Virus record (IMG/VR): IMGVR_UViG_3300037067_013742
Coordinates: 64,001 to 128,000 of that record
Source of the DNA: a virus
Taxonomy: Duplodnaviria; Caudoviricetes
Reading direction: 5' to 3' (one strand)
Length of the DNA stretch: 64,000 bases
Part shown: positions 1 to 64,000 of the stretch, in pieces
How the letters are laid out: every line of letters begins with the position of its first letter
Position numbering within the stretch: the first letter of the stretch is position 1
Notes under the pieces: generated by a model
Database searches by the model: none
The model's input: only the letters and a program-made list of their open reading frames with translations
What the model was told of the DNA's origin: nothing
Made by a program: the position numbers and the translations under genes

Positions 1-2
1 TT

Positions 3-419
3 CAGGAGCGGTTTGTTGCCTATGCTGATGAATTAGATAGAGATGGAAAGTTAGTCAACTCTATGACATTTAGGTCCCAGGTCTCTAAGTTAGTAGAGTT
101 AGATCTCTACGACTATCGTCTGAGTCTCATTCTTGGTGGGGCCGGGGGAACCTCGGATGGATCTCTTCTAATTGAGCAAACAATTGGAATTGATAAGGAT
201 TCTCAAGAGGAGATAAAGCAGGTTCAAGATCATCCCGCATGGAGGATGAAGGTAAAAGTTCAACAGCAAAGGATGGAGCTTTTGGACTCCATGGGCCTTA
301 CCGAAAGAAGGAAGGCCGCTATAGACGCAGCCCTTCATCGTAACAGTGAAGAGAACTTCCTATCTAAGTCGATAGAACTTCTTGAAAGGATCGCCAAGAT
401 AGAGGAAGCTATGGGGTAG
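3..419 (+). CDS. Putative terminase small subunit (P27-like), 5'-truncated by the window edge
   Basis: The frame is open from position 3, upstream of the ATG at 63. The C-terminal HPAWRMK...MELLDSMGLTERRK resembles the (N/H)PA...lGLTP..R pattern of P27-family TerS. It lies upstream of TerL. Confidence 0.5.
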   Translation, partial: QERFVAYADELDRDGKLVNSMTFRSQVSKLVELDLYDYRLSLILGGAGGTSDGSLLIEQTIGIDKDSQEEIKQVQDHPAWRMKVKVQQQRMELLDSMGLTERRKAAIDAALHRNSEENFLSKSIELLERIAKIEEAMG

Positions 420-431
420 GACCATAGCTAA

Positions 432-3400
432 ATGCCTTTTAAGGGTTTCCTCTTCTACGATATCGAGACTCGTCTTCCATCAGGATACGATAAACCTTTC
501 TCTGAAAGTGCTAAGAGGGCCCATCAATTATGGGGCTTTCAGTACAAAGTAACCGGTCTCGATCCCGTTGAATCTGTTACTGAAAAGACCAGGATGCTCC
601 TGGCCAATCCTACTAAGTTCTTATCTCGTAATAAATCTAAAGAAGCTGAGTTCTCGCTTCTAAAGAAAGTTTCTCGTAAATTTAATCCAGACCTTGTTGG
701 GGTTGGCTGGAATAACCAATCTTTTGATGCCCCGGTTCTAGGACATTCTTTTGGAAGAGCTAAGGCTGGCGGGGCCTTTGCCAAAACCCGACAAGTAGAC
801 CTTATGGTCGAAGCCCAAAAGGCTTTTGAAAAGATCTATGGGTTTAAGGGTGGGCGACCCTTCTCTCTTCGTGCCTTTACTAATGACTTAATAGAGGTTG
901 TAACAGAGGGTCTATCTGTAGAAGACAAAGCCTTCTATCTTGCTAGATGGAAGATTAGTGGCGGAAAGGGAAAGATCGCCCTTCGTTCTGGTGAGGAGCT
1001 ATCTGGAGAGAACTACTGGAAGGCTTTAGGCGAAAAGGGAAAGGGAAGTGCTCTAAGAAGTGCTCATAAATATAGTATTAGAGACGTAGACATCCTTCCG
1101 TTCATAGAAGCTCATACTCGTCTTGCTCATCATGCAATAGACGGTTCTGTTGAAGTCAATATGCGGCTTCTAAAGAAGATGAAGAGGTATGAGCAGGCAG
1201 AAGCTGCCGTTAAAGCTTTCCCAGAGTTGTTCAATGGGTCTAATAAGAATGGCCCGAGAATTCAGCTTACTAGTGAAGAGACAACCGGTAAATCCTGGCT
1301 CTCTAAGTGGATGAGAGATGAGGGGAAGAGGGGAAAGCTTGGTCTTGTTACTGGAGATGTAGCGTGGATAGCTAACGATAGAAGAGTTGCTGGAAGTCGT
1401 TCGGGTATCGTCGCCGCGCAAATCAAGTACAGGGGTGAGTACCATCGTTTCGACTTAACCTCTCAGTCTGGCAAGTTGGGAATGTACCAACTTCAACAGA
1501 AGATGGCTTTGGAGATTGGAGATACTAGAGCTCTAAAGAATTTAGAGAAGAGGATTGCCCATCTTACTTACCAGACTCCCTTCTCGGCTATTAATCCCAA
1601 GATTGCCAAAGGTCCCGCTGCGAAGATAGGTACTCGTCTAGCCCGACGCTCTATCCTCTCTCCTGAACTAAGAGAGATTTTTAGTCTTGGTGGTGCAACC
1701 AGACGAGAGATGCTTGCTCCTCGTTTAGAGGGAATGCGGGCAGTAGAGATAGTTCAGAACTATCTGAAAAAGAAAGAGATTCCTCTACTTAGGACTGGAG
1801 ACGATGTAAGAAACTTCCTGGTAAGCAGGAAGATGAATGTTAGTGAAGCTACTAAAGCGGCAGAAGAAATTACCAATACTGGAAAACTTGGCTCATCTTT
1901 CCGTAAGGAGGGAATTGAGGGCGTCTATGTAGCTTCAAGAGAAAAATTAGCCTCTATGGGTTATAAGAAGCCTGGTCTAACTGGGGCTACGATAGCCGTA
2001 CATGAGGCTCTTGAGGGACAGATTAGATCTTCTGGTGGATTAGACGAGGCTTGGAAAACTGTTTCTAGTCATACTAGCCATCGAATTTATGGCGCCGAGA
2101 TGGAATTTGCGGCCATGCTCGGCCCCGATGCGGTTAGGGAGCTTTCTCTTAGAAGAGGTCGGGAGATTGCACAACTAGCTGGAAAGCTAGGGACTCCAGA
2201 GCTAAAGTCTGCTGAGAATTACCTAAGCAATCTGCCGAAGCTCTATCATCAGATCCTAACCAATCGCGGATATTCAAAAGAAGAAGTTTCTGAGTTTATC
2301 GAGCCGTTCCTACATGCTCCGATATCTGGGAAGGCTTCTTCTGTAGCCAAGGCAGCTTCTCAACCAGCAAAGTTAGGAGAGCAGGCTGCTCATACGCTAG
2401 ATGCTTTAGGTCCTGAGTCTAGACTTTTTAAGTTAAGTAAGGGTATTCCACTTGCTATCGGTACTGCTATTGGGGCGGATGTTCTTCTCTCTAAAGATAA
2501 GACTGGGCCATTTTGGGGTGGGGTTGCGGCTATTGGAGCCTTAGTGGGCTCTGGCTTCCTCGCCAAGGGGATGAGCGGCGGGAGGAGGGCTGGTCTTGCA
2601 GGTGCTGCCTACCTAGTCACCAGGCTTATTGTAGGTGGCATTGCGGGTAGTATGGACGCTGGCCATGATCCGGCAATTGAGGGTCTTAACGAAAGTGGGT
2701 TTGCGGGAACTCGTTCTCTTGAAACTGACTTTGGTTCTGGTTGGAAGGGACTAGCCAGTCAGAGACAGCTTCGTTCTATTTTTGCGGGGGATCATCACAT
2801 TAGTCTATTTGGGCCAGCCAGAGCCAGAGTGGGTTTAGCCAGTGCCCATAATTCAATTATAGAAGGTCTTCATGATAATGGCTTTAGTGCTGGTCTAAGG
2901 CATAGAACTACAGACTTTGGATCTGGATTCTCGCGGGCGGCTAGAACAGCAGTTGAAAAGCTCGGCAAGTTCTTTGGAAGAGCGAGGAGAGCAACTACTT
3001 CCAGTACAGTAAAGGCTGTCGAAACTATTATCCCTGAAGTCCCAGAGGGTTTTGCAAGAGCTCTTGATCGTACCGAAGAGGAAGCAAGCGTTATCTGGAC
3101 CAGTCCCGCTGCGCAAAGATGGTGGAACTGGAGAACTAGTCAGTCTGCTGAAAGGATAAACGAGCCAACTGAGGCCATTTTAAATGCCCTCCCTAATAAG
3201 CAGATTCCAAAGACTTTAACTCCAAGGACCTTAGGTGCTAGTGAGTCTCAAGTTATTTCCCCAGCACAAACAACTACCAAGTCTCTAGATAAGATTAGTG
3301 GTCAGTTTGCTAAAAGTCATAATCCGGAGATCATTCCTGGTACTCCCAAGAACCCGGTTTCTGGTGCGGGCGAACCAGTAAATGATGCTAAGTCATGGCT

Positions 3401-4823
3401 TAAAGCTCATAGGATGGGGGTCGGAATTACCCTTGGAGGTCTGACCGCAGCTGGATTAGTAGCTACTGGATGGAGCAGGGCTAGGGCTGATGAACACGAT
3501 TATGCTTATTCGTCTCCTCATGGAGCTTTATATCGGCGGTCACACCCTAGAGCTTTAGAAGGTTTTAGAGCTGGTGGTATGAACGAAAGTCGGAGGAGGG
3601 AATACTCTGACTTTGGTACTGGGCGTGACGCAGTTAGAGGTATAGCTCAGGCCCTTAAGGCAGTCAATGGCTCTGCTCGCAAGATTGGTAAGCGAGCTTT
3701 CCAAGAGTTTCTAGCAGAGCCAGAGTTCCAAGAAGCTCTTAGGACAGGAGAGATAATAGGGAAGCGCGGAGAGGGTGGCTTCGGCTCTGTCTACGAGATG
3801 AAGCAGGTTTATAAAGGTCATACTTTTAAGTATGCCGCAAAGGTTTACGACGACGCGTCTTCCCTAGAGGAAGAGGTTCGTTTTGCAAAAAAGCTTCAAG
3901 ACACTTATACCCCAACAATTTACGGTAAGGGGGAAACAACGACAATTGGTCGTCGGCCTGGTGATAAGCCGGGAAGTGTTGTTTTCATGGAACTTATCGA
4001 AGGCGAGACTGTTGAGCAAAAGATAGCAAAAGGTGAGCTCACTAAAAAAGCAGCCAAGAGTTTAAAGCAGGGAATGGCAGAGGCTCATAAGCAAGGGCTT
4101 GTTCACGGAGATCCCAACATCAAAAACTTTCTAGTAAACCAGTTTGACGAGACGATTATCATCGATGCTATGCCTACATCTTCTAAACTTCCGGGCTTAG
4201 GTGGAAAAACAGGTCACTACGCTAATGAAGTTGGAAGAGTGGCTGATGACTTATCAGTTGAGATGATACTTGGTCATTCGTCCGGTCAGGATATTGAGGC
4301 CTTAAAGCTTTCTACATTTGGAGCGGGGCAAGCGGTCCCTGGTATTATGCAAATGGCAAAGGACCCAAATAAATTCCATAAGTGGGCAACAGGTTTGGCA
4401 AGGGGTCAAAAGTGGGGGTCATCATTTAAAGAAGTTATGTCTCGAGTTTCTTCTCAAACAAGAGAGGCCATCAGGAGAAGTACGCCAGAAGCTTTTGATA
4501 TAGCTGAGGATATCGCCGCGAAAGAGCATTTATATAAAAAGCCAATTTCGGCAGGAGCTCCTCCAGTTTTAAAGAAGGGTGTGGGACAGGGAGATCTACC
4601 TGATTTGGCTAATCTGAAGAATGATCTCTTTATAGCAGAAAAAACCAGGGCTCAGGAGGCCAGTAACTATGCCCAAAGTGTAAACCTAAAAAGTCGAGCC
4701 AGGGAGCGATTACATCAGGCCGCAGTCGAAAGCCAACATATGAAAACTCATCGGTCTAGTCAGATGTCGCAGGGAGTTTCTCCGGTTATAGATAATAACT
4801 ATCTTGTAACTCCAAGAAGATAG
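432..4823 (+). CDS. Polyvalent protein: DEDD 3'-5' exonuclease-like domain, hydrophobic segments, 3 repeats, Ser/Thr protein kinase domain
   Basis: ExoI FYDIET, ExoII GWNNQSFD and degenerate ExoIII AHHAIDGS. Kinase motifs GEGGFGSVY (nt 3768), YAAKVY, VFMELIEG, LVHGDPNIKN (nt 4104) and IIID. Gly/Ala hydrophobic stretches lie between the domains. Confidence 0.8.
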   Translation: MPFKGFLFYDIETRLPSGYDKPFSESAKRAHQLWGFQYKVTGLDPVESVTEKTRMLLANPTKFLSRNKSKEAEFSLLKKVSRKFNPDLVGVGWNNQSFDAPVLGHSFGRAKAGGAFAKTRQVDLMVEAQKAFEKIYGFKGGRPFSLRAFTNDLIEVVTEGLSVEDKAFYLARWKISGGKGKIALRSGEELSGENYWKALGEKGKGSALRSAHKYSIRDVDILPFIEAHTRLAHHAIDGSVEVNMRLLKKMKRYEQAEAAVKAFPELFNGSNKNGPRIQLTSEETTGKSWLSKWMRDEGKRGKLGLVTGDVAWIANDRRVAGSRSGIVAAQIKYRGEYHRFDLTSQSGKLGMYQLQQKMALEIGDTRALKNLEKRIAHLTYQTPFSAINPKIAKGPAAKIGTRLARRSILSPELREIFSLGGATRREMLAPRLEGMRAVEIVQNYLKKKEIPLLRTGDDVRNFLVSRKMNVSEATKAAEEITNTGKLGSSFRKEGIEGVYVASREKLASMGYKKPGLTGATIAVHEALEGQIRSSGGLDEAWKTVSSHTSHRIYGAEMEFAAMLGPDAVRELSLRRGREIAQLAGKLGTPELKSAENYLSNLPKLYHQILTNRGYSKEEVSEFIEPFLHAPISGKASSVAKAASQPAKLGEQAAHTLDALGPESRLFKLSKGIPLAIGTAIGADVLLSKDKTGPFWGGVAAIGALVGSGFLAKGMSGGRRAGLAGAAYLVTRLIVGGIAGSMDAGHDPAIEGLNESGFAGTRSLETDFGSGWKGLASQRQLRSIFAGDHHISLFGPARARVGLASAHNSIIEGLHDNGFSAGLRHRTTDFGSGFSRAARTAVEKLGKFFGRARRATTSSTVKAVETIIPEVPEGFARALDRTEEEASVIWTSPAAQRWWNWRTSQSAERINEPTEAILNALPNKQIPKTLTPRTLGASESQVISPAQTTTKSLDKISGQFAKSHNPEIIPGTPKNPVSGAGEPVNDAKSWLKAHRMGVGITLGGLTAAGLVATGWSRARADEHDYAYSSPHGALYRRSHPRALEGFRAGGMNESRRREYSDFGTGRDAVRGIAQALKAVNGSARKIGKRAFQEFLAEPEFQEALRTGEIIGKRGEGGFGSVYEMKQVYKGHTFKYAAKVYDDASSLEEEVRFAKKLQDTYTPTIYGKGETTTIGRRPGDKPGSVVFMELIEGETVEQKIAKGELTKKAAKSLKQGMAEAHKQGLVHGDPNIKNFLVNQFDETIIIDAMPTSSKLPGLGGKTGHYANEVGRVADDLSVEMILGHSSGQDIEALKLSTFGAGQAVPGIMQMAKDPNKFHKWATGLARGQKWGSSFKEVMSRVSSQTREAIRRSTPEAFDIAEDIAAKEHLYKKPISAGAPPVLKKGVGQGDLPDLANLKNDLFIAEKTRAQEASNYAQSVNLKSRARERLHQAAVESQHMKTHRSSQMSQGVSPVIDNNYLVTPRR
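2676..3626 (+). repeat. Three copies of a ~24-aa motif (I/L)EG(L/F)xxxG(F/M)...R...(T/S)DFG(S/T)G at 2676-2744, 2859-2930 and 3555-3626
   Basis: IEGLNESGFAGTRSLETDFGSGW / IEGLHDNGFSAGLRHRTTDFGSGF / LEGFRAGGMNESRRREYSDFGTGR, read from the translation. Confidence 0.9.
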
Positions 4824-4836
4824 TCTTAACTAGCCT

Positions 4837-4845
4837 TGATACAAT
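4837..4845 (+). promoter_or_regulatory. Putative extended -10 promoter (TGaTACAAT) for the glycine-zipper genes
   Basis: TGnTACAAT in an AT-rich intergenic gap; SD GGAG at 4871-4874 before ATG 4882. Confidence 0.55.
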
Positions 4846-4881
4846 TATTTATATATCCTATACATAGTACGGAGAATTTGA

Positions 4882-5589
4882 ATGGCCTCAGCTAAAGCAG
4901 TTAAAGGAATAGGAACAAGGGTACTTGATTGGGCCGCGGGAAAAGTCGGTCCTCTTGTTGATAAGTATAAAGGAGCTTCTCCAGGATCGTTAGCTTTGGG
5001 AGTAGCTCGTGGAGCTCTGGGGTTCGCTGTTTCTCATCCGGCAGCTATGATGGCCGGAGCTGGAGCTATTGGTGGATATGCAACAACTGGAAACGCCGCT
5101 GGGGGCTTTGCTGGTGCCGGGATTGGCTATCTAAGTGGAAGAAAAGGTTGGGGGAAAAACGATTCTTCTTTTGCAAGGAGGATGGCTAGAGAGTCAGTTT
5201 ATTCAGCTCAGTTAGCAGTTGCCTCTCCAGAAGGTAGGAAATGGATGAGAGGGGGTGTCGCCGCTACTAGGAAGGCACACCCAAAAATAAGTAGAGGAGA
5301 AGCATTCAAGCGATTTGCCACATCACAAGGACGAGCAACCGGGGTTGACGTTGGTAGACAGTGGTCCATTCAACAAGCCGGCCACGTTAAGGGCTGGAGC
5401 CGAGGGCTTAAGATGGCTACGGTAGCTGGGGTTGCTGGTATTGCTGCTGGTGGAACCAAGATGGCTTGGGGTATTGGAACGGACGTTTTTGGTAGCCGTA
5501 AAACTGGTAATTCTTATGGAGCCGAGCGTACCAGTGGCTACGGAGCCTCTTTTAGCGGGATGGGTAATGGGATTGTTGGTGGGTACTGA
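4882..5589 (+). CDS. Gly/Ala-rich basic glycine-zipper membrane protein (possible ejection/pilot protein)
   Basis: GxxxG runs (AGAGAIGGY..AAGGFAGAGIGY; VAGVAGIAAGG), SD GGAG, stop overlaps the next start. Confidence 0.55.
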   Translation: MASAKAVKGIGTRVLDWAAGKVGPLVDKYKGASPGSLALGVARGALGFAVSHPAAMMAGAGAIGGYATTGNAAGGFAGAGIGYLSGRKGWGKNDSSFARRMARESVYSAQLAVASPEGRKWMRGGVAATRKAHPKISRGEAFKRFATSQGRATGVDVGRQWSIQQAGHVKGWSRGLKMATVAGVAGIAAGGTKMAWGIGTDVFGSRKTGNSYGAERTSGYGASFSGMGNGIVGGY

Positions 5590-6437
5590 TGACTGAACCA
5601 GTTATGCCGGCCGGAGTTAGTGCTGAAGAAGCTGCTGCCGCCCAGAATTGGGAGGCTATTCGTGGAAGAATTGGTAACTGGGGAGATAGTGTAGGTCGTA
5701 AGGCCTTTGGAATGAAGGGGGACGTTACTTGGGGGCAGCACTTTTCCAATGCGGCTATGCAGAGCCGACTTGTTGAAGCCGGTTATCTTACGAAGCCCGG
5801 TAGATTTGGTGTAACGAGAGCTCTTGCTAAAGGAGCCGGTCAGGGCTGGCTAAGTGCCTTCTTCCCTGTGTCTCCTCCTATTCCTGCTGGAGGAGCAAAA
5901 GCGGGGAGCAAGATCTTATCTGCACTTCCAAAGGCGTTAAGAGCTCCGGTGGGTATGGTTGGTCGAACTGCCTTAAAGTGGCTTGGGCCAGTTATAACGA
6001 CCTATCGACTTGCTACCGAAACAAAGGGGCTTGGAACTATAGGAAAGATAGATAAGTCCGCTCGGATCTTAGGAGAGGAGGGAGCTTGGGCTGCTGGCGC
6101 TGGCATTGGCGCTGTTTTGGGTTCTGTCGTTCCGGGTATTGGGACTATTGGGGGTATGATTGTGGGCGCTGGTATTGGTTACGTCGGTTCCAAGGCCTGG
6201 AACTTTGGTCTTGACGTAGCAGAGGCTCCAATCCGTATGGCAGCGAGAGGGTGGAATGCTCTTGAGGCCAAAGGTCGTCAAGCAAAGAGGTTAGAGTTAG
6301 GCGGGAGAGTATCTTTAGGAAATACTACTAGTGCTGCTGCAACAATGAGGCAGAGGGCTATTGGAGAGATCTATCGTTCTGGTATTAACCAAAGAAGTAT
6401 TCTTGGCAGAGAAGCTTCTTACATGCATACTCGATAG
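5589..6437 (+). CDS. Glycine-zipper membrane protein (possible ejection/pilot protein)
   Basis: GAWAAGAGIGAVLGSVVPGIGTIGGMIVGAGIG is a glycine-zipper hairpin; TGATG coupling to the upstream gene. Confidence 0.6.
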   Translation: MTEPVMPAGVSAEEAAAAQNWEAIRGRIGNWGDSVGRKAFGMKGDVTWGQHFSNAAMQSRLVEAGYLTKPGRFGVTRALAKGAGQGWLSAFFPVSPPIPAGGAKAGSKILSALPKALRAPVGMVGRTALKWLGPVITTYRLATETKGLGTIGKIDKSARILGEEGAWAAGAGIGAVLGSVVPGIGTIGGMIVGAGIGYVGSKAWNFGLDVAEAPIRMAARGWNALEAKGRQAKRLELGGRVSLGNTTSAAATMRQRAIGEIYRSGINQRSILGREASYMHTR

Positions 6438-6477
6438 TACATCAACCTACATCATTCCTATCGTAACTACAGTGGTG

Positions 6478-6493
6478 TGATACACTTTCTCTT
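6478..6493 (+). promoter_or_regulatory. Extended -10 promoter (TGaTACACT), predicted leaderless terL mRNA
   Basis: TACACT at 6481-6486 ends 7 nt before ATG 6494; no SD. Confidence 0.6.
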
Positions 6494-9400
6494 ATGAGTA
6501 CAGATGCTTCGACTATTTTTTCTGGGCGCATAGGAATTCCAAAGAACTTACATCCAGCTTGTGAAGCCTGTATTGCTAATGCAAGAGAGAAATATACTGG
6601 CTTTATGTCGGACGAGGGTACTTATCACAAAGACGGTTTTGCGGTAAATTGTCCCTATATCCCCCACGACGAAAAGTATTTTCCTGATAAGTTTAAATCT
6701 CAAATGTCTCCAGAAGAATGGGCACTAATGAACAGCCTTAAATCTCCTCTATTATGGGGAGAGGCTAATCTAGTAGACCCAGATAATGGAAAGCCTTGGA
6801 AGGCTTGGGATTATCAGAGGGCTCCTCTTCTTTGTGCAAGTCCTAGAAAATGTTATAGATTTGGTAGGAGAACTGGTAAATGTAGGACCCGAGATTCCGA
6901 TATAACTCTTGCTGATGGGTCAATCAACAAGATGGGAGATTTAGTAGGTCATACATTTTCGGTATGGTCTATAGATCCTAATACTTTTAAATATACGAAA
7001 GTGGCTGCAACGGCTTTTGAGAACGGGGATCAACCTTGTGTTAGGGTTGGAACAAAGTATGGTCATATAATCGAATGTACTCGAAATCACCCTTTTCTAA
7101 CTTGTGATGGTTGGGTTTCTGTAGAAACTGGCTTATCTATAGGCAATAGAATTGCGACACCAATTACAAACCCAAACATTGGGAGTGAGGTGTTTGATAA
7201 AAGGTTACTTTCTCTTCTTGGATATCTTCTTGGAGACGGCAGTTTTTATGATGGATCTAGTTTGGATGTTAGATTTACGGTTTCTATAGAAAGAGAGGAT
7301 GTTCTACAGCATTTTTTGTCTCTACTAAATGGAACATATCGTATTAACAAAAAAGTTCATAATAATTGTAATTGTATAGCTCTTCATATGGATAATGATA
7401 TTGTGTCTATTATCCAAGAGCTTGGGCTTAGGGGGAAAAACTCTCACACCAAATTTATTCCCCCTTTTGTCTTCAAACTTAATTCGGAATGTATTGTAGA
7501 GTTTTTACGACCATTATTTACAACAGATGGGTGGTCGGACAATAGAGGGAATATCGGATACTGCTCAGCATCAAAAGAGTTGGCCACTGGTGTTAAACGA
7601 CTTCTTTCAAGATTGGGAATCGTTTCATCTATAAGGATTAAAACTATAAAGAGTGGAAGGTATTCTGGAAACGAGTATTATACTGTAGACATATGTAACT
7701 ATTCTGAAACAAAAAAGTTCGAGGAGATTATTGGTCTTAAGTATAAGGGCTATAAATATTCTACTTCTTCAGATAGAAATTCTTATAACTCTCAGCTACG
7801 ATCAATGCCAAAAGAGTTTTCGTTTAAGTTTGCGAAGAAGTTAAGAAGGGTTGTCAACACTGTAAAACAACGGAATTCTTTTGGTTATATTAGAGAAGAC
7901 CATGCCGTTGGAAGAGAAGTTCTCACTAAATGGGCAGAAGATCGCCCGGAATATTTTAAAGATGAGCTAACGCTTCTTAATTCTGATCTCTATTGGGATG
8001 AGATTGTTTTTATTGAGGATATAGGAATAGTCCCTACAGTTGGATTAAGCGTTCCAGGAACAGAAAATTACGTAAGTGATGTGGTAGAGCATAACAGCAC
8101 GATCCTTGCCGTAGAGATTCTTTGGTATCTTTTTACTTCTGGTGGGGGAAGGCTACGCGATCCCGATACTGGTCGTGTTCGTCAAAATCTAACGGTAATG
8201 TTATTAGCTCCACAAAAGGTTCACGTAGATAATATCTTCCAGAGAATTAGAGCCTTCTTGACTCTATCTCCAAAGCTTTCTAATAACGTAGCCGCTTCTC
8301 GTCGTGGTTCCCCTCAATATATAGGTTTAAAGACTAAGGATGGTGGAGATGGAAATGGTGTTTCTGGCTTTGCTTCTGGAGATGCTTCTGGTAGTAAGGG
8401 ACTGTCTGGTCGTGGTCAGGACGCTGACTTAATCGTTCTGGACGAAGGAGCGTTCGTATCAGAAGACGTTATGATGAACGTCATTAACCCCATTCTTTAT
8501 ACTCGGCCAACTACATCGTTTATCGTCTCTTCAACTCCTTCTGGTATTTCGGGCGACTATTTCGAAAAGGTTTGTACTCGCAGACCAGACTTTGTAGAGT
8601 TCTATGTTCCCGCCTCGATGAGACCTGACTGGGATAAGGTTAAAGATCAAGTAAGAAAGGACTTCGGTTCTTCTCAAGATGAGTGGAATAAAGAGGTTAT
8701 GGCGGAGTTCTCTCCTGCTGGTATTGGTGTTTATAGAGACGACTTAGTAAAGCTCGCCCAGTCTGACTATGCTTATGGAGATATGCATCGTCATGACGGA
8801 TATATCTATACTTTTGGTATCGATTGGAATAAAGAGCATGGAACTGAGATTGCTGTAGTTGCAACAGCACGTTCTGCTCCTCACGTTTCGTGGACTGCCT
8901 TTACAGAAAACATTCCTAAGGAAGAGTTTACTACTCCTGCTGGCATACAGAGAGTTGTAGAGCTTAATAGGATTTGGCGACCTATGTGGATCTACGCCGA
9001 TGAAGGTGGTGGAGATGGCGCGGCAATGCTTCGTCATCACGGCCGAATGAGCGTTGGCAAGAACCCAATAGACGCCGTCCTTAAGGACATTGTTAAGTCC
9101 TACGATTTTGGATCTAAGCTTGAGATTATTGAGGCTGACGGGACAATGGTTAAATATCCGGCTAAACCCTTTATGGTGGAAAACTCCGTGAAGAAGTTTG
9201 AGCTTGGTGAGTTTAAATATCCTCGTGGTGACTTGCTTCTAACTAAGCAGTTGAATAATTATGTTGTTGATCGGCGTACCCCAGCCGGGATTCCCGTATA
9301 TGCTGTCAAGGAAAAGAAGTGGGGCGATCATAAGTTGGATGCTGTTAACCTTGCTCTTATTGCAGTTAGGTTAGAACTTCCGTCCTTTACTCAAGGGTCA

Positions 9401-9637
9401 GTTGGTTCGATGGGTACTCCAGTTATTTATATCCCAACCGAGCAGGCAAAGAGTGAGCGGGCTATCCTCCCAATGTCTGTCCCAAACAGAAGACTTCCAG
9501 ATTCTTCTATACGATCAGATCCAACCTATGGTAAAAAGGTTGTGGTCCGTTATTGGGGTACGGAACCTAATGAGGCTATTGCAGAAGCTCGGGCGGGTCG
9601 GCGTAATCAACCTCGCGGCAGACGGTTTGGAAGGTAA
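6494..9637 (+). CDS. terL: Terminase large subunit, intein-containing (642-aa spliced product)
   Basis: Walker A GRRTGK/S split by the intein, Walker B LIVLDE, motif III SSTP, and RNase H-like nuclease motifs FGIDWN, YADEGG, DHKLDA. Confidence 0.95.
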   Translation: MSTDASTIFSGRIGIPKNLHPACEACIANAREKYTGFMSDEGTYHKDGFAVNCPYIPHDEKYFPDKFKSQMSPEEWALMNSLKSPLLWGEANLVDPDNGKPWKAWDYQRAPLLCASPRKCYRFGRRTGKCRTRDSDITLADGSINKMGDLVGHTFSVWSIDPNTFKYTKVAATAFENGDQPCVRVGTKYGHIIECTRNHPFLTCDGWVSVETGLSIGNRIATPITNPNIGSEVFDKRLLSLLGYLLGDGSFYDGSSLDVRFTVSIEREDVLQHFLSLLNGTYRINKKVHNNCNCIALHMDNDIVSIIQELGLRGKNSHTKFIPPFVFKLNSECIVEFLRPLFTTDGWSDNRGNIGYCSASKELATGVKRLLSRLGIVSSIRIKTIKSGRYSGNEYYTVDICNYSETKKFEEIIGLKYKGYKYSTSSDRNSYNSQLRSMPKEFSFKFAKKLRRVVNTVKQRNSFGYIREDHAVGREVLTKWAEDRPEYFKDELTLLNSDLYWDEIVFIEDIGIVPTVGLSVPGTENYVSDVVEHNSTILAVEILWYLFTSGGGRLRDPDTGRVRQNLTVMLLAPQKVHVDNIFQRIRAFLTLSPKLSNNVAASRRGSPQYIGLKTKDGGDGNGVSGFASGDASGSKGLSGRGQDADLIVLDEGAFVSEDVMMNVINPILYTRPTTSFIVSSTPSGISGDYFEKVCTRRPDFVEFYVPASMRPDWDKVKDQVRKDFGSSQDEWNKEVMAEFSPAGIGVYRDDLVKLAQSDYAYGDMHRHDGYIYTFGIDWNKEHGTEIAVVATARSAPHVSWTAFTENIPKEEFTTPAGIQRVVELNRIWRPMWIYADEGGGDGAAMLRHHGRMSVGKNPIDAVLKDIVKSYDFGSKLEIIEADGTMVKYPAKPFMVENSVKKFELGEFKYPRGDLLLTKQLNNYVVDRRTPAGIPVYAVKEKKWGDHKLDAVNLALIAVRLELPSFTQGSVGSMGTPVIYIPTEQAKSERAILPMSVPNRRLPDSSIRSDPTYGKKVVVRYWGTEPNEAIAEARAGRRNQPRGRRFGR
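6881..8095 (+). mobile_element. Intein with LAGLIDADG homing endonuclease (405 aa) in the TerL Walker A
   Basis: GK|CRTRDS...VVEHN|S junctions, block B CTRNHPF, LAGLIDADG-like LGYLLGDG and LRPLFTTDG; visibly more AT-rich than the exteins. Confidence 0.95.
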
Positions 9638-9639
9638 GG

Positions 9640-10095
9640 ATGCTTAGTTTATATCGAGAAGTATCAGCTGGAACTTATGTCTCTTATAAAGAATATGGAG
9701 TAGAAGACGGTCTTCTTCCTATCGTTACTACTCATGACGGCGTTCTTGGTGAGGTTGTAGAGACAAAGATCTATGTACGGAATGATGATGTCGATGAGTT
9801 TTATACGGATATAACTGTAGTCCCGATATGCTTGACCTCACCTGATGAGGTTGATGGCGTCACTAGTGGTCATGGAATGAAGCTTCGTACAGGTAAGACT
9901 CGGCCAACCGAGGCGGAATGGGAGGCTACGGATTATGCAAATACGATATCTCTAGACGATATAGGAGCCTCTGGCGCTGGCGACGCAAATACCTATCTAC
10001 CAGTTTGGTATCGGGTTGAATGTCCAGCTGGGGCTTCGGCAGACAATAAAGAAAATGTTGTTCTTCGTATTTACTCTACAGCTCATCCGGTATAG
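9640..10095 (+). CDS. Hypothetical beta-rich virion protein (151 aa)
   Basis: Follows TerL directly, with purine-rich upstream sequence; no recognised family. Confidence 0.6.
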   Translation: MLSLYREVSAGTYVSYKEYGVEDGLLPIVTTHDGVLGEVVETKIYVRNDDVDEFYTDITVVPICLTSPDEVDGVTSGHGMKLRTGKTRPTEAEWEATDYANTISLDDIGASGAGDANTYLPVWYRVECPAGASADNKENVVLRIYSTAHPV

Positions 10096-10097
10096 TC

Positions 10098-10502
10098 ATG
10101 CCAGAAAATATACCCTCAAAGAACCTTTCTCAAGATAGCATTGATCTTCTTCGTGGAGCTCCGGAGATCTCATATATAGAGCCAGAGCAGATATATCAAG
10201 CTCCTCCGCTCGACATTAGTGTCCCGACTACTACAATCAATCAAAGAGATCGTCTCAACGATATTGTTGATAGCGTTGATGTTTTACTAAAGCGTATAAG
10301 TTCTTTGAAGAGTGAACTAGATACGAGGTGCAAGAAGTTTAGCGCCTCTGCATCTGGAAGCAAAGGCTCTCCTTTATATCAGGCGATGTTTCGCGTCTTT
10401 AACGAGAAGACGGAGACTGTAACTTATGACCATTATAAGAGGGCTTTAGATATCCGCAAGACACTTGCCGAAGAAGATGCGAAGGAGCTTAAAGCTAAAT
10501 GA
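10098..10502 (+). CDS. Hypothetical protein (134 aa)
   Basis: Tightly packed ORF in the head operon; helical composition. Confidence 0.6.
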   Translation: MPENIPSKNLSQDSIDLLRGAPEISYIEPEQIYQAPPLDISVPTTTINQRDRLNDIVDSVDVLLKRISSLKSELDTRCKKFSASASGSKGSPLYQAMFRVFNEKTETVTYDHYKRALDIRKTLAEEDAKELKAK

Positions 10503-10795
10503 CCTTTTTTAATCTGAACCTGGATCGATATAGGGCCTGGACGATCCAGCAGCTCTACTATCTTCTATATCCTTATATAAAGGATGACTTTATGGGTCGG
10601 CAAGATTGTCAGGCTGTACATACTCTAGGCAATATGATCGCTGGAGACGCTACAGTAGCCCACGTCACTTTTAGTGGCGGGGACGATACTCTCGCCAATA
10701 TAAAAGAGCGGGAGTATGAGCTTCTCGCAGAAGAGGGCGGAGTCACTCTATCTACTGCTCAGGAAACTGGCGAGACTACTGGATTTAGAGAGTAA
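10499..10795 (+). CDS. Hypothetical protein (98 aa)
   Basis: ATGA overlap with the upstream gene; SD GGAG. Confidence 0.6.
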   Translation: MTFFNLNLDRYRAWTIQQLYYLLYPYIKDDFMGRQDCQAVHTLGNMIAGDATVAHVTFSGGDDTLANIKEREYELLAEEGGVTLSTAQETGETTGFRE

Positions 10796-10797
10796 TA

Positions 10798-12453
10798 ATG
10801 GGACTTAGGGATAAAAATCCTTTAATCGATTCAGATCTAGAACTTATCATCACTACCTTTGAAAAGGCGATGATAAAGAGTCGTGATTCTGATAGCGTCC
10901 TGGTTCCTTTTAGACGTCATCTAAATGTTATGGAGGCCCTTCCTACCTCTATCAAGAAGTCAATCAATGATGTCCCAAATCCAGCGAGTGGAGTCGAGCA
11001 GTCTAACGTGGCAATGGCGCCAGCTCCAGATAGTATTATCACCCCTGAGGGAGCGGCTAGCGTTGACTCTGAGTCAAAAGAAGACTCTGAAGATGATGCC
11101 GAGTGGAAAGAAAAAGTTAAGGAGTTACTCGAAGACTGTATCCCCTGTGACTTCAGAAGTTTAACCTCTCTGGATGCCGAGTTCTTTAGTGGGATCGCCG
11201 ATAAGTGGGAGTCCGCTATTGATAAAGCTGGTGAGAGCCTAGATTCGCTAGAGGGTATCTTAGATGGATACAAAGATAAGTTTACCGGTTTGGTGGACCA
11301 GGCTGATGAATTAGTTGATGATATCAAGGCTATAGGGGAGGGTACTACTGAAGAGGGTAAGACCATTTCGGGAGATATAGTTAGTCCCCTCCAAAATATC
11401 TGTGAGATTGGAAATAGTCTAAAAGGTCAGTGCATCCCAGATATAAAGAAAATGATCTTTATGATGGAGATGTTCCTTACTGATATGGAGAACCAGTTCT
11501 CTCTAGACTTAGGTATTGCTGACAGCTTCCTAACTTCTCTATTATCTCCGTTATTTAACGAGATGGTTGGAAATCTCGATATTATTGATGAGCTTGCCCT
11601 GGGTCCAATCAGGTGTGTTCTTAATAGTATCGAACAACAGATTATGCGTGGGGGAGAAGTTGCCGCGCAGGGCTTTGAGTCAGCTACTAATGTTGCCGAA
11701 TCTAGAAATGTCGTAGGGCGGGTTGCAACGAGACGCTCTCAGGAAGACTCCAACTCGATCTTTAATAGTCAGGCAAATCAGACTCCCGCTCGAAGTACTC
11801 GGATGACAAGAGCTGAAGAGCTTGCAGAAAGAGCACAAGCCGAGCAATCAGCCTTAAGACAAAGAGCAGAACGACAAGCTCAACGTGGGAGCGAAAGAAT
11901 TAACAGCGCCTTTGATCGAATGCGTGAGGCTACGACGTTTTTAGATCGGTTTAAGCGTTGTCTACAAACTGCCTTTGACTATCTGGAAGATAAAAAGGAT
12001 TGGTTGATAAATCTTCTAGAAGAACTTGTTTCTACTGGTGACGAGCAGTTTAGCAATAACCTCTCTTTCGCACAGAATAAAAAGGACCTTCTAGAGAACA
12101 TTGCTATCATGAAAGCTCTTGTCGATGCGGCTAAAGCTGGTGGCTTTTCTTGTGGGCCAGAAACTGACTCAATGACTGAGAGTGAGCTTGAGGTCTTCTT
12201 TACGATGTACCAACATCCCTCGGAGTCTTTGGATATATCTGTAATTAATGGTAACATCGTCGTCAGAAGGAATCCAGATGGGCAAAGTGGCTCTGATGGT
12301 AACACTGTGACTACCGGAGCTAGTAGCTCAGGCGCTTCTGGACTTGGAAATATTGTTGTCCAAAGACCGATTTCTTCTTGTTTGAAGAAGGTTACTGCTG
12401 AAGAGGCCGATCAGGTACAGCAGTGGATCGCACAGCTCGAACAGGAAGGCTAG
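10798..12453 (+). CDS. Hypothetical acidic coiled-coil protein with spaced Cys motifs (551 aa)
   Basis: Long helical/heptad stretches; EDCIPCD, NICE, QCIPD, IRCV. Confidence 0.65.
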   Translation: MGLRDKNPLIDSDLELIITTFEKAMIKSRDSDSVLVPFRRHLNVMEALPTSIKKSINDVPNPASGVEQSNVAMAPAPDSIITPEGAASVDSESKEDSEDDAEWKEKVKELLEDCIPCDFRSLTSLDAEFFSGIADKWESAIDKAGESLDSLEGILDGYKDKFTGLVDQADELVDDIKAIGEGTTEEGKTISGDIVSPLQNICEIGNSLKGQCIPDIKKMIFMMEMFLTDMENQFSLDLGIADSFLTSLLSPLFNEMVGNLDIIDELALGPIRCVLNSIEQQIMRGGEVAAQGFESATNVAESRNVVGRVATRRSQEDSNSIFNSQANQTPARSTRMTRAEELAERAQAEQSALRQRAERQAQRGSERINSAFDRMREATTFLDRFKRCLQTAFDYLEDKKDWLINLLEELVSTGDEQFSNNLSFAQNKKDLLENIAIMKALVDAAKAGGFSCGPETDSMTESELEVFFTMYQHPSESLDISVINGNIVVRRNPDGQSGSDGNTVTTGASSSGASGLGNIVVQRPISSCLKKVTAEEADQVQQWIAQLEQEG

Positions 12454-12458
12454 AGCAG

Positions 12459-14585
12459 ATGAGTTGGTTTAGTCGATTTGTTCAGTGGATGTTTAGGCCT
12501 ACCCCTGTTGTCCTAAGTCGGCAAAGTGAGATAACTATTGTAGACCCACCTCTTCTTCCGAGAAAGGCTCAAGATGCAGAGCCTGTTCGTAAGGCTCCTG
12601 TTCCGGGAACTTTAAAAAACCCACGGCCAGAAGAGGTTGTTAAGTCTAGAGGCCTTTCATACTTTACAGTTGAGACTGGTCAGTCTGAGTGGGTCTATCC
12701 TCAGTATGATCATCTGGAAGTTGAAGTAATCTATGACATTGAGTCTTATGCTGCGCGAGCAACAAGGGCAAAGTTAGCCCTCTTCTTAAAAGAGGGATTT
12801 GAGTTTGTAGCTCGTGATGATAAGCGGGCTGATTATATTAGAGCAAGAATCTCTCAGATGGAGAGGGCAACTTGTATCCCATTTGATTTGTTACTATTTC
12901 AGGTGTGCCGTGATCTTATTGTTCACTCTAATGCTTATTGGGTGAAGGTTCGTAAGGAAAGCGCGTCTGGCGGGCGTACAAGGAAACTTGGGAAGAAGGA
13001 AATTAAACCAGTTGCTGGTTACTTTCCACTTCCTCCAGAAACAATGGTTCCACTTGTAGATACATCTAATACTATTGTTTCTTGGAAACAAGTAATTGGC
13101 GATTCGGAAAGAATCTTCTCAACCGACGATATTGTTCACTTTTATACTAATCGTAAGGTTGGTTACCCATTAGGCGTTCCCTCTATCTGGCCGGCAATAG
13201 ATGACATTCGTGCTCTACGAAGTCTTGAAGCAAACTTAGATGTTCTTGTTCATAAACACCTCTTTCCAGTCTTCCTCTGGAAGGTTGGAACCGAAACTCG
13301 GCCGGCTCAGACATATGCTGACGGAACTACAGAGATTTCCGAAATCCAAAGTCGTGTTGCAGAAATGCCAACAGAGGGATCACTTGTAGTATCTGAGCGC
13401 ATAACTGTTGACTCTATTGGCGCAGAGAATAAAGCACTACGAGTTGAATTCTATCTAAAGCATTACGTAGAGAGACTACTTGCTGGTCTCGATGTATCTT
13501 CTATTGACGTTGGAATTGGAGACTCGTCAAGTAGATCTACGGCCCAGACCCTCTCTAGAAATCTTATGGACGTTGTAAAACTTAATCAGATTACAATCGA
13601 ACGGTTTATGGAGAGTGTAATCGCAGAACTACTTCTTGAGTCTACGTTCTCTGAGAAGACAATCTTTGATGCTGATAATCTTGTCCATCTCAAATTCCAA
13701 GAGATTGATAAGGAGGCAAAGCTAGCCAACGGCAATTACCTTATGGATATCTTCATTAAGAATGGAATTACTCATTCTGAAATGAGGGTTGGTATGGGCC
13801 GAGATCCATTAACTCCAGAAGAGGAGATGGATCTTGCCTGGAATAAATGGGATCGAGAGAAGGCTCTTATTACGGCTGGCGACGAAACTCTTGTTTATAA
13901 ATCTGCCCCAACTACGACTGGCCCTACGTCTACAAAGAAGCCGTCTGGCGCGGTTGGTAACAAGAACAGGCCAAAGAACCAGCATGGTACCAGGAAGTCT
14001 CCTAAGTTAAATAGAGACTCTTTTGTTGCGGGGAATAACCCAGATAGTAACCCAATTCTATATTGGTATAACGCTATAAGAGATGAGCTACAGATTAGGT
14101 GGGCCGCAGATAATCGTCTCGACTTGGTTAAGGCTGAAGTAGATATTCGGGCAACCTTTGCTCTTGCCGTAAAGGACATGAATGAAATCCTCCATCGGAT
14201 TATCAGGGAAGAGTATCGAGACCCAGAAACTATCTATGGCATTTATAAGATGGCGGATTCTCGAGTAGAGAGCTATGTAGCTAAGTTGGAGAGAGATCTA
14301 ATTTCTCAGCTAAAGACTAGCTCTTATAGCCCCAACGTTATATTTGAATCTCTTAAGTTCAGAGCTGTACTTATCGGCGAAACCGAGAGGCAATGGGCTC
14401 GTAATGCAGCTTCTCTAAGATGGCTTCGAAAGTTTAAGGTTGACATAGAGATTGTTGGCAGTGATACAATGTGCGATGTATGCAGGTCCAAATTGACCAC
14501 CATTAGGGCGGATGATAGACTCGAAGAAGTTGAGATTCCACCATTTCACCCGCTTTGTGGATGTGGACTAAAGGTTGTTCAGTAG
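12459..14585 (+). CDS. Portal protein fused to a C-terminal MuF-like (head morphogenesis) domain
   Basis: Portal-like motifs DLIVHSNAYWVK, YFPLPPETM, DDIVHF, GYPLGVP, GITHSEMRVGMG. C-terminal CDVC...PPFHPLCGC matches the MuF PPxHPxCxC signature. Start moved to ATG 12459, after the upstream stop. Confidence 0.85.
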   Translation: MSWFSRFVQWMFRPTPVVLSRQSEITIVDPPLLPRKAQDAEPVRKAPVPGTLKNPRPEEVVKSRGLSYFTVETGQSEWVYPQYDHLEVEVIYDIESYAARATRAKLALFLKEGFEFVARDDKRADYIRARISQMERATCIPFDLLLFQVCRDLIVHSNAYWVKVRKESASGGRTRKLGKKEIKPVAGYFPLPPETMVPLVDTSNTIVSWKQVIGDSERIFSTDDIVHFYTNRKVGYPLGVPSIWPAIDDIRALRSLEANLDVLVHKHLFPVFLWKVGTETRPAQTYADGTTEISEIQSRVAEMPTEGSLVVSERITVDSIGAENKALRVEFYLKHYVERLLAGLDVSSIDVGIGDSSSRSTAQTLSRNLMDVVKLNQITIERFMESVIAELLLESTFSEKTIFDADNLVHLKFQEIDKEAKLANGNYLMDIFIKNGITHSEMRVGMGRDPLTPEEEMDLAWNKWDREKALITAGDETLVYKSAPTTTGPTSTKKPSGAVGNKNRPKNQHGTRKSPKLNRDSFVAGNNPDSNPILYWYNAIRDELQIRWAADNRLDLVKAEVDIRATFALAVKDMNEILHRIIREEYRDPETIYGIYKMADSRVESYVAKLERDLISQLKTSSYSPNVIFESLKFRAVLIGETERQWARNAASLRWLRKFKVDIEIVGSDTMCDVCRSKLTTIRADDRLEEVEIPPFHPLCGCGLKVVQ

Positions 14586-14594
14586 GAAGGCGAT

Positions 14595-16262
14595 ATGACT
14601 TTTAACATTAATGAGCTTAAAGACTTCTTCCTCTTTTCGCCTTCCGCGGGGAGAGCTGGTGGTCAGAGTGCAGATCCTAATGCCCGCCAAATGTCCCTTA
14701 CTGGTAAAGGCCTAAAGGTAACTCTTCGGGCCTCTCATGCTGGTATGAGGAATCGCAACTGGACCATGTATGCTCCAGACGGTATGCGCAATAGTTGTCA
14801 TACCTGGGTTTACCCATATCAGAAGCCAGTTCAAGTTCATCATGACGATATGGCCGATCCAATCGGTCGTATCATTGGAGCAAGATACGCCCCCTTCGAA
14901 GCATCTGCTAACCTATCTCAAGATATGGTAACGGCAATGCGTCTTTTTGACGCAGCGAAGTCAGATACAGATATCGTAGATGCCGCAAACCTTCTGGACG
15001 AAGCCGGGGTTCTTGATGGAGAAGACTGGAAGGGCGTTGGAGAGCTACTATTCGATACGGTTATTATGGATGCCGATGCTGCTCAGAAAGTCCTAGATGG
15101 AAGATATCTGACTGTTTCTGTTTCCCAGCATCCAAAGAAGGCCCTATGCTCGATCTGTCATCAGGACTGGGTTGAAAAGGGTCAGTGTAAGCACGAGCGT
15201 GGAGAGGTAGACGAAGAAACCGGCAAGCGGATGTTCTTGATCGTTGGCGACACTCGTGGTACAGAAGTTTCATTTATCAATCATCCCGCTGACGAGTTTG
15301 CTGGGCCTTCAGAAATAAGGCCTATTAGCATTGATCAGCAGGCTGAGGGAGCAGAGCCTCTTAAGGACTTTGTAATTAAGACAGAGGCATTTGTTTCTTT
15401 AGAGCTCTTTGATGCTGAGGAGATTCATACTATGAAGGTAGACGATGTGGCTCCAGTCATCGAACCAACACCAGTTGTAGAGCCGGTGATTGAGCCGGTA
15501 GTCGTAGAGCCTGTTATTACAGAGTCTGTTAAAGAGGAGCCTGTTATTACAGAGCCAGACAAGCCACTAGACCAGACTGTTGCTGAAGCAATGAAGCTTT
15601 TATTTACAGACAGTAAGTTTACTGACGAAGATCTTCTTAGAGAGCATGCTGAGATTGAGAAGGTTCTTGCAGAACGAAATGTTAAGATTGATCACCCTTG
15701 CTCTACCTGTTCCGAGAAGGATGCTCAACTTAAGGACCTGGCTGTTCTTCCAGAAAAGGTTCGTGATCTAGAGGGCACTCTTCGTATTGTTCGTTCAGAG
15801 TGGCAAGAGGTTGTAGCGAGTCAGAAGGTTATGACTGATCTTAATGCCGACACTCTTGTCGAGCTAGAAACTACTCTGAAGAAATACGTAAAGCTTGCAG
15901 AACTAATTCTGGACAAAGACTCTAAGGAAGAGGAGATTGACTCCAAGGTTGAGGCTCTCTCTCTTGATTCTCTCCGTAAGTCTCTTGCAGAAACTGATCT
16001 TACAGAGGCAATTTCATTCATTCGGAGTGGTTTAGTTAGGAAACCAGAAGAAAAGATTACGATTTCTGATGCCGCTCCGGTTGAAATTAAGCCTCTTCCA
16101 ACTGTAGAAGATGCAACTTTAGAGTATGCAAAGCAGCTCGTAAATACTCGTAAACGTTCTGGATTCAGTGCGGCGAATGAATATCTTGGGCAGCTAAAGC
16201 GGAGGGGAAAGTTAGAAAAAGACTTCTCTCTTGCCAAGGCCGAAGAACTTGTGGCAAAATGA
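14595..16262 (+). CDS. Prohead maturation protease with Zn-ribbon insert, fused to a scaffold
   Basis: Between portal and capsid. Motifs RNRNWTMY, PVQVHHD..DPIGRI, YLTVSVS, CSIC...CKH, EVSFINHPAD, then an EPV-rich linker and a coiled-coil C-terminus. Confidence 0.85.
   Translation: MTFNINELKDFFLFSPSAGRAGGQSADPNARQMSLTGKGLKVTLRASHAGMRNRNWTMYAPDGMRNSCHTWVYPYQKPVQVHHDDMADPIGRIIGARYAPFEASANLSQDMVTAMRLFDAAKSDTDIVDAANLLDEAGVLDGEDWKGVGELLFDTVIMDADAAQKVLDGRYLTVSVSQHPKKALCSICHQDWVEKGQCKHERGEVDEETGKRMFLIVGDTRGTEVSFINHPADEFAGPSEIRPISIDQQAEGAEPLKDFVIKTEAFVSLELFDAEEIHTMKVDDVAPVIEPTPVVEPVIEPVVVEPVITESVKEEPVITEPDKPLDQTVAEAMKLLFTDSKFTDEDLLREHAEIEKVLAERNVKIDHPCSTCSEKDAQLKDLAVLPEKVRDLEGTLRIVRSEWQEVVASQKVMTDLNADTLVELETTLKKYVKLAELILDKDSKEEEIDSKVEALSLDSLRKSLAETDLTEAISFIRSGLVRKPEEKITISDAAPVEIKPLPTVEDATLEYAKQLVNTRKRSGFSAANEYLGQLKRRGKLEKDFSLAKAEELVAK
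15507..15554 (+). repeat. 18-bp direct repeat GAGCCTGTTATTACAGAG (EPVITE) in the protease-scaffold linker
   Basis: Exact copies at 15507-15524 and 15537-15554 within a degenerate (V/I)EP array. Confidence 0.9.
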
Positions 16263-16282
16263 TTAAGCAAGGAGCGAATTAG

Positions 16283-17674
16283 ATGGCTACTCGGATGTAC
16301 GAAGCAAACTTCAAGCAGTGGGATCATTCCGGTAACGTGGTCCCAGAAGTTGAGCACTCGGAAAGTCAGTATCCCAGTGCAGAGCTAAAGCCGGCTGCTT
16401 GGCTGCCAGTCCAGAGATACGACAAGAAGAATGAGTCTTATGCCGTTATCAATGCTGGTAAAGTCATTGCGGTTGATCGTGAAGGTCGGGTAGTCCCGGC
16501 TGGTCTTCGCAAGGCCTTTGAGGTTGGTGGTGGTACTACAGTACTTACCTATACTGCAACCGACTCAACTGAAGGTGTTATTGACCTTGCCACCGGGTCG
16601 ACCGTAGCTGCTGCTGGCTCAACCTATACCCAGGCTCAGCTAACGGCTGCTCTGAAGACTCGTAACCTAATTCGCTCGACTGAGTATGCCTGTGACTTCA
16701 TCAGTCGCCCGGTTGGTTACGCTCCTTACTCTTTCTGGAAATGGTGTGGTGGTGATGGCTACAACCCCGCTCAGTTCGTGCAGCACAACTACTGCCTCCA
16801 GACTCAGGTAGCTGCTGGTTGTGATAAGGTCCTCCAGATCCCCCACCTACCAGCAGTAGAGACTGCTGAGGTAATGGGCGACGGCGGCGCGATCAGTGAT
16901 ATCGCTATCGTCTTTGGTGGTGGCGGTCCGTCAGCAGTTGCCTGGAAGAGCGCAACTGGTATTCACGCTACCCTAAAGTACGCAAGCCTTGTTGCTGCTA
17001 CTGATAACGTAATTGCCTACGTCTTTGGTGAGTATCCAGTTGCCAAGAATATCTCCTGGACAACTCCGATTACCGACTCAGCTAGCAACCTAGCTTCGAT
17101 GACCGAGGTAAACTCAATCGCCGATGTCATTGCTGGTGGTAGCTCGTACTACTACATCGATTACGAAGCCGGTGTTATGTTCCTCTATGAGGCTGGCGGC
17201 AACGCCGTCCCAGCAGCTTGGACTAACGGCGCAACGACTATCACCTACTACAGCTACGAGAACGTAGCAACGGGCAGTGCCAACTACGCAACCGTAATTG
17301 GTGATATCAACGTTGGTGACTTTGTTACCTTTAACGCCACTTCAGACTACATCAAGTGGGTTCCCGATATCGGTACCTGCTCTGGTAATGCTGGTGATGT
17401 CTATGCTGGCGATCCTGATTATCCGGGTGGTGTTGCAGCTACCATTTCGGCTCAGCTTGAGGCCTTCACTAGGGACTCTGTAATGCAGGTTATCGGTCAG
17501 GTTGTCGCAGTTTGGACCTGGCCGCGCAGCGCACTAGATAAGGTTGCTACTCAGTATACGCAGCTGTCAGTGATGGAGCGTATGCCAGGTACGGCAACTC
17601 TAGGCATGACAGATGCCCTCAGTCAGAGCGGCTCTGCTAACAAGATGGTAATTATCAACTTCTGCGCACGTTAA
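16283..17674 (+). CDS. Head decoration/auxiliary capsid protein (463 aa)
   Basis: Between protease and MCP; SD AAGGAG; codon style like the MCP gene; rich in Gly/Ala/Thr and beta-type residues. Confidence 0.6.
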   Translation: MATRMYEANFKQWDHSGNVVPEVEHSESQYPSAELKPAAWLPVQRYDKKNESYAVINAGKVIAVDREGRVVPAGLRKAFEVGGGTTVLTYTATDSTEGVIDLATGSTVAAAGSTYTQAQLTAALKTRNLIRSTEYACDFISRPVGYAPYSFWKWCGGDGYNPAQFVQHNYCLQTQVAAGCDKVLQIPHLPAVETAEVMGDGGAISDIAIVFGGGGPSAVAWKSATGIHATLKYASLVAATDNVIAYVFGEYPVAKNISWTTPITDSASNLASMTEVNSIADVIAGGSSYYYIDYEAGVMFLYEAGGNAVPAAWTNGATTITYYSYENVATGSANYATVIGDINVGDFVTFNATSDYIKWVPDIGTCSGNAGDVYAGDPDYPGGVAATISAQLEAFTRDSVMQVIGQVVAVWTWPRSALDKVATQYTQLSVMERMPGTATLGMTDALSQSGSANKMVIINFCAR

Positions 17675-17698
17675 AGAAGGGCAGCGGAGGAAAGTAAA

Positions 17699-18994
17699 AT
17701 GTCCGGTAGATTCCAAGATTTCGATCACTTCAACTCGGTACTCCAGTCTAGGGGTTTGGACCTTTCCGACCGCGATAAGAATGGAATACCTAAGAAGGTC
17801 TCTCTAAGAGACTGGCTAGATGCGGGCAAGGAACAGCTAAAAGAGGTTATTGGCTCTGGAGTTAAGCTTCAGGACACAATCTCTACTCCTGACATTACTC
17901 CTTGGCTACCTCAGGTAATCGAGCGTAATGTTATGGAGGCGGTTGAGCCCCTTCTCGTCCTAACCTCTCTCTTTGAGAAGATGAGCTACGAGCCAGGGCA
18001 GATTCTAGAGTTCCCTGCTGTCGGCGCAGTAAGTGCTGCTGATATCGCAGAGCTAGAGTCTTATCCACTCGTTCGTCTGCAGGAGAGTGGAGCTACTGTT
18101 ACGGCAAAGACCGGTAAGAGTGGTATCGCTTTTGAGATCTCGGAAGAGGCTCAGATGCGGTCAAAGTACGACCTTATTGGGATGCACACTCGCGCTTGTG
18201 GCCGGGCCCTTGCTCGGCACAAGGAAGTTAAGGCTGCCAACTTCCTGCTCAACATGGGCGTTGTTGCCTTTGACAACCGGACTCCAACTAGCTCAATGTT
18301 TGGTGTAACAACCGGACGTGGGTTTGATGGTACTGCAAACGGGTCAATGATTCTTGATAACCTGTTTGATACCTTCTCTCTCGTTATGGCTCAGGGTTTC
18401 ATGCCCAATACCCTAATCATGAACCCCATGACTTATGTCATGTTCCTTAAGGATGAGGTTCTAAGGGCAATCACTCTAGCTGGTGGTAATCAGGTTTGGT
18501 ATGCCTCATGGCGTGGCACTCCAGTTCGCCTTGGTCCCGGATCAAGAACTGGCGTATCTGGTGGTCGGGCGATTGTTCCTGGTAGCGCAGCTTCAGGCGA
18601 GACAGCCACAGCCACAAGGGACTATCCTCAGGATGTTGATAGTGCTCCTATCCTTCCTGGCCGTTGGCCCTTCCCGCTTCGCATCGTTGTGTCGCCGTTT
18701 ATCCCGTTCGACGCGCCGACCAAGCGGACCGACATCATCGTATGTGATGGTAGCGAGCTCGGCTTCTACATTGAGGAGCACGGAGTAAAGGTTCAGGAGT
18801 GGCAGGACCTAGCAATTGATTCGACTAAGTACAAGCTCAAGGAGCGTTATTGCTTCCACGTAGCAAATGAGGGTCTTGCTATTGCCGTTATGAAGAACGT
18901 AAGAGTTGTACCGAACGAGATTAACCTGCCTGCTCAGGTTACCCATGCCGTAAGCGGCTCGCTCCAGCCTATCCCTGCAACTACCCCAGTCTGA
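17699..18994 (+). CDS. Major capsid protein (HK97 fold)
   Basis: SD GGAGG; typical motifs LPQVIE, AADIAELESYP, KSGIAFEISEE, PNTLIMNP, YKLKERY; size and position fit. Confidence 0.9.
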   Translation: MSGRFQDFDHFNSVLQSRGLDLSDRDKNGIPKKVSLRDWLDAGKEQLKEVIGSGVKLQDTISTPDITPWLPQVIERNVMEAVEPLLVLTSLFEKMSYEPGQILEFPAVGAVSAADIAELESYPLVRLQESGATVTAKTGKSGIAFEISEEAQMRSKYDLIGMHTRACGRALARHKEVKAANFLLNMGVVAFDNRTPTSSMFGVTTGRGFDGTANGSMILDNLFDTFSLVMAQGFMPNTLIMNPMTYVMFLKDEVLRAITLAGGNQVWYASWRGTPVRLGPGSRTGVSGGRAIVPGSAASGETATATRDYPQDVDSAPILPGRWPFPLRIVVSPFIPFDAPTKRTDIIVCDGSELGFYIEEHGVKVQEWQDLAIDSTKYKLKERYCFHVANEGLAIAVMKNVRVVPNEINLPAQVTHAVSGSLQPIPATTPV

Positions 18995-19019
18995 TAGTCC
19001 TTAGATAGTCTTCCAAATG

Positions 19020-19028
19020 TGTTAGTAT
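19020..19028 (+). promoter_or_regulatory. Putative extended -10 promoter (TGtTAGTAT)
   Basis: In the gap after the MCP gene; SD AGGAGG at 19039-19044 follows. Confidence 0.45.
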
Positions 19029-19047
19029 TCCTCTAGTCAGGAGGAAT

Positions 19048-19749
19048 ATGGGCACTATCTCTATCCAGCTAAGAAAGACAAAATTTGCTCCATGGGGCAT
19101 TCTTCGAGACTCTATCGTTCGCGGAAACAGAGTCCCTCTTCCAATTATTTGGCTTACCGAAGATGAACCGTTTAAGCAGATTGAAGAAGAGGACTTATAT
19201 GAGTCGGAGATACAGAAGATTCTGATGTCTGCTCAGTTAGGGACAATTGAGGTTAGTGGTATTTATGTCCCGCCGCCAATTCTTCCAACTGTAGTTGCTC
19301 CGGTGGTAGATGAAGTAAGTCGGGAGCAAATGGTCTTTGACGTTACCTCCCTTATTAAGAGGGAAGACGAATTAAGAGAACAAGATGCGATAGAGCGGAG
19401 AGAACGTCTCCAGAGATCAATAAAGAGTAAAGTGGCCGACTATCCAGAAGTCGAGACTTTTTTAAATAGGCATGCGTCTACTGTAAAAAAGGCACTTAAA
19501 GAGCTAGCCACTAAAGAGGCGCCCATTACTTTCTTTTCTGCCTGTAAGAGTGCTGAAGAAGCCGGGAAAAATAGACCCGGAGTTCTATTATTGATTGTAG
19601 AGATTCTCCGTAGGAAGATTGCGGCTGTGGGAGTCGATACTGCTTTCGATAGAGGCAGTGGACGATCAACCCTAGCCGATGCTTATTACACAATGATTGA
19701 AGAGGAGGAGGATGAGGAGGAAGTACCTCCTTGTATCCCTTCCGTCTAG
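19048..19749 (+). CDS. Hypothetical head-completion-region protein (233 aa)
   Basis: Directly after MCP; EEAGKNRPGVL motif and an acidic tail. Confidence 0.6.
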   Translation: MGTISIQLRKTKFAPWGILRDSIVRGNRVPLPIIWLTEDEPFKQIEEEDLYESEIQKILMSAQLGTIEVSGIYVPPPILPTVVAPVVDEVSREQMVFDVTSLIKREDELREQDAIERRERLQRSIKSKVADYPEVETFLNRHASTVKKALKELATKEAPITFFSACKSAEEAGKNRPGVLLLIVEILRRKIAAVGVDTAFDRGSGRSTLADAYYTMIEEEEDEEEVPPCIPSV

Positions 19750-19766
19750 TCGTACCCATTCTTGTC

Positions 19767-19801
19767 TTTACCCACCCTCTCTTTCACTGTAAAATCTAGC
19801 T
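19767..19801 (+). promoter_or_regulatory. Sigma70-type promoter TTTACC-17-TAAAAT, predicted leaderless
   Basis: -35 at 19767-19772, -10 at 19790-19795, ATG 6 nt later, no SD. Confidence 0.65.
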
Positions 19802-21556
19802 ATGGCAGCTCCAACCATAGTTTCTACAGTTCCAACTTCTGGGGCTGTTAGCGTTCCCGTAAATGTCGAGATAGAAGTAATCTTCGATCAAGAGATTGAT
19901 TTATATCGTCTTCGTAATGGTGGAATCATTCTAGAAGGCCCAGACCAAAGTAAGAGCATTGGTCCCGCTTTCATAGAGATGATGCCCCCTAACACCGACG
20001 AGGACGATCTCTTAACTTCTCCTGGATATAAAGGAATCGTTGGAGTTGATTACGAATTTAAACGGGTAGATGGTTCTGGGGCTGAGGTTAGTTATTACGA
20101 TTATGGCGATACCTCTGGGGCTGGTGGGATTTATAGAACTAAGGTAGTTCTCACGCCTACTAAACCACTGGCCCCACTAACTGAATATACCGTTTTTGTT
20201 GTTGGCGACGAAGATACAACTGATGCCTATGATTTTGGTCTTTCTACCAGAACGATATTCGATCCAAGGAAGGGCGCGAATTTTGGCAATGGCGAAGTTG
20301 TATTTTATGGAAGTTATTCTGGATCTATAAGACAACAATTCTTTATTGAAATTACAGTTGCCGGGACTGCCGGAACTGCTGAGTATGAGTGGTGGACTTC
20401 GACTGATACAGTTCGGCTATCCGCTATCTCTACTATTGGATACAGACTTCTTAGTGATGGCGTCAAGATAAAGTTCTTGCAAGGTCTCAACTTTGCGGTA
20501 GGTGATACTTTCTCTGTTTGGTGTGACGTCCCCGTATTTATGAATGGGTCGTCCAAGTTCTCGTTTACAACCTCAAATCAATCTCCGACCACTCTTCCAG
20601 TTCCTTCAACTTCTTTAATTGGGGGGACGGGGACCGGGACAACAACCTCTACTTTTGAAGTATCTTCTAGTAATCCATCTGATAGACAATCTATGGTTCC
20701 CTATGCCTCAACTTCATATAGCGTAACTTTTAGCGGGGATATAGATGCTTCTACAATTACAGATAGCTCTGTCACACTAGAGGGTCATCCAGCAGATGAC
20801 TCTATAAGCGGGGTTAATTATACTGCGACTATCCTAAAGACCTTGTCTGTTTCTGGTGCTATTCTGACGATAACTCCAACTCCAATAGGTCAAGTCTATG
20901 CTAATAACGTTGTTCTAATTACCTTAGATTCTAGTATTGCCGATACAAGTGGAACTACATTAGGCGCAGATTACACCTACTTTTTCGGGACAACACTAAC
21001 CCCATTTTATGCAGGTATAAGGCAGGTTCTCCTGAGGCTTGGTTCCGCAGGCAACTATTTTCCCGAAGAGACAATTGCCTTTGCTATATGGGAAGCAAGT
21101 AGACTAGCAACAGCTTATACCCCAAGCGCAGTTCTTAATTCAACTGTCTTTACAGAAGCTAGGAGACAGTTTGTAATTTGCTATGCGGCCTGGATTTTAA
21201 TCACATCGGGAGCTGGTGGTACTGGTGGCTCGGTTAGAAAACGTCTTGGCGATTTTGACGTAAGCCGAAGTGAATCTTCTATTGGCGGATTAGATGACGC
21301 CCTAAAGGATTGTTGGGAGCGTTATCTTGAAATGCTTGAGGGCGGTGGAGATATTCATGGTCTTGAGGCTTCTCGTCCAGTAAATGTAGTCAAGGGAGAT
21401 ATGTCTTACGACGAACCTCACTACGGACGCTTATGGGAGATTCCATCTGCCCCAATTGCCAATGCTAGGGTTCTCTATACAGACCACCGTCGTTGGGTCA
21501 GAAGTAATATGACTCGTGGTGGTTATTGGTGGAAGTTTGGGAATAGTGATGACTAG
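19802..21556 (+). CDS. Ig-like (Big_5-type) domain protein with a C-terminal head-tail adaptor domain
   Basis: Two Big_5-like starts (APTIVSTVP..VPVNVEIEVIFDQEID; VSSSNPSD..YSVTFSGDIDASTI). The helical C-terminus with KRLGDFDVSRS resembles neck adaptors. Confidence 0.7.
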   Translation: MAAPTIVSTVPTSGAVSVPVNVEIEVIFDQEIDLYRLRNGGIILEGPDQSKSIGPAFIEMMPPNTDEDDLLTSPGYKGIVGVDYEFKRVDGSGAEVSYYDYGDTSGAGGIYRTKVVLTPTKPLAPLTEYTVFVVGDEDTTDAYDFGLSTRTIFDPRKGANFGNGEVVFYGSYSGSIRQQFFIEITVAGTAGTAEYEWWTSTDTVRLSAISTIGYRLLSDGVKIKFLQGLNFAVGDTFSVWCDVPVFMNGSSKFSFTTSNQSPTTLPVPSTSLIGGTGTGTTTSTFEVSSSNPSDRQSMVPYASTSYSVTFSGDIDASTITDSSVTLEGHPADDSISGVNYTATILKTLSVSGAILTITPTPIGQVYANNVVLITLDSSIADTSGTTLGADYTYFFGTTLTPFYAGIRQVLLRLGSAGNYFPEETIAFAIWEASRLATAYTPSAVLNSTVFTEARRQFVICYAAWILITSGAGGTGGSVRKRLGDFDVSRSESSIGGLDDALKDCWERYLEMLEGGGDIHGLEASRPVNVVKGDMSYDEPHYGRLWEIPSAPIANARVLYTDHRRWVRSNMTRGGYWWKFGNSDD

Positions 21557-22160
21557 TTCTTGGAGGACGTTGTTCCCTAATACGGTTGCGGAGTCTGCGC
21601 TATCGGTTGTTTCGGCGACTTCTTCCGTTGGGGCTATTGACTTAAGGTCGGAATTTACCTCCTTAATTATGGGTTCTTCGGATGATATTCCTATTGGGCG
21701 GACCCTAATTCTTAGAAGGATGAGACGAGACTCTTCCGATGCAAGGGTTCCTTGTCTCTGCTTGGATGAGACGTATCACGAACCGGATATTGATTTTCCC
21801 TGTTCAAGTTGTCAGGGAGCTGGGTATTTATGGGACGAAGAAATTATTTATGGTTATCGGCAGGTAGCTGCGGCAACAAGTGGAAGTAATGCGGCGGTTA
21901 ACTTTGACAAATCTGAGGTTGGATCCTTGTATGTCCCGGCTACAAAATTCTACTTCTTATATGACGCGAACTTAAAACGGGAAGATATTATTGTAGATAT
22001 TGAACTTGATGTAGATGGAGCCCCAGTTCTTCCATATAATCGTATTGGTTTTCAAGAGGTTAACTTGGTTAGGTCTATGCGTTCAGATAATGGAAGAATA
22101 GAATTTTGGGTTTGCGATACGCAAAGAACTGGCCCTAAGACTCATGGGTATCAAATCTAA
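21549..22160 (+). CDS. Putative head-closure/neck protein with Zn-binding motif
   Basis: CLC...CSSCQGAG motif; RSDNGRIEFW end; position between adaptor and terminator. ATG 21549 preferred. Confidence 0.6.
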   Translation: MTSSWRTLFPNTVAESALSVVSATSSVGAIDLRSEFTSLIMGSSDDIPIGRTLILRRMRRDSSDARVPCLCLDETYHEPDIDFPCSSCQGAGYLWDEEIIYGYRQVAAATSGSNAAVNFDKSEVGSLYVPATKFYFLYDANLKREDIIVDIELDVDGAPVLPYNRIGFQEVNLVRSMRSDNGRIEFWVCDTQRTGPKTHGYQI

Positions 22161-22909
22161 TGACTGGATTAGTTGGCGAGAGTCTTATACGACAAGACCT
22201 AGAGACAGAATTAGCCGGACGACTTACCGCTAGCACGAGAAGAGATCTACTAGAAGGTGGGCAAGTTCTTCGTCTTGAGGATATTGCTCAGCCAACCGAT
22301 AGATCAAAGACTATAACAGTCAAAACTCTAATGGAGTTTTATGATTTGTTTCGTAAGGTTATGGAGGCTGCACGGATTCAAGACGGCTTTGAACATGAGA
22401 TTAGATTCTCTAAGGAGTTTCCTCCCGTTGAGGGTGAGCTTCCTTGCTTTACAGGGTCTTTAATAAGGAGAGAACCATATAGCGTAAATGGTCGTAAGGA
22501 ATTAGCAGCTAGGTTTATGGAGGAGATTGAAGACCCAGACTTCCCCGGTGATGTTATAGAGCGTTACCAAAGGAGGCAGACAAACACTGTTCGTATAACC
22601 GTTTGGGCCAAAACAAGTAAGGTTGCAGACGAACTAGCAGAATGGATTGAAGATAAGTTCTATGAGAATCTTTGGATCTTTCAATGGTGTGGATTATCTC
22701 ATCCAATTATTTGGCTTGGTCGTGAGAGTGACCGAGAAGAAACAGTCCGAAACCAGAAAATGTATGCAGCTCCATTAACCTTCCAGGTAATAACTGCGAA
22801 GATAACACAGCGGAGAAGTACGGCACTTCGTAACGTTGCCGTAAGGATTGGGCTCTTAATTGACGATAATATAAGGGATAGGATTGAGTCAGACCTTCAA
22901 AATCCTTGA
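22160..22909 (+). CDS. Putative tail terminator/completion protein
   Basis: Immediately before the sheath; VRITVWAKTSKVADELAEWIE strand-helix pattern typical of tail terminators. Confidence 0.6.
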   Translation: MTGLVGESLIRQDLETELAGRLTASTRRDLLEGGQVLRLEDIAQPTDRSKTITVKTLMEFYDLFRKVMEAARIQDGFEHEIRFSKEFPPVEGELPCFTGSLIRREPYSVNGRKELAARFMEEIEDPDFPGDVIERYQRRQTNTVRITVWAKTSKVADELAEWIEDKFYENLWIFQWCGLSHPIIWLGRESDREETVRNQKMYAAPLTFQVITAKITQRRSTALRNVAVRIGLLIDDNIRDRIESDLQNP

Positions 22910-22950
22910 CGCTGAACCGTTTTACACGGTACCATTACTTGGTACCAAGT
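22906..22950 (+). promoter_or_regulatory. Sheath operon promoter TTGACG-18-TACCAT with palindromes
   Basis: -35 at 22906-22911, -10 at 22930-22935. Inverted repeat ACCGT-n5-ACGGT at 22916-22930. Perfect 14-bp palindrome ACTTGGTACCAAGT at 22937-22950 abuts SD GAGGAG. Confidence 0.6.
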
Positions 22951-22961
22951 GAGGAGCTTTA

Positions 22962-24842
22962 ATGAGCACTGGAAACGTTGAAGTCCAAAACCTTCCTGGC
23001 ATCATTGCAGGAATGGTAGAGAGTGGGTTGGGAGTTGAGCCTTACGTAAGAGGTCCCAAAACTCTCGTTCTTGGTGTTGCAGCCCAGGGCCAATCAGCTT
23101 GGCCATATACGGTTACCACATCTTCTATCGCTGCCTCGGAATTTGGCTCTGAGGGAACTCTAACTAGAGGTATGTACGAAGCTCGTCAGGGCGGTGCGGA
23201 GAACGTTGTTCTTTATAGAATGGGTTCTACTTCTGCCAAGCTTATGCACGTAGGCGATGCAACTGGCGCAGCTGGGTATACCATTGAGACTGCAACACGC
23301 GACGACACTGCTGGCGCGTCATATACCATTTACTACGACGATACCAGTGACAGAATTGTTGTTTGGAGTGCAGAGACTGGTCTTGTCGTTTATGATAACG
23401 ACGCAACAGATCCAGTAGACCTTCTAGAGGTTTACGTTAGTGGGCATCGTGCCGCTGCTGGTGGTCCTGATATCGCTGGTCCCTCTGCTGGTTTTGCTCT
23501 TGAAGATGTTGTGGGTCTGGGTCACGCTGGGGCTTCTTATACAGCTGGTACCGATGGCTCTAACCCATCAAGGATGGAGCTCTTCCAGTATCTCTACAAG
23601 GCTTATGACGAGCTAGCCGCTCAAGATTTTGACTATGTCATCCCTATGGATGTTTACCTAGACGATCAGAATATCGTTGATGGTGATGCTTTTGGGGCTA
23701 CCTATCTGGCAAGCATCATAAGTGGTGGAACTTATCCAACCCCGGGCTCTTCAGATGATATTCTCGGAAAGGTTTTTGTCGAGGAATATCACGGTCAGTA
23801 TTATTTCTTCTGGGACCTAGATGGCGACGGTGTTGCTGAGCTTTACCCTAATGGGATTGGCTCTTGCGTTTCTGGAGCAGTAAAGATTTCTGGTGATGTA
23901 ATATCTGCGGCTGACTTCCATGAGGTTAACTTTGGATATCAGCTCGCAAGATTCTGCCACAAGATGTCAGTAGATAACAACTTCGTCCTTGGCGTTGTTG
24001 GCTGTCAGCCACCAGCATCAAATAGCCTAGAAGATATTTCTGCTTGGGTTGGTAAGAAGCCAACCTATACGACCTCGTCTGTTGGCGTGCAGACCATTGC
24101 TCATTTTGTAGACAACGGTACTGGTCTACTTGGCAATAAGTTTATGGCTGGTCAGTATGGGTTCCGTGGCTCTCTTGCTTATGGCGGAATCATCCTTACC
24201 GACACAGAGTTCCTAGATGGCATAGAACTGACCGATACAAATGGCTTCGCCATTGATATTGGTCGGTATATTTCTACCGTCTGCTCTTTCGTCCGTCTCT
24301 TTAACTCTTTCGACCTAAGTGGTCGGGGTTACGTTGTTACAGCCGCGCCAACCTATCTAGCTTATGTTTCATCTCTAGATGAGCAGCAGGCTCCTACAAA
24401 TAAGGTAATGCGAGGCGTTCAGAAGGTTGTAAACCTTAGCCAGCGTTATTGCGACTCACTAGCTGGTTGTGGTTACGTTTCCCTCTTTGAGAAGCCAAAG
24501 GGTCTAACGTGGTCTGATGCTCCTACTTCAGCAAGACCGACTTCTGACTTTAGGCGTCTGGTTACGATGAGGATCGTAAAGAGGGCAGTCAAGGCAGTAA
24601 GAGATGCCGGCGATCCTTTCATCGGTAACTCGTGGAACCCTGCTAAGAAGCAGGCTATGGAAAATGCAATTGGTCAGAAGCTAGACAAGCTGGTGCAGGG
24701 CGGATATATAGTAAGGCATCAGATTGCGCTTCGGCAGACTGCGGTACAAAAGGTTCTTGGGAAGCTCGATGTGGATCTGATGATTGTGCCGAGTTGGGAA
24801 CTTAGGCGAATCACGCTTACCGTAACTCTGCAGCCGCAATAA
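22962..24842 (+). CDS. Contractile tail sheath protein
   Basis: N-terminal LPGII..LVLGVA..FG.EGTL; C-terminal DFRRLVTMRIVK..PFIG..LDVDLMIVPSWELRRI sheath signature. Confidence 0.92.
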   Translation: MSTGNVEVQNLPGIIAGMVESGLGVEPYVRGPKTLVLGVAAQGQSAWPYTVTTSSIAASEFGSEGTLTRGMYEARQGGAENVVLYRMGSTSAKLMHVGDATGAAGYTIETATRDDTAGASYTIYYDDTSDRIVVWSAETGLVVYDNDATDPVDLLEVYVSGHRAAAGGPDIAGPSAGFALEDVVGLGHAGASYTAGTDGSNPSRMELFQYLYKAYDELAAQDFDYVIPMDVYLDDQNIVDGDAFGATYLASIISGGTYPTPGSSDDILGKVFVEEYHGQYYFFWDLDGDGVAELYPNGIGSCVSGAVKISGDVISAADFHEVNFGYQLARFCHKMSVDNNFVLGVVGCQPPASNSLEDISAWVGKKPTYTTSSVGVQTIAHFVDNGTGLLGNKFMAGQYGFRGSLAYGGIILTDTEFLDGIELTDTNGFAIDIGRYISTVCSFVRLFNSFDLSGRGYVVTAAPTYLAYVSSLDEQQAPTNKVMRGVQKVVNLSQRYCDSLAGCGYVSLFEKPKGLTWSDAPTSARPTSDFRRLVTMRIVKRAVKAVRDAGDPFIGNSWNPAKKQAMENAIGQKLDKLVQGGYIVRHQIALRQTAVQKVLGKLDVDLMIVPSWELRRITLTVTLQPQ

Positions 24843-24852
24843 GGAGTGATTG

Positions 24853-25539
24853 ATGGCACGTTCACCAGTTCAGTCTGAGTACGCAGCCTCGTACACAACC
24901 TTCTCTGGTTGTGATATTAAGGCCATCTTTGCCAACGTAACAATTGGCGAGATTCAAGCTATCTCGGTTCAGGTTACTAGGGAGAAAGCCGGCATTTATA
25001 CTATGGGTTCTCCTAACCCTCGTTCTTTCTCAAGAGGCAAGCGTGGTATTGCCGGCTCTATGATCTTTATTCAGTTTGATAGAGATACGATTCTATCTTA
25101 CCTATCAGAGCTGAAGTTCCAAGGAGACATCGAGGAGCTAAGAGCCGACAGTGTAGATGACACGACTTCTCTAGAGTGGCAGATTAGAGCAGCGAGCGAA
25201 CGGGGTAATAGCGTTACAGCTGCAACTCCTCTTGGTGGTGAGCCTGGTGGTGTTCAGCAGGAGCTAGACCTTACTTCAGTTGATAGTGACCAGGAAGTAA
25301 TGTCGGCCTTCTACGCTGATCAGATTCCGCCATTCGATATCACGCTAACTGGCGCTAATGAGTATGGCGATCTTGCCAAGATGGCAATCTTTGGTGTTGA
25401 GTTCCTCAATGAAGGTTGGGGCATTTCAATTGACGACCTAGTCTCTGAGAAGCAGTATACCTATCTCTGTCGCAACGTCTCGTGGTGGCAGTGGGTTAGG
25501 AACGACAACATTGATCGTCTCCGCAGAATCTCTTCATAA
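24853..25539 (+). CDS. Tail tube protein (paralogue 1)
   Basis: Follows the sheath; SD AAGGAG; FSGCDI, RGKRGIAGSMIF, DQIPPFDI, NEYG motifs shared with the next two genes. Confidence 0.8.
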   Translation: MARSPVQSEYAASYTTFSGCDIKAIFANVTIGEIQAISVQVTREKAGIYTMGSPNPRSFSRGKRGIAGSMIFIQFDRDTILSYLSELKFQGDIEELRADSVDDTTSLEWQIRAASERGNSVTAATPLGGEPGGVQQELDLTSVDSDQEVMSAFYADQIPPFDITLTGANEYGDLAKMAIFGVEFLNEGWGISIDDLVSEKQYTYLCRNVSWWQWVRNDNIDRLRRISS

Positions 25540-25545
25540 TCTAGT

Positions 25546-25580
25546 TTGACCTTTCCTTCTTTCCTACCTATTATCTCTGT
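25546..25580 (+). promoter_or_regulatory. Sigma70-type promoter TTGACC-17-TATTAT, predicted leaderless
   Basis: -35 at 25546-25551, -10 at 25569-25574, ATG 6 nt later, no SD. Confidence 0.75.
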
Positions 25581-26705
25581 ATGACGAATGAAGGAGACCA
25601 GGTAAGAGATATCCTTGACACGTATATCTTTACTAATTCTAGTAGAGAAGCTCTACCCGCAAACCAAGATCGAGATGTTGATGCTTTAGTTAATGGTCTT
25701 ACTGGTGGAGGGAGAGGTTCGCAGCATACGAGTGAGGGCCTTTTAGGGATGTATGCTTATTCTGGGGCAGACATTAAGCTGGTAGTTCATCTTCCTCCCG
25801 ATGCAAATGGTGAGAGTAATAGCACTCAGCTTCGAGAGGCTCAAGAGCAGCTAACAGTAGCCCAGCGGGCGCTAGAGAGAGCCCAGGCGACAGATTCAAC
25901 TCCATTACGAACAACTCTAGAGGGACTAAGCGCAGATGCGGAGGCAAGACGCGTAATAATACAAGGTATGGATCCCTCTGATCCAACCCTTGCAACAGAA
26001 GAGGCCGAGCTTGAAGCTGTTGAGGCTCGCTATCGTGATATTAGGGCCCAGTATCAAGCGGCTCAGAGAGATGAGCAGTCTCGAGCCGAACTGGAAGCTG
26101 AGGTAAATACTTTATCCGCAAGTGTCCAAGCTCTTCAAGAGGATGGTCATGCAAACGCCCTATCTTCTAGAACTAAAGTATTAGCCGAGATATCTACCCT
26201 CTCAGTTTCTATCTTTAGAGAGAAGAGTCCAGTTCGTCCATTAGGTACGACTTACGTAAGGTCCTATTGTCGAGGTCCGCGCACCATAAGTGGATCTATG
26301 GTCGTTGCGGTCTTTGATAAGCATATGTTCCATGAGTTCTTTGAGACGGCATCATATAGATCTACTGGCGTTGGAGACTGGGATAGATTTACTTACTCTT
26401 CTTTTATTACTGATCAGTTACCACCGCTAGATATATCAGTTTGCTTTGCTAACGAGTATGGAAACTTCTCTTGGATGGGTCTTCTAGGGGTAGAGTTTGT
26501 TAGTGAGGGTATGACAATGTCCATTGAGGATCTCTTCGTTGAAGGAGTTCATCAGTGGGTCGCTCGTGATATAGACTTATTAAGAAATGTTGGTCGGAGA
26601 GGCTATCGTCCCAATGTTGGAGTTGGACAGAATCTCACGGGTACTAGTATCTTAAGAGAAGCGTTTGCTCAACGGTTTATTGGGCGAAATAATCCGTTTA
26701 TTTAG
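25581..26705 (+). CDS. Tail tube paralogue 2 with ~125-aa coiled-coil insertion
   Basis: YSGADIK, RGPRTISGSMV, DQLPPLDI and NEYG align to paralogue 1; helical insert at about aa 74-197. Confidence 0.75.
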   Translation: MTNEGDQVRDILDTYIFTNSSREALPANQDRDVDALVNGLTGGGRGSQHTSEGLLGMYAYSGADIKLVVHLPPDANGESNSTQLREAQEQLTVAQRALERAQATDSTPLRTTLEGLSADAEARRVIIQGMDPSDPTLATEEAELEAVEARYRDIRAQYQAAQRDEQSRAELEAEVNTLSASVQALQEDGHANALSSRTKVLAEISTLSVSIFREKSPVRPLGTTYVRSYCRGPRTISGSMVVAVFDKHMFHEFFETASYRSTGVGDWDRFTYSSFITDQLPPLDISVCFANEYGNFSWMGLLGVEFVSEGMTMSIEDLFVEGVHQWVARDIDLLRNVGRRGYRPNVGVGQNLTGTSILREAFAQRFIGRNNPFI

Positions 26706-26713
26706 GGAGTTAT

Positions 26714-29074
26714 ATGGCTATCGACTTCCCACCCCAAATGGGCAGAATCATTTACGAATACGACTATTTTTGTATGGCAAAAGATACCCCTATCTTGTGT
26801 AGGGGGCAAGATGGTCAGATATCATTAAAACCAGTTCAAGAGATATCTCACGGGGATATGGTTGTCTCTATAAATAAGGAGACTAGTAAGCAAGAGTGGA
26901 AGAGCGTAAGGCTTCATATTAAAGAGACCAATGATTCTATGCTTTCCATTAGGGCGAAGACTCAATTTATTGTTTCTAAAGACCATAAAATGATTCTGCC
27001 AGACCTCTCAGAGGAGAGCGCGGGTAATTTAGAGCGCGGTACTTATCTTCTAGGGGTCTCGAAAATTGAGCTCCCGTCAGATACTGAGCGGCTCGATCTT
27101 TTGAGTTCTATTGGCCCACCTCCCGAATGGGTTGTCGTAGATGAAAACTCTCTTTCTTATCTAAGAAAGAGGGGAAGAGGTAAGGGAAAGCTTTGTATTG
27201 AGGGGAAGATAGATCGCTATACACATCTAACTTATGACTTCGGTCTTTTCCTGGGTCTCTATCTTGCTGAAGGTTCTTGTTTTAAGAATACGACGATCTT
27301 TTCTTTAAGCGAGCACGAACCAGAGCTTTCTAGTTTAATTGAGTTGCTTTCCGAAAAGTGTTTTGGGCTAAGGGCTTTAACAAAAGTTTTTTCGCAATAC
27401 ACAAGGCGTACAGTTTTTATTCATAATAAAATGTTTTCTTACTTGTGGAGGTCTTTAATACCAGGAGATTGTTACTCTAAGAGTCTTCCAGCCTGGGCCT
27501 TTTCTGCGCCAGAAGATTTTAAACTTGGGGTAATTCAAGGATGGTTGCTTGGAGACGGTTCTGTTAGTGATAGGACTGTTTTTGGGAAAACGACAAGTCG
27601 GTTACTTGCTTATGGGATTCATACCCTTGCTCTTTCTCTAGGAATTGAATCTTCCATTTCTCAAGAGAAGAGAGTATTTATTTTAACTTTTTCTACAGCA
27701 CAAAACATTAAGAGGCTTTGTTTAGAAAAGACGGTTTGGAAACATACTCAAAGAGTAGAGGAGATTATCTCTAATGGGTGGGATAACTCCGGAGAATATT
27801 TCAGAGAGAAGTTTTCCCGATTTTATAAATCGGGCATTTCTAAAGATGAGTTTATAAAAGCTTCTCATATCTCAGAGCAGAGAATAAGACGTGAGTTTGG
27901 TTCTTGGGCAGGCTTTTTATACGAGATGGGGGCTGGTGGCTCTGCTCTTAAATGTAGAGGACTAACCAAAGATCAAATCTTAGAGATTGCGCACGAATGG
28001 CTAAAGGGCAACACATTCTCGATTCTTGCTTGGGATAGTGATCCAAGTGCTCCTTCTCAAAGAGCTATTCGGAAGTATTTTTCTGGGGTGGAAGATTTTC
28101 TAGAGCAGGCAAAGGGCTTTATAAAGGCAGAAGTTGCTGAAAACAGCAACAGTCTTATTCCTAAAAAGATAACAAGGTGTGAAGAGGTTAAATATGAAGA
28201 AGATTTTGTTTATGATCTAGAGGTTAAGGACAATCATAACTTCCTTATAGGGGGTGTGGTTTCACATAATTCTGGTAGTCAAGTTATGGTCTATTTTAGT
28301 GATGTTCTAGTAGATGATATCTGTCGTATTGCTTGGGGCGTAACACAGAACAGGCAGCCGATTTATGGGTATGCCTCTCAATACTTTGCTGCATTAGCAG
28401 CTGGGGTTGTAATTGGTGGTGGCTCTTTTTGGATAGCATTTAAAGAAGCTGCTTATATCCCAGCTATTCTAAATTATATTGGCTCTAGGCTAACTGGTGG
28501 AGAAGACGACATTTATCCATCTCCAGCAATACGGCCGTCGAATGCTCAAAGGGTTACGGCAAACCTTGTTGGTAGTGCCCAGATTTTTGAGGGCACATTT
28601 GGAGAGGGTGGAGTAAGGCAATCTGGTTCGATTACTAGGGCTAATATAGAAACAACCCTTAATGCAAATAACCAGAACCCAGATGATGCTGAAACGCAAG
28701 CTAGGCTAATGCAATACGCGGCCAATATAGCCGCTCTTCCTGATCGGGAATTTGAAGATATGGCTGAGTTCTTTGAAGATGCTGTTTGGTATGGGGGTGG
28801 TTCTAACGCAGAGGGGATGGGAAGAAGAGAAGCCGCAAGTGGCAACTGGACTGGAGGAGCTGACGAGAATTCTCTAATGCTTCATAGGCGGGCAGATCAA
28901 TATCCTCCATTTGACATAATCATAGCTTTCGGTGATATAAATAATGCTGCTTCAAATCATACTGTGGTTAGGCTTAACGATGTTACTATTACTGACACAA
29001 AGTTTGTGGGAATAGAAACCTCTGGAGACCCAATCGCTGTACAGTATGATTTCATTTTCAGAAACCATATGTAG
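26714..29074 (+). CDS. Tail tube paralogue 3, intein-containing (286-aa spliced product)
   Basis: The spliced sequence restores YF-SG; PIYGY, GVVIGGGSF and DQYPPFDI match the tube family. Confidence 0.75.
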   Translation: MAIDFPPQMGRIIYEYDYFCMAKDTPILCRGQDGQISLKPVQEISHGDMVVSINKETSKQEWKSVRLHIKETNDSMLSIRAKTQFIVSKDHKMILPDLSEESAGNLERGTYLLGVSKIELPSDTERLDLLSSIGPPPEWVVVDENSLSYLRKRGRGKGKLCIEGKIDRYTHLTYDFGLFLGLYLAEGSCFKNTTIFSLSEHEPELSSLIELLSEKCFGLRALTKVFSQYTRRTVFIHNKMFSYLWRSLIPGDCYSKSLPAWAFSAPEDFKLGVIQGWLLGDGSVSDRTVFGKTTSRLLAYGIHTLALSLGIESSISQEKRVFILTFSTAQNIKRLCLEKTVWKHTQRVEEIISNGWDNSGEYFREKFSRFYKSGISKDEFIKASHISEQRIRREFGSWAGFLYEMGAGGSALKCRGLTKDQILEIAHEWLKGNTFSILAWDSDPSAPSQRAIRKYFSGVEDFLEQAKGFIKAEVAENSNSLIPKKITRCEEVKYEEDFVYDLEVKDNHNFLIGGVVSHNSGSQVMVYFSDVLVDDICRIAWGVTQNRQPIYGYASQYFAALAAGVVIGGGSFWIAFKEAAYIPAILNYIGSRLTGGEDDIYPSPAIRPSNAQRVTANLVGSAQIFEGTFGEGGVRQSGSITRANIETTLNANNQNPDDAETQARLMQYAANIAALPDREFEDMAEFFEDAVWYGGGSNAEGMGRREAASGNWTGGADENSLMLHRRADQYPPFDIIIAFGDINNAASNHTVVRLNDVTITDTKFVGIETSGDPIAVQYDFIFRNHM
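26771..28270 (+). mobile_element. Intein with LAGLIDADG endonuclease and two homing-endonuclease-associated repeats (500 aa)
   Basis: YF|CMAKDT...VVSHN|SG junctions; LGLYLAEG and IQGWLLGDG; block F VYDLEV..NHNF; repeats RREFGSW and RKYFSG. Confidence 0.93.
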
Positions 29075-29078
29075 TGTG

Positions 29079-29087
29079 TGCTATAGT
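29079..29087 (+). promoter_or_regulatory. Extended -10 promoter (TGcTATAGT) for the chaperone genes
   Basis: Near-consensus extended -10 in a 36-nt gap; SD AGGAG at 29096-29100. Confidence 0.6.
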
Positions 29088-29110
29088 CTAGCCTTAGGAG
29101 ATTAAGACAA

Positions 29111-29689
29111 ATGGGTGAGTTTGGAACTATCGATGGCGAGCGTGATATTCCGATGGACGACGAAGCTCTAAAGGATATGCTTTCACGTCGGCCTGGATCT
29201 TCTGTAGAGATCGAGAGAGAGGCTCCTCCAGAAATGCCCGTGATCCCTTCTCAGGGAAAGGCAAAGGCCGTAACCCTCCCCCAAGAGAACGAGGGTCCAG
29301 ATAAGGAAATGAAGTCAACAATGCGACTTCCGCCAGAGGATGTTCGTAAGAGACTTAAGGCTAAGTATGGTGAGCTGAAGGTTGTACCAATTCCATATCT
29401 TTCTGGGGATGACGGAGTTCAGTGCTTCGTTATGAAGACTCTTATGCGGAGTGAGTGGCGTGCTGCAGAAGAGTTCGCGGCTAAGACAGCAGAGAGCAAG
29501 CCTGGCGTATCTCCACAAGAGATTCTTGAGGAGAAGGTTGTAGCTAGGGCTATCGTATGGCCTGAATTTCCAGAGAGTGAGTTTCCAGCTCAGCCGGCCG
29601 GTCTAATTACAACCCTATTTGGTATTGCTCAGCAGATGGCCTGCTTCTTTAACCCAGAAGCAATTATGCAGCTTACCTTCTCTCTGTAG
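29111..29689 (+). CDS. Putative tail assembly chaperone 1
   Basis: Between tube and tape-measure genes; LKAKYG..FVMKTLMRSEW..PAGLITTL. Confidence 0.7.
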   Translation: MGEFGTIDGERDIPMDDEALKDMLSRRPGSSVEIEREAPPEMPVIPSQGKAKAVTLPQENEGPDKEMKSTMRLPPEDVRKRLKAKYGELKVVPIPYLSGDDGVQCFVMKTLMRSEWRAAEEFAAKTAESKPGVSPQEILEEKVVARAIVWPEFPESEFPAQPAGLITTLFGIAQQMACFFNPEAIMQLTFSL

Positions 29690-29694
29690 GCTTT

Positions 29695-30372
29695 ATGGAC
29701 CTTGTCGAGCTTAAGAAAAAGTATCGGCAAATATTCTTCCTAAAGCTTGCCGGAACTCAGATAACCTTTCGTCTTCCAACCTGGCGAGAGCACGATATTT
29801 ATGAAAAGGTATTCACCTTTTCTAAAGAGCCAAGGGGTCAGATTGAGGACAAGCTTTTTCGAGAGCTATGTCTCGATCCTATTCTCGTAGATGAGATGAA
29901 TAATCTTCCGGCCGGTATCGTTCCAACGGTCGTTGGGGTTGCCATTCTTCTTTCAGGCAACAACCTCTCAGATCAAGATAAGATAGACAGACTTAATACT
30001 GATCTAGAACTCATAAGAAATGGCGTTAACTCTAATCCATATGAATTTCTTATCATTACAATATGTAAAGCTTTTCCTAGCTTTAAGCCTTCTGAAGTAG
30101 AAGATCTTTCTTATTGGGAAGTTCTTCGGCTATCCGCTATGGCTGAGCAGGTTTTGGCTTTAGAAACACCAATCAAGTTTGTTACAGATAAGAAGCCCAA
30201 GAGTCTTACCGATAAGCTTTTTGAAGATGCCGCGGCAGCAGAAAAGGCCGATTCCGTAGAACGTCCAAAACCAGATAGGCAGCAGGATGCTCGTCGTCCA
30301 GTAACTCCCGAGCAAGTAAGACAAGCTGAGATGATAAGAAGGATTCAGGAAAAGAATCGTAGTGGCCGATAA
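29695..30372 (+). CDS. Putative tail assembly chaperone 2 (paralogue)
   Basis: LKKKY..ITFRLPTWREH..LPAGIVPTV parallels chaperone 1; PSEVEDLSYWE resembles GT-type chaperone C-termini. Confidence 0.7.
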   Translation: MDLVELKKKYRQIFFLKLAGTQITFRLPTWREHDIYEKVFTFSKEPRGQIEDKLFRELCLDPILVDEMNNLPAGIVPTVVGVAILLSGNNLSDQDKIDRLNTDLELIRNGVNSNPYEFLIITICKAFPSFKPSEVEDLSYWEVLRLSAMAEQVLALETPIKFVTDKKPKSLTDKLFEDAAAAEKADSVERPKPDRQQDARRPVTPEQVRQAEMIRRIQEKNRSGR

Positions 30373-30385
30373 CTCTCTCCTATAG

Positions 30386-30397
30386 TATCCTGACCTT
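30386..30397 (+). promoter_or_regulatory. Putative -10 (TATCCT), predicted leaderless GTG start
   Basis: TATCCT at 30386-30391 ends 6 nt before GTG 30398; no SD; -35 weak. Confidence 0.45.
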
Positions 30398-33300
30398 GTG
30401 GCATATTCCCGCGAAGAATTTAATAGCTATGTAGAAAATGACCTCACCCAAAAGAAGAGTCGTTTTCCCTGGGGTCCAGCTTTAGGTATTGGTATTCCAG
30501 TTGGTGGCTTTCTCATTGGTTCAATGAGAACCAAGTCCGGGGGAAGGGTTTGGGACCACTTCTATAAAGGCCTACAGCACCTTGAAGGTGCTATGCCTAT
30601 GGGCTTTGCGGCAACCTTCCATGGCTCTGAGTTTATGTCTCCCCTGGCCGCGCCGAAATCTTTTCATCTCTCTCCAGAAGATCACCCAGAGCTCTTTAAA
30701 AGTAAGAAGTTTCGCTATTACCTTTCTGAGGTAACTGGCAAAAGAGTTAGCGAACTTAAAAAGCTTGGGGTTTTCGAGAAAGGAGTTAGTTGGAATCAAG
30801 GGTCTGGATACCTTGGAGATCTTAGTGTTACTGGTGGCCCGACTATTGGGACAAACGTCGCCGCCTTATCTACCGGACCAAGACGTAAAGGAACCGCTCT
30901 TGAATGGTTTGCTAGAGTTTCTGGACTAGATGACGCTTCCTTCTTTACTAACCTAGACGAGAAGAAGGGGCTTCGTCCAGCCTGGATGCCTGCTGGTGCT
31001 GGTGGATCAAAAGGAAAACTAGCAGGTAGATACGCAAACTCGGTCTTCTCATGGGCAATGGGAAGAATGAACCTCTTGCTTACATCTCCATTTGACCTGG
31101 AGGTAATGCAAGAGTTTGTTAGTAAGGTTCCACTTCTTCGAAAGCTAAATCTTGGTGTTAAGCCTGGTACTGGCGCCCAAATGTTGTGGCGCTATACCAA
31201 GAAGGCTGGCGTTGCTCTTGGTGCTTATCATCTTCTTAAGTACGGTGACTATCTAGCTAGAGAGCACGGAACTCCTGCTGCTGTTGCTGTTGGAGCTGCA
31301 GTAGGTGCTGGCGCTGGGCTAGCAATAGGTCTCAGAGCAGCTAAAGGAAGGCCCGGACGTTATGCCTTAATCGGGGCTGGAGTTGGAGCTGCATTAGGTT
31401 TAGGCCCCTTCCGTCATGGTCCAATAAGTGGTCTAGCCGAGCTTTATGCTGGAGTACAAACAAACCGAGCCGGGGTTTCTACTGGACTTGGTTTTAGTGA
31501 GGGGAAAAGAAAGACAGAAGATTATTTCCCCGGACTAACCAAACCAACAACTCTAGTTGGAATGGCCGCGATGGGATTAGTTCTAGGAGGTGCCTGGAAC
31601 TGGTCTCAGAAGATGACTCTAGTCAAAGAGTTATCTGGTAAAGGAATTCCTCCAGGTAGTGGTGGGGCTCCAGGAAAAGGCGCTGTTAAAGGCGTCTACG
31701 AGCTTGCTGATAAGCAGATAGCAGATAAGGCAGAGGCAATCCATGATTCCCTAAAAGCCATTGCTGATAAGCAAAAGGGAGTCTCTAAGATAGTTACCCA
31801 GATTCGCCAGAGAATGGCTGGGACTCGGAAGGGTAAAGAGTTTAGTGCTGCTGGCGCTGGCAAATACGCGGCCGTTGGAGCTGGCATATATACAGCTGCA
31901 GCTGTTGTAGGGAGCGCTGTTGCTGGTGATTATGCTGGTGCTGCTTTGCAGACAGTTGCAAGCGTTGGGGCTGCGGTTGCTTATGCTAAGAAGGGTCCTA
32001 CACTAGCTCTTGCAATTCTTGCCCTGCCATTCTTGCGGACTAAGGAAAGCCCAGAAGAGTTAAAGAGAGTCTATAGTGGTGAAGAACAAGTTGCTGTTCG
32101 TTCTGGCCGTTGGTGGGAAGCTGGTCGTACTCCATACGAAGGAGGAAGAGCCTACTATCGTCCGCATAGAGTAGCAATGATGCGTTCGGGTTCTCACGAA
32201 GCTGCCCTTTATGGCTCAGAGAGTAAGTATTGGGAGACCGATCCCGTACTCCATCCACTAAGATTCTTATTTAATCCTTATGAACGAGAGAACCTTATGT
32301 GGGAGCAGGGCTATAAATATCCTGTTTCCAAGACTCCATTTGAAGACTTTCCAGTACTCGGTCCTGTTATGGCCGCAACTATAGGAAGGATTATTAAACC
32401 ACCTCGCTTTCAGGGTAGGAACCAGTGGCTACCAGAAGAATTAGAAGAGGGCCCGAGAGGAATGAGGGAGACTCCTGGAGATGAACCAATTCAAAGAGTT
32501 GGTTTAAGGGGAACTATCTCTGAACAGTTTTATCGGTTGACTGAGTTAGCTGGTTTACCGGGCTTTGCACTAAGTGCAGTTAAAGGAAAGGTTACTGGTT
32601 CTGAAGGTTTCTTCGAAGGACGAAGATGGGCAACTGCTTCTCAGGTATCAGGAGTTCAACCGGCTTATTGGTCTCTAGATATAGGCGGTGCTGCTCTACT
32701 GTGTATTGAAGAGAACGCTATTGTTCAAACTGGCAGAGGATGCATTCCAATAAGAGACGTTGTTATTGGAGATACCGTTACTTCTCGTAATGGTGAAATG
32801 CAGAAAGTCTGCAATATTTCATCCAGACCAGAAAATGATCTTGTAGCTCTAAAGATTAGTGGGCTTGGAGTAGAGTTAAAAGCTACTACAAACCACGTCC
32901 TCCCAGTTTTCAAAGGCTCTATATGTCATTCCCATAATAGTAGGAAGTGCATCCCAAAGAGGGCAAAGCGTTGTGATACTTGCTCAAGAAGAAATCTTTC
33001 GATTCAAGCAATCGATTGTCAAGTTGGAGAGGTTGCTAAAGGGGACTTTGTAGAAGTTCCGTTACCAAGAGATATATATGGAAGCCCTATTTTTGATCTT
33101 AGTTCAGCTAAGGGCTGGTCAGCAGTAACCGAAAAATATGTATATCCCTGCGCGAGCTTTTCATATGCTTTTGCTTGGGAGCTATTGGAGAGAAATCAGT
33201 ATCTAAGCCGGAAGGAGCTTAGAGACTTAGGAATTTCAGATAGTATCGCCAAAGAAGTCCTTTCCGAATTTCGCAATGGGAGCAGTATAAGGAGATGTGA

Positions 33301-35965
33301 ACGTTGGATAAAAGTTAATGAAGATTTGGCATATTTCTTAGGTTGGTATACGGCAGAAGGATATATAAACAACTCTTCCGTATGCTTAGCTCTTCACTTA
33401 AAAGAACACGATATTGCCTGCAGTCTTGGAGAGATTGCTCATAAGTACTTTGGCGCTAGCTACGGCATTTATAAGAATGGGGATAATGGTATTCGGCTTA
33501 GCATTCCTTCTTTTGGGCTTGCGGCCTTTTGTTCAGTTGTTGCTCCTGGAACTGCCATAAACAAGGAGCTTTCTACTATTCTTATGAACTCGTCTCTTAG
33601 TATTAGGGCCTCTTTTCTTCGTGGTTATATGTTGGGTGATGGCTTTATTAGTAGTAATAAATCTAAAGCTGGTATTTCAACATCTAGCCGAATATTGGCT
33701 TCGCAAGCTTTGCTTATCGGACTCTCTCTCGGATTTCATGGTCACTCAACTCTCGACTATTTGGAAGAGGGGGGTGGACTCTACCCTCAAGGGGGCACTA
33801 GAAAAGATACAATACGGTCTTATGTTGTATGGGCGCGAGAAACAGTTAAGTTACTTCCGGAGTTTTTGTCTGGTGATCTGCAAAAGCTTCCAGAGCATGG
33901 GAATAAGTATTCGAGCTTTATTATAGGAGATAAGGCTTATTTCCAGGTTAGTGACATTTCTCATATTCATGGGCAATTTAGGGTCTGCGATCTTGAGATT
34001 GAGAATCTTCATTATTTTACTGCTGAGTTTATAACGGTTCATAACTCAGAATCCGTCCGACGTTACATTCCAAATAGGCGTTCTAGTATAGAAGAGTACA
34101 ACCCTCTTTCATCAGGTCTTCCTAGCTGGCTACCTGGCCCGGATTCTCAGTACTTTCTAGACTTTAGTAAGGCTGACATATACGGAAAGGTAAAAGAGCC
34201 TTGGGCTCGTCTTCCAGGTCCAGGTTATTCACAGCTTCACCCAGAGCTAAAGGGCGTAGATCCAGAGCAATACTCACCCTATCATCGATACCGCGTGCTA
34301 GCTGACGTAGCACCATGGAGCCGTGAGTATGGTGCCTATAACCGAGTAATGTCCAAGTATATGGGAGAAGGTCGGCTTACTCCCGAGCAGATGCTTGAGA
34401 TCCAGGCAACTAGGAAGAGAGTTCTAGAGGTAAAGAAGGCAAGAGATTTCCAGCCTTATATGTACGATAGTGACGCAATCCAGAAGATGACTGTTCGTGT
34501 TACTGGTGAGCTCGAGCCTGGCGTCTATACAACAAATGCTTTTGGTGAGGCTCCAATCGTTATGGCAGGGGTAAACACCTCTGAGCTTTCTCTTGCCTCA
34601 GTTGCTCGCCAAAGAGGAAGTGCTGCTAATGCTCAAGCAGCTATAAGGCAGGGCGCAGCAAAACGAGTAGAGCTTTCTGACTATCTAAGATCTTATATTC
34701 ATCCTGGTGCTGAGGTCGATATCTTTGTCCATAAAGATCCGTCTCTTATGATGGAGTATAGCGACGAAGGTAAACCTCAAGTACAAGCCATCATCTCTGC
34801 TGCCGGAAGAAATATAAACCGTGAGCTTTTAGAAAGGGGCTTAGCTCAAGCAGCGGAAACTAGCGTAACTCTTGACGCAAAGATGGCTGTTGGTCCAGTA
34901 GAGAGAGGTTTCGGCGCAGTCTGGGAGAGGTTTACTCATGGCGCAGAAACTCCTATGGAGAGTTTTACTCCCCTTGCTCCCATAGCTAAGTTTGTTCACC
35001 AGAGATCTGCTCTAGAAGAATATCAGCGTACCGAAGTTTATGGAAAAGACGTAGCTCTCTGGCAGACTCCCGTGAAGAGCTTCTTAGCTCCAGGTTTCTC
35101 TACTATGGCTCATTGGGCTGGTTGGAGAGGCTTACCAGGAGAGGTTCGAGAGCGATATATGGTTGAAGAGTATTTTGATCGCCTCGAATATATGAAATAC
35201 AAACGGCTTGAGTCTGAGGCAAGAGCAAGAGGTGAGGGTCAGGTTGCTGCTCAATATTCAACTCAGTTAGCCAGAACTAAGGTAGGGGCAGATCTTTATA
35301 GCAAGTGGGGACCTCTAATGGCTCTCTCCACAAAAGAGAAGTCATATTTTAGAGAGTTTGTTGAAGCGCCTACTGCTGCAGAGAGGAGAGAAATTTCCCG
35401 TATTGTATCTCCTCAAATGAGAGAGATTCTACATGCTCAGTGGGGGCAGAGAGCTGCTGATGCAGCTAGGGCTAGAATGGAAGCAGGAGCACCACAAGAG
35501 GGTGGAGACCTTGCTTCTATAAACCGCTTTTATGCAATGCAGCGGTCTTCTGAAGCAAGGCAAAGAGCTATTCAACAATCTAACAGCGAGATGCCAGTTC
35601 CCGCCCCTTCTTGGATTGGCTGGGATCCTAAAGCTGAGATGGAAGACTATAAAGTAAAGACCGTTATGGAACAGGGTCTCAACCCTGTTAGTTTTGGTAT
35701 TTGGGGAGGGGACTTGGCTCGTGTTGCTAGACGGCCATGGACTCATCCAATCTCTGTTGCAGTTCAGGGCGAGGCTAATGAAATGGTTTCTCCCGGCGCG
35801 TTAAGAAGCAGCTTTAATATAAGAATGGGAAGAGCGGGGCATAGACCCCCAAGTGCCTTTCTTTCTAGCGCGGGAGATAATGATATAGAAGTTCGATCTC
35901 CTGGTTATGACAGACTAAATCGCTATGCTGGTCCCCGTGGCGATGATACGATTATGCAATTCTAA
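30398..35965 (+). CDS. Tape-measure-like protein with glycine-rich TM segments, an intein and a degenerate thermonuclease-like domain (1407 aa spliced)
   Basis: Directly after the chaperones; several Gly/Ala hydrophobic hairpins; IVMAGVNT...NINRELLERGLA resembles the SNase fold. Confidence 0.7.
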   Translation: MAYSREEFNSYVENDLTQKKSRFPWGPALGIGIPVGGFLIGSMRTKSGGRVWDHFYKGLQHLEGAMPMGFAATFHGSEFMSPLAAPKSFHLSPEDHPELFKSKKFRYYLSEVTGKRVSELKKLGVFEKGVSWNQGSGYLGDLSVTGGPTIGTNVAALSTGPRRKGTALEWFARVSGLDDASFFTNLDEKKGLRPAWMPAGAGGSKGKLAGRYANSVFSWAMGRMNLLLTSPFDLEVMQEFVSKVPLLRKLNLGVKPGTGAQMLWRYTKKAGVALGAYHLLKYGDYLAREHGTPAAVAVGAAVGAGAGLAIGLRAAKGRPGRYALIGAGVGAALGLGPFRHGPISGLAELYAGVQTNRAGVSTGLGFSEGKRKTEDYFPGLTKPTTLVGMAAMGLVLGGAWNWSQKMTLVKELSGKGIPPGSGGAPGKGAVKGVYELADKQIADKAEAIHDSLKAIADKQKGVSKIVTQIRQRMAGTRKGKEFSAAGAGKYAAVGAGIYTAAAVVGSAVAGDYAGAALQTVASVGAAVAYAKKGPTLALAILALPFLRTKESPEELKRVYSGEEQVAVRSGRWWEAGRTPYEGGRAYYRPHRVAMMRSGSHEAALYGSESKYWETDPVLHPLRFLFNPYERENLMWEQGYKYPVSKTPFEDFPVLGPVMAATIGRIIKPPRFQGRNQWLPEELEEGPRGMRETPGDEPIQRVGLRGTISEQFYRLTELAGLPGFALSAVKGKVTGSEGFFEGRRWATASQVSGVQPAYWSLDIGGAALLCIEENAIVQTGRGCIPIRDVVIGDTVTSRNGEMQKVCNISSRPENDLVALKISGLGVELKATTNHVLPVFKGSICHSHNSRKCIPKRAKRCDTCSRRNLSIQAIDCQVGEVAKGDFVEVPLPRDIYGSPIFDLSSAKGWSAVTEKYVYPCASFSYAFAWELLERNQYLSRKELRDLGISDSIAKEVLSEFRNGSSIRRCERWIKVNEDLAYFLGWYTAEGYINNSSVCLALHLKEHDIACSLGEIAHKYFGASYGIYKNGDNGIRLSIPSFGLAAFCSVVAPGTAINKELSTILMNSSLSIRASFLRGYMLGDGFISSNKSKAGISTSSRILASQALLIGLSLGFHGHSTLDYLEEGGGLYPQGGTRKDTIRSYVVWARETVKLLPEFLSGDLQKLPEHGNKYSSFIIGDKAYFQVSDISHIHGQFRVCDLEIENLHYFTAEFITVHNSESVRRYIPNRRSSIEEYNPLSSGLPSWLPGPDSQYFLDFSKADIYGKVKEPWARLPGPGYSQLHPELKGVDPEQYSPYHRYRVLADVAPWSREYGAYNRVMSKYMGEGRLTPEQMLEIQATRKRVLEVKKARDFQPYMYDSDAIQKMTVRVTGELEPGVYTTNAFGEAPIVMAGVNTSELSLASVARQRGSAANAQAAIRQGAAKRVELSDYLRSYIHPGAEVDIFVHKDPSLMMEYSDEGKPQVQAIISAAGRNINRELLERGLAQAAETSVTLDAKMAVGPVERGFGAVWERFTHGAETPMESFTPLAPIAKFVHQRSALEEYQRTEVYGKDVALWQTPVKSFLAPGFSTMAHWAGWRGLPGEVRERYMVEEYFDRLEYMKYKRLESEARARGEGQVAAQYSTQLARTKVGADLYSKWGPLMALSTKEKSYFREFVEAPTAAERREISRIVSPQMREILHAQWGQRAADAARARMEAGAPQEGGDLASINRFYAMQRSSEARQRAIQQSNSEMPVPAPSWIGWDPKAEMEDYKVKTVMEQGLNPVSFGIWGGDLARVARRPWTHPISVAVQGEANEMVSPGALRSSFNIRMGRAGHRPPSAFLSSAGDNDIEVRSPGYDRLNRYAGPRGDDTIMQF
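32702..34045 (+). mobile_element. Intein with LAGLIDADG endonuclease (448 aa) in the tape-measure-like gene
   Basis: LL|CIEENA...TVHN|SE junctions; block B ATTNHVL; LGWYTAEG and LRGYMLGDG; block F VCDLEI..LHYF. Confidence 0.93.
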
Positions 35966-35972
35966 AGTATCG

Positions 35973-35981
35973 TGTTAGGTT
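35973..35981 (+). promoter_or_regulatory. Putative extended -10 (TGtTAGGTT), leaderless or near-leaderless
   Basis: Ends 9 nt before ATG 35991; no SD in the 25-nt gap. Confidence 0.35.
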
Positions 35982-35990
35982 TATTACAAT

Positions 35991-38900
35991 ATGGTAAGCC
36001 CATTCAATCTGCTACGAGCAAATGCTTCTATCGATAACCCCTTCGGTGACGGAGAAGATGTCTTAGGTAAGGCCTCTCGCCTGGCTGCTACAGGAGCCCT
36101 TCTTACAGGGGCTGGATACGCTCTCTACCGAGGTTATCAAGATCAGAAGACTTCTGTGCAGCGAGCCGTAGAAAGCGCCAGGAGAGCGATCCAGGGCCCT
36201 TCTGGGTCATTGCCTAGAATGATGACAAGAGCGCCTCTAGAGGTTCAGGAGAAGATGGTAGAAGAAGCCTTTAGAGCTGGGCAAGATACTATGTCTCCTC
36301 TTGGCTGGAGAACCTACCTTAAGAAGGTTTATGAGAGAGCGGCCTATAAAGCCGGTGTTCTTACTGATGATGAAAGAATAAAGTTAGTAGAAGAACTAGG
36401 AGATGTTGGGGGCTCTTGGGAAAACGTAAGGGGTCATCTAAAAGAAAACGAGGGAGTTCTTGGTGGACTGGAGGGGGTCTATTCAGAGATTAGAGAACTA
36501 GCTAATGGTCGTCTTCCCGGAAGAGGAGGGATGAGTGGGGCCGAGTTACTAAGAGATTTCTCTACTGGTACTCCGGGAGCTCCAGAGATTGGGCCACTTC
36601 TTCCAAATCAGCACCGGATGGGTTCTAGTGCTTATGTCAGAAGTGCCTTTGAACCAGAGGGCAGATTTTGGCAAGAGCAGTTTCCATTGGTTCCTAATAG
36701 GGAATCAAACGTAGAGTTGATTGGTGGCGGAGGTTTAAACCAAGCTCAGGCTAGAGCAAAGAAGTTCTCAAGAATGAGTGGTATGTATGTTAAGGCGGGG
36801 GTTAGAGATATTACTCGTGACCGGAACTTTATTGGCGGGAAGGCTGCAAGGAACAAGTTTAATATTGCCGGTACAGGTGAGGTAAGCCTTACCATGAATG
36901 AGTATCAGGTTGGTGGTAAGGGTAGCCGCCACTTCTTCCAAATACCAAACGCAAAAGAGATTAAGACTAATGTTGGTAGTGTCATGCTTGCTGCTGCAGA
37001 CCATAGGGGCATGGGTTTCTCTGCTGTTGGTAAGTGGACCATTCAGGTAAAGGGCAAAGACGGGAAGTTGACTAGGAAGGTTGTCGACTGGAACACCGGC
37101 ATCAACACTCTTGTTTTTGGTGGGGAGGGACTATCTTCTGGTAGCTCTTTAACAGAAAGACTACACGCTGCTGCTGGCGATGCAAGAGAGCAACGTAGAA
37201 TTCTAGATAACTTTAAGACCGAAGTTAGTGCTCTTATGTATAGAGTTGATGGATCTCAAGCCTCTATGACCCAGGCTTTGTTCCATAGTGAATCGGCCGT
37301 CCCTATAGAGTTGTCGGCTGAAAGGATTATGGATCCTAACTATCGCAATACTATGGATCAGGTTAAAAACCACTGGGACGAGATGGTTAAGTCTGGCCAT
37401 AATATAGGGCCAATGTCTAGTGCTACTTCTATGGGTGAAAGGTCTCGAGTTTCTCTTCGTGATTGGGCGGGCGAACTAGATGTCTTTGGGGCTAACTATC
37501 CAATGGAAAGGAAGTTCGCTGGTCGCTTCAGGGGAAATTATTCTCTGAGTCCTAGAGCAAGAGAGGCAATGGAGACACGCCCTATTATGGGTAAAATCCC
37601 TAGATCTATGCCTACGACAGCAACTTCAAGATTTGGAGAAGTTGTATCTAATAAAACTCCCAACGTCTTTACTTACTACTCTCTAAAAGAGATGAAAGAC
37701 TTGCGACCTGAGGAGGCCGTTCTTTCTAGAACAGTTGCTCCAATGGTTGAGTTTACCGAGAAGAAGACATATGAAGTCGCGCGGGGTACAACTAGAGCCG
37801 CTATTGGAGAAGAGCTTTCTACCAACCAAAGCCTAGGGATAGATTACAGGACCGGGAAAGAGATTAGGTCTGCTGCATCAGAAGGTCATATGACCGAGAG
37901 GATTCTAGGAGCAGTAGATAAAGGAGATCTTATCGAGTTAGAAGTTGAGCGAACTGTCCCATTTCAAGATGGGTTGAAGGGTTATACCCGTAAGGTTAGA
38001 TATCGAATAGCTAGAGAAAGTATGACAGAAGAACTAGCTCATCAGTTTGGGATTAATGCTCAAAGCCCTGTATATAAGTATAGCCACCATATAGAAGCCG
38101 CAATGGACGTAGAGGCCCTAAAGAAGATTCCAGGAGAGGTTTACGGACAGATGGCAAGCGGCCTTCAGTATATTGCTGCAGACAAACTAAAGGGTGTTCG
38201 TTCTAGAAGAAGAGGGAAGGGGAGGGGGAGAACTTTTGGCCCAAAGAAAGGATTCCAAAAGTATAGGAATGCCCATGTTAAAGATATGTGGAATTACGTC
38301 AACAATGCCGACTTGAGAGAGAAGTATCTTACGCGAGTTGCTAAAGAGGGTGAGAGCCTAGCTCGACAGTTTGGTCTAAGCGAGAACCTTCTTCATCACG
38401 GAGCTGGCTTGGGCCTTCTCAAGAAGGCAGCTGGTTGGAATCTTAGCTCTTCCGATATTGGGTTAATTGGTGGCTTTTTCCATAAGCAGCTTTTCTCTGC
38501 TCTGGGTGGAGATATGGCCGCCTCTCAAAAGATGGGAGAGATCTATAGGGGCATTGGACTTTCGACTAGCGACATTAAGGCCCTTATGACTTCTCAGGGG
38601 GTAATAGGAGGCCACGCTCTAAACATTGGAGATGTTGACTCTCTAAAGGTTGTCGAAAGAGCTGGCCTAGATCCTCGTGGTCTATTAGAAATAAAGGCTC
38701 AGGATTGGGGACAATTGGGAGACGACGTTATAGCTGAGTTCGCAAGAAGAATTCCAGATAGAGGAATGGGTGAACTGATTACGGCTACCAAGTCCATGGT
38801 TGGCTTGGCCGCAGACATCCCCGAAGGAACTAGGGGGGTCGAGAATGCGGCAGAAGCTATGGAGCTCATCGGTAAAGAGAACTTTGTCTGGAAGGGCGGG

Positions 38901-40724
38901 GGACGAGAGCTATATATTCCAGCCGCTGCTGGTGGGCATATGGGTGAATATACCCAGGAGGTTGGTGAGAGGGCTGATATGCCCCTCAAGAAAGCCTACC
39001 GTCAATATATTGAGGCAAGGGGACGAATTACAGACTACGAAGGAATGATGTCTGGGACTGACTATCAAGACCTTCCAGACTATGAAGCTTTAAAAGTTAA
39101 GGCCACAGAGTTAGAGGATGCTCTTCGTAATCAACTTGGTCATGAGATGCTAGGCTCAACTTCTCTTAGGGGAAAGATCTTTGGTTCATTAGAATTGACG
39201 GCTAGTACCTGGACCGGATCAAAAGCCTCATCTCATTTAAGTATTGAGTATGGAAGTATAGACGAGCTACTTAACGATCATAAGAATCTCTTCGTGTCTG
39301 GCATAACAGAGAAGTCATATAAGAGATTACACAACGACTTAATGAGAGTTGCCAGCGAAAAAGAGAAAACCTTCTTACAGGATCAATACAGACGTTTTAT
39401 GGCCGGCGAGAACATTCCCACAATGGAATGGAGAAACCCTCTTATTGGCCCCCAAAGTATGACACCTGGATATATTCGTAGAGTAGAAGCCGATGCAGAG
39501 GGCATATATATCAAGAAGATGACGCTCAATAAGGATGGTAGGGCTGTCGATGTTTCTGGTATGGCTGCTAAGTCTGGTGATATGGACGGCGACCAGATTT
39601 CCCTAATGCTTATGGGAGACGAGAAGGTTGCCGCTGAGATAGACAAGACCCTACATTCTGCTAGTTGGAGAAAAGATTATGTAGCAGCTCTAGAGAGGAA
39701 GCAGGACCTAGAGAAAGCTATTGCTGCCTCTGCTGCCGGGAGAGACCTCGGTCGAGCTAACTATGAGGGGTTGACTCGCCATGTTGGCGTCAAGATGGAG
39801 ACCGGTATGATCTCCACTCTTGTAGATGATATGAAGGCTACGGCTGCTTTTAACGCTTCGAGCAAAGAAGAATACACAATAATGTCCGAAATCTTTGCTC
39901 GTATGTCGCAGGCCCCAATTTCTTCCAAACATGGTCTTTACGCTAGTGAAGTAAGCGATTTGCTAGATGAGTTTGTCTCTAAAGACAAGGGTCGTGTTAG
40001 CGGTGCATTAGAAGATGTATGGGACATCCTTATGGGAGAGGGGAAGGTTGAGGGCTATAACAAAGAAGAAGTTATCAGTAAAGTAAAAGGCTGGGTCCAA
40101 ACCTCTTCTAATAATGGAGAGTTGTCAGCTCATCGTGCTGTTTGGCGCGCGGCAAATAAAGCAGCTAAAGGTGGGATTGCCGGAGAAGTTTCAGAAGATG
40201 CCCTAGTTCATATTATCAAAATGATGGAGAGTGGTAAGGGAGATCTAAATGCTGCTCTTGTTAGAGAGATGAGGATGGGGCCCGGCTCTGGTATTTCTGC
40301 CTCTAGAGCAACAGTAGAGGCTGCTAGTAATCTAGGTGGAATGGCTATCAATGCCTTCAAGAAGCACTGGAAGTATCCAGCAATGGGCGCAGCTGTGGGT
40401 CTTGGTATTGCTGCTTTAGGCGCGGGAACATCTATAGCTATGCCACGAGAAGACGCTTCTATGAAAGCGACAGAACTTATGGCCAGTCGTGGTCCAGCCG
40501 AACTTCAGATGCCAAGCGGAATTCAGAATAGAATTCTTACTTCTGGCGGGGGCGGGATGCAGGCCGGATACAGAATGTCGTATAGTGGTGATCTGAATAG
40601 TTCTGGAATGAATGACTTAGCTGGATTTGGAGCTGGTGTTGGTGGTAGGGTTACTGTGAGAGATAACCGAGGAGCTATATCTCCTCAGTATATAGATAAA
40701 GCTCAAGACGAAAGGTATATCTGA
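35991..40724 (+). CDS. Putative virion single-chain two-barrel RNA polymerase in the tape-measure locus
   Basis: Beta'-like WRNP (R1148) and GDMDGDQ (D1197/D1199/D1201, nt 39579-39593); beta-like EEAVLS (E574) and DGLKGYTRK (K663/K668); hydrophobic segments near both termini. Confidence 0.7.
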   Translation: MVSPFNLLRANASIDNPFGDGEDVLGKASRLAATGALLTGAGYALYRGYQDQKTSVQRAVESARRAIQGPSGSLPRMMTRAPLEVQEKMVEEAFRAGQDTMSPLGWRTYLKKVYERAAYKAGVLTDDERIKLVEELGDVGGSWENVRGHLKENEGVLGGLEGVYSEIRELANGRLPGRGGMSGAELLRDFSTGTPGAPEIGPLLPNQHRMGSSAYVRSAFEPEGRFWQEQFPLVPNRESNVELIGGGGLNQAQARAKKFSRMSGMYVKAGVRDITRDRNFIGGKAARNKFNIAGTGEVSLTMNEYQVGGKGSRHFFQIPNAKEIKTNVGSVMLAAADHRGMGFSAVGKWTIQVKGKDGKLTRKVVDWNTGINTLVFGGEGLSSGSSLTERLHAAAGDAREQRRILDNFKTEVSALMYRVDGSQASMTQALFHSESAVPIELSAERIMDPNYRNTMDQVKNHWDEMVKSGHNIGPMSSATSMGERSRVSLRDWAGELDVFGANYPMERKFAGRFRGNYSLSPRAREAMETRPIMGKIPRSMPTTATSRFGEVVSNKTPNVFTYYSLKEMKDLRPEEAVLSRTVAPMVEFTEKKTYEVARGTTRAAIGEELSTNQSLGIDYRTGKEIRSAASEGHMTERILGAVDKGDLIELEVERTVPFQDGLKGYTRKVRYRIARESMTEELAHQFGINAQSPVYKYSHHIEAAMDVEALKKIPGEVYGQMASGLQYIAADKLKGVRSRRRGKGRGRTFGPKKGFQKYRNAHVKDMWNYVNNADLREKYLTRVAKEGESLARQFGLSENLLHHGAGLGLLKKAAGWNLSSSDIGLIGGFFHKQLFSALGGDMAASQKMGEIYRGIGLSTSDIKALMTSQGVIGGHALNIGDVDSLKVVERAGLDPRGLLEIKAQDWGQLGDDVIAEFARRIPDRGMGELITATKSMVGLAADIPEGTRGVENAAEAMELIGKENFVWKGGGRELYIPAAAGGHMGEYTQEVGERADMPLKKAYRQYIEARGRITDYEGMMSGTDYQDLPDYEALKVKATELEDALRNQLGHEMLGSTSLRGKIFGSLELTASTWTGSKASSHLSIEYGSIDELLNDHKNLFVSGITEKSYKRLHNDLMRVASEKEKTFLQDQYRRFMAGENIPTMEWRNPLIGPQSMTPGYIRRVEADAEGIYIKKMTLNKDGRAVDVSGMAAKSGDMDGDQISLMLMGDEKVAAEIDKTLHSASWRKDYVAALERKQDLEKAIAASAAGRDLGRANYEGLTRHVGVKMETGMISTLVDDMKATAAFNASSKEEYTIMSEIFARMSQAPISSKHGLYASEVSDLLDEFVSKDKGRVSGALEDVWDILMGEGKVEGYNKEEVISKVKGWVQTSSNNGELSAHRAVWRAANKAAKGGIAGEVSEDALVHIIKMMESGKGDLNAALVREMRMGPGSGISASRATVEAASNLGGMAINAFKKHWKYPAMGAAVGLGIAALGAGTSIAMPREDASMKATELMASRGPAELQMPSGIQNRILTSGGGGMQAGYRMSYSGDLNSSGMNDLAGFGAGVGGRVTVRDNRGAISPQYIDKAQDERYI

Positions 40725-43426
40725 TGCCTGGTGACGAAGAGACTGTTGACTGGGAAGCTAATCTCCAGAGTATCGGGGTTCCAGCTGAATCCCAGACTCA
40801 GAGAGCTCCGAGAAGAACGCCCCGTAGGCAACCAGTAAGCTCTCACTGGGAAACAGAGATGCAGACTCTAGAGGGGGCAACTGAAACTACTGCCGACTAT
40901 CTTCGCGGGACTTCAGAGTGGAGAGGTGAAGAGTATGCTGCGATTCAGGCTCACGATGTAGCTAACGCAGAAGCGAATAGAGGTACGCCGCATCCAAGTC
41001 GGTCTGAGCTTTATCAGCAGTGGAAAAATGCAGGGCAGGCAAGGCTAAGAACTTTAACCGAGCGATTTGGTCAAGACGCAATGGTTCTTGGCCATCTCTT
41101 ATTTAAGATTCCGCCACTTGCTATAAGGATTCGTAAAAGTAATATTACTTATCGTTGGAAACCCTTAAGAACCAAAGAGTCCATTGCTGTTAAGTCTGGT
41201 AGTGGTGAAGCTTGGATTGAAGTAGATCTTGCTTTTGTAGGACTAAACCAAATCAATACTTCTCTTGGTGGTTTAATCACACTTTGGAAGAAGTCTCCTA
41301 TCTGTTTCATAGAGAATCTATATATCAGGGAAAATATGCTTCCTGAGAATGATGTAGATTCTATGGCTGTTCGATTAGAGAATCTAGTTATTGATGTTGC
41401 CGCGGGAACTCCAGATGCAGTTTGGGTTACTGCGATGATGTGTTGGTTTAACTGGAAACCATTCTCCCAGAACTTCTGGTTTAGAGAGACATGGGAGGCA
41501 ACCGAAGACCAGCAGACCGAGGGTGGTAATTCAGGTACGGCAACTACTACTTCTACCGAAGAGAGAGCTTCTGCCAATAGCATAGTCGATCTTTCTGTAT
41601 TAGAAACTCCAGGTATTGTCTCTTCTTCTAATCCAATGGAGGCAAGGCTTTCACATGTGGTCCAAATTAATGATCCTGGTGATCCACTTGTCCGTCCTAC
41701 TCAGCCTGTTGTTTATCCCTTTAACTCACAACCTTTTATGGACTATATGTCGAGTGGACCAGATGTAGCTCCTCCGATAAGTGAGTGGACTGATAACGTT
41801 ACGATGAACTGGAAGTCTTTAAAGAGGTTGCTTGTTCCTCAGCAGTGGCAGTGGGATCTCAATCATCCGCCGGAGGTTCCGGCATCAGTTCTGGTTAGTG
41901 CGCCCCCCACATCTTCGCCACAAGCAAGCCCTGTTGCGGTTACTGGACCGAGGGATATTGTCATATTTATGGGCGACTCTATCATGAAAGGTATCTGTGG
42001 GTCTGGCCATGAAAACTTAACCTTTGGCGGATCAAATCCGACCTATGATCCTAATACCGACTATCTAAAAAGTGGTTGTTCTAATATACCCCCGCACCCA
42101 AGGTTTACTTATTACTCATTAGCCCTTTCTGGAATTGGAAGCGCCAACCTAAAGAGGGCGTGGAATAAGAGTAAGACAAATTCGGCTCTTAAGGTTTCTG
42201 GTGGGGCAAACCTTAGTCGGGTTGCTGGAGTGGTTATTCTTTGTGGGCTAAACGATGGAAATAACTACCCGACAGCGCTAAATTCTCTAATCGATATAAT
42301 GCAAGATGTTAGTAGCGCTGGTGCAATTCCAATCCTTCTACCACTTCCCCCTGAAGGTGATTCTTTAAATGCCACGCCCCATATCTATAGTGGCTTGAGA
42401 AGTACTGGTGCAAGTACAGCCTGGCGAGAGACGGGAACTAATACTTGGTTGGCAAATGTTAACTCTTATCATCAGTCTGCCATTACTCGTGTTCAAAACG
42501 AAGTGCCTAATGGTTGGGGTCCGGGTCGGGCTGAAACTGATTATCATGCAGATGCTTGCGAGGTGGGAACTAGTAGGACTGATAGGTCTCTCCCGCTAAA
42601 GCGAGACTACATGACGACTCCTACGACCCATTGGTCTGACCCAACAGGAGCTGGTCGACAGTTTTACAACTACCATCCAAAGGCGCAGGCTAATACTCGG
42701 CTAGCTGCTTGGATTGAGCATAGGCTACCTTGGAATGCGTTTTCTGGACAGAATGACACCTCTAGTCCTGCATCAAATGCTTATACCGTTACAGATATAG
42801 AAGACGGAGATACCATAACTGTTCGACAGGGAGCTGGTGCTGAAATAAAGCTTCGTCTAAAGAATATCGATACCCCAGAAACCTATGGAGCTCGTCCTTC
42901 TTACAATATGTCTTTGGGTACTGGCGCTTACTCAAATGCCGATGTTCTTCGTTGGATGCCTCACGCTCAAGATAGTTGGAGACCGGCAGATCAGCAGTGG
43001 GGAGCTAAAGCAAAGGCAAAGTTGGTAGAGCTTACTGGTGGGGTTAACGCAACGATAAGAGTTGAGCAGCATGGTAACGATTACTACGGTCGTAAACTTG
43101 CTACCATATTTAAAGGTGATGTAAACATCAACCTGAGGTTAGTTGAGCTTGGGTTGGCTTGGGCGAGTACAGGTGGAACTGACGGAACCCAGGGTGGGCC
43201 ATACGAGATAGCAATGGCAGAAGCCGGCGGTCCAGTCCCAGATGCAGATCCGAGAAGGCCAAAGGTTGGGATGTGGGCAAGCCCCACCGCGGTATTGTCT
43301 GGATATCCATCTGATATTCCAACAACTATTAGAAGTGTTCTTGAGAGAATGCAGTTTCCCAAAGACTTTAGAAGGGACTATCCTTCTGGTGAAGATACCT
43401 GGCGGGCTGAGCCAGCTGGTGATTAG
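40724..43426 (+). CDS. Baseplate-region protein: tube-initiator-like N-terminus, SGNH/GDSL hydrolase, thermonuclease (SNase)
   Basis: SGNH: IFMGDSI (S419), CGLND, YHP. SNase: DGDT (D694), LRLKNIDTPE, DYYGRKLA, INLRLVELGLA, GMW. Confidence 0.85.
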   Translation: MPGDEETVDWEANLQSIGVPAESQTQRAPRRTPRRQPVSSHWETEMQTLEGATETTADYLRGTSEWRGEEYAAIQAHDVANAEANRGTPHPSRSELYQQWKNAGQARLRTLTERFGQDAMVLGHLLFKIPPLAIRIRKSNITYRWKPLRTKESIAVKSGSGEAWIEVDLAFVGLNQINTSLGGLITLWKKSPICFIENLYIRENMLPENDVDSMAVRLENLVIDVAAGTPDAVWVTAMMCWFNWKPFSQNFWFRETWEATEDQQTEGGNSGTATTTSTEERASANSIVDLSVLETPGIVSSSNPMEARLSHVVQINDPGDPLVRPTQPVVYPFNSQPFMDYMSSGPDVAPPISEWTDNVTMNWKSLKRLLVPQQWQWDLNHPPEVPASVLVSAPPTSSPQASPVAVTGPRDIVIFMGDSIMKGICGSGHENLTFGGSNPTYDPNTDYLKSGCSNIPPHPRFTYYSLALSGIGSANLKRAWNKSKTNSALKVSGGANLSRVAGVVILCGLNDGNNYPTALNSLIDIMQDVSSAGAIPILLPLPPEGDSLNATPHIYSGLRSTGASTAWRETGTNTWLANVNSYHQSAITRVQNEVPNGWGPGRAETDYHADACEVGTSRTDRSLPLKRDYMTTPTTHWSDPTGAGRQFYNYHPKAQANTRLAAWIEHRLPWNAFSGQNDTSSPASNAYTVTDIEDGDTITVRQGAGAEIKLRLKNIDTPETYGARPSYNMSLGTGAYSNADVLRWMPHAQDSWRPADQQWGAKAKAKLVELTGGVNATIRVEQHGNDYYGRKLATIFKGDVNINLRLVELGLAWASTGGTDGTQGGPYEIAMAEAGGPVPDADPRRPKVGMWASPTAVLSGYPSDIPTTIRSVLERMQFPKDFRRDYPSGEDTWRAEPAGD

Positions 43427-43437
43427 GGAGAAGCACT

Positions 43438-44673
43438 ATGTCAGACTGGGACCTCTCGCCGTTTAATCTTTCTCCCTCAATATGGGGGACGATTTACTTT
43501 CGGTCTGCTGTTACTACGACTCCTCGTCGGCATCCTATTACGGCTGATGACGTTTTATGGTTAGCCGCATCTGCTGCCCACGAAGATATAGAGTCAACCT
43601 TTTGTATTTGGTGCGAAATACAAAAATTTTGTGGTGGTAATGGGACCAACTTAGCTAATTTTGTTGCTTTATTTTCTGCTCCAGTAAATCCCAACTTTGC
43701 GTTTGGGCTAGAGCACTTTTCTTCTGGTCGTCTGCTATCTGAACCATCGGCTGGAGCCAACGGGATTCCTCCTCGAGTACCGGGTCCTTCTGACGAATCT
43801 CGTCGCCCGGAATTTCAGGCCTGGTATCGGGCCAACCCAAATGGGGGAAGGCCTCCTCCCTCGGTTGCAAGATGGGACCGTCTTACTATTTGGGAGCGAG
43901 AGTGTCTATCGAGAGGAGAATTTAGACGAGCTCAGTTAGTTGGGGGTTGCTCTCCGGCTGTTAGAGCTGAGATTTGGGCAAATATGCGGTTAGCCAAGAA
44001 TAGGGATAATGATGCTTGGCTTAGATTGAGTAGACGATACTCAGCTAATATAGCAGCTTATCATATCTGTACTGGCCAGTGGGGGAATCCAATACCTGGT
44101 TTTGACGACTTCGCTTCGCAGAATTCCATTCGCAGTGAAGTTACTATTCTTTCGGATAATCAAGCTGATCGAAGCCGTGTTCTATCTGAACTTTACGTAG
44201 GTGCTGGTCGTCGTGGATACGATCCAACAGCAAGGGCTTTTGCATTTGGGAACACTAGGGCTACTGATGCCTTTCAGTACCATAAGACTCCACGTATGCG
44301 AGAAGCCGAAGCTCTTGTTTGGATCGTACCATCTTCTACTATTGGAGGAGACGATACTCGTCGTCGGCCAGTTACTACCGTTGCTTTAAACGGGGCGGTT
44401 CCTGGAGTGATCTATTCTGGTGGACGAAGTCGGTATGTTCCTCCTCGTTCTGGGGGAGTAGTAGAAACTACTCAAGAAGGTCTTGCTCCAACAGAAGCAG
44501 TACCAGCTGGAACTAGCGCCATGTCTAGTTCCTCAACAAATACTCAAACTAATACAACCTCTGACCCCATCGCCGTTCCTCCTCCTAGGGCAGAGATTAT
44601 GCAGGGTCTAGTAAGTTGGGCCGATGGAGCTGAGATTCAGCTTGGACAGTCGGGCGGAGGTCGGAGACAATAA
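43438..44673 (+). CDS. Hypothetical baseplate-region protein, possible divergent cell-wall hydrolase
   Basis: SD GGGAG; DDVLWLAASAAHE resembles the SleB/Hydrolase_2 catalytic helix; no further motif confirmed. Confidence 0.45.
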   Translation: MSDWDLSPFNLSPSIWGTIYFRSAVTTTPRRHPITADDVLWLAASAAHEDIESTFCIWCEIQKFCGGNGTNLANFVALFSAPVNPNFAFGLEHFSSGRLLSEPSAGANGIPPRVPGPSDESRRPEFQAWYRANPNGGRPPPSVARWDRLTIWERECLSRGEFRRAQLVGGCSPAVRAEIWANMRLAKNRDNDAWLRLSRRYSANIAAYHICTGQWGNPIPGFDDFASQNSIRSEVTILSDNQADRSRVLSELYVGAGRRGYDPTARAFAFGNTRATDAFQYHKTPRMREAEALVWIVPSSTIGGDDTRRRPVTTVALNGAVPGVIYSGGRSRYVPPRSGGVVETTQEGLAPTEAVPAGTSAMSSSSTNTQTNTTSDPIAVPPPRAEIMQGLVSWADGAEIQLGQSGGGRRQ

Positions 44674-47600
44674 TGGGACCGGTATTTCCTGAATCGACAG
44701 CTATTACTTCTCCAGAAAGCCCTGGAGTTAATGCCGGTTGGGTTTGGGCGCCTAAAGTAGATCCAACTTCTGGTGAGTATGGCGTTTTTATTAATAATAG
44801 TAATCAGATAGATCTTCCTACTAGCGGAACTGTTATTAGTAGTATGAGAGTAGTTCTCTCTAATACCTTCGCTACCTTACCGGTATGCGGGCATGCTTAT
44901 GCTACTGCCCAATTTATGGGAAGAGGATCAACAGAAGTTTCTTTTCAGCTAAGTGGGGTTGGTAACTATCAGCTATCACGCCTTCAGGCAATGATGGAAG
45001 AGTGTGAAAAGAACGCTAGAGACTTCAGGAGGATTAAGGGTGCCGCACAAGTTGACTTCTCAAACAATCCCCTCCTAACTCTATGCGGAATAAAGGATGG
45101 CATCGTAGCTGGAGTCGACGCTAAAACTGAAGAGGGGTATACCGATTTATATCGCATGACTCTTTCCTTCACATCAGAAGGACATCACGCCGAATCTTGG
45201 GAACAGGAGAACTTTACAGCTAGTTCATCTTTTATGCAGATTCTAGATGCCCTTATGTCGAACATAAGAGTTGTAGAGGAAACTTACGCACAATCACTTG
45301 CGCGACTAAATAACCCAACCTCATTACAGATTCTTGCCTGGCCAGCTTACGTTCCAATTAGAAGCATGGGTGGAAGATATGGTCAGCTTGTTACTTCTGC
45401 AGATGGGATCTTTGAAGTCATCTCAGCACAAGGACAGATAAACGTAAACAGAGCAAGAGATGCATTTGTAGATGAAGAAAGACTTCGTCCAAGTTTTGGT
45501 CATGGGACTACACCGCTTGGTACTTCGTTTAATGCTGGAGAAAGAGCTGTAATTGCAGCTCCTATTTTGACCGCGGCTAGAAGGGAAGATATTGGTACTG
45601 CTTGGTATGAGTCAAACCAAGGAAGTGGCTTGACTTGGATGTCCAATGTTTGCGAGGAATTTGTCGAGCTTCTTAATGACTTAATGCCAACACTTCCGCC
45701 AATCTCGTTCTTTAGAGGGCCCGATAAGGGAATATATCAGAGAGTCGTGGCATCTTCTTCCGAGCTAATGACTGGAACTCTTAGAGAGACACCTCCATTA
45801 TTTGCACGACAAGATAGCTCGCTCGTACAAGCAATGAGAGGGTTAAGGACCCAATGGTCAACACCAGATGCTATCAAGCAAGCTCTTCTTCGGGCTCAGG
45901 GTCTTCTGATGAGCTTTGCCCAAGAGACATTCTGGAACTATGTTGGAGAGCCTAGCTTTGAAGTCTATTTTCCGGGCGTAAGAGATAGGGTTATTGGTTC
46001 TCGTGAAAATTCACTTAATCCAGCTTATCCAGATCTTGATCTGCCAGCTCACCCAAAAACTCATAGCGTTTTGGACACTAACCCAGACTTTTATTTCTTT
46101 AACGATTCCGAAGAGGGAATGTTAAATGAAATAGGCCCAGAGCTCATCCGGGAAATGGATTATCGGCTTGAGCAATCTGAGCTTTCAATGCAGATGCTAG
46201 CAAGTGGTGGAACCTGGAGTGAAACCTATATGGGTCGGTCTAGGATTGGGCCAGATGATCCAGCTGCATATACCGGCTCAATGAGTGATGAGGAACCAAC
46301 CTTTCCAATGGACGGTAGTCCATCTTCTCCACTAACTCTTGATTCTGCTGGTGATGAGGGAGGCGTTGGTCGATTACTTTCTGGTCGGACCGGTGGTTTT
46401 GAGGAGAGTTTAATAGATGCGTTGGTTGGTACTAGCCCAGTGGCTAGATCTTCTAGAAAGAACACGGAGTTACGAGCAAACCGCCGTAGGATGCTAGAAC
46501 AGACAACCCTAGCTATACCAGAGGGTTCTGCAACTTCGCCTCTTGGTCTTGGAGCTGTTGATACAACTGTTTCTCCTGGTGATAGGTCACAGTCTTTTAC
46601 TCGTAACTTTGTAAGGGAGACTCTCCAACAAGGGCTTGTTCAAAGTCCAGAGACCTCTCTTACAATGAGGAGAGCCTTCCCAACATTTAAGATTTACTTC
46701 CTTGAGGACGATATTGGCGATCAGGCAAGAGACCATCTCATGGAGGCAACTCCCAATGGGGCCCTTTCTGGCCTTAGAACTGTTATGGCTTTTGATGACT
46801 TTTATAACTATAACTCCGTTAAGGAAATTCGGCTTGTCAGGAGCCGTAAGAATCCTGCTGACTTATTAGTCCTTACTCTAACTAACGTAGCTGGTCTTCT
46901 TGAAAGAAGGATCTGGGGTCCTAATAATGATTTCCCGACAGAGGCTTATGCTGCTGGGCTTGAGGAGACAGAGCTTGAAAACCCACTAAAGAAGCTGATT
47001 CTGAAAGAGGGGCTGAAGGTTCAAGCTCGCTTGGGATATGTCAATCATCCACATGGGATGAATATCAAGTTTGTGGGCGAAGTTGTTGAGGTTTCTTTTA
47101 ACGCAGAATGTTCAGATGAGGTAACAATCATCTGTCAAAGTTATGGTGCAGAATTAGTATTAGAGCCAAAGGGTATTGCTAGTGATGGAAGGGTAACTTT
47201 TAACGATACTCCTGACATCGTTCACACGATGATGTGCTCTCCTGAACTAGCACATTTTGGGCGGTATTCTTTAAATCCTCAGTACAATCCGGCAGAGGCT
47301 AGAGGAGAGGCCACTTCATTAAACGTGGGTCGTGGTAGTGCTGGGCTTGGGATTATATCTAACCCTCACAACGTATCTGCTTGGATGAGAGACCATCTCC
47401 TCTATCTCAGGAGTCGATATATAATTTCTAATAACCCAGCCGACGATAATATCTATGCGCCGAATGTTAAGCAGCTGTCCGGTCTATGGGAACAGTTCTG
47501 GGCGAATACCGGAGATTGGTTTCAAGCCTACTCTGACTTTCAGAGAGGTCTTAACGATGCCATTATGAGCGTCCCAGTTATCAACTGGATCCATACAATA

Positions 47601-48848
47601 AATGGTGGTCGGTTGATAATGGGTTGGACATCTCGTTTTACAGGTTGGGTTGGCCGGCTTCTTAGTGGTTTAGATTTTACACCTTCAGGGCAGACGGTTT
47701 GGGAGATACTAAAGGAGTGTGAATTACGTCATCCTGGTTGGATCGCACAACCACGACCCTATGGGACGCGGATGACAATGTTCTTTGGTCTGCCAAACTT
47801 TAGGTATTGGGCAGATGAAATTACTTCCGAGGAGACTGTATTACTACAACAACTACGCAATGCGATGAGTGGTTCTGAGGCTCGACCACCTGGTCTGGAC
47901 AATCCTTGGTTGTTAGGAGCCGGTAGAGCAGTTTGGTATGCCTACAGAACACATAAGGACGTCCAAACAAACAGATGGCTTGGAAGTGCCGGTGAGTACG
48001 TTGGGCGTGTAATGGGACGTATTCGTCCCTTCCGTAGGTATCATCTAATAGATTCTGATCATCATATTATTCTTAATAATATTAGAGCCTCTGACAAAGG
48101 AACTTTTAACGCTGTTAACGTCGTCTATAACGGCTCAGAAGTCTATACCTTAAAAGCAGATGATAGTATTCCTGATGAGCGCACTACGATGGAGACCTTT
48201 GACCAGTACGCCAACAGTATTGATAGCGAGCTTATGGCTCGACGTTATGCTATTGGGCTTTTGAACCGACATCTTAAGGACGTCTATAAGGGTGAGCTGG
48301 TTGTAACTGGTATGGACGTAGATCCGTGGGATACCGTTTACCTACATGACTCAAGAGCTGGTCTCTATGGCTGTTTTGATATCGAGCAGGTAGTGGATAC
48401 TATCTCGCCACAAACTGGTTGGATAACTGAAATTACTCCAGACCTAATCACGGGGACAAACGAGTGGTCGACAATGTCTACTCGTAATGCTCGGGAAGCT
48501 GTCTTCGGAGCCCTAATGAATAGGTATGCAGGTAGTACGCTTACAGGGATAGCTATTAGTGGTGTTATTCCTGGAGGTCCACTTCTTGCCTGGGCTGGTG
48601 GCTATTACTTAGTAAGATGGACTCAAGACCGTCAGCCAATCTGGGTCTGTCCTCTCATCTTGGGAGAGCGTCCGTTCTTTGCTGGTCTTGATGGCTTTAG
48701 GCAGGACGGTATCTTTGCTTCTCTTCGTGGTAGGTTGATAGCTGAGGTTGATAATGTTACTCATGGCTGGAGAGCCTTCCACCTCTCTAGTATTTTTGGA
48801 GATACTCTAACAACTATGGGTCAGGCAGCTGCTGGGCAGTTGTCATAA
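44673..48848 (+). CDS. Baseplate hub protein (gp27/gpD-like, 1391 aa)
   Basis: ADLLVLTLTN, GLKVQARLGY, FVGEVVEV, VTIICQSYG, YKGELVVTG..VDPWDTVYL hub-like strand series; position before spike and wedge genes. Confidence 0.7.
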   Translation: MGPVFPESTAITSPESPGVNAGWVWAPKVDPTSGEYGVFINNSNQIDLPTSGTVISSMRVVLSNTFATLPVCGHAYATAQFMGRGSTEVSFQLSGVGNYQLSRLQAMMEECEKNARDFRRIKGAAQVDFSNNPLLTLCGIKDGIVAGVDAKTEEGYTDLYRMTLSFTSEGHHAESWEQENFTASSSFMQILDALMSNIRVVEETYAQSLARLNNPTSLQILAWPAYVPIRSMGGRYGQLVTSADGIFEVISAQGQINVNRARDAFVDEERLRPSFGHGTTPLGTSFNAGERAVIAAPILTAARREDIGTAWYESNQGSGLTWMSNVCEEFVELLNDLMPTLPPISFFRGPDKGIYQRVVASSSELMTGTLRETPPLFARQDSSLVQAMRGLRTQWSTPDAIKQALLRAQGLLMSFAQETFWNYVGEPSFEVYFPGVRDRVIGSRENSLNPAYPDLDLPAHPKTHSVLDTNPDFYFFNDSEEGMLNEIGPELIREMDYRLEQSELSMQMLASGGTWSETYMGRSRIGPDDPAAYTGSMSDEEPTFPMDGSPSSPLTLDSAGDEGGVGRLLSGRTGGFEESLIDALVGTSPVARSSRKNTELRANRRRMLEQTTLAIPEGSATSPLGLGAVDTTVSPGDRSQSFTRNFVRETLQQGLVQSPETSLTMRRAFPTFKIYFLEDDIGDQARDHLMEATPNGALSGLRTVMAFDDFYNYNSVKEIRLVRSRKNPADLLVLTLTNVAGLLERRIWGPNNDFPTEAYAAGLEETELENPLKKLILKEGLKVQARLGYVNHPHGMNIKFVGEVVEVSFNAECSDEVTIICQSYGAELVLEPKGIASDGRVTFNDTPDIVHTMMCSPELAHFGRYSLNPQYNPAEARGEATSLNVGRGSAGLGIISNPHNVSAWMRDHLLYLRSRYIISNNPADDNIYAPNVKQLSGLWEQFWANTGDWFQAYSDFQRGLNDAIMSVPVINWIHTINGGRLIMGWTSRFTGWVGRLLSGLDFTPSGQTVWEILKECELRHPGWIAQPRPYGTRMTMFFGLPNFRYWADEITSEETVLLQQLRNAMSGSEARPPGLDNPWLLGAGRAVWYAYRTHKDVQTNRWLGSAGEYVGRVMGRIRPFRRYHLIDSDHHIILNNIRASDKGTFNAVNVVYNGSEVYTLKADDSIPDERTTMETFDQYANSIDSELMARRYAIGLLNRHLKDVYKGELVVTGMDVDPWDTVYLHDSRAGLYGCFDIEQVVDTISPQTGWITEITPDLITGTNEWSTMSTRNAREAVFGALMNRYAGSTLTGIAISGVIPGGPLLAWAGGYYLVRWTQDRQPIWVCPLILGERPFFAGLDGFRQDGIFASLRGRLIAEVDNVTHGWRAFHLSSIFGDTLTTMGQAAAGQLS

Positions 48849-48863
48849 AGAGGGAATGTTTAG

Positions 48864-49253
48864 ATGAGTCGTGTTGGAAAGGGTTCTAGGCCAACGAAAG
48901 GATACTCACAGCAACCATTTGTAAATGTAGAGTTTGGCTTTATTTTGAGTATCGTAGAAGATCAAGATGAAACTTATTACATTGCTATCGTTGCAAAAGA
49001 AATGAATTCTCTTCAAGCAGATAGCCAACTTGCGATTATGCCAATTGGTCATACGATAGAAGAGTTGTCTTCTCTTTTTGGTGAACCAAGTGATCTGATT
49101 GGTCGTCGAGTTCGGATTGAATATAGGGGTGGTAACTGGAGAACCGGAATGTGTCGTCTAGCTGCCCCTGTTGTTCAGGGTTCGGTTGGGACGGCAATGG
49201 AGGTTCCTAGTCGTGGTTTTAGGTATGCCGTGGCTGGTGGAGGAAGCGTCTAA
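48864..49253 (+). CDS. Putative baseplate spike-associated OB-fold protein
   Basis: Position after the hub; FGFILSI...LIGRRVRIEY resembles the gpV N-terminal OB fold. Confidence 0.45.
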   Translation: MSRVGKGSRPTKGYSQQPFVNVEFGFILSIVEDQDETYYIAIVAKEMNSLQADSQLAIMPIGHTIEELSSLFGEPSDLIGRRVRIEYRGGNWRTGMCRLAAPVVQGSVGTAMEVPSRGFRYAVAGGGSV

Positions 49254-49573
49254 TGGCAAGACGAGTAATCAAAGCTTATCCAGATGCGGATGCTGGTCTT
49301 GAGGTTGGGCGCAATGCGGTTCGTCTTAGTGGCGGGCGAGAATCTCTAATCTATATAGAATCTAATGGCGTTTATATAGTTGGGCCAATCTCTATTTTAT
49401 CTCAGCCTGAGAATATTCGTATTGGCGCTAGTTGGACTCTTCCCCCAGCTTATAAGGCAGCTCTTCCCTCTACTGCTGTTAACCCTCAGCCAATTCTTGA
49501 GGCAAACTCTCCAGTTGAAGGTTTTTCTTCTCTCGCAGAAGAAGTAGCAAACCTTCTTGGGGAATTGTTATAG
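49253..49573 (+). CDS. Putative baseplate spike-associated beta protein
   Basis: Short beta-repeat-like AGLEVGRNAVRLSG..LIYIESNGVYIVG; TAATG coupling. Confidence 0.45.
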   Translation: MARRVIKAYPDADAGLEVGRNAVRLSGGRESLIYIESNGVYIVGPISILSQPENIRIGASWTLPPAYKAALPSTAVNPQPILEANSPVEGFSSLAEEVANLLGELL

Positions 49574-49591
49574 CCCTGTTATAGTAGTTGC
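49557..49591 (+). promoter_or_regulatory. Promoter TTGGGG-17-(TGt)TATAGT, predicted leaderless
   Basis: Extended -10 at 49577-49585, ATG 6 nt later, no SD. Confidence 0.7.
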
Positions 49592-50011
49592 ATGTCTACA
49601 GACCTTTACTGGTCTCTTGATGAAGATTATGTTGTCGGAGAAGATGGGGATCTTCGCGATACCAGCTTTGATTCCTTTCGTGGCATATATCAAGAGATGA
49701 GAACTCGGGGGATGGCCAGCTTTTATGATTGGCGAGAACATCCCAATCTTGGTTCTAATATGGATGAGCTTATTGGTCAGCCTAATAATAGGGTCACCGC
49801 AGAAGACGGGAAGGCTAGGCTCATTTCGGCTTTGACGCTTGGCGGGTTTCTTTCTAAGGCTTCTATTGGTATAAGGTATCTACCTATTACCAAGGATCGT
49901 CTTATGTACTTTATCGAAGTTAAAGCTGTTGATATTAATACTGGTAAAACAAGAATGTTGAAGACTCAGATTTTGTGGGATACCCTTGAGGGCAAGGCAA
50001 CGGTGATCTAA
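49592..50011 (+). CDS. Baseplate wedge/sheath-initiator protein (gp25/gpW-like)
   Basis: DGDLR..DWREHPNLGSNMDELIG pattern; precedes Baseplate J. Confidence 0.8.
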   Translation: MSTDLYWSLDEDYVVGEDGDLRDTSFDSFRGIYQEMRTRGMASFYDWREHPNLGSNMDELIGQPNNRVTAEDGKARLISALTLGGFLSKASIGIRYLPITKDRLMYFIEVKAVDINTGKTRMLKTQILWDTLEGKATVI

Positions 50012-51291
50012 TGCCAGAGTTCGTCGGCACTTTTGGTGAAATCCTAGAACGTGAGTTAAGGGGTGTTGTTCAAACTACCCCAGTACGTCTTACTGTTGCC
50101 GGAAGTAAAGCTAGAGCTATTCTAGAGGCCTCTGCTAGGGAGACTAGTAACCTTGGCGAGCTAATGGACCTCAACATTCAGAGGGCTTTCCTTCCCACAA
50201 GTACTGGTAGATTTCTAGAGTACTTTGGTGCGATGGTTGGGATTGTTAAGTACCCACAGAGAAATGCTGAGGTGACATCTGAAGATAGGGCCTTAAAACT
50301 TTATACGAGGTTCGGGACAAACTTTGGGACTATCAATGGCGGAAGTGGTTTTACCGTTTCGTCTGGAACAATCCTAACAGCCCCCTCCGTTACTACATTC
50401 GAAGATACTCGTGGTCTTGACGATACAACAGCTCCAGATACGGCTGCCGATAGAAGCATCCATTACATAACTACGGCAAACGTTTATTGTGCGGCAGATC
50501 AGACAGAGGCGTTCCTTCCTGCTAAAGCGGCAACTGGTGGGCTATCTGGAAACCTTGCCGCCCCGGGAATGATTCGTTCTCACTCATTTACTTCTTATGC
50601 CGACAATGCTGGCAAGAGTCTTTTAGTTACTAATACTAAGCCAGTTCTAAATGGTTCTGATATTGAGTCTGAATCTTCCTTTAGGTACAGAATATCTAAA
50701 CAGATTACCGCAGTTGAGCGTGCGAACCAAACAGCAATCTCTCTGGCTGCGCTTAGTGTTCCGGGCGTAGCAGATATAGTTATCATTCCATTTGAGGATG
50801 GGGCGGGCCGATTCAATCTCTATGTAAAGTCCATTAGCTCTACAGTTTCGGATAGACTTCTTCTTGCCGTACAAGAGTCTATTGATCGGGTAATAGCTAT
50901 AGGTAATATTGGTTATGCTCGAAGGCCCTATGAAGTTGGGATTGAGATAGATACTAACGTTGTTTATCATGGCGATCTAAAAGAGACTGACAAGGTAGAG
51001 ATTCGGGCGGCTCTGAAGGCTAATACAATTAACTATATAAACTCACTTGATCTTGGTCAGCCTTTAATCCTTCGCGAACTATCTTCGAACCTTCGGCAGG
51101 TAGATAGTCGAGTTACCGCGGTTGGGTCTAATCGAACTACTTTGTTTGATGCCGTCTTCGGATTCTGGCCGGCTAGAATGACAGAGAGCGGGAAGAGGAG
51201 AGAGAAGCTTATTAGTGAGTCAATTGTAGTTCCGGCCCATGCCAGGATTATTGTAGAGCCATCGCTCTCTGACCCAATTAGGTTTATCTAA
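50011..51291 (+). CDS. Baseplate J-like wedge protein
   Basis: GSKARAILEA, TSTGRFLE, GGLSGN, NGSDIESESSFRYR, ALSVPGV. Confidence 0.92.
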   Translation: MPEFVGTFGEILERELRGVVQTTPVRLTVAGSKARAILEASARETSNLGELMDLNIQRAFLPTSTGRFLEYFGAMVGIVKYPQRNAEVTSEDRALKLYTRFGTNFGTINGGSGFTVSSGTILTAPSVTTFEDTRGLDDTTAPDTAADRSIHYITTANVYCAADQTEAFLPAKAATGGLSGNLAAPGMIRSHSFTSYADNAGKSLLVTNTKPVLNGSDIESESSFRYRISKQITAVERANQTAISLAALSVPGVADIVIIPFEDGAGRFNLYVKSISSTVSDRLLLAVQESIDRVIAIGNIGYARRPYEVGIEIDTNVVYHGDLKETDKVEIRAALKANTINYINSLDLGQPLILRELSSNLRQVDSRVTAVGSNRTTLFDAVFGFWPARMTESGKRREKLISESIVVPAHARIIVEPSLSDPIRFI

Positions 51292-52928
51292 TGTTACGAG
51301 ATCTAGAAGATAAGCGTTCATGGCTTACCCAGAGAATGGCCAATGCCTATCCTCCTGGGTCTCGTGTTAGAAGATTAACTCAATCTACTGGACAGCAGAT
51401 TCTTGAGCCTATTGCTCGGGAGCTAGAAGATCTCTATTGGTGGGAAAACTATAATCTTGGTAATTATCTTCTGACTACTTCTGATCCTCATCAGGTAGAA
51501 AATACTTATAGGCTTTCTCTTCCACCTACCTTTGAGTGGAGAGAAAGGTCTGATAGTGATGGAGTTGTATATCTTCAGCCAACTTCCGTTAGAGGTAAGG
51601 CTTCGGGAGTTTGGATGGACCTTACACAAGCTAATGATAATAGCGTTGAGGAATTTTGGTATGGAGTCCCAGACAGGACTTCAGTAGCAGAGGGTCCTCT
51701 TACTTATACTTCTGTTGTCCCGCCGACAGATGTTGGTTCTTTATCCAGCGTTGTACCTGCGACACCAGGAATTCCAAGCCGTTTATGGGTAACTCTTTAT
51801 AACATTGGGGTTTCTGTAAAGCTTTATAAGGGAGTAGCCCAAAGAGCGGCAGTCGAGATTACTGGATATGATGCATACGACAACGAGGTAACTGAAAGAA
51901 TTGTCTTCCCGTTTGACTGTACAATTCTTACAAGAACTAGGTGGGCCGATATTACTAGCGTTATGACTGAGTATATAGATGATACGGCCTACTTTCAGAT
52001 TGAATGGCTCTCTATTGGTGAGCTTAGTCCAATGGACCAAACTGGTGTTCATATTCAGCGAGACGGAGAAAAGATTAGGTTCTATAGTTTAGGTAATGAG
52101 ACCTTTGGCTCGACTTTAAAGCATGAAGTTTTTACGGCTGTAGACCTTCTTACTGTTGAAGAGGGGAATACAGAGAAGCAGCCTGTTTATGAGATTGAGC
52201 TTCTAAATACAAGCGGCTCTAATATTTTCGGGACCGGGATGTCGTTGTGGCCAAAAAGAAGATGGGTAATTGTAACTGATGGTAGTTACTTACATTTCTA
52301 CTTGCCACACCCAAGGTTGGAAGATCGTTCTCCTGTGATAGATAGAACTTCCGAGGTAGTTTTACAGATCCATACGGATAACGAGTTTTATCTTAAGGGA
52401 GATGTAGTTTCTCTAGACTATAACCTACGTCGTCCAATGTTCCGAGTTCTAAAGACGAGGTGGAGTGTTCTTAAGCCCGATGGTACTAGAGTTGGGCTAT
52501 CTGAGGCCGGGGCAGAGATTACTTACGATTCTAATGGTTGGGTGGAGAACCGTCCTGGTTGGAGATTTATGAAGACTGGTCTCCAGAAAGAGCCAATTGA
52601 ATATACCTTTGCCGATAATGGTAGATATGTTTTCTACCTTGAGTCTCTAATAGCAGATGACATAAGTAGTACTAAACGTTATGCAGAGCAAGTTGATGCT
52701 TTAGTAATAAGTGTTGCCTATACAACCGCATCTGCTTCAGTCCCCCTTCCTATCGCTGTGGGAACACCAGACCTGATTTGTTTTGATGCCTATGGTCGTC
52801 CGTGGGTAATGGGGAGCGCTGGGGAAATCCATCGACTCAATTTCCATTACGACAAGTATGTCGCCGACTTCCAGAATAAGGCGATTTATACTAGAGAGCC
52901 TTATACGGAGATAGAGGTTGAGGCATGA
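51291..52928 (+). CDS. Putative baseplate wedge protein (545 aa)
   Basis: Coupled to gpJ (TAATG); helical N-terminus then beta-rich sequence. Confidence 0.55.
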   Translation: MLRDLEDKRSWLTQRMANAYPPGSRVRRLTQSTGQQILEPIARELEDLYWWENYNLGNYLLTTSDPHQVENTYRLSLPPTFEWRERSDSDGVVYLQPTSVRGKASGVWMDLTQANDNSVEEFWYGVPDRTSVAEGPLTYTSVVPPTDVGSLSSVVPATPGIPSRLWVTLYNIGVSVKLYKGVAQRAAVEITGYDAYDNEVTERIVFPFDCTILTRTRWADITSVMTEYIDDTAYFQIEWLSIGELSPMDQTGVHIQRDGEKIRFYSLGNETFGSTLKHEVFTAVDLLTVEEGNTEKQPVYEIELLNTSGSNIFGTGMSLWPKRRWVIVTDGSYLHFYLPHPRLEDRSPVIDRTSEVVLQIHTDNEFYLKGDVVSLDYNLRRPMFRVLKTRWSVLKPDGTRVGLSEAGAEITYDSNGWVENRPGWRFMKTGLQKEPIEYTFADNGRYVFYLESLIADDISSTKRYAEQVDALVISVAYTTASASVPLPIAVGTPDLICFDAYGRPWVMGSAGEIHRLNFHYDKYVADFQNKAIYTREPYTEIEVEA

Positions 52929-53926
52929 GCAGCACTTTTCTCAGCTTCTTTTTCGAAGTAGAAGATGGTGGTACGTATACTGGCGTCCCTATTATCCAAC
53001 GTTCAAGGAATGATCTTGACTCTCATGGCTCTCTATTAGATCTAGTTAGACTACCATCAGAGGATGGGGTCTCTTACTATCAGAGACTTGTTTCTGTAAT
53101 CCCACAAAGAGCTAGTTCTACTGGGCCTGGCTTGGTTCACGGTATAACTAGAGAGCTTGGTCTTGAGGAGCTAACGGCTCTTATAATTAGTCCTACTATG
53201 TCTAATGGGAAGACAGTAGCTCCCGCTCCGTTCGTAGAAGTCACGGCAACAGAGGTTATCTTATATTCCAGTTATACAGATGCTAATAATTCTGCAAATG
53301 TAGTTGATCGTCAGATCGATATATTTAGTCACGGGGATGGCTATCTATTAGATGATCTTGTTATAGAGATTCAGCAATCTCCTTACTTTGTTGCTTCTCT
53401 TGGCGACTATGCAACTGGTCAGGAAAAGTCTAACGGGCTTCTTCCAACATCTAGTTGTGATGTAGTAGAGAAAGAATGGGTACCTTCTGGCACTTATTTC
53501 TTCCTTGCTAACCAAGACATCGTTCCGGGAACTCTAAGCTTTTCCGAGACGACGATCTTTGACAAGGAGCTTTCGGCAGGGATAGCTACGGGTGCGACAG
53601 GAGATAGTTTTACTCTTTCCTTTATTGTATCGACCCCAGTGACTGCGAGAGGCGAGTATTACGTGGACTATATTCGAGCCGTAGTAAGTTGTTACTCTGC
53701 CTCTTCTGGATATGGAACTTGTCGGTATAAATACCGAAAGTTTCCTTTAAGGATAAGATGGTCTCCAATAGTCGTATACTCGTTAAGGGATATAAACTAC
53801 AGAACTAAAGTATTCGAGACTGAGAGTATGCCGGATTTCTTAGATAAAGAAGGACTGGTATCTGAGGAAGGCAAAGCAGTATATGATCAGGTATTTGATA
53901 AGTCCCCTTGCTTATGGGGAAGGTAA
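52925..53926 (+). CDS. Putative baseplate wedge protein (gpI-like N-terminus)
   Basis: LDSHGSLLDLVRLPSEDGVSYYQRL resembles the lD.lg....l.R..gE.d..yR.R motif of gpI-type proteins. Confidence 0.6.
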   Translation: MSSTFLSFFFEVEDGGTYTGVPIIQRSRNDLDSHGSLLDLVRLPSEDGVSYYQRLVSVIPQRASSTGPGLVHGITRELGLEELTALIISPTMSNGKTVAPAPFVEVTATEVILYSSYTDANNSANVVDRQIDIFSHGDGYLLDDLVIEIQQSPYFVASLGDYATGQEKSNGLLPTSSCDVVEKEWVPSGTYFFLANQDIVPGTLSFSETTIFDKELSAGIATGATGDSFTLSFIVSTPVTARGEYYVDYIRAVVSCYSASSGYGTCRYKYRKFPLRIRWSPIVVYSLRDINYRTKVFETESMPDFLDKEGLVSEEGKAVYDQVFDKSPCLWGR

Positions 53927-53929
53927 CAA

Positions 53930-56122
53930 ATGAGTCCAGTTCTTAGTAGGACATATACTGACTTTTCCACAAAGAGAATTGTTTACGAAAAGGTTGTGGA
54001 GCGTCGGGTCGGGTTTGAAAAGGACGTTCTTCCCGCTGGTTGGAAGTGGGATTGTCGTCATTTAGTTGGTGACAAGATAGTCGAGACCTTACCCTTTCCA
54101 GGGATTAAGACTAGCCACTTATTAGGTATCCCTCGAGACTATTGGCAGAATGGCCCCATCTCTGGTTCAAGTGGTGACTCTCTTGAGGTTCAAGAGGTAG
54201 TAGAGGTTTTTGCGAACGGTCGTGAGCGTTGGGTTCCCAAAATTCATCGTGGTGGTTTTATAATTTGGCGGCAACCATCATACTTATTTTCTGATGATTC
54301 AGTTATAGAAACACTTGACCCACTATCTTTGGATAGTGATGGTCGGTCAACTCACACATTAGCTAGAGAGCTAAGGCCTAATTCTCCAATTGCGGTAACT
54401 ATTTTTCAAAGGGATTCGTTGGGAGAAATCTCTCCGTGGAGAACTCATCTTCGAAGAGAGCGCTTTTCCGGCCTTCGAGATGTTGATGATAACGAGCTAA
54501 CTACTCGAAGTGGAGATACACTTTATTGGGCAAATGTAGATACTACTAAAAATGAATTTCTCTCTATAGTAAGAGATGATTCTATTTTTCTACAATTTAA
54601 CAAGAGTGTAGTTGAGTCTATCTCTCGACAATTTATTCCTGCAGACATTTTAGATTTCAACGAGATGGAATATCTCGGGACATCTAACGGATCGGACGAC
54701 CAGCAGTTTACGACCAAGTATTTCCCAATTGGAAATAGTTCAAATCTATACTGCTATGTTGTAAATAATGCAACTAGTACTTGGACTGCCTATTCTGTTG
54801 TTACTTCTTTTACTGCGGCCAACCAGGTAATTATCGACTACGATCTTGGTGTCCTGACCTTTGGAACGTCAGCATCTGGACCAACTCCAGCTCTTCCTCC
54901 TAACCGAGCTGTCTACCTTGCTTATCAAGCAGTCCCACGTATTGAATATGAAGAGTACGGTTACTCAGATGTCTTTACGGCAAAGGAAGCTGATGTAAAT
55001 CCAGTTGCTCAAAGTTTGAATAAAGGCTTTGTAGTTGTTGGCAGGGGAGAGCTCGATATCTCTAGCATCATCTTAAGTACAACAAAGTCTTCTTACAAAG
55101 CTGATGCCGATACTTTCGGCCCCGTATATGTCGGCGCCGATTACGCCTCTCTTTTAGCTCACGTCTATTCTTCTGCCGGGTCGTTAGTACCTAATGCAGA
55201 GGTCACGTTCTGGATTACCACGGCTCCGGCAGTTGGTGGTGTTGGTGGTTCCGGAAGCTCTGCTCAACGAAGAACTGGTTATGATGGGATAGCTCGTTGT
55301 GCTTATACTCCTCCAACTTCAGTAGATAGTATGGGGTTCTTTATTACCTCTGTTGGAGTTGGGAATACGATTACTCTTCCGTCTGGTGCTGCTTTTGAAG
55401 ATACGGCTGATGTTTATACCTATCATGTTTTAAAAGACGATCCATGGAAGGGCAAGGTTGGTGCTGATACTTCCATTGGAGAAATTCCTTGGAGCGCCAG
55501 CCCACCAAATGGTCGAAAGGTTATCTTTTATAAGTGGGACGCTGCTGCCATTAACCCCATTACTGGAAAGCTAGGGGCCTATGCTCCAGTCCGGCCTTCG
55601 AGTATTTCTGGTGGCAATGTCCTTACTTATGCTGATACTTTAGTAGCCCCAGATCCAACTCCGTCAAGTACTAACCTTGGTGCTTACTGGATTGTCTCTG
55701 ATAGGTACGTCAGCATCCAAGCTTCTGTATATTCGCCAAGATTAAATAGGACTATTCTTTCTAACACGATTAGAATCCGAGTAGAAATTCCCCTCTATAT
55801 GAGAGGTGAGTATATAAAGAATAACCTAAACGCAATCCCATTTGGTTGGAGGATAAAGGATACAACCTATGAAGTTGCTTCTGCTTTTGGTGGCGCAACA
55901 TATATTTCTATAAATCCATTTGCTGGTCCTTATCCTATTGTTGATGTTATTGCTGGAGAGACTTGGGATCCTTATTGCGGATTTGATCCATACTCATTCT
56001 GGCCATATGACTTTAGCGTTACCGGTCCTTATCCATATGTTTATGAGTATCACGTCCCGCCAACTCCTCCGTTTGTAGAGCGTGGATTTGCGAACCTCGG
56101 ATTTTCGTTTACTATCGTCTAG
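53930..56122 (+). CDS. Virion structural protein with an Ig-like domain (baseplate/fibre, 730 aa)
   Basis: GTSNGSDDQQF, IDYDLGVLTFG, Big_1-like VPNAEVTF..TGYDGIA. Confidence 0.6.
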   Translation: MSPVLSRTYTDFSTKRIVYEKVVERRVGFEKDVLPAGWKWDCRHLVGDKIVETLPFPGIKTSHLLGIPRDYWQNGPISGSSGDSLEVQEVVEVFANGRERWVPKIHRGGFIIWRQPSYLFSDDSVIETLDPLSLDSDGRSTHTLARELRPNSPIAVTIFQRDSLGEISPWRTHLRRERFSGLRDVDDNELTTRSGDTLYWANVDTTKNEFLSIVRDDSIFLQFNKSVVESISRQFIPADILDFNEMEYLGTSNGSDDQQFTTKYFPIGNSSNLYCYVVNNATSTWTAYSVVTSFTAANQVIIDYDLGVLTFGTSASGPTPALPPNRAVYLAYQAVPRIEYEEYGYSDVFTAKEADVNPVAQSLNKGFVVVGRGELDISSIILSTTKSSYKADADTFGPVYVGADYASLLAHVYSSAGSLVPNAEVTFWITTAPAVGGVGGSGSSAQRRTGYDGIARCAYTPPTSVDSMGFFITSVGVGNTITLPSGAAFEDTADVYTYHVLKDDPWKGKVGADTSIGEIPWSASPPNGRKVIFYKWDAAAINPITGKLGAYAPVRPSSISGGNVLTYADTLVAPDPTPSSTNLGAYWIVSDRYVSIQASVYSPRLNRTILSNTIRIRVEIPLYMRGEYIKNNLNAIPFGWRIKDTTYEVASAFGGATYISINPFAGPYPIVDVIAGETWDPYCGFDPYSFWPYDFSVTGPYPYVYEYHVPPTPPFVERGFANLGFSFTIV

Positions 56123-56131
56123 GAGATAAAG

Positions 56132-58585
56132 ATGGCCGATGCTCTTAAGCAAACTCTAATAAATACAAACTTTGTTGCTGGTGAACAGCCGGATGCGAAT
56201 AAACTAACCAATGCTATTGGTCAGCTTCAGGGCGCTCTAGAACAGGTAGAAGAGGCCATTGGGGATATCTATAACCAACAGTCTTTTCTTGGTAGGTCTG
56301 GTGGTCGTCATGAGTATGACTTATCTCCTCTTCCCTTAACAGGCCCGAATCTAGCCCGTGAAGTCGGACCAGCTGGTCTTTTGAATCCGAGGCATTTTGG
56401 TACAGATTATAGAACTTTGGAGGTAGTTTTCGCAGCATCTCATTCTGTTTCTGGCGATCCTCCAACCAGACATGGATACAATCACTACAATCGCCGGCAA
56501 TTTGTTTTACCAAGAGCTCCAATCATTGCTCAGACATATCCAGAAGATAGTACCTACAGCCAAACTTATTCTTATCTAGTTGGTGGGGCCTATTGGGCTC
56601 TTTCAAATCCAGGGGCTGGCTATACTGATGCAACCGTAACCGGAACTGGTAAGGTTGTTACTCCAGTAACCAACATTTCTAATCTTGCCGTAACTGGGGA
56701 TTACCATGTTAGCTATGATGGGGTGATAACTTTATATGATGAGCTGGATGATGATGGTATTAATCCGCCAGAGGCATTCAAGCTAACCTACAAATTTACA
56801 GATCAATGGGATGCTTATTGGGGGGCAAGTCCTAATGTTCTCCCAGACTTTGAACAGACTACGCCGCTTTGTACTGTTGCTTTAGATGTTGGAACCACCT
56901 ACATCGTAACTTTGCCAATGATGAATGCTCGTCGGGGAACAATAGATCTCACTACGTTTACTGGCGCTTTAAGAGACCTAACCTGGGACAATGCAGCTGC
57001 TGATATAGATCCTATGGACGGGACTCAGTTGTATCTACCCAGGGCCCTGACTGTAAATCTCGTAGATGGAGATGAGATCCCGTCAGGTTCAATTCAGCTT
57101 TGGGACGAGACGGCTGGTAAGGTCCTAAAGGGAATTACCTTTACCTACTTTACCAACTCCAGCGTTCGGGCGAGCGGAGCTGTACTTGTGCCGAGCACTG
57201 ATCGATATCGTTTGGTTGTACCAGGAACCGATATTGCTGGGTGTCTTGGTCATCTTCGCGAAAGCTTCCTACAGCATGACCATACTGGTCGGACAATTAG
57301 AGGTGACGGAAGTTATATGGGCCATCGACTTCATCATGAAGATCTACTAGGTCTTGTAGATGAAGGTGGCATTATTGATACTGATGAGTTCCCAGCGTTC
57401 CGAGAGTCAACTCTCGGGATGACAAGGAATCCACACCCTCAATACCTACATCGTCTTGGTTATAAATATAATGATAAGTTAACTGATGGGGGTGACTCTG
57501 AGGCAAACTGGAACAATGCTCTTCTTGGAGATCTTGTCCTAGGAGATAAGGATGGAGGAGTTGGGTTAGTTGACGATAGCTGGGGTCTGTATTTCGGTAG
57601 TGTTCTAGGTCCTCATATCTACTTTGATCAAGGAGACCACCAGTTTGTTATGTCTTCGGGAGTTGGTGGTGCTTGGGACGATTGTCCATATGGCGGGATA
57701 AAAGTCGGATCTTCTCTTACACTAGGTACTTCTACCGCCGCCGCGTATCCCAGGATAACAGCGGATATGGCTCTTAATGTAACGACCCATTACACCTTGA
57801 TGCAGTCATTTGAGAGCAAGGATGCCAATCGTGGAAGCGTAAGAATATATGCAACAACTGAAAGTACCTTTGGGACTGCTGGTGGGTTAGTAATTACAAC
57901 TAACGCTCAGTTTGTTGCTCTTGGCTGGATGCGGGATACAGACGCATCACAAGCAACCAGAATGGATATTCTCGGCCAAAGGGTTGTGATATCAACCTTT
58001 GATGCAATTGGTGATGCTGATGGTTTATGGACTGATGCAGCTTGGAACTCTGGCGTGGGTGGTTGCGTTCCACTAGAGGTTGTTGGCTATCCCAATACTG
58101 GTGTCGCCACCTTAATGATGGAAGATGCCCTTTTGGGTGTTAAGAATGCATCTTCTGCGGGAAGCAATCCCGCTGCTGGTTCTGTGGTTGTAAAAGATTC
58201 CTTATACGCAAAGAATATTCCTAAGGCCTGGGCTCATGTAGAGTGCGGAGCAGGAATCCCAGTAATATATGATTCGTTCGGTTTTTGGAATGCAGCGGCT
58301 CCCGTTATCGAAGACCGTCCGGCCTACGCTGGAAACAATGTTGTTCTGTCGTTTACAAATGATATGGCAAGTCATTATTACGCAATTTTGGTTACTGGAA
58401 TGGCGGCTGGCGGATATATCTTCTGGGGCTCGCCCGTTATTGGAGCCGAGGAAACACATATAGGTTTTGGAGCTTATGAAGTGTCTACTCACCTTGGGGG
58501 CGCTGAAGACGCTGGAGCTGCAGTAGTTGCGTTAGATGGTAGTAATATTCGTGTTAGCGTTCTTGTTTTCGGCGAGCAAAAATAG
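56132..58585 (+). CDS. Putative tail fibre protein (817 aa)
   Basis: SD AGGAG; HDHTG, HHEDLLGL, PHPQYL fibre motifs; C-terminal PKAWAHV beta domain. Confidence 0.7.
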   Translation: MADALKQTLINTNFVAGEQPDANKLTNAIGQLQGALEQVEEAIGDIYNQQSFLGRSGGRHEYDLSPLPLTGPNLAREVGPAGLLNPRHFGTDYRTLEVVFAASHSVSGDPPTRHGYNHYNRRQFVLPRAPIIAQTYPEDSTYSQTYSYLVGGAYWALSNPGAGYTDATVTGTGKVVTPVTNISNLAVTGDYHVSYDGVITLYDELDDDGINPPEAFKLTYKFTDQWDAYWGASPNVLPDFEQTTPLCTVALDVGTTYIVTLPMMNARRGTIDLTTFTGALRDLTWDNAAADIDPMDGTQLYLPRALTVNLVDGDEIPSGSIQLWDETAGKVLKGITFTYFTNSSVRASGAVLVPSTDRYRLVVPGTDIAGCLGHLRESFLQHDHTGRTIRGDGSYMGHRLHHEDLLGLVDEGGIIDTDEFPAFRESTLGMTRNPHPQYLHRLGYKYNDKLTDGGDSEANWNNALLGDLVLGDKDGGVGLVDDSWGLYFGSVLGPHIYFDQGDHQFVMSSGVGGAWDDCPYGGIKVGSSLTLGTSTAAAYPRITADMALNVTTHYTLMQSFESKDANRGSVRIYATTESTFGTAGGLVITTNAQFVALGWMRDTDASQATRMDILGQRVVISTFDAIGDADGLWTDAAWNSGVGGCVPLEVVGYPNTGVATLMMEDALLGVKNASSAGSNPAAGSVVVKDSLYAKNIPKAWAHVECGAGIPVIYDSFGFWNAAAPVIEDRPAYAGNNVVLSFTNDMASHYYAILVTGMAAGGYIFWGSPVIGAEETHIGFGAYEVSTHLGGAEDAGAAVVALDGSNIRVSVLVFGEQK

Positions 58586-58600
58586 TAGTTAGTAGGTTTA

Positions 58601-60994
58601 ATGGCTACTCTATCCTTCACTTTTATAGTAGATAATGTTTCGCATACTACCAGTATTGGTACGCGGCGAAACATAAAGAAGGCTGTACTCTTTACTCGGT
58701 ACCAGGGAATAGTTAACTCGTCAGAAGCTGTTTGCGCCTATGTTGGTACTAAAGAGATTAATCCCGCCTCTAATCTAAAGATTGTTCATCTAGAGGACTC
58801 TATCCCGGAGAACTCACGCACAGTAATTACTGGCGACTCTCAGTTTGCTAGCACCTCATATAGTTTTGCTTCTAAGTACTTCACTCTTACTGATGTATTT
58901 GGTGACTATGTTTCAGATGAGCTAACCCCACTTTACTGGAAACATATTCTTCCCGATCCGGCGATAGATCCAGACAGCGTTAGGATTTTAGATTCAGAGC
59001 TTAATGAAGTTGATGTAAATTCTTTCGAGGTAGTTCGTATCAATGAGTATGATGCTACGGAACTTCCAATCGATGGATCTTATGAAGAGTGTGCTGTCTA
59101 CAGCAATTACCTAAATTCCTATAATGAAGAAACTGGAGATGTCGTTCTTTATTTCGTTAGGTATGAAGCTATTGGAGAAACTCACTATGAGGTTTTAAAT
59201 CAGGTCCCAGCTTATACTGAGGCAACCTTCGATGATGTCTCAACTATAACTAGTGACCTAAAGTATTGGAGAAAGGTCTATACCATTTCTCCCGGGCTTA
59301 CTTATTACACAATAACAACTCCTACTGTTAGTACATACTCTATTCGGCCGATGGAAACAGGTCGGATTGTTTTAAGAGAGCCCATTCAATCTGACGATAC
59401 GATCCCCTGGTTTGTGAACATCTCAAATGGAGCCTTCTCTGCCTTGAGAGATGGGACCTCATTCTCCTATTCAGTTCCCGAATATAGTAACCAGGACTTT
59501 TCTCCTATAGAGCCTTACAAAGCTTCAATTGACGAAGAGGCCGTTTATATCCGCTCGGACGTAATTAAGGTTGCTAATGGTGATCTAGAGATAGATTCAA
59601 CATTCTTTGTAATGAATATCATTATCAAAGATTATCTTGGCAAGACTCTTTATGCACTAACAACAGATACTTCGGCGGATGGGGAGACCTATTACGAAGG
59701 CAACGATACGGTAATTAGAAATATTAGCGGTCAAGAGGAGCTAGTTCTTTGGGATGGATATGGGATTTCTAGCTGGGATACTAATACTGGATTCATCCAC
59801 TTTAAGAGAGAGTATCCAGATACTTATACCTTTTTAGTTTCTTATTACTATAAGGAGACGGGTTATCTCTATTCTTCTTTAAATTTGAATCCTATCTTTG
59901 ACGAGGAGTATCAAGGTCACTCCTATGTGATTTATATCGTGCCGACTGGTGGAAGTAATGGCAATACTGGGACTCAATCTTCTTCTATCCAATGGATTAA
60001 GGTAGATAGAAGTGGGCGAATTACTGACACTTCCCAAGATGCGGCTACCGGGAACGTAGACCTAAAGAGTGAAATAAATACAGATGGCGAGTATGCCTTT
60101 TACTCTAAGTCGGCGACAACAACAGCAGCTGGTGGTATTACTGGTAACCCGGTTGGACAAGATCATTTAGTAGTTGCCGATACTACGGGCTTTCCGGAAA
60201 ATGGAATTGTTACCTGGACGGATCTTTCTGGGACGGAAAGAATCGTTGGGTTTAATAGCATAACCACAACACGTATAAACTTTACCTCTTATAATCTACT
60301 AGCTGGCATTTTCCCTGGTACTGATATCTATCTCTATTCTTTTAAAGATAGGTTTTCTTCTGATACATCTAACGACTATCAGTGGTTCATTCTTGGTGAG
60401 GCTTACGCCCGCCCAAGTTCTAGAATAGAAGAACTGTCTCTAATTGACCTCAGGTTGCACGGGGGAGTAATTAAAGAGTCTAAGTACTTAGAAGCTTCTA
60501 AGATCGATCCTAGAGCGGTTTGGGCCCGTCCAGAGACCATCTCTACGAGGGGTCAGGTAATACCTGGAGATAGTGTGGCCGTGGTCAAGATACCCTTCAC
60601 TCTTCTTACTGATTATGGTGGAGAGTTTACCGAGCAGGCTATTCTAGAGATCGTCGAGAAAAGGCATCTTGCTACTGGGGTTATCCCAGTGATTATTTAT
60701 CATGGGGCAATTCCAGAGATAGAAAGTATATCTTCAACTTCAAGTTCTATTACAATATGTTGGGCATCAGAGGGTACCGAGTATTCTTATAATGTATACA
60801 AGTCTTCTATGAAGACTGGACCATGGACTAAAGATAACACAGAAGCAATTGCTGGTACTGCATATGGGAATTGCTATACATTAACTGGACTTATCCCTGG
60901 TCTGGTCTACTATGTTTGTGTTACATCTATAAGTGCCACTGATGTTGAGAGTCCAAAGAGTGTAGTATGGGGAGCTAGGACAAGGTTATCATAA
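58601..60994 (+). CDS. Virion structural protein with a C-terminal fibronectin type III domain
   Basis: SITICW..YNVY..YTLTGLIPGLVYYVCVTSI..ES..S FN3 signature. Confidence 0.75.
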   Translation: MATLSFTFIVDNVSHTTSIGTRRNIKKAVLFTRYQGIVNSSEAVCAYVGTKEINPASNLKIVHLEDSIPENSRTVITGDSQFASTSYSFASKYFTLTDVFGDYVSDELTPLYWKHILPDPAIDPDSVRILDSELNEVDVNSFEVVRINEYDATELPIDGSYEECAVYSNYLNSYNEETGDVVLYFVRYEAIGETHYEVLNQVPAYTEATFDDVSTITSDLKYWRKVYTISPGLTYYTITTPTVSTYSIRPMETGRIVLREPIQSDDTIPWFVNISNGAFSALRDGTSFSYSVPEYSNQDFSPIEPYKASIDEEAVYIRSDVIKVANGDLEIDSTFFVMNIIIKDYLGKTLYALTTDTSADGETYYEGNDTVIRNISGQEELVLWDGYGISSWDTNTGFIHFKREYPDTYTFLVSYYYKETGYLYSSLNLNPIFDEEYQGHSYVIYIVPTGGSNGNTGTQSSSIQWIKVDRSGRITDTSQDAATGNVDLKSEINTDGEYAFYSKSATTTAAGGITGNPVGQDHLVVADTTGFPENGIVTWTDLSGTERIVGFNSITTTRINFTSYNLLAGIFPGTDIYLYSFKDRFSSDTSNDYQWFILGEAYARPSSRIEELSLIDLRLHGGVIKESKYLEASKIDPRAVWARPETISTRGQVIPGDSVAVVKIPFTLLTDYGGEFTEQAILEIVEKRHLATGVIPVIIYHGAIPEIESISSTSSSITICWASEGTEYSYNVYKSSMKTGPWTKDNTEAIAGTAYGNCYTLTGLIPGLVYYVCVTSISATDVESPKSVVWGARTRLS

Positions 60995-61512
60995 TGACTG
61001 TTTCAGTAAGATTTTCTCAGTCGACTCTTGGGGAGCCAGTTTCGCTGGCCCAATCTTTAGGCTCGATAACCCCAGGAGCTTCTGCCAATGTCTATGACGT
61101 CTATATTAGCCATACGGGAACTTCTCCCATAACGGATTGTGGAATATATATTATTCCTTATACAGCCGGTATTTATCTTGGGACAAGAACTGCTCAGGAT
61201 GACTTTGATGATATTCTGGTCTGGGGAGATGTTTCTTATCCCGCCTTAACTGGTGGACTTTACGTAAACCAGAATGCGGCTGGTGGCTTTGATGTTGCCG
61301 ACTGGGAGACTTTTAGAACTGGTCATGGTGACTCTCTTGCTAATGCCTTCCCCCTTTCTGTGAATGCTATCAACTTAGGAGCTGCCGTCGCGGGCGAGAT
61401 TGCTTCTGGTGGAGAGGCTCATATAAGAATTAGACTAGATGTTCCGGCTGGCTGTACAGATACTGGCACTTTCTATTTCGACGTAAAGTTAGACTATACT
61501 GCAACCTCCTAA
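60994..61512 (+). CDS. Hypothetical beta-sandwich virion protein (172 aa)
   Basis: TAATG coupling; beta-rich; weak resemblance to 9640-10095. Confidence 0.6.
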   Translation: MTVSVRFSQSTLGEPVSLAQSLGSITPGASANVYDVYISHTGTSPITDCGIYIIPYTAGIYLGTRTAQDDFDDILVWGDVSYPALTGGLYVNQNAAGGFDVADWETFRTGHGDSLANAFPLSVNAINLGAAVAGEIASGGEAHIRIRLDVPAGCTDTGTFYFDVKLDYTATS

Positions 61513-61570
61513 ACCTCTCCCCTTATTTCTCTTCGTTATGAAAAGGTAGGCGAGTGAGCTACTATAGAAG

Positions 61571-61599
61571 TTGCTCATTATGTCTTGGCGTAATATTCT
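61571..61599 (+). promoter_or_regulatory. Sigma70-type promoter TTGCTC-17-TATTCT
   Basis: -35 at 61571-61576, -10 at 61594-61599; short leader with GGTGG before ATG 61618. Confidence 0.55.
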
Positions 61600-61617
61600 G
61601 ACGTTAGTGGTGGTGAA

Positions 61618-63609
61618 ATGATTCCATTTCTGTCCGGCTTTCTAAAGAATCTGCCTGCTATTCAGACTAAGCAGCTCTTGCGGATACTCTCTCAAAGAAG
61701 AGATAGTGGAGAGATAAGGACTCAGGATGAGTTCGTGAAAGAGCTTTCTGTTCTTGCCAATATGATCGGTGGTTCTAAGCTCTCACAAAAGACTCCAGCT
61801 TTAGCCTTTCAGGAGGGAGACTTAATAGAGTCAGATGCAGTTAGAACTTTTCTAGATGCTACGAAGATGGATATGGAAGCCCTTCTTGGAGAGGCAGAGA
61901 ATCTTAGTAACGTTGTTCGCGCGCACCATAAGATTCTTACAGAGAACTATTTCGATGCTCTAGAAGCAGCTCTTGATGAGCTCGAGTCTGATGTAAGGGC
62001 CTATGAAGTTCTTACGACGAGAAAGTTTACTGGGTTTACTAAAAGAATTAAGAGCCTTAACTTTTCTGGATCTAATATGGCGGTTGGTGCCTCTGCTGCA
62101 GATCCTTTCAGCTCTTCTTTATTCTCAGATCTTCGTTCGGGAAAGGCACCTACTTTATCTCCCCCTCGCATGGGTGAGCTGGGAATTCATTTGGGCATTC
62201 TCCCGGATCATAGTGAATATCAAAAACTCTTTACCAAGATCGAGATTATTACAGATTCCACTACTCCACAGACGGCTCTTTCTACAGACGCTGACGGAAA
62301 TGTTCCTGATAATGTAATAGATGGAAACTCTTACACTTTATGGCAAAGGGGTATCCTACTAGATAGCTACCCACCATTTTGCAGGATGAAGTTACTTCTT
62401 TCCTTTCCAGTTCCGGAAAGGATTAGTGCTTTAGTTGTAAGTCCGGTATCTGACGTGCCTCTAAAAATAGCAGATATCTCGTATATAGATTCTGGGGGAA
62501 CCGAGCATGAGCTTGGGGTTGGCTCTATGCATATTGCAACCTCTACTGCTGTTGGCGCGGGGATGACTCGGTCAGATCTTCTTAGCGGAGCTCCACGAGT
62601 AGATATGGAAGATTGGGTTGTCTCTAATAGACCCAAGACTATTCCGTTAGGCGATCTAACCGTAAGTAAGGTAATCTTAACTTTGCAGCAGGGTACTGCT
62701 ATTCCAGCAGAGTTCTACTATTACGATTCAGACATAGGGGGCTGGAGAACTAGTCCGGTATTAGAAGAGCTTTTAAGAGAGAGACTAATGGGTATTGGCG
62801 GATCCATTTCTGAAGACCTTGGCTTTATCGGGCTTGAGGGGGAAGACACAAGGCTTGGTCGGTTTGTGGAGTATCGTTTTGGCTTGCGTGACGTTTACTG
62901 TTTGGAGCGAGAGTATCAAGATACTGGCCTCTTTGTACCAGAGCCGATTACTATAGGTGCTCCGAAAGTATTGGCCTTTTTTGCTGATGCCGAGTTCCCA
63001 ACCTGTGAATCATCTGACATAGAGTTCCTTCTGAAGAAGGAAAACTACGATAGTGCTGGGAGTCTTTTAGATACTGAAGTAATTCCGTTTCTAGCTTATG
63101 GAGATTCATCTGTAGACGAGAGGCTCTTTCTAAAGAGTCGCAACAAAGTCCTTACAACTAAGGGCCTTAACGATACTGCCACTACTCGTTTTTATCCAGA
63201 CTTCTCTAGTTCTTTTGAAGTTTATGTCGGGGAGTCTCTTCTGACTCTCGGGAATGAATACCATATATCGGTAGATGGTGGGTCTACGTGGGAAAGTGTC
63301 GTTCCTCCAGTCGGTGTTACGACTACTCCCAAAGAGTGTCGGATAAGGTTTAAAAATCCGTCCACTAGTGCGATCTTAAGGGTTGTATATACTCCCCTTG
63401 TTTCTGGTCAAACTGAAGGTAGCGAGGTATGGCTAAATGCCAATAGAACGGTAAGGTTAGATAAGTATCAGACATACGTTTTCGATTCTGCCCGTTCGTA
63501 TGGTGAAGTTTCTAGCTGTAAGATTGGGTTGCAGATTCTTGTCCGTTCTAATACTCTGAACACAAGAGTTTCTCCTTATCTAAAAGAGATTGTGATTTTA
63601 GGTAATTAG
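61618..63609 (+). CDS. Virion structural protein: N-terminal coiled coil, discoidin-like domain, beta domains (663 aa)
   Basis: NVIDGNSYTLW resembles the F5/8 type C start; YHISVDGGSTW (Asp-box-like); C-terminal SPYLKEI. Confidence 0.6.
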   Translation: MIPFLSGFLKNLPAIQTKQLLRILSQRRDSGEIRTQDEFVKELSVLANMIGGSKLSQKTPALAFQEGDLIESDAVRTFLDATKMDMEALLGEAENLSNVVRAHHKILTENYFDALEAALDELESDVRAYEVLTTRKFTGFTKRIKSLNFSGSNMAVGASAADPFSSSLFSDLRSGKAPTLSPPRMGELGIHLGILPDHSEYQKLFTKIEIITDSTTPQTALSTDADGNVPDNVIDGNSYTLWQRGILLDSYPPFCRMKLLLSFPVPERISALVVSPVSDVPLKIADISYIDSGGTEHELGVGSMHIATSTAVGAGMTRSDLLSGAPRVDMEDWVVSNRPKTIPLGDLTVSKVILTLQQGTAIPAEFYYYDSDIGGWRTSPVLEELLRERLMGIGGSISEDLGFIGLEGEDTRLGRFVEYRFGLRDVYCLEREYQDTGLFVPEPITIGAPKVLAFFADAEFPTCESSDIEFLLKKENYDSAGSLLDTEVIPFLAYGDSSVDERLFLKSRNKVLTTKGLNDTATTRFYPDFSSSFEVYVGESLLTLGNEYHISVDGGSTWESVVPPVGVTTTPKECRIRFKNPSTSAILRVVYTPLVSGQTEGSEVWLNANRTVRLDKYQTYVFDSARSYGEVSSCKIGLQILVRSNTLNTRVSPYLKEIVILGN

Positions 63610-64000
63610 ATGGATAGATATCGTGGGATAGTAAGTCTCCCTCTTCTAGAAGCTAGGGTAACCCATCTTCTTGACCGTTTGCAAAGTAATGTAAACTTTG
63701 GCAGTTTTCAAACTCAAGAAGAATTAGTCAGAGCCTACGCTGATATTGCCGCAAGAATCCAGAGGGGTAACGACGTTGCTATTTATGACCTACCAAGACC
63801 TATTGCTGGAGGGGCTCTTAACCAAAGTGATCTAAACACTTTCTTCCTTGGGGTCTATAGCGAAATCATCTATCTCCTTACCGCTACAAAGGGCTCTGGT
63901 TCTTTGGTTGAAAGCAATTTTAACTTTGCCGCCGCGGCCATAAGAGAACTTCAGGCAGGAGTGAAGAGGATAAACCACGAGCTAGCTGTCTATAGTCTTT
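63610..64000 (+). CDS. 3'-truncated paralogue of the preceding gene (absent from the ORF track)
   Basis: ATG at 63610, open to the window end (MDRYRGIVSLPLLEARV...). GSFQTQEELVR and INHELAVYSL match GEIRTQDEFVK and LESDVRAYEVL of 61618-63609. Confidence 0.75.
   Translation, partial: MDRYRGIVSLPLLEARVTHLLDRLQSNVNFGSFQTQEELVRAYADIAARIQRGNDVAIYDLPRPIAGGALNQSDLNTFFLGVYSEIIYLLTATKGSGSLVESNFNFAAAAIRELQAGVKRINHELAVYSL

Follow-up and report, generated by a model that had tools for sequence, protein, structure and literature searches.

The window, which is the whole 64,000-nucleotide stretch analysed (positions 64,001 to 128,000 of IMG/VR record IMGVR_UViG_3300037067_013742), comes from an uncultured phage with a 229-kb genome. 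A single intact open reading frame near its start encodes the protein P0001, in which one chain carries an exonuclease and a compact kinase along with membrane-like segments (Table 1). Only 12 nt separate the ATG from the stop codon of the upstream gene, up238, and the gap shows no terminator and no promoter. The up238 gene belongs to the acidic-lineage gp112 family and carries four invariant Cys residues. The two genes on the 3′ side display Gly-zipper hydrophobic segments and are followed by TerL.

Table 1. Features of the large open reading frame and its neighbours, in window coordinates
Feature	Positions	Strand	Amino acids and remarks
Upstream 238 aa gene (up238), 3′ end	1..419	+	gp112 family; gene start 297 nt ahead of the window
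Whole open reading frame, P0001	432..4823	+	1463 aa
DEDDy 3′-5′ exonuclease domain, family-B-polymerase type	432..1217	+	1–262; alignment, AF2, Foldseek/VIA
exoC, small beta-sheet and helix module	1218..1613	+	263–394; no assigned function
Module B, helical	1614..2381	+	395–650; invariant H524-E525-x-x-E528, H547, E578
Three Gly/Ala-rich TM-like, glycine-zipper segments	2433..2654	+	668–686, 692–712, 719–741 (span 668–741)
Junction motif copy 1	2649..2753	+	740–774; …H-D-P-A-I-E-G-L … R … T-D-F-G-S-G-W; motif HMM 37 bits
Junction motif copy 2	2838..2936	+	803–835; motif HMM 37 bits
S/T/P-rich variable spacer	2937..3410	+	836–993
Fourth Gly-rich hydrophobic segment	3411..3476	+	994–1015
Junction motif copy 3	3525..3638	+	1032–1069; motif HMM; ~45 aa before the kinase Gly-loop
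Compact protein-kinase-like domain	3729..4421	+	1100–1330
C-terminal tail	4422..4820	+	1331–1463; basic, no assigned role
Two downstream genes, 235 and 282 aa	4882..5589, 5589..6437	+	basic, pI 10.9 and 10.7; Cys-free
TerL	6494..9637		two genes between it and the large open reading frame

The original prediction described P0001 as inserted between TerS and TerL in the late operon. The late location holds, as the gene is situated within the terminase-portal-capsid module. The remainder of the description does not: two genes precede TerL, and the TerS label of up238 is unsupported, as this gene gives no TerS match with profiles from Pfam, PHROGs, NCBIfam or PDB. The gene order gp112-like, large open reading frame, one to three small genes, TerL and portal is kept in nearly all of 58 related loci; in three of these, the DNA retrieved contains no tested neighbour. 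There is one such open reading frame per phage. Its place between TerL and a gp112-like gene is a regular one, so the gene is not an insertion.

Domains of P0001

A DEDD exonuclease fold had been proposed at the N-terminus and a compact kinase further on, and per-domain AF2 models uphold both folds; the catalytic residues of both are intact. For the exonuclease (positions 1–241) the model has a pLDDT of 83.5, and the best Foldseek matches are of DEDD type, i.e. E. coli ExoI, family-B polymerase exonuclease domains and TREX1/2. VIA-align gives Z = 14–15 (rmsd 3.0 A, approximately 185 residues) against the exonuclease domains of Pol alpha, Pol delta and RB69. The profile of the exonuclease alignment (A2) matches the TREX1 homologue Plex9.1 (9mrc/9mrd) with an E-value = 1.7e-5. 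Catalytic residues in the family alignment are D10/E12 (ExoI), N94/D99 (ExoII) and Y214/D218 (ExoIII). The sequence HHAIDGS, earlier read as a degenerate ExoIII, is a misassignment; unlike H234, D237 is not invariant. With ExoIII placed at the invariant Y214-S-I-R-D218, the DEDDy residue set is complete, and the domain is a predicted enzyme of the proofreading type.

The exoC module accompanies either the exonuclease or module B in relatives. Module B is specific to the family and its HExxE/H/E cluster is invariant; it is a candidate metal-dependent hydrolase. Searches of Pfam, of PDB sequence profiles and of shorter proteins gave no match to it. The several hydrophobic segments that had been predicted are four in number and are moderately hydrophobic (1.3–1.6 KD units). 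The spacer that separates the last of these from the second junction motif is ~270 aa longer in P0002, a relative with 91% identity.

The kinase domain displays every element originally listed for it, and E1148 in addition: a Gly loop (G1113/G1115/G1118), K1137, E1148, H1225-G-D1227, N1232 and D1245, the last within DAM. The K, E, D, N and D residues are invariant across 80 relatives, and a profile built from these relatives matches DAPK3 with an E-value = 5.5e-20. The AF2 model (pLDDT 86) gives structural matches to Rad53, PKR, PknB and Rio2 with Z = 12–13, and three helices take the place of the usual C-lobe. The PHROGs search yields a weak "serine-threonine kinase" match (E-value = 1e-3). 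P0001 by itself falls under every curated family threshold.

P0001 has a pI of 9.8 and a net charge of +56, compared with a pI of 4.2–6.9 in nearly all neighbouring structural genes. Thus the long basic region noted at the outset is indeed basic but is not confined to one region, as every domain is basic (pI 9.4–10.1). The chain contains no Cys in 1463 aa, which has a chance of 1.3e-5 at the local background.

A family with shuffled content and a junction motif

P0001 belongs to a large family of giant, modular proteins with several enzyme domains that has not been described before. An exhaustive search gave 86 representatives, and there are 55 IMG/VR loci, with one copy of the gene per phage; no members are found in cultured-phage records and there is no match in 185,579 prokaryote genomes. 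The phages that carry the gene are an uncultured large myovirus clade, distantly related to Bacillus phage 0305phi8-36.

Domain content is shuffled among relatives, and module families shift position from protein to protein. Nucleases are DEDDy/DEDDh, SNase, Cas4-like and others, and there are one to three kinases. Pfam domains include SNase (12 members), RNase_T (3), RNase_H_2 (6) and PolB_exo (4 or more), and PHROGs shows Cas4-like and endonuclease domains. The DEDDy domain is present in only 19 of 126 members; the constant parts are the kinase and a junction motif. This strong variation in architecture is the opposite of the constancy that the original prediction had named as counting against it. 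Composition, on the other hand, is shared: the median pI is 9.5, Cys is absent from 109 of the 126 proteins, and the family as a whole has 25 Cys in 135,689 residues (0.018%) vs 0.77% in neighbouring genes.

The junction motif is 35 aa long (…NTIEGL…G.A…R…TDFGSGW) and has 3 copies in P0001. It is found in 124 of 126 non-redundant proteins (300–305 instances, 1–6 per relative), is located at module junctions and directly precedes 108 of 119 kinase domains. Each genome or locus has one open reading frame that bears it, and a search with the motif HMM found it in no other open reading frame of the genome. It is of low confidence in the AF2 model (pLDDT 58–67). The short core [ILV]EG[LFMIV] is not found in the capsid, portal, protease or other head proteins; therefore a general prohead protease cut is unsupported.

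Virion delivery and its alternatives

The nearest cultured phage is 0305phi8-36. The up238 profile matches its gp112 (E-value = 1.6e-35) and that of the 282 aa gene, dn282, matches its gp115 (E-value = 1e-6). Its slot between gp112 and TerL contains gp113–116, four basic Cys-free proteins, three of which (gp113, gp114 and gp116) carry annotations as virion components detected by mass spectrometry. These three share the slot, the basic character (pI 9.1–9.8) and the lack of Cys with P0001, but are 181–248 aa in length and carry no detectable enzyme domain or motif. The slot proteins give no match to the motif, kinase, exonuclease or module-B profiles, and the likeness is positional and compositional only. 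The corresponding slot in Acinetobacter phage ME3 is also basic and Cys-free. In the present locus the two downstream genes are basic and poor in Cys like the large open reading frame and also have its Gly-zipper segments, and the three probably form a functional set, while the structural proteins around them are acidic and contain Cys. The packaged effector of the original prediction is thus supported indirectly, because the family is basic and Cys-poor and three of the 0305phi8-36 slot proteins are found in virions. The family proteins probably travel in the virion and enter the host together with the DNA; that they are packaged and ejected and act against host defences is what we infer.

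The reading we prefer, at a probability of roughly 55%, is a virion-packaged, ejected and membrane-inserting nuclease-kinase effector that may be processed at its junction motifs. P0001 would be made alongside the head proteins and packed in the capsid beside the DNA with the two downstream Gly-zipper proteins. On infection it would exit via the tail, and this would account for the basic, Cys-free, unfoldable chain. The hydrophobic segments would enter the cytoplasmic membrane at the entry site, with exonuclease and kinase facing the cytoplasm and working ahead of any phage gene expression. The nuclease may target host or competitor nucleic acids, and the kinase may phosphorylate host proteins, as the T7 kinase does when disarming defences. 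The motif would most likely act as a signal for processing or handling and so allow the modules to work separately, with a plausible cut at the conserved I/L-E|G; this is the weakest step of the proposal. Among the points against this reading, nucleases packed beside the genome would require an inactive state, and the kinase is no more than a putative protein kinase.

Four TM-like segments in P0001, with such segments in 80 of 126 relatives, would also fit a late-made inner-membrane protein of the infected cell, i.e. a superinfection-exclusion or host-shutoff factor that is not injected. Its nuclease would degrade superinfecting-phage or host DNA and its kinase would modify envelope or defence components; the even segment count would place both enzymes on the same, cytoplasmic side, and the kinase is similar to LPS/Kdo-type kinases. 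However, this appears unlikely. The segments are Gly/Ala-rich and of a hydrophobicity seen in ejection and tape-measure proteins, and neither the fixed terminase-portal position, the basic Cys-free composition common to the 0305phi8-36 virion slot proteins, nor the family-wide Cys avoidance is expected of an ordinary inner-membrane enzyme.

P0001 might instead be packaged and ejected with a kinase acting on a small molecule or lipid (an LPS or lipid head group, a nucleotide or a signalling molecule) and a nuclease removing nucleotide-based defence signals, not DNA. In the catalytic loop, HGDxxxxN, the Lys typical of Ser/Thr kinases is missing (D-P-N-I-K-N; family consensus HxDxHxGN), and the loop is as similar to small-molecule/atypical kinases (APH, ABC1, Kdo, RIO, Bud32) as to protein kinases. 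An activation segment and APE are absent, the domain adjoins the membrane, and members match ABC1, APH, Kdo, RIO, WaaY, choline kinase and Bud32 in Pfam/NCBIfam. But protein kinases give the best matches both by profile (DAPK) and by fold (Rad53/PKR/PknB, Z ~13), and minimal OspG-type effector kinases, which phosphorylate proteins, also lack a full C-lobe; one family member matches the OspG-type PF22303. We consider this version quite improbable. The same orientation and tight spacing with the terminase genes, and the recurrence of nuclease domains in the family, could suggest a DNA packaging or maturation accessory whose nuclease trims or resolves concatemers for the nearby-encoded terminase, the rest being regulatory. 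This is very improbable, as the nuclease type varies (DEDDy, DEDDh, SNase, Cas4-like, none detected) while motif and kinase are constant, and membrane segments and multiple kinases are foreign to known packaging machines.

Comparison with known systems

Several phages have large capsid-borne proteins that enter the host along with the DNA, among them P1 DarB, T4 Alt, the N4 virion RNA polymerase and ejection proteins, and the phiKZ/SPN3US head ejection proteins, and ejection proteins bear membrane-active segments. No sequence relation of these packaged proteins to the family was found; the family differs from them in its exonuclease and kinase cargo and its repeated junction motif. Many giant-phage ejection proteins are cleaved by the prohead protease (PMC10052503, PMC13434306). 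The T7 protein kinase gp0.7 (T7K), which acts on many host proteins and disarms defence systems (PMC13645617), is a model for the possible role of the kinase module. Unlike P0001, T7K is early-expressed and soluble, has no nuclease or membrane fusion and is encoded outside the head module. Stand-alone DEDDy nucleases resembling PolB exonucleases (Pfam PF10108, PF13482) and minimal kinases (Bud32, RIO, OspG/NleH) show the folds and catalytic motifs of P0001, and these kinases likewise miss most of the C-lobe, but P0001 embeds both enzymes in one 1463 aa chain with membrane-like segments.

The polyvalent proteins of phages and conjugative elements, some with kinases, have been proposed to be injected with DNA (Iyer, Burroughs, Anand, de Souza, Aravind 2017, PMC5512222). 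Like the present family, they are very large, string together unrelated enzymatic domains, nucleases included, carry Ser/Thr/Tyr-superfamily kinases with a reduced C-terminal subdomain, vary in architecture and are encoded with head genes (PMC5512222). Pfam detects no MuF or other hallmark polyvalent domain in the family. The kinase of P0001 has a contiguous H-G-D where the described polyvalent kinase clade has an insert between His and Asp (PMC5512222), and the family is confined to uncultured large lytic phages, not to Verrucomicrobia/Bacteroidetes prophages. The membrane segments, the 35 aa motif, the Cys avoidance and the fixed slot before TerL also lie outside the polyvalent description (PMC5512222). 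What is new is a multi-enzyme family that combines this slot, motif and Cys avoidance with shuffled content.

Gene order around the open reading frame

The source record of 229,064 bp is rated 100% complete in IMG/VR. Open reading frame 432–4823 (+) is intact and encodes a protein of 1463 residues, here P0001. A gap of 12 nt separates its start from the stop codon of an upstream 238 aa gene, and neither a promoter-like nor a terminator-like site was found within it. On its 3′ side are two small genes, TerL and the portal gene, and 3′ of the portal gene a protease/scaffold-like gene (14595–16262) and then the major capsid protein. By this gene order the open reading frame opens the head/packaging module. 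The original prediction had it inserted between TerS and TerL; these do not flank it directly, as the two small genes precede TerL. TerL inteins are also present in relatives, e.g. on the contig of the relative P0047 and at the related locus L004, the latter with a Hint domain. Judged by the portal, with 27–34% identity, the closest cultured relatives are Bacillus phage 0305phi8-36, Moorella phage MTATph1 and Acinetobacter phage ME3. This sequence similarity places the uncultured 229-kb phage in the ancient jumbo-myovirus lineage of 0305phi8-36, MTATph1 and ME3.

Features of the locus and of P0001
Feature	Window position	P0001 residues	Remarks
Upstream 238 aa gene	−297 to 419 (L001:772–1488)		Homologue of 0305phi8-36 gp112
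Small beta/alpha module		263–394	
Module B	1614–2381	395–650	
Junction motif, three copies		740–774, 803–835, 1032–1069	
Small gene 1	4882–5589		pI 10.9, Cys-free, long glycine-zipper segment
Small gene 2, 282 aa, adjoining TerL	5589–6437		pI 10.7, Cys-free, long glycine-zipper segment
TerL with LAGLIDADG intein	6494–9637		
Portal	12423–14585		

The upstream gene is clearly homologous to 0305phi8-36 gp112 (E-value = 1.6e-35), which is itself annotated as hypothetical; the annotation of ME3 gp009 also states homology with gp112. In the gp112-like family Cys is invariant at four positions (C63, C69, C75, C93) and the C-terminus is coiled-coil-like, and the gene is always found directly before the slot of basic proteins, i.e. 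the position between the gp112-like gene and TerL. The TerS label given to it originally finds no support, with no TerS match in Pfam, PHROGs, NCBIfam or PDB profiles. The gene product could be a chaperone/adaptor that binds Zn, or a TerS not recognised as such. The 282 aa gene beside TerL was also considered as a TerS and was dropped; it carries a long glycine-zipper segment.

Predicted domains of P0001

The N-terminal domain displays the ExoI, ExoII and ExoIII (Y-x3-D) motifs that characterize DEDDy exonucleases. In an alignment of the seven relatives that cover the N-terminus, ExoI (D10-I-E12) keeps D-x-E in 7/7, N94 and D99 of ExoII (N94-N-Q-S-F-D99, within VGWN..FD) are invariant, and so are Y214 and D218 of ExoIII (Y214-S-I-R-D218). 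The ExoIII motif had originally been read as HHAIDGS, a stretch in which conservation extends to the His and not to the Asp; Y214-x3-D218 is invariant instead. A single-sequence search of PDB sequences with P0001 gave nothing, and matches needed profiles. Likewise the first 1100 residues of P0001 have no Pfam match at E < 0.1, while relatives match PF10108, PF13482 and PF03104 (E-values of 1e-4 to 1e-8). A profile of the exonuclease alignment matches the TREX1 homologue Plex9.1 (9mrc/9mrd, E-value = 1.7e-5) and family-B polymerases. The AF2 model (pLDDT 83.5) has an RNase-H-like exonuclease fold, for which Foldseek returns ExoI, RB69 polymerase and TREX1/2. The model superposes (VIA) on the Pol alpha exonuclease domain with Z = 14.9 and an rmsd of 3.0 Å over 186 residues, and the exonuclease domains of Pol delta, Pol epsilon and RB69 gp43 give similar values (Z 14–15, 3.0 Å, ~185 residues). 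Thus the motifs, the profile match and the AF2 superpositions establish a predicted DEDDy 3′–5′ exonuclease of the family-B-polymerase type (DnaQ-like superfamily), with its fold and an apparently complete active site, and the DEDD fold originally proposed for the N-terminus is borne out.

Module B is found in 12 relatives, at times at the N-terminus where it replaces the exonuclease. Residues H524-E525-x-x-E528, H547 and E578 are invariant. There is no PDB-profile match (the best, E-value = 0.01, is a designed protein), none was found in Pfam scans of the members, and no shorter stand-alone homologue was found. That module B is a metal-dependent hydrolase is a guess from the invariant His/Glu pattern and from this pattern only. 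Module B, for which no homologue was detected beyond these giant proteins, may represent a new hydrolase domain. Beyond module B are four Gly/Ala-rich hydrophobic segments, situated within positions 668–741 and at 994–1015. These two regions are separated by an S/T/P-rich spacer; in the relative P0002 (91% identical) this spacer has ~270 additional residues.

The C-terminal domain carries the Gly-rich loop (G1113/G1115/G1118), a catalytic loop H1225-G-D1227 ... N1232 and D-A-M, with D1245, at the position equivalent to DFG. K1137 (the beta-3 Lys), E1148 (the alpha-C Glu), E1187, D1227, N1232 and D1245 are invariant in 80/80 sequences. The kinase with intact catalytic residues and DAM for DFG, as originally described, is therefore present, K, E, D, N and D being invariant in all 80. 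P0001 alone scores 22.2 bits (E-value = 1e-4) against Pfam Pkinase (PF00069), where the cutoff is 31.7. A profile of 80 relatives matches DAPK3 and many other kinases with E-values down to 5.5e-20, the alignment ending just past the DFG position. The AF2 model shows a bilobal fold (pLDDT 86) and matches only kinases (Foldseek E-value ~1e-9; Z 12–13 to Rad53, PKR, PknB, YabT and Rio2). After D-A-M the model has no activation segment and no APE, just three helices, i.e. the C-lobe is reduced and not absent. The catalytic loop H-G-D-P-N-I-K-N is without the Lys of Ser/Thr kinases (HRD-L-K-x-x-N). Compared with canonical Hanks-type Ser/Thr kinases (PF00069), P0001 thus lacks the loop Lys, the activation segment/APE and a full C-lobe, and it scores below the threshold. 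The family consensus HxDxHxGN is an atypical-kinase pattern, which accounts for the matches of relatives to ABC1, APH, RIO, Kdo, WaaY and Bud32 models as well. The domain is a member of the protein-kinase-like superfamily and not a canonical Hanks kinase.

The junction motif and the family

A 35 aa repeat, the junction motif, is found at module junctions. The three copies in P0001 share the pattern H..(I/L)EG(L/F)…G…R…(T/S)DFG(S/T)G. Over 305 instances, conservation in the N-terminal part is N 71%, I 73%, E 75%, G 91%, G 95% and A 72%, and in the C-terminal part R 90%, T/S 92%, F 98%, G 96%, S/T 97%, G 82% and W/Y/F 88%. The motif is present in 124/126 non-redundant family members, with 1–6 copies per protein. 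A copy directly precedes 108 of the 119 kinase domains, and 82/300 copies are found within 40 residues after a hydrophobic segment. The motif straddles the junctions, with the upstream half trailing hydrophobic segments and the downstream half continuing into conserved kinase helices. Pfam, NCBIfam and PHROGs hold no model for it, and a literature search with the motif strings gave nothing relevant.

The full motif is absent from all other open reading frames of this genome, and each of 58 related loci has one motif open reading frame and no more. Since the motif is situated at module junctions and all copies lie within one open reading frame, it fits a processing or handling signal, with a putative cut perhaps between E and G of (I/L)-E-G (in P0001 within residues 749–752, 810–813 and 1042–1045). 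A site for the prohead protease is one form such a signal might take. The short motif core is absent from ten nearby head-module proteins, save for one unrelated site, and the distribution of the full motif and of the short core gives this form neither support nor refutation.

An exhaustive search with P0001 residues 1–1200 yielded 86 representatives, and a 12-sequence alignment of motif plus kinase yielded 55 loci in IMG/VR, the longest of their contigs being 204 kb. With the same alignment, 185,579 prokaryote genomes gave 48 pattern matches of which 0 were confirmed, so prophage copies are not indicated. Neither P0001 nor its canonical relative P0047 matched any of 50,697 cultured-phage records (INPHARED) at the DNA or protein level. 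The order in nearly all loci is gp112-like gene, motif open reading frame, 1–3 small genes, TerL, three conserved genes and portal.

Family proteins are 261–2418 aa long; contig fragments account for some of the short ones. The smallest complete form, at locus L005, consists of a 132 aa leader, one motif and one kinase. Of the members, 106 have kinases, with a maximum of three in one protein; the DEDDy exonuclease is present in 19 and module B in 12. Other nucleases detected with Pfam/PHROGs are SNase (12), RNase_T (3), RNase_H_2 (6), and Cas4-like and further endonucleases. Many further modules of 100–600 residues recur at differing positions in different proteins. The architectures differ widely, and the constant architecture that would have spoken against the original reading is clearly not seen. 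Two kinases in tandem, each with its own junction motif, are found among P0003, P0005, P0030, P0053, P0056, P0063, P0072 and L035. In P0047 a DEDD exonuclease and a Cas4-like nuclease are present together, and P0049 displays a weak DnaJ-like stretch.

A possible virion cargo and comparison with polyvalent proteins

P0001 is basic in every domain (pI 9.8, net charge +56); the structural proteins of the window, nearly without exception, are acidic (pI 4.2–6.9). It contains 0 Cys, for which the chance is 1.3e-5 at a local background of 0.77%. Across the family, Cys accounts for 25 of 135,689 residues, and 109/126 members are Cys-free. Genes between the motif open reading frame and TerL in related loci have a median pI of 10.5, and the 282 aa gene shows weak homology to 0305phi8-36 gp115 (E-value = 1e-6). 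The two small genes likely encode ejection/pilot proteins that form one set with the product of the large open reading frame. Elsewhere in the window, a 1577 aa protein (35991–40724, pI 8.8) is encoded beside a tape-measure-like gene. Among the large proteins of the window only this one and P0001 are Cys-free, and the composition of the 1577 aa protein matches that of the putative ejected set.

In 0305phi8-36, gp113–gp116 occupy the slot that runs from gp112 to TerL; all are basic (pI 9.1–9.8) and Cys-free, in a phage where Cys is generally scarce. GenBank annotation lists gp113, gp114 and gp116 as virion proteins by mass spectrometry. Genes in the corresponding slot of ME3 are likewise basic and Cys-free. 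The analogy with these two slots is the strongest argument, though an indirect one, that internal virion (ejection) proteins are encoded in the slot, of which P0001 would be an enzyme-loaded occupant. The 0305phi8-36 slot proteins gave no match to any of four P0001 profiles, namely those of the motif, kinase, exonuclease and module B.

P0001 would be co-expressed with the head genes and packed beside the DNA, for which its basic charge is suited. It would then pass through the tail as an unfolded, Cys-free chain, resembling in this other translocated proteins. The Gly-rich segments would insert in the inner membrane with the exonuclease and kinase on the cytoplasmic side, an arrangement which the even number of hydrophobic segments allows. 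The kinase might act like the T7 kinase on host proteins; the latter phosphorylates many host proteins and disarms defences (PMC13645617). A tentative reading, to which we give a probability of about 0.3, is that the family is a phage "effector polyprotein". One gene per genome would carry interchangeable cassettes (nucleases, kinases and other modules) joined by the dedicated 35 aa signal. Once the chain is packaged or ejected, this signal would be recognised or cut, and a single packaged chain would thereby give rise in the host to several effectors, membrane-anchored or soluble, that are independent of one another. If true, this would be the logic of viral polyproteins and polymorphic toxins, so far not described for tailed-phage virion cargo.

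Of note are the motif-punctuated cassette design and the prospect of pre-made nuclease/kinase cargo. If P0001 is virion cargo, pre-made nucleases and kinases join the enzymes that large phages deliver before transcription starts, and kinase counter-defence, so far shown for an early T7 protein, extends to DNA entry. The junction motif is a sequence handle for such cargo in metagenomes (~125 non-redundant proteins, none annotated), and a candidate for dividing multi-enzyme cargo into working units. The near-total avoidance of Cys is a measurable signature that could help to predict ejected proteins in other uncultured phages.

The polyvalent proteins (Iyer et al. 2017) likewise combine several unrelated catalytic domains in a large protein, with an architecture that varies among relatives. 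To this extent the original prediction of a polyvalent protein stands; the hallmark domains were not seen, and the kinase is without the His-Asp insert. The polyvalent kinase clade, compared here by description, has this insert and has lost the whole C-terminal subdomain, whereas P0001 has a contiguous H-G-D and a reduced C-lobe. Polyvalent-protein kinases with a reduced C-terminal part have already been noted (PMC5512222). A further feature of polyvalent proteins is fusion or linkage to MuF/head-morphogenesis genes. No MuF domain was seen with Pfam in the P0001 family, and the gene is fixed in the terminase-portal module. Composition and gene position indirectly suggest that P0001, too, may be delivered with the DNA into the recipient cell. 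The junction motif, the membrane segments, the avoidance of Cys and the fixed slot upstream of TerL are features not described before. The P0001 family is a separate one, confined to uncultured large phages.

Follow-up and report, generated by a model that had tools for sequence, protein, structure and literature searches.

A conserved peptide of about 40 residues, so far undescribed, separates the enzyme modules of giant multi-effector proteins of large phages from an uncultivated lineage; it marks the boundaries of independently folding modules in about 200 related proteins. The protein analyzed here, P0001, is encoded in the window (the whole 64,000-nucleotide stretch covering positions 64,001 to 128,000 of IMG/VR record IMGVR_UViG_3300037067_013742) and is a positional orthologue of motif proteins on other phage contigs. 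The motif consensus is FSGxDDxYNTIEGLxHGGxAxxxRKxxTDFGSGW, in which a short basic helix leads into a T-D-F-G-S-G-aromatic turn that hardly varies.

For scoring of P0001, a profile HMM made solely from copies of other proteins was used. The three copies, whose cores together span nucleotides 2676–3626 (Table 1), gave 30.2, 30.7, and 33.3 bits (independent E values of about 1e-11 to 1e-12), against a top domain score of 5.6 bits in 2000 shuffles of P0001, and the three diverged repeats picked out in an earlier sequence-only reading are thus true motif copies. Other details of that reading were also borne out: hydrophobic segments precede copies 1 and 3 by Kyte-Doolittle scan (aa 720–742 and aa 995–1014), and the kinase Gly loop begins about 45 aa after the end of copy 3. 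A six-frame search of the 229-kb genome, even at E ≤ 10, found no further copy, by which a role as a generic head-protease site of virion proteins could be ruled out.

Table 1. Features of the motif protein and its downstream neighbors (positions in the window)
Feature	Position	Strand	Basis
Multi-module protein gene P0001, 1463 aa, no Cys	432..4823	+	ORF and translation; Cys count 0
Unnamed-family module, HEALE at aa 524–528, invariant H, E, and downstream E; possible metal-dependent hydrolase	1839..2228	+	Family HMM
Gly/Ala-rich hydrophobic segments, aa 668–742, immediately N-terminal to copy 1	2433..2657	+	Kyte-Doolittle scan
Junction motif copy 1, aa 739–779; core IEG...TDFGSGW, aa 749–772	2646..2768	+	Profile HMM
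Junction motif copy 2, aa 800–841; core aa 810–834	2829..2954	+	Profile HMM
Hydrophobic segment, aa 995–1014, N-terminal to copy 3	3414..3473	+	Kyte-Doolittle scan
Junction motif copy 3, aa 1032–1073; core aa 1042–1065, immediately N-terminal to kinase	3525..3650	+	Profile HMM
Protein-kinase-fold module, aa 1075–1335, complete catalytic set	3654..4436	+	Pfam, AlphaFold, Foldseek, alignment
First small Gly/Ala-rich hydrophobic protein of conserved cassette, no Cys	4882..5589	+	Gene order recurs elsewhere
Second small Gly-rich protein, no Cys	5589..6437	+	Sequence comparison, Cys count

The motif is not confined to this phage. At E ≤ 1e-3, it is carried by 544 metagenome protein clusters (50% identity) with 2–7 copies per protein, and the canonical motif DNA pattern matches 41 IMG/VR stretches, each locus having exactly one motif gene as a single uninterrupted ORF; the same pattern had one match in 596 Gb of prokaryote genomes, which was put down to chance. 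No match was obtained in GenBank phages by tblastn of P0001:640–1340 and of P0006 or by blastn of window positions 1–8000, nor in PDB sequences by phmmer of P0001, and P0001:1030–1300 as a query for related loci in viral contigs returned no relative. The sequence-only reading knew of no named family for the repeat, and no Pfam (E ≤ 1), NCBIfam (0.1), or PHROG (0.01) family covers aa 739–841 or aa 1032–1073; a full-text search of the literature for a DFGSG or TDFGSG motif likewise gave nothing relevant.

Family-wide, copies lie between independently folding modules at a domain-sized spacing (median 265 aa, interquartile range 210–320 aa), with a median tail of 280 aa beyond the last copy, in line with the module-junction signal proposed from P0001. 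When the domains following the HMM-detected copies were tabulated, as that reading had suggested, recurrent modules were found: the module directly after a copy was a kinase in 152 cases, an SNase in 58, a member of nine further recurrent families in others, and unclassified in 177. Family modules comprise kinase, SNase, PolB-exo-like, RNase T, DUF2441, HE..E, and unknown families, and exonuclease modules are nearly always N-terminal to the first copy. Tandem copies also occur, 53 of about 600 having another within the next 50 aa; copies 1 and 2 of P0001 (envelopes ~20 aa and cores ~36 aa apart) have no module between them. In AlphaFold models, kinase and SNase cores had pLDDT values above 90 and motif copies values of 40–70 with one short helix each; the motif is accordingly predicted to be a flexible linker outside the flanking folds.

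The order of modules in P0001 is an exonuclease-like N terminus (assigned by sequence alone), the HE..E module, a linker, and the protein kinase. A minimal orthologue, P0190, has the order motif, linker, TM, motif, kinase, without HE..[EH] and HExxH modules; because such minimal orthologues with one effector retain one or two copies, the motif must be more than a separator between effectors. The HE..E family HMM matches aa 470–599 of P0001 (invariant H524, E525, and E556) and identifies the family in 80 of 208 motif proteins, P0001 included; a profile search found no match for this module in Pfam or PDB sequences. HExxH is present in 58 and HExxE in 74 of 203 motif proteins, where about 0.04 and 0.12 per protein, respectively, are expected. 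For the first hydrophobic segments of P0001 (aa 668–742), the conserved block APYAxGxAxGADVLxSxDKTGPFWGG is common to relatives. Across the family, 36% of copies have a hydrophobic 19-mer (Kyte-Doolittle ≥ 1.0) in the 45 aa upstream and 10% have one downstream, compared with 7% at random positions.

The kinase module of P0001 scores 22 bits against Pfam Pkinase, under the 31.7-bit cut-off, and Foldseek returned many protein kinases at probability 1.0 with a TM score of merely about 0.4. A Gly loop, the ATP-binding Lys, the helix-C Glu, catalytic and metal-binding residues, and a bilobal fold could all be assigned, and in a 115-sequence alignment the Lys, Glu, catalytic Asp, Asn, and metal-binding Asp are nearly invariant. 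The metal-binding Asp is located in an IIIDAMP segment, and the claim that the kinase lacks its own DFG was therefore wrong in substance; lending of the motif's DFG to the kinase could be ruled out on the same ground. The sequence-only reading as a whole thus stands for the junction and the effector-swap joint but not for a kinase in need of the motif's DFG. Neither outcome named as fatal to it, absence from other phages or a match to a known repeat, was obtained.

Exchange of modules at the motif was evident both at the protein and DNA levels. Comparison of related proteins gave 29 internal similarity breakpoints, of which 25 have a motif copy no more than 10 aa away in each of the two partners; 2000 trials with random positions averaged 5 and never exceeded 14. 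For P0062 and P0166, the DNA is 98.7% identical as far as the TDFGSGWQG codons of motif 1, the module between motifs 1 and 2 is unrelated, and 98.2% identity resumes at the DFGSGW codons of motif 2. Related phages have therefore exchanged whole modules as cassettes at motif junctions, and the suggested recombination joint for swapping effectors gains direct support; the position of the breakpoints could nevertheless stem from selection for intact domains alone.

Conservation of the repeat resides in the protein. Across family copies, F (99%) and G (100%) of the core are near-invariant, and the residue after FG is Ser in 95% and Thr in just 2%; conservation also extends to R (−6), K/R (−5), and T (−2), and an acidic DD following the hydrophobic segment precedes the basic R and K within the motif helix. 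The P0001 copies encode D, F, G, S, and G by different codons, both TCN and AGY codons are used for the core Ser across the family, and DNA identity shared between copies amounts to just about 8–14 nucleotides. Because synonymous core positions vary freely, the motif is maintained by selection on the peptide rather than the DNA, and recent slippage is ruled out by copies that differ at most codons, both as had been surmised.

The motif gene lies between a TerS-like gene and TerL, the latter bearing an intein, and genes for portal and capsid follow downstream. The order TerS-like gene, motif protein, small Gly-rich proteins, TerL was found at seven loci in six independent contexts, and the second small protein shares its C-terminal basic tail with the counterpart at locus L006. 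Cysteine is almost entirely avoided in the family: 210 motif proteins contain 47 Cys in 252,446 residues, and 176 contain none. In the window, the large ORFs devoid of Cys are P0001, the two small genes that follow it, and one other ORF of 1577 aa, with the remaining large ORFs having 0.2–2.3% Cys.

We tentatively favor, at something short of an even chance, a reading in which the effector protein is ejected and swaps cassettes, with the motif as its junction element and probably a processing or release site. The ~40-aa junction, often placed after a Gly/Ala-rich hydrophobic segment, divides the effector modules of one long polypeptide. The near-absence of Cys, the late/packaging gene position, and the hydrophobic segments suggest that the virion carries the entire protein, which would then be threaded unfolded through the tail into the host. 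There, the motif peptide would allow the chain to be dealt with one module at a time, most likely as a putative recognition and cleavage site freeing each effector from its hydrophobic anchor. Candidates for a phage-encoded protease would be the HE..[EH]/HExxH modules, present in about half of motif proteins and missing from about half, or a head protease. Pfam models of T4-type (S77) and HK97-type (S78) head proteases had no match in the genome, the 555- and 463-aa proteins between portal and capsid have no match to a protease or other family, and a ClpP homologue is encoded far from the motif locus (G000:209708–210196). Prohead-protease sites of T4 and phiKZ have Glu at P1 (L/I-x-E or S/A/G-x-E). 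The Glu of IEG is retained in just 64% of copies, and most protease sites are much shorter than the motif, two points that weigh against the processing reading. Self-cleavage via Asn cyclization or a Gly-Ser acyl shift is unlikely, as the P0001 copies do not retain the Asn and structure prediction leaves the peptide unstructured.

A more far-reaching form of this reading, which we regard as doubtful, is that the motif is the joint of a previously unrecognized system, an injected Cys-free, membrane-anchored polyprotein whose modules are swapped between phages and are each released in the host by cleavage at or beside the FGSG turn. Phages would thereby have an equivalent of MARTX and polymorphic toxins that relies on a separate processing chemistry. 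Should the junction reading hold, a large, entirely uncultivated group of big phages would assemble and trade host-directed enzymes (kinases, nucleases, and peptidase-like modules in one delivered protein) via one standard socket peptide. The motif profile would then serve as a simple sequence handle for effector arrays in viromes and as a natural boundary map for dozens of unknown effector families, and the way in which phages vary the effectors that they inject could be modeled and put to the test. Near-total Cys avoidance could, in addition, mark proteins that travel through the tail.

Retention of the motif in minimal single-effector orthologues would also be expected of a docking or tether peptide whose copies bind a conserved partner while the chain is loaded in the capsid or, once ejected, held at the membrane, a role that we consider rather unlikely. 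Possible partners would be the portal, a head-interior or scaffold protein, the two small Gly-rich proteins, or a host factor; several copies would provide multivalent binding, and cleavage would be unnecessary. Like typical binding motifs, the copies are linear peptides of low model confidence whose 7-residue core is sharply conserved, the adjoining small proteins are conserved and share C-terminal basic tails, and the motif gene is always one uninterrupted ORF. However, all other proteins of the genome are without the motif, and binding by itself leaves the exact placement of copies at module boundaries unexplained. The 5-fold enrichment of hydrophobic segments directly upstream of copies, and not downstream, together with the charge pattern (acidic DD, then basic R and K in the helix) and the order TM, motif, kinase in minimal orthologues, would fit a membrane-proximal, topogenic element of repeated segment–motif–enzyme units, orienting the hydrophobic segment or aiding its insertion as the ejected chain enters the host inner membrane. 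This is improbable in our view, as a clearly hydrophobic upstream segment accompanies just 36–42% of copies and is absent from copy 2 of P0001, and the best-conserved element, FGSGW, lies about 30 aa away from the segment.

Kinases occur in 147 of 210 motif proteins, and 152 of 156 kinase modules have a motif copy immediately before them at a fixed spacing, which could point to a substrate, pseudosubstrate, or docking site of the protein's own kinase, with R-[KR]-x-x-T as a basophilic phospho-acceptor context (its basic residues and Thr being conserved) or FGSGW as an aromatic docking motif. We give this little credence: the other 63 of 210 proteins have no kinase, among them some of 2083 and 2454 aa whose genes are complete and lie on long contigs; the scarcity of Thr after FG suggests a steric rather than an acceptor role for the Ser; the adjacent copy is undocked on the kinase in the AlphaFold monomer model; and the kinase has its own Asp. 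Mere microhomology, kept for recombination between effector cassettes and devoid of peptide function, would account for breakpoints located at the motif but is disfavored to the point of being very improbable by free third-codon variation, two Ser codon families, the short DNA identity, and extreme amino acid conservation.

Among the closest described systems are the polyvalent proteins of phages and conjugative elements (Iyer, Burroughs, Anand, de Souza, and Aravind 2017, PMC5512222); that account includes kinase-bearing examples and raises possible recombinational variability. As in those proteins, a very long phage polypeptide strings together several unrelated catalytic modules (kinase, nucleases, and peptidase-like), and the motif gene lies beside packaging and head genes, its product presumably being delivered with the DNA. 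The same account describes no repeated junction motif, since wording on boundaries and shuffling is absent and that on junctions, cassettes, and recombination concerns other subjects; near-absence of Cys and motif-bounded swaps do not appear in it either. Pfam matches to MuF, LPD families, and MPTase were not found in P0001 or in 20 representative modules, and the HExxH-type modules have no family assignment.

Polymorphic toxins contain pre-toxin junction motifs such as VENN of CdiA, PT-TG, and DPxGL of Rhs. In both cases, a short conserved sequence starts variable modules that are replaced by recombination at or near it, but the phage motif shows no sequence relation to these junctions (no Pfam match at E ≤ 1), recurs 2–7 times per chain instead of standing once ahead of a lone toxin tip, and is phage-encoded with no evident immunity genes. 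In MARTX toxins, an internal cysteine protease frees the effector domains from their array. They share hydrophobic or repeat regions and an exchangeable effector array in one chain, and MARTX linkers are processing sites; in contrast to their simple Leu-X site, the phage junction is a long conserved peptide with putative cleavage, and the motif proteins, essentially without Cys (none in P0001), cannot have a cysteine protease domain. In T-even tail fibers, conserved motifs reportedly mediate adhesin swapping, as described by Tetart et al. in 1998. There too, short conserved motifs flank variable segments that recombination exchanges among related phages, but those motifs lie in a structural fiber and share DNA identity, whereas the phage junction has minimal DNA identity and bounds enzyme modules.

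The IMG/VR phage record that holds the window is 229,064 bp in length, of which the window spans bases 64001-128000, and every large ORF of the window lies on the plus strand. For scoring of the motif in P0001, the 1463-aa multi-module protein, a profile made solely from copies in other proteins was employed. Each of the three diverged IEG...TDFGSG copies recognized in the sequence-only reading scored 30-33 bits, and the top score among 2000 shuffled P0001 sequences was 5.6 bits. No further copies could be found in any frame across the whole genome. As that reading had also described, hydrophobic segments, which are Gly/Ala-rich, terminate just upstream of copies 1 and 3, and the P0001 translation places the kinase Gly loop ~45 aa past the end of copy 3.

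Features of the window and of the P0001 protein, with coordinates
Feature	Position	Strand	Remarks
Conserved protein directly upstream of motif gene	L010:5703-6419, just upstream of the P0001 gene, into window 1-419		238-285 aa; present in all loci examined
P0001 gene	432-4823	+	ORF; 1463 aa
HE..E module	1839-2228 (P0001 aa 470-599)	+	HEALE at aa 524
Motif cores, copies 1, 2 and 3	P0001 aa 749-772, 810-834, 1042-1065	+	Sequence and profile
Two small Cys-free Gly/Ala-rich hydrophobic proteins	4882-5589, 5589-6437	+	Always after motif gene
TerL gene	6494-9637	+	Carries intein with LAGLIDADG homing endonuclease
1577-aa ORF	35991-40724	+	Zero Cys; Gly-rich hydrophobic segment near C-terminus

A word search identified five homologues that retain the motif, one of them with six copies. 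The sequence-only reading had proposed an HMM search of metagenomes and a tabulation of the domain following each copy. For the former, 1.84 billion cluster representatives were screened with a 42-column motif profile, which matched 544 proteins at E <= 1e-3; of these, 307 also pass E <= 1e-10 and 65 pass E <= 1e-30. Among the matches listed, 150 proteins range from 610 to 2454 aa in length, with 2-7 copies in nearly all. The wider consensus is FSGkDDaYNTIEGLrHgGhAxxxRKxxTDFGSGWxGL, in which conservation is high at F (99%), G (100%), S (95%), G (85%), R (86%), G (86%), T (80%), and an aromatic position (87%). A degenerate DNA pattern of the canonical motif matched 41 IMG/VR stretches, on contigs of up to 204 kb, so the motif is not absent from other phages. 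Among species-representative prokaryote genomes (596 Gb), the same pattern matched a single stretch, which contains in-frame stops and is a chance match. A tblastn search of 50,697 GenBank phage records gave no match; the portal protein of the window phage is 27-34% identical to those of jumbo phages (e.g. Moorella phage MTATph1, Bacillus phage 0305phi8-36, and Acinetobacter phage ME3). The statement that the motif belongs to no named family stands: no model in Pfam, NCBIfam, or PHROGs spans it, and a full-text literature search with the core string returned nothing relevant. By these comparisons, the motif is family-wide and no local oddity.

The module downstream of each of ~600 copies was then tabulated. 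A protein kinase follows 152 copies and a staphylococcal-nuclease (SNase) domain 58; members of nine recurrent unnamed families account for ~150 altogether, and 177 modules are unclassified. In a further 53 cases, a second copy lies within 50 aa, as with copies 1 and 2 of the window. PolB-exo-like and RNase T exonuclease modules are nearly always N-terminal of the first copy. Across 153 proteins (P0001-P0153), successive copies are a median of 265 aa apart (IQR 210-320), and the tail beyond the last copy has a median length of 280 aa. A minimal positional orthologue, of 465 aa, comprises motif, linker, hydrophobic segment, motif, kinase, and basic tail. The copies thus bound effector modules, as expected of the module-junction signal that had been suggested.

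Two AlphaFold runs were carried out with family alignments as input. For the P0001 motif and kinase (115 sequences), the kinase core was predicted with pLDDT > 90 and the motif with 55-70; for a motif-SNase-motif arrangement (66 sequences), the core again exceeded 90 and both copies lay at 40-65. Each copy was modelled with only one short helix, spanning G-h-A-x-x-x-R-K, and the FGSG core as coil. Based on this low pLDDT, the single helix, and the coiled core, the motif is predicted to behave as a flexible linker peptide outside both neighbouring folds. The kinase model matched protein kinases with a Foldseek probability of 1.0, and the kinase alignment retains the Lys, Glu, Asp, and Asn together with the metal-binding Asp. 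The earlier claim that the kinase lacks its own DFG was therefore not upheld, and a DFG lent to it by the motif is not needed.

To locate points of module exchange, family members sharing stretches of at least 65% identity were compared pairwise. Of 29 internal similarity breakpoints (fewer independent events, as some pairs are related to each other), 25 coincided in both partners with a motif copy or lay no more than 10 aa from one; randomly placed positions gave a mean of 5 near the motif and at most 14 across 2000 trials. The clearest case is that of two motif proteins, P0062 and P0166. Their genes share 98.7% DNA identity in the initial 1665 nt, which reach to the TDFGSGWQG codons in motif 1, and 98.2% in everything that follows from the DFGSGW codons in motif 2 onwards. 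The modules between, of ~200 and ~310 aa, are unrelated, and one contains an HEELH site. In other pairs, identity drops right past FGSG or rises right at the motif start. Unlike most pairs, P0001 and its sole close relative, P0002, differ at breakpoints away from the motif, by a ~250-aa insertion or replacement (P0001 aa 898-921 vs P0002 aa 921-1170) in the linker that runs from copy 2 to the hydrophobic segment preceding copy 3. The idea of a recombination joint for swapping effectors is supported by these exchanges. Within the core, third codon positions vary, Ser codons of both the TCN and the AGY type occur, and DNA identity among copies is limited to short runs. DNA homology alone can therefore not explain the conservation, which, as had been argued, lies at the protein level and is not recent slippage; it is the peptide that is under selection.

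A conserved flexible junction peptide therefore bounds effector modules and marks points of cassette exchange. Polyvalent proteins with kinases have been described previously, and recombinational variability suggested for them, but no such junction motif is described there (Iyer et al. 2017, PMC5512222). The virion would deliver the motif protein, and the junction would allow its modules to be handled one by one, most likely through proteolytic release. Three other, less probable roles were considered. Were the motif a kinase site, its position would be pertinent, as a copy is directly N-terminal of 152 of 156 kinase modules; the kinase is missing from 63 of 210 motif proteins. For a membrane-topology element, the relevant observation is that 36% of copies are preceded within 45 aa by a hydrophobic 19-mer (Kyte-Doolittle >= 1.0); the corresponding figures are 10% on the downstream side and 7% for random positions.

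The third alternative is a docking tether.

The motif proteins may also carry a protease acting in cis. HExxH is present in 58 of 203 motif proteins and HExxE in 74, where composition predicts ~0.04 and ~0.12 per protein, respectively. The HE..E family, with invariant H and E and a later E (as HExxE or HExxH), has members in 80 of the 208 motif proteins, P0001 included, and had no sequence match in Pfam or the PDB. The module is a candidate peptidase, possibly a metallopeptidase, albeit not a universal one. Several further types of HExxH module occur among the motif proteins.

Cysteine is nearly absent from the 210 motif proteins (47 of 252,446 residues; none in 176). In the window, only the P0001 gene, the two small genes downstream, and the 1577-aa ORF encode no Cys; all other large ORFs have 0.2-2.3%. 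We infer that Cys avoidance marks proteins having to pass unfolded through the tail, and the 1577-aa ORF could encode another ejected protein. This ORF received no assignment from Pfam or PHROGs. Its string SGDMDGDQ (~aa 1196-1203) is reminiscent of the DxDGD metal loop found in multisubunit-type RNA polymerases.

Exactly one motif-bearing ORF is present in each of the 41 IMG/VR loci. The gene order TerS-like, motif protein, two to three small Gly-rich hydrophobic proteins, and TerL was observed at seven loci in six independent contexts. The protein encoded immediately before the motif gene has a conserved cluster of Cys residues, C.GP..CPF...C......PIGK.C..E, and is probably a small terminase or DNA-binding partner. 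The second small protein and its counterpart from a distant phage (L006:12985-14272) have the C-terminal tail TAATMRQR..I..S..N.R..G.EA in common; motif proteins have similar basic C-terminal tails, and this resemblance may reflect a common C-terminal signal. Head proteases of the S77 and S78 families were not detected in the phage genome. Outside the window, far from the head module, the phage encodes a protease of the ClpP family (G000:C1:209708-210196, minus strand), which scores 82 bits to PF00574. TerL inteins were also seen in related contigs, one with two splicing-domain matches. At one related locus (L004:3713-7705), the gene is split into ORFs of 399 and 904 aa within the N-terminal region, not at the motif, which could be a frameshift or assembly error.

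Follow-up and report, generated by a model that had tools for sequence, protein, structure and literature searches.

A protein of 1577 amino acids, encoded in the tail operon of an uncultured contractile-tailed phage with a genome of 229 kb, was strongly supported as a highly divergent single-chain two-barrel RNA polymerase (RNAP), in which a predicted β-like module precedes a β′-like one. This assignment, which a sequence-only reading of the window had proposed, was borne out by the conservation of the motifs, the matches of the structure model, and a weak, correctly placed profile match to β′. We consider it probable, at roughly two chances in three, that the protein is a compact DNA-dependent RNAP which is made late, carried in the particle, ejected with the DNA, and used to transcribe the first phage genes. 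The window comprised 64,000 nucleotides (positions 64,001 to 128,000 of IMG/VR record IMGVR_UViG_3300037067_013742), and its relevant features are compiled in Table 1.

To our knowledge, injected two-barrel RNAPs have been experimentally established in few phage lineages, namely the phiKZ-like phages with their multisubunit enzymes, the crAss-like phages with gp66, and the Thermus phages with gp96. The protein described herein would add a large RNAP family of contractile-tailed phages (approximately 137 clusters at 50% identity) that is unrelated in sequence to these, whose enzyme is a stand-alone gene of the tail operon and whose modules resemble cellular β/β′ more than the known single-chain phage enzymes. 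It would rank among the most compact cellular-type RNAP cores, and would thereby be of interest for the evolution of the two-subunit enzyme and for the design of minimal orthogonal transcription tools. The family also suggests that many large uncultured phages may begin infection independently of the host polymerase, which would be relevant to host takeover and to resistance against defences that target early transcription.

Table 1. Predicted parts of the RNAP and neighboring tail genes, in window coordinates.
Feature	Residues (aa)	Position	Strand	Basis or remark
Sheath gene, DUF2586		22962-24842
Two chaperone-position genes		29111-29689 and 29695-30372
Giant gene in tape-measure position, 1855 aa, LAGLIDADG intein inside		30398-35965	+	Intein matches, BLASTP
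Whole gene, predicted single-chain two-barrel RNAP with terminal hydrophobic segments	1-1577	35991-40724	+	ORF, family
N-terminal Gly/Ala-rich, weakly hydrophobic segment	30-48	36078-36134	+	Sequence; G40 conserved in 82%
Helical bundle	~80-229	36228-36677	+	No informative structural match
α/β region	~249-500	36735-37490	+	Weak collinear likeness to N-terminal RNAP β/Rpb2-type
β-like module holding the first double-psi barrel	480-890	37428-38660	+
EEAVLS, candidate equivalent of β ED/Rpb2 D837	574-579	37710-37727	+	Inferred from pattern
DGLKGYTRK, candidate active-site lysines K663 and K668	660-668	37968-37994	+	Conservation, β-barrel alignment
β′-like module	937-1420	38799-40250	+
RGKIFGS, switch-2-like	1060-1066	39168-39188	+	Conservation, hhalign to β′
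Second double-psi β-barrel	~1065-1221	39183-39653	+
WRNPLIGPQS, R-x-P-x5-S of β′ barrel	1147-1156	39429-39458	+	Matches Rpb1 R446/P448
GDMDGDQ, predicted catalytic metal-binding DxDxD loop	1196-1202	39576-39596	+	110/110, hhalign
E-Q-x-P-I-S-x-K-H loop	1306-1314	39906-39932	+	Conservation; between two long helices
C-terminal Gly/Ala-rich hydrophobic segment, candidate membrane-inserting	1464-1482	40380-40436	+	Kyte-Doolittle 1.58
Extreme C-terminal module, conserved RD-x-R	1524-1570	40560-40700	+	D1558, R1560, gp146 likeness
Downstream gene, 900 aa, SNase domain and lysin-like region		40724-43426	+	Start overlaps RNAP stop
Baseplate J gene		50011-51291

Motif conservation across a metagenomic family

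Translation of the ORF, which begins with ATG, placed all the motifs quoted in the sequence-only reading at the expected residues, including WRNP at aa 1147-1150; the candidate sandwich-barrel-like segment AAIGEELSTNQSLG corresponded to aa 603-616. The D.D.D pattern occurred a single time in the whole protein. Furthermore, a six-frame scan of the 229-kb genome for RxP-x5-[SGA]-x20-70-DxDxD returned the RNAP locus and one trivial DCDCD string, and the signature is thus rare by chance.

Searches of Pfam, PHROGs, and PDB sequences with the protein gave no matches. A word-indexed homologue search recovered two relatives only, a pattern scan of IMG/VR found no relatives, and tblastn of the protein, P0089, and P0027 against GenBank phages was likewise without matches. 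An exhaustive profile search yielded approximately 137 cluster representatives at 50% clustering, all of them metagenomic and mostly 1430-1560 aa in length; no published description of this family was found. The family profile itself retrieved chance matches only from the PDB sequences.

Conservation was counted over 110 aligned near-full-length members. The DxDxD motif was present at the equal relative place in every one of them, with D1197, D1199, and D1201 each at 110/110. In the R-x-P-x5-S motif, whose R1148/P1150 pair stands 49 residues ahead of D1197, P1150 was invariant (110/110), and R1148 and S1156 were retained in 109 and 106 members, respectively. The proposed β-side lysines also fitted: K663 was found in 106/110 (96%), and position 668 was Lys in 103/110 (94%) and Arg in 5 others, with F/Y665 in 102/110 between them. 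The conservation of R1148, K663, K668, S1156, and K1313 ranged from 94 to 99%. The acidic motif EEAVLS fared less well. It was found in the expected position, but E575 was not conserved across the family; an acidic residue at 573-575 was present in most members and absent from some, the alignment being staggered there. Invariants of β-type subunits are K979 and K987 (basic) and D837 (acidic, ED motif) in Rpb2. On the β′ side, Rpb1 R446/P448 are listed as invariant, and the DxDxD motif belongs to the Rpb1 D481/D483/D485 class (PMC2919709).

Beyond the putative catalytic positions, the RGKIFGS stretch was well preserved (R1060, 94/110; G1065, 105/110; S1066, 94/110), as was the loop at aa 1306-1314 (I1310, 106/110; K1313, 109/110; H1314, 97/110), whose first position is Glu in 107 of 110 relatives and Ser (S1306) in the studied protein. 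Toward the C-terminus, G1466 (93%), P1485 (94%), D1558 (95%), and R1560 (86%) were conserved. The possibility that the protein is an inactive structural relic was rejected, because the catalytic residues are invariant across very deep divergence.

Predicted fold and profile evidence

The AlphaFold2 model of aa 480-1420 was obtained with a pLDDT of 92.1 and a pTM of 0.90, and contained two double-psi β-barrel (DPBB) domains that together form the predicted active site. A Foldseek search of this model against the PDB gave 134 matches at E ≤ 1e-3, the best 50 of the 134 being all β′ chains, and an exhaustive structural alignment against the PDB ranked RNA polymerases top. Isolated DPBB domains matched model residues 584-761. 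Both barrels anticipated from the sequence were recovered. The loop at aa 1306-1314 is flanked by model helices 813-828 and 833-851, and is possibly trigger-loop-like. As for the N-terminal part, a Foldseek search of the aa 50-500 model against the PDB found no significant match.

Profile comparison by hhalign, in which the matches of the family had probabilities of 40-50%, aligned the family with E. coli β′ at an E-value of 3.1e-4 (probability 39.5%), pairing DxDxD with NADFDGD and RGKxxGS with RQNLLGKR, the switch-2 stretch. Switch 2 and the funnel are elements next to the β′ barrel that mark the DNA-dependent, multisubunit-type clade and set it apart from the RdRP/YonO clade (PMC2919709). 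The R-x-P stretch was misregistered in this alignment, and the proposed equivalence of R1148/P1150 is based on pattern and position. Family profile A3 gave nothing useful against E. coli β. K663 and K668 sit within the segment aligned to the β barrel, their spacing being 5-6 residues versus 8 in the cellular enzymes.

The expectation of hydrophobic Gly/Ala segments near both ends held for the C-terminus, where the Kyte-Doolittle value was 1.58. The N-terminal segment proved to be Gly/Ala-rich but remained below the threshold of 1.2. Across the family, the C-terminal segment was detected in 68/110 members at a threshold of 1.4 and the N-terminal one in 32/110.

Position of the gene in the tail operon

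The tail genes formed a gap-free late operon in which those for the sheath and tube and the two in the chaperone position are followed by the gp145-like giant gene, the RNAP gene, the lysin/hub genes, and the baseplate, and the DUF2586 sheath gene confirmed that the tail is contractile. As previously supposed, the RNAP gene thus lies between a tape-measure-like gene and the baseplate genes. It is separated from the upstream stop codon by a gap of 26 nt and shares a start/stop overlap with the downstream gene; scanning for sigma-70 promoters and terminators around it gave sites at chance level. The giant gene matched ME3_35 of Acinetobacter phage vB_AbaM_ME3 in BLASTP (6e-24, 3e-23, and 2e-19), a protein that its annotators related to the virion protein gp145 of Bacillus phage 0305phi8-36, and intein-free homologues of the giant gene are 1384 and 1396 aa long. 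The downstream 900-aa gene carried a Pfam SNase domain (1.9e-9) and an endolysin-type PHROG match, while its homologue in the relative L001 combined SNase with Amidase_2. The same tail gene order recurred in L001 (34% identity) and in the more distant L002 (~20% identity), and in both relatives, as in the studied phage, the RNAP is an ORF separate from the tape-measure-position gene.

Comparison with known polymerases and phage proteins

In contrast to the multisubunit RNAPs (bacterial β/β′, Rpb2/Rpb1, and those of NCLDV and the phiKZ/AR9 nvRNAPs), the present enzyme would be one chain of ~1577 aa in which the β-like part is followed by the β′-like part. The Pfam RNAP domains are undetectable in it, it has no evident α/ω partner, clamp, or zinc element, its candidate lysines are spaced by 5-6 residues, and its gene sits in a tail operon.

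Two single-chain precedents invoked in the sequence-only reading are real: virion two-barrel RNAPs transcribing early genes have been established for P23-45 gp96 (PMC10770324) and phi14:2 gp66 (10.1101/2020.03.07.982082). The former makes up the N-terminal region of a siphoviral tape measure protein that is 5002 aa long (PDB 8H2M, 8H2N; PMC10770324), whereas the studied RNAP belongs to a myovirus and has a gene to itself, located behind the one in the tape-measure position. Comparison of the family profile with PDB sequences revealed no similarity to gp96, and in structure the protein appeared closer to the β/β′ subunits than to gp96. phi14:2 gp66 (PDB 6VR4) is also a single-chain two-barrel enzyme with a DxDxD-type loop and aligned structurally over 397 residues covering both barrels; it is of the virion type, which is putative for the studied protein. 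QDE-1, plant RDR2, and P74-26 gp62 (P23-45 gp64-type) differ in role, being devoted to RNA silencing or acting as a non-virion early RNAP, and show neither sequence similarity to the studied protein nor a tail-module context.

Among cultured phages, the same slot in vB_AbaM_ME3, flanked by ME3_35 (gp145-like) and ME3_37 (hub), is occupied by ME3_36, a hypothetical protein of 1603 aa having motifs at matching places (REPxxxxxS at 1174, GGDHDQD at 1217, and KFFSVGSK at 632). ME3_36 was too diverged for HMMER and BLAST: BLASTP against the 1577-aa protein gave chance-level segments only, and a family HMM search of ME3 and Ma-LMM01 gave no matches. Its BFVD structure, on the other hand, matched at E 2.5e-8 (TM 0.36/0.42), and hhalign gave E 2.1e-4 on the β-like barrel, aligning KFFSVGSK with DGLKGYTRK; the profile of the C-terminal module gave nothing useful (E 0.07). 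ME3_36 is an unannotated counterpart of the studied RNAP in a cultured phage. No functional or proteomic data on it were found in the literature searched, and its phage lends itself to direct tests of packaging, activity, and early promoters.

In 0305phi8-36, whose structural gene module is related, the slot holds gp146, a protein of 2537 aa annotated as a hypothetical tape measure and identified in virions by mass spectrometry. The C-terminus of the family resembled the last ~50 aa of gp146 (hhalign E 1.5e-4, probability 51%). gp146 lacks DxDxD and has no profile similarity in the core, and it is not a polymerase; BLASTP of the 1577-aa protein against gp146 gave chance-level segments only, and profile A3 nothing useful.

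Proposed mechanism and alternative explanations

In the proposed mechanism, the β-like module (aa ~480-890) would supply K663 and K668, and the β′-like module (aa ~937-1420) would supply R1148/P1150 and the metal-binding D1197-x-D1199-x-D1201. The active site would arise where the two barrels meet, which is also the arrangement in cellular RNA polymerases. The gene is presumed to be co-transcribed with the tail genes, and the protein would accordingly be made late. It would be incorporated into the virion, within the tail or close to it, beside the gp145-like tape-measure-position protein, and ejected with the DNA, whereupon the first phage genes could be transcribed without the host enzyme. 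Retention at the membrane channel may be due to its Gly/Ala-rich hydrophobic segments and the conserved module at its C-terminus. Polymerase activity and use of a DNA template are predictions here; we infer carriage in the tail or virion, injection, and membrane tethering from where the gene lies, from its preserved synteny, from the hydrophobic segments, and by analogy. A compact RNAP of such size would need to be unfolded for ejection, or else stored outside the tube lumen.

The residence of the enzyme in the tail operon admits other explanations. The protein could itself be the tape measure, or a length-determining protein of the tail lumen, with an RNAP as part of it in the manner of P23-45 gp96, and would then be no separate cargo; its narrowly conserved length of 1430-1560 aa, the virion-borne gp146 in the corresponding slot of 0305phi8-36, and the resemblance of the two C-termini all agree with such a role. 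The gene that directly follows the two chaperone-position genes is, however, the gp145-like one, and in the model some 940 of the 1577 residues fold into a globular, compact mixed α/β enzyme (pLDDT 92) with no extended helical ruler, while gp146 shares neither the DxDxD nor the core with it. On these grounds a tape measure proper was rejected, and we regard this explanation as unlikely. An active two-barrel RNAP that stays unpackaged and works inside the infected cell, for instance on late genes, its tail location being incidental, would be equally compatible with the fold and the catalytic residues, and non-virion two-barrel phage RNAPs do exist (P23-45 gp64 and the phiKZ and AR9 nvRNAPs). 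Against this stand the strictly conserved slot, which in distant relatives as well as in ME3 has the tape-measure-position gene on one side and the hub/lysin genes on the other, the terminal hydrophobic segments, and the likeness of the C-terminal module to the virion-proven gp146; moreover, an enzyme of a late operon could serve early or middle genes only by way of carry-over in the particle. We thus judge it to be quite unlikely.

A two-barrel polymerase acting on another substrate, such as an RNA-dependent RNAP, a primase-like replication enzyme, or a PolD-like DNA polymerase, appears highly improbable to us. Returning to the particle-borne DNA-dependent RNAP, a more speculative elaboration, which we advance tentatively and with considerable doubt, is that a minimal β/β′ fusion with a core of ~940 residues is located in the contractile tail, passes out in threaded form together with the tape-measure-position protein, becomes anchored in the cytoplasmic membrane by both terminal hydrophobic segments, and helps to pull in the 229-kb genome by transcription. 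Delivery of transcription by the tail would then be widespread among the big myoviruses of a large, as yet uncultured lineage related to ME3 and 0305phi8-36.

Other genomic searches and the start codon

Neither a canonical RNAP (PF00623, PF00562) nor a paralogue of the studied protein was found in the 229-kb genome, and a search of it for a T7-type RNAP, conducted without a positive control, also found none. A k-mer search for promoter motifs that intergenic regions of the genome have in common gave nothing convincing. In the database, gene call P0002 begins 76 codons downstream of the ATG used here; residues 1-76 of the 1577-aa protein aligned with the homologues P0003 and P0004, which supported the longer start.

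The predicted RNAP gene and its tail operon

Translation of the RNAP gene placed each motif described from the sequence alone (EEAVLS, DGLKGYTRK, WRNP, and GDMDGDQ among them) at the residue claimed, and GDMDGDQ proved to be the sole D.D.D in the protein. When the complete genome was scanned in all six frames, the signature RxP-x5-[SGA]-x20-70-DxDxD turned up only at this locus and in one trivial DCDCD string. The database gene call for the protein (P0002, 1501 aa) begins 76 codons 3' of the ATG at 35991 and skips window positions 35991–36218. Since residues 1–76 align with two homologues, this shorter call is probably wrong and the long start right. Of the hydrophobic Gly/Ala segments proposed near both ends, the C-terminal one (aa 1464–1482) was substantiated, with a counterpart in 68 of 110 relatives, and the N-terminal one was weaker. 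The C-terminal ~50 residues carry a conserved RD-x-R.

The window spans bases 64001–128000 of the source IMG/VR virus record (229,064 bp), which is complete by CheckV, and its large genes all lie on the + strand and together form a virion module. As listed in the table below, the gene order confirmed that the RNAP gene lies between the tape-measure-like and baseplate genes. It follows a gap of 26 nt, its stop is overlapped by the start of the next gene, and promoter- or terminator-like sites around it showed no excess over chance. This order is kept around the homologue P0004 (locus L001) and around the distant homologue P0020 (locus L002). The products of the 900-aa and 1391-aa genes contain a nuclease domain of the SNase type together with regions of lysin type (PHROG 20474, 8809, 452), with Amidase_2 additionally present in the L001 homologue of the post-RNAP genes, and are likely hub or tail-tip proteins having cell-wall- and nucleic-acid-degrading parts. 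LAGLIDADG/Hint inteins occur in three genes of the structural module, namely the 1047-aa gene upstream of the portal (6494–9637) and the 786-aa and tape-measure-position genes; intein-free homologues of the last are 1384 and 1396 aa long. The module opens with a gene (432–4823) whose 1463-aa product gave a weak match to a protein-kinase domain (aa 1111–1245, E 1.1e-4, below the Pfam cut-off).

Genes of the virion module in the window, in order
Feature	Position	Strand	Remark
Portal-like gene	12423–14585	+	
Capsid	17699–18994	+	
Sheath (DUF2586)	22962–24842	+	first in the order to the baseplate
Tube			directly after sheath
374-aa gene	25581–26705	+	after tube
786-aa gene	26714–29074	+	LAGLIDADG/Hint intein
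Two chaperone-position genes			before 1855-aa gene
Tape-measure-position gene	30398–35965	+	1855 aa, LAGLIDADG intein; directly before RNAP gene
RNAP gene	35991–40724	+	ORF of 1577 aa
SNase/lysin protein	40724–43426	+	900 aa; directly after RNAP gene
411-aa protein			between 900-aa and 1391-aa genes
Lysin-like protein	44673–48848	+	1391 aa; before baseplate genes
Baseplate J	50011–51291	+	

Family and conserved residues

The RNAP protein matched nothing in Pfam, PHROGs, or PDB sequences, and a word-indexed search returned two relatives only (42% and 34% identity). An exhaustive HMMER search using a three-sequence profile of aa 500–1420 as query recovered a large and so far unannotated family of 137 cluster representatives at E ≤ 1e-3, 68 of them at E ≤ 1e-10. 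The members are mostly 1430–1560 aa long (about 1500) and share a common core at approximately aa 1095–1315. No match to the family was obtained in GenBank phages by tblastn with three members as queries, or in IMG/VR by pattern scan.

All near-full-length members carry one DxDxD in the corresponding place, with the consensus G-[ML]-A-G-D-x-D-x-D. In a 110-member alignment, D1197, D1199, D1201, G616, P977, and P1150 were invariant (110/110), followed by R1148 and K1313 (109/110 each), E at position 1306 (107/110), K663 and S1156 (106/110 each), Q720 (105/110), K668 (103/110, with R in five more), and F or Y at 665 (102/110). Of the motifs singled out in the sequence-only reading, DxDGD is conserved in homologues as DxDxD, and RxP is conserved too. 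The R-x-P-x5-S at 1148–1156 follows the eukaryotic Rpb1 pattern.

Evidence for a two-barrel RNA polymerase

An AlphaFold2 model of aa 480–1420 built on the 110-sequence alignment reached a mean pLDDT of 92.1 and a pTM of 0.90. Foldseek gave 134 PDB matches to this core at E ≤ 1e-3, the best 50 of which were all bacterial beta' chains (first, 5vi5_D, E 1.2e-5), and stand-alone DPBB domains (designed DPBB, VAT-N, and CDC48-N) matched model positions 584–761, the stretch holding R1148 and the Asp triad. These structural matches point to a predicted single chain in which a beta-like module precedes a beta'-like one. The model of aa 50–500 (pLDDT 86.7, pTM 0.64) gave nothing significant in Foldseek, and its helical bundle (aa ~80–229) had no informative structural match.

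In sequence, an hhalign comparison of the family with E. coli beta' (from the MG1655 record; E 3.1e-4, probability 39.5%) registered the family DxDxD with NADFDGD and aligned the conserved RGKxxGS (aa 1060–1066) with the switch-2 stretch RQNLLGKR. A sequence relation to gp96 of P23-45, gp66 of phi14:2, QDE-1, or Pfam RNAP domains was undetectable. Every two-barrel polymerase shares eight invariant residues, namely three Asp, R446 and P448 of Rpb1, and D837, K979, and K987 of Rpb2 (PMC2919709). Judged by the alignment, the family clearly has five of these (the Asp triad, R, and P), and the two lysines very probably correspond to K663 and K668. Of the beta-side motifs proposed earlier, the lysines are good candidates, and EEAVLS, which resembles the beta ED motif, is only partly conserved, some members having no acidic residue there. 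With beta' chains heading the structural matches, DPBB domains matching, and the catalytic motifs conserved, the reading as a divergent RNAP is well supported; we put the probability of two-barrel RNAP homology at roughly 0.95, and regard catalytic activity as very likely.

Single-chain two-barrel RNAPs of virion type near the tape measure are already known from P23-45 (PMC10770324). The present family differs from this known kind in lacking detectable sequence kinship with gp96, gp66, QDE-1, or Pfam RNAP domains, in being a separate, stand-alone gene of myovirus tail operons, in its length of ~1500 aa, and in its modules, which are most like the cellular beta and beta' subunits. Full-text literature searches yielded no paper describing it, and it is absent from the jumbo-phage reviews of 2021 and 2026.

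Relatives in cultured phages

A Foldseek search of BFVD placed A0A172Q021_2 of Acinetobacter phage vB_AbaM_ME3 among the best matches (E 2.5e-8, TM 0.36/0.42). It was traced to ME3_36, a hypothetical protein of 1603 aa bearing KFFSVGSK at 632, REPxxxxxS at 1174, and GGDHDQD at 1217, whose beta-like barrel was linked to the family by hhalign (E 2.1e-4). ME3_36 is flanked by the hub ME3_37 and by the virion structural protein ME3_35, a relative of gp145 of Bacillus phage 0305phi8-36, and the gene upstream of the RNAP gene is homologous to ME3_35 (BLASTP 6e-24, 3e-23, 2e-19). In 0305phi8-36, this position is taken by gp146 (2537 aa), which mass spectrometry detected in virions and whose annotation reads hypothetical tape measure protein. 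Unlike the RNAP family, gp146 has no DxDxD; its last 50 residues align with the last ~50 of the RNAP protein (hhalign E 1.5e-4, probability 51%). Because ME3_36, gp146, and the RNAP gene all occupy it, the slot after the gp145-like gene appears to be a conserved site for a large virion protein, which in ME3 and the RNAP family is a predicted polymerase.

ME3 (KU935715) also has a 798-aa ORF (224453–226849, - strand; BFVD A0A172Q0S6, E 4.1e-4 to the core model) that ends ...HVRNPS, just past an R-x-P motif, and SDVDGDH lies in a reading frame ~1.4 kb farther downstream on the same strand. ME3 therefore appears to carry another two-barrel RNAP in split form, which may be a non-virion enzyme broken by insertion. 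Among viral structural models, protein segments of Microcystis phage Ma-LMM01 (AB231700) and of MaMV-DC ranked with the best matches to the core model. Ma-LMM01 has a 3562-aa ORF (57700–68388, - strand) with GDFDGD at 2537 and a 1673-aa ORF (43811–48832, - strand) with GDADGD at 1348, and may also encode unrecognised two-barrel polymerases.

Proposed mechanism and transcription program

The Asp triad would bind the catalytic Mg ion, and K663 and K668 on the opposite barrel would contact the phosphates of the substrate; these are the roles described for the corresponding residues of all two-barrel enzymes (PMC7824862). The protein would be produced late alongside the tail proteins, incorporated in the virion, and co-ejected with the DNA, and such virion delivery appears reasonably likely. 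By analogy with gp96 and gp66, both shown to transcribe the first phage genes without the host enzyme, it would then do the same, and the hydrophobic segments and C-terminal module may hold it at the entry channel.

Genome-wide domain, paralogue, and signature searches detected no second RNA polymerase. A 180-aa ORF outside the window (G000:C1:157449–157991, - strand, in whole-genome coordinates) matched Sigma70_r2 at 18.9 bits, under the cut-off of 24, and may act with the host RNA polymerase as a sigma-like factor of the phage. On this basis one may speculate that the later phage genes rely on the host enzyme. No common early-promoter motif was found in the intergenic regions of the genome. 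The genome is two-armed, in which ~96 kb of + strand (59.9–155.9 kb) carries the virion and glycan genes and nearly all of the remainder is on the - strand; the arms meet at a divergent junction at ~59.5 kb and a convergent one at ~155.85 kb.
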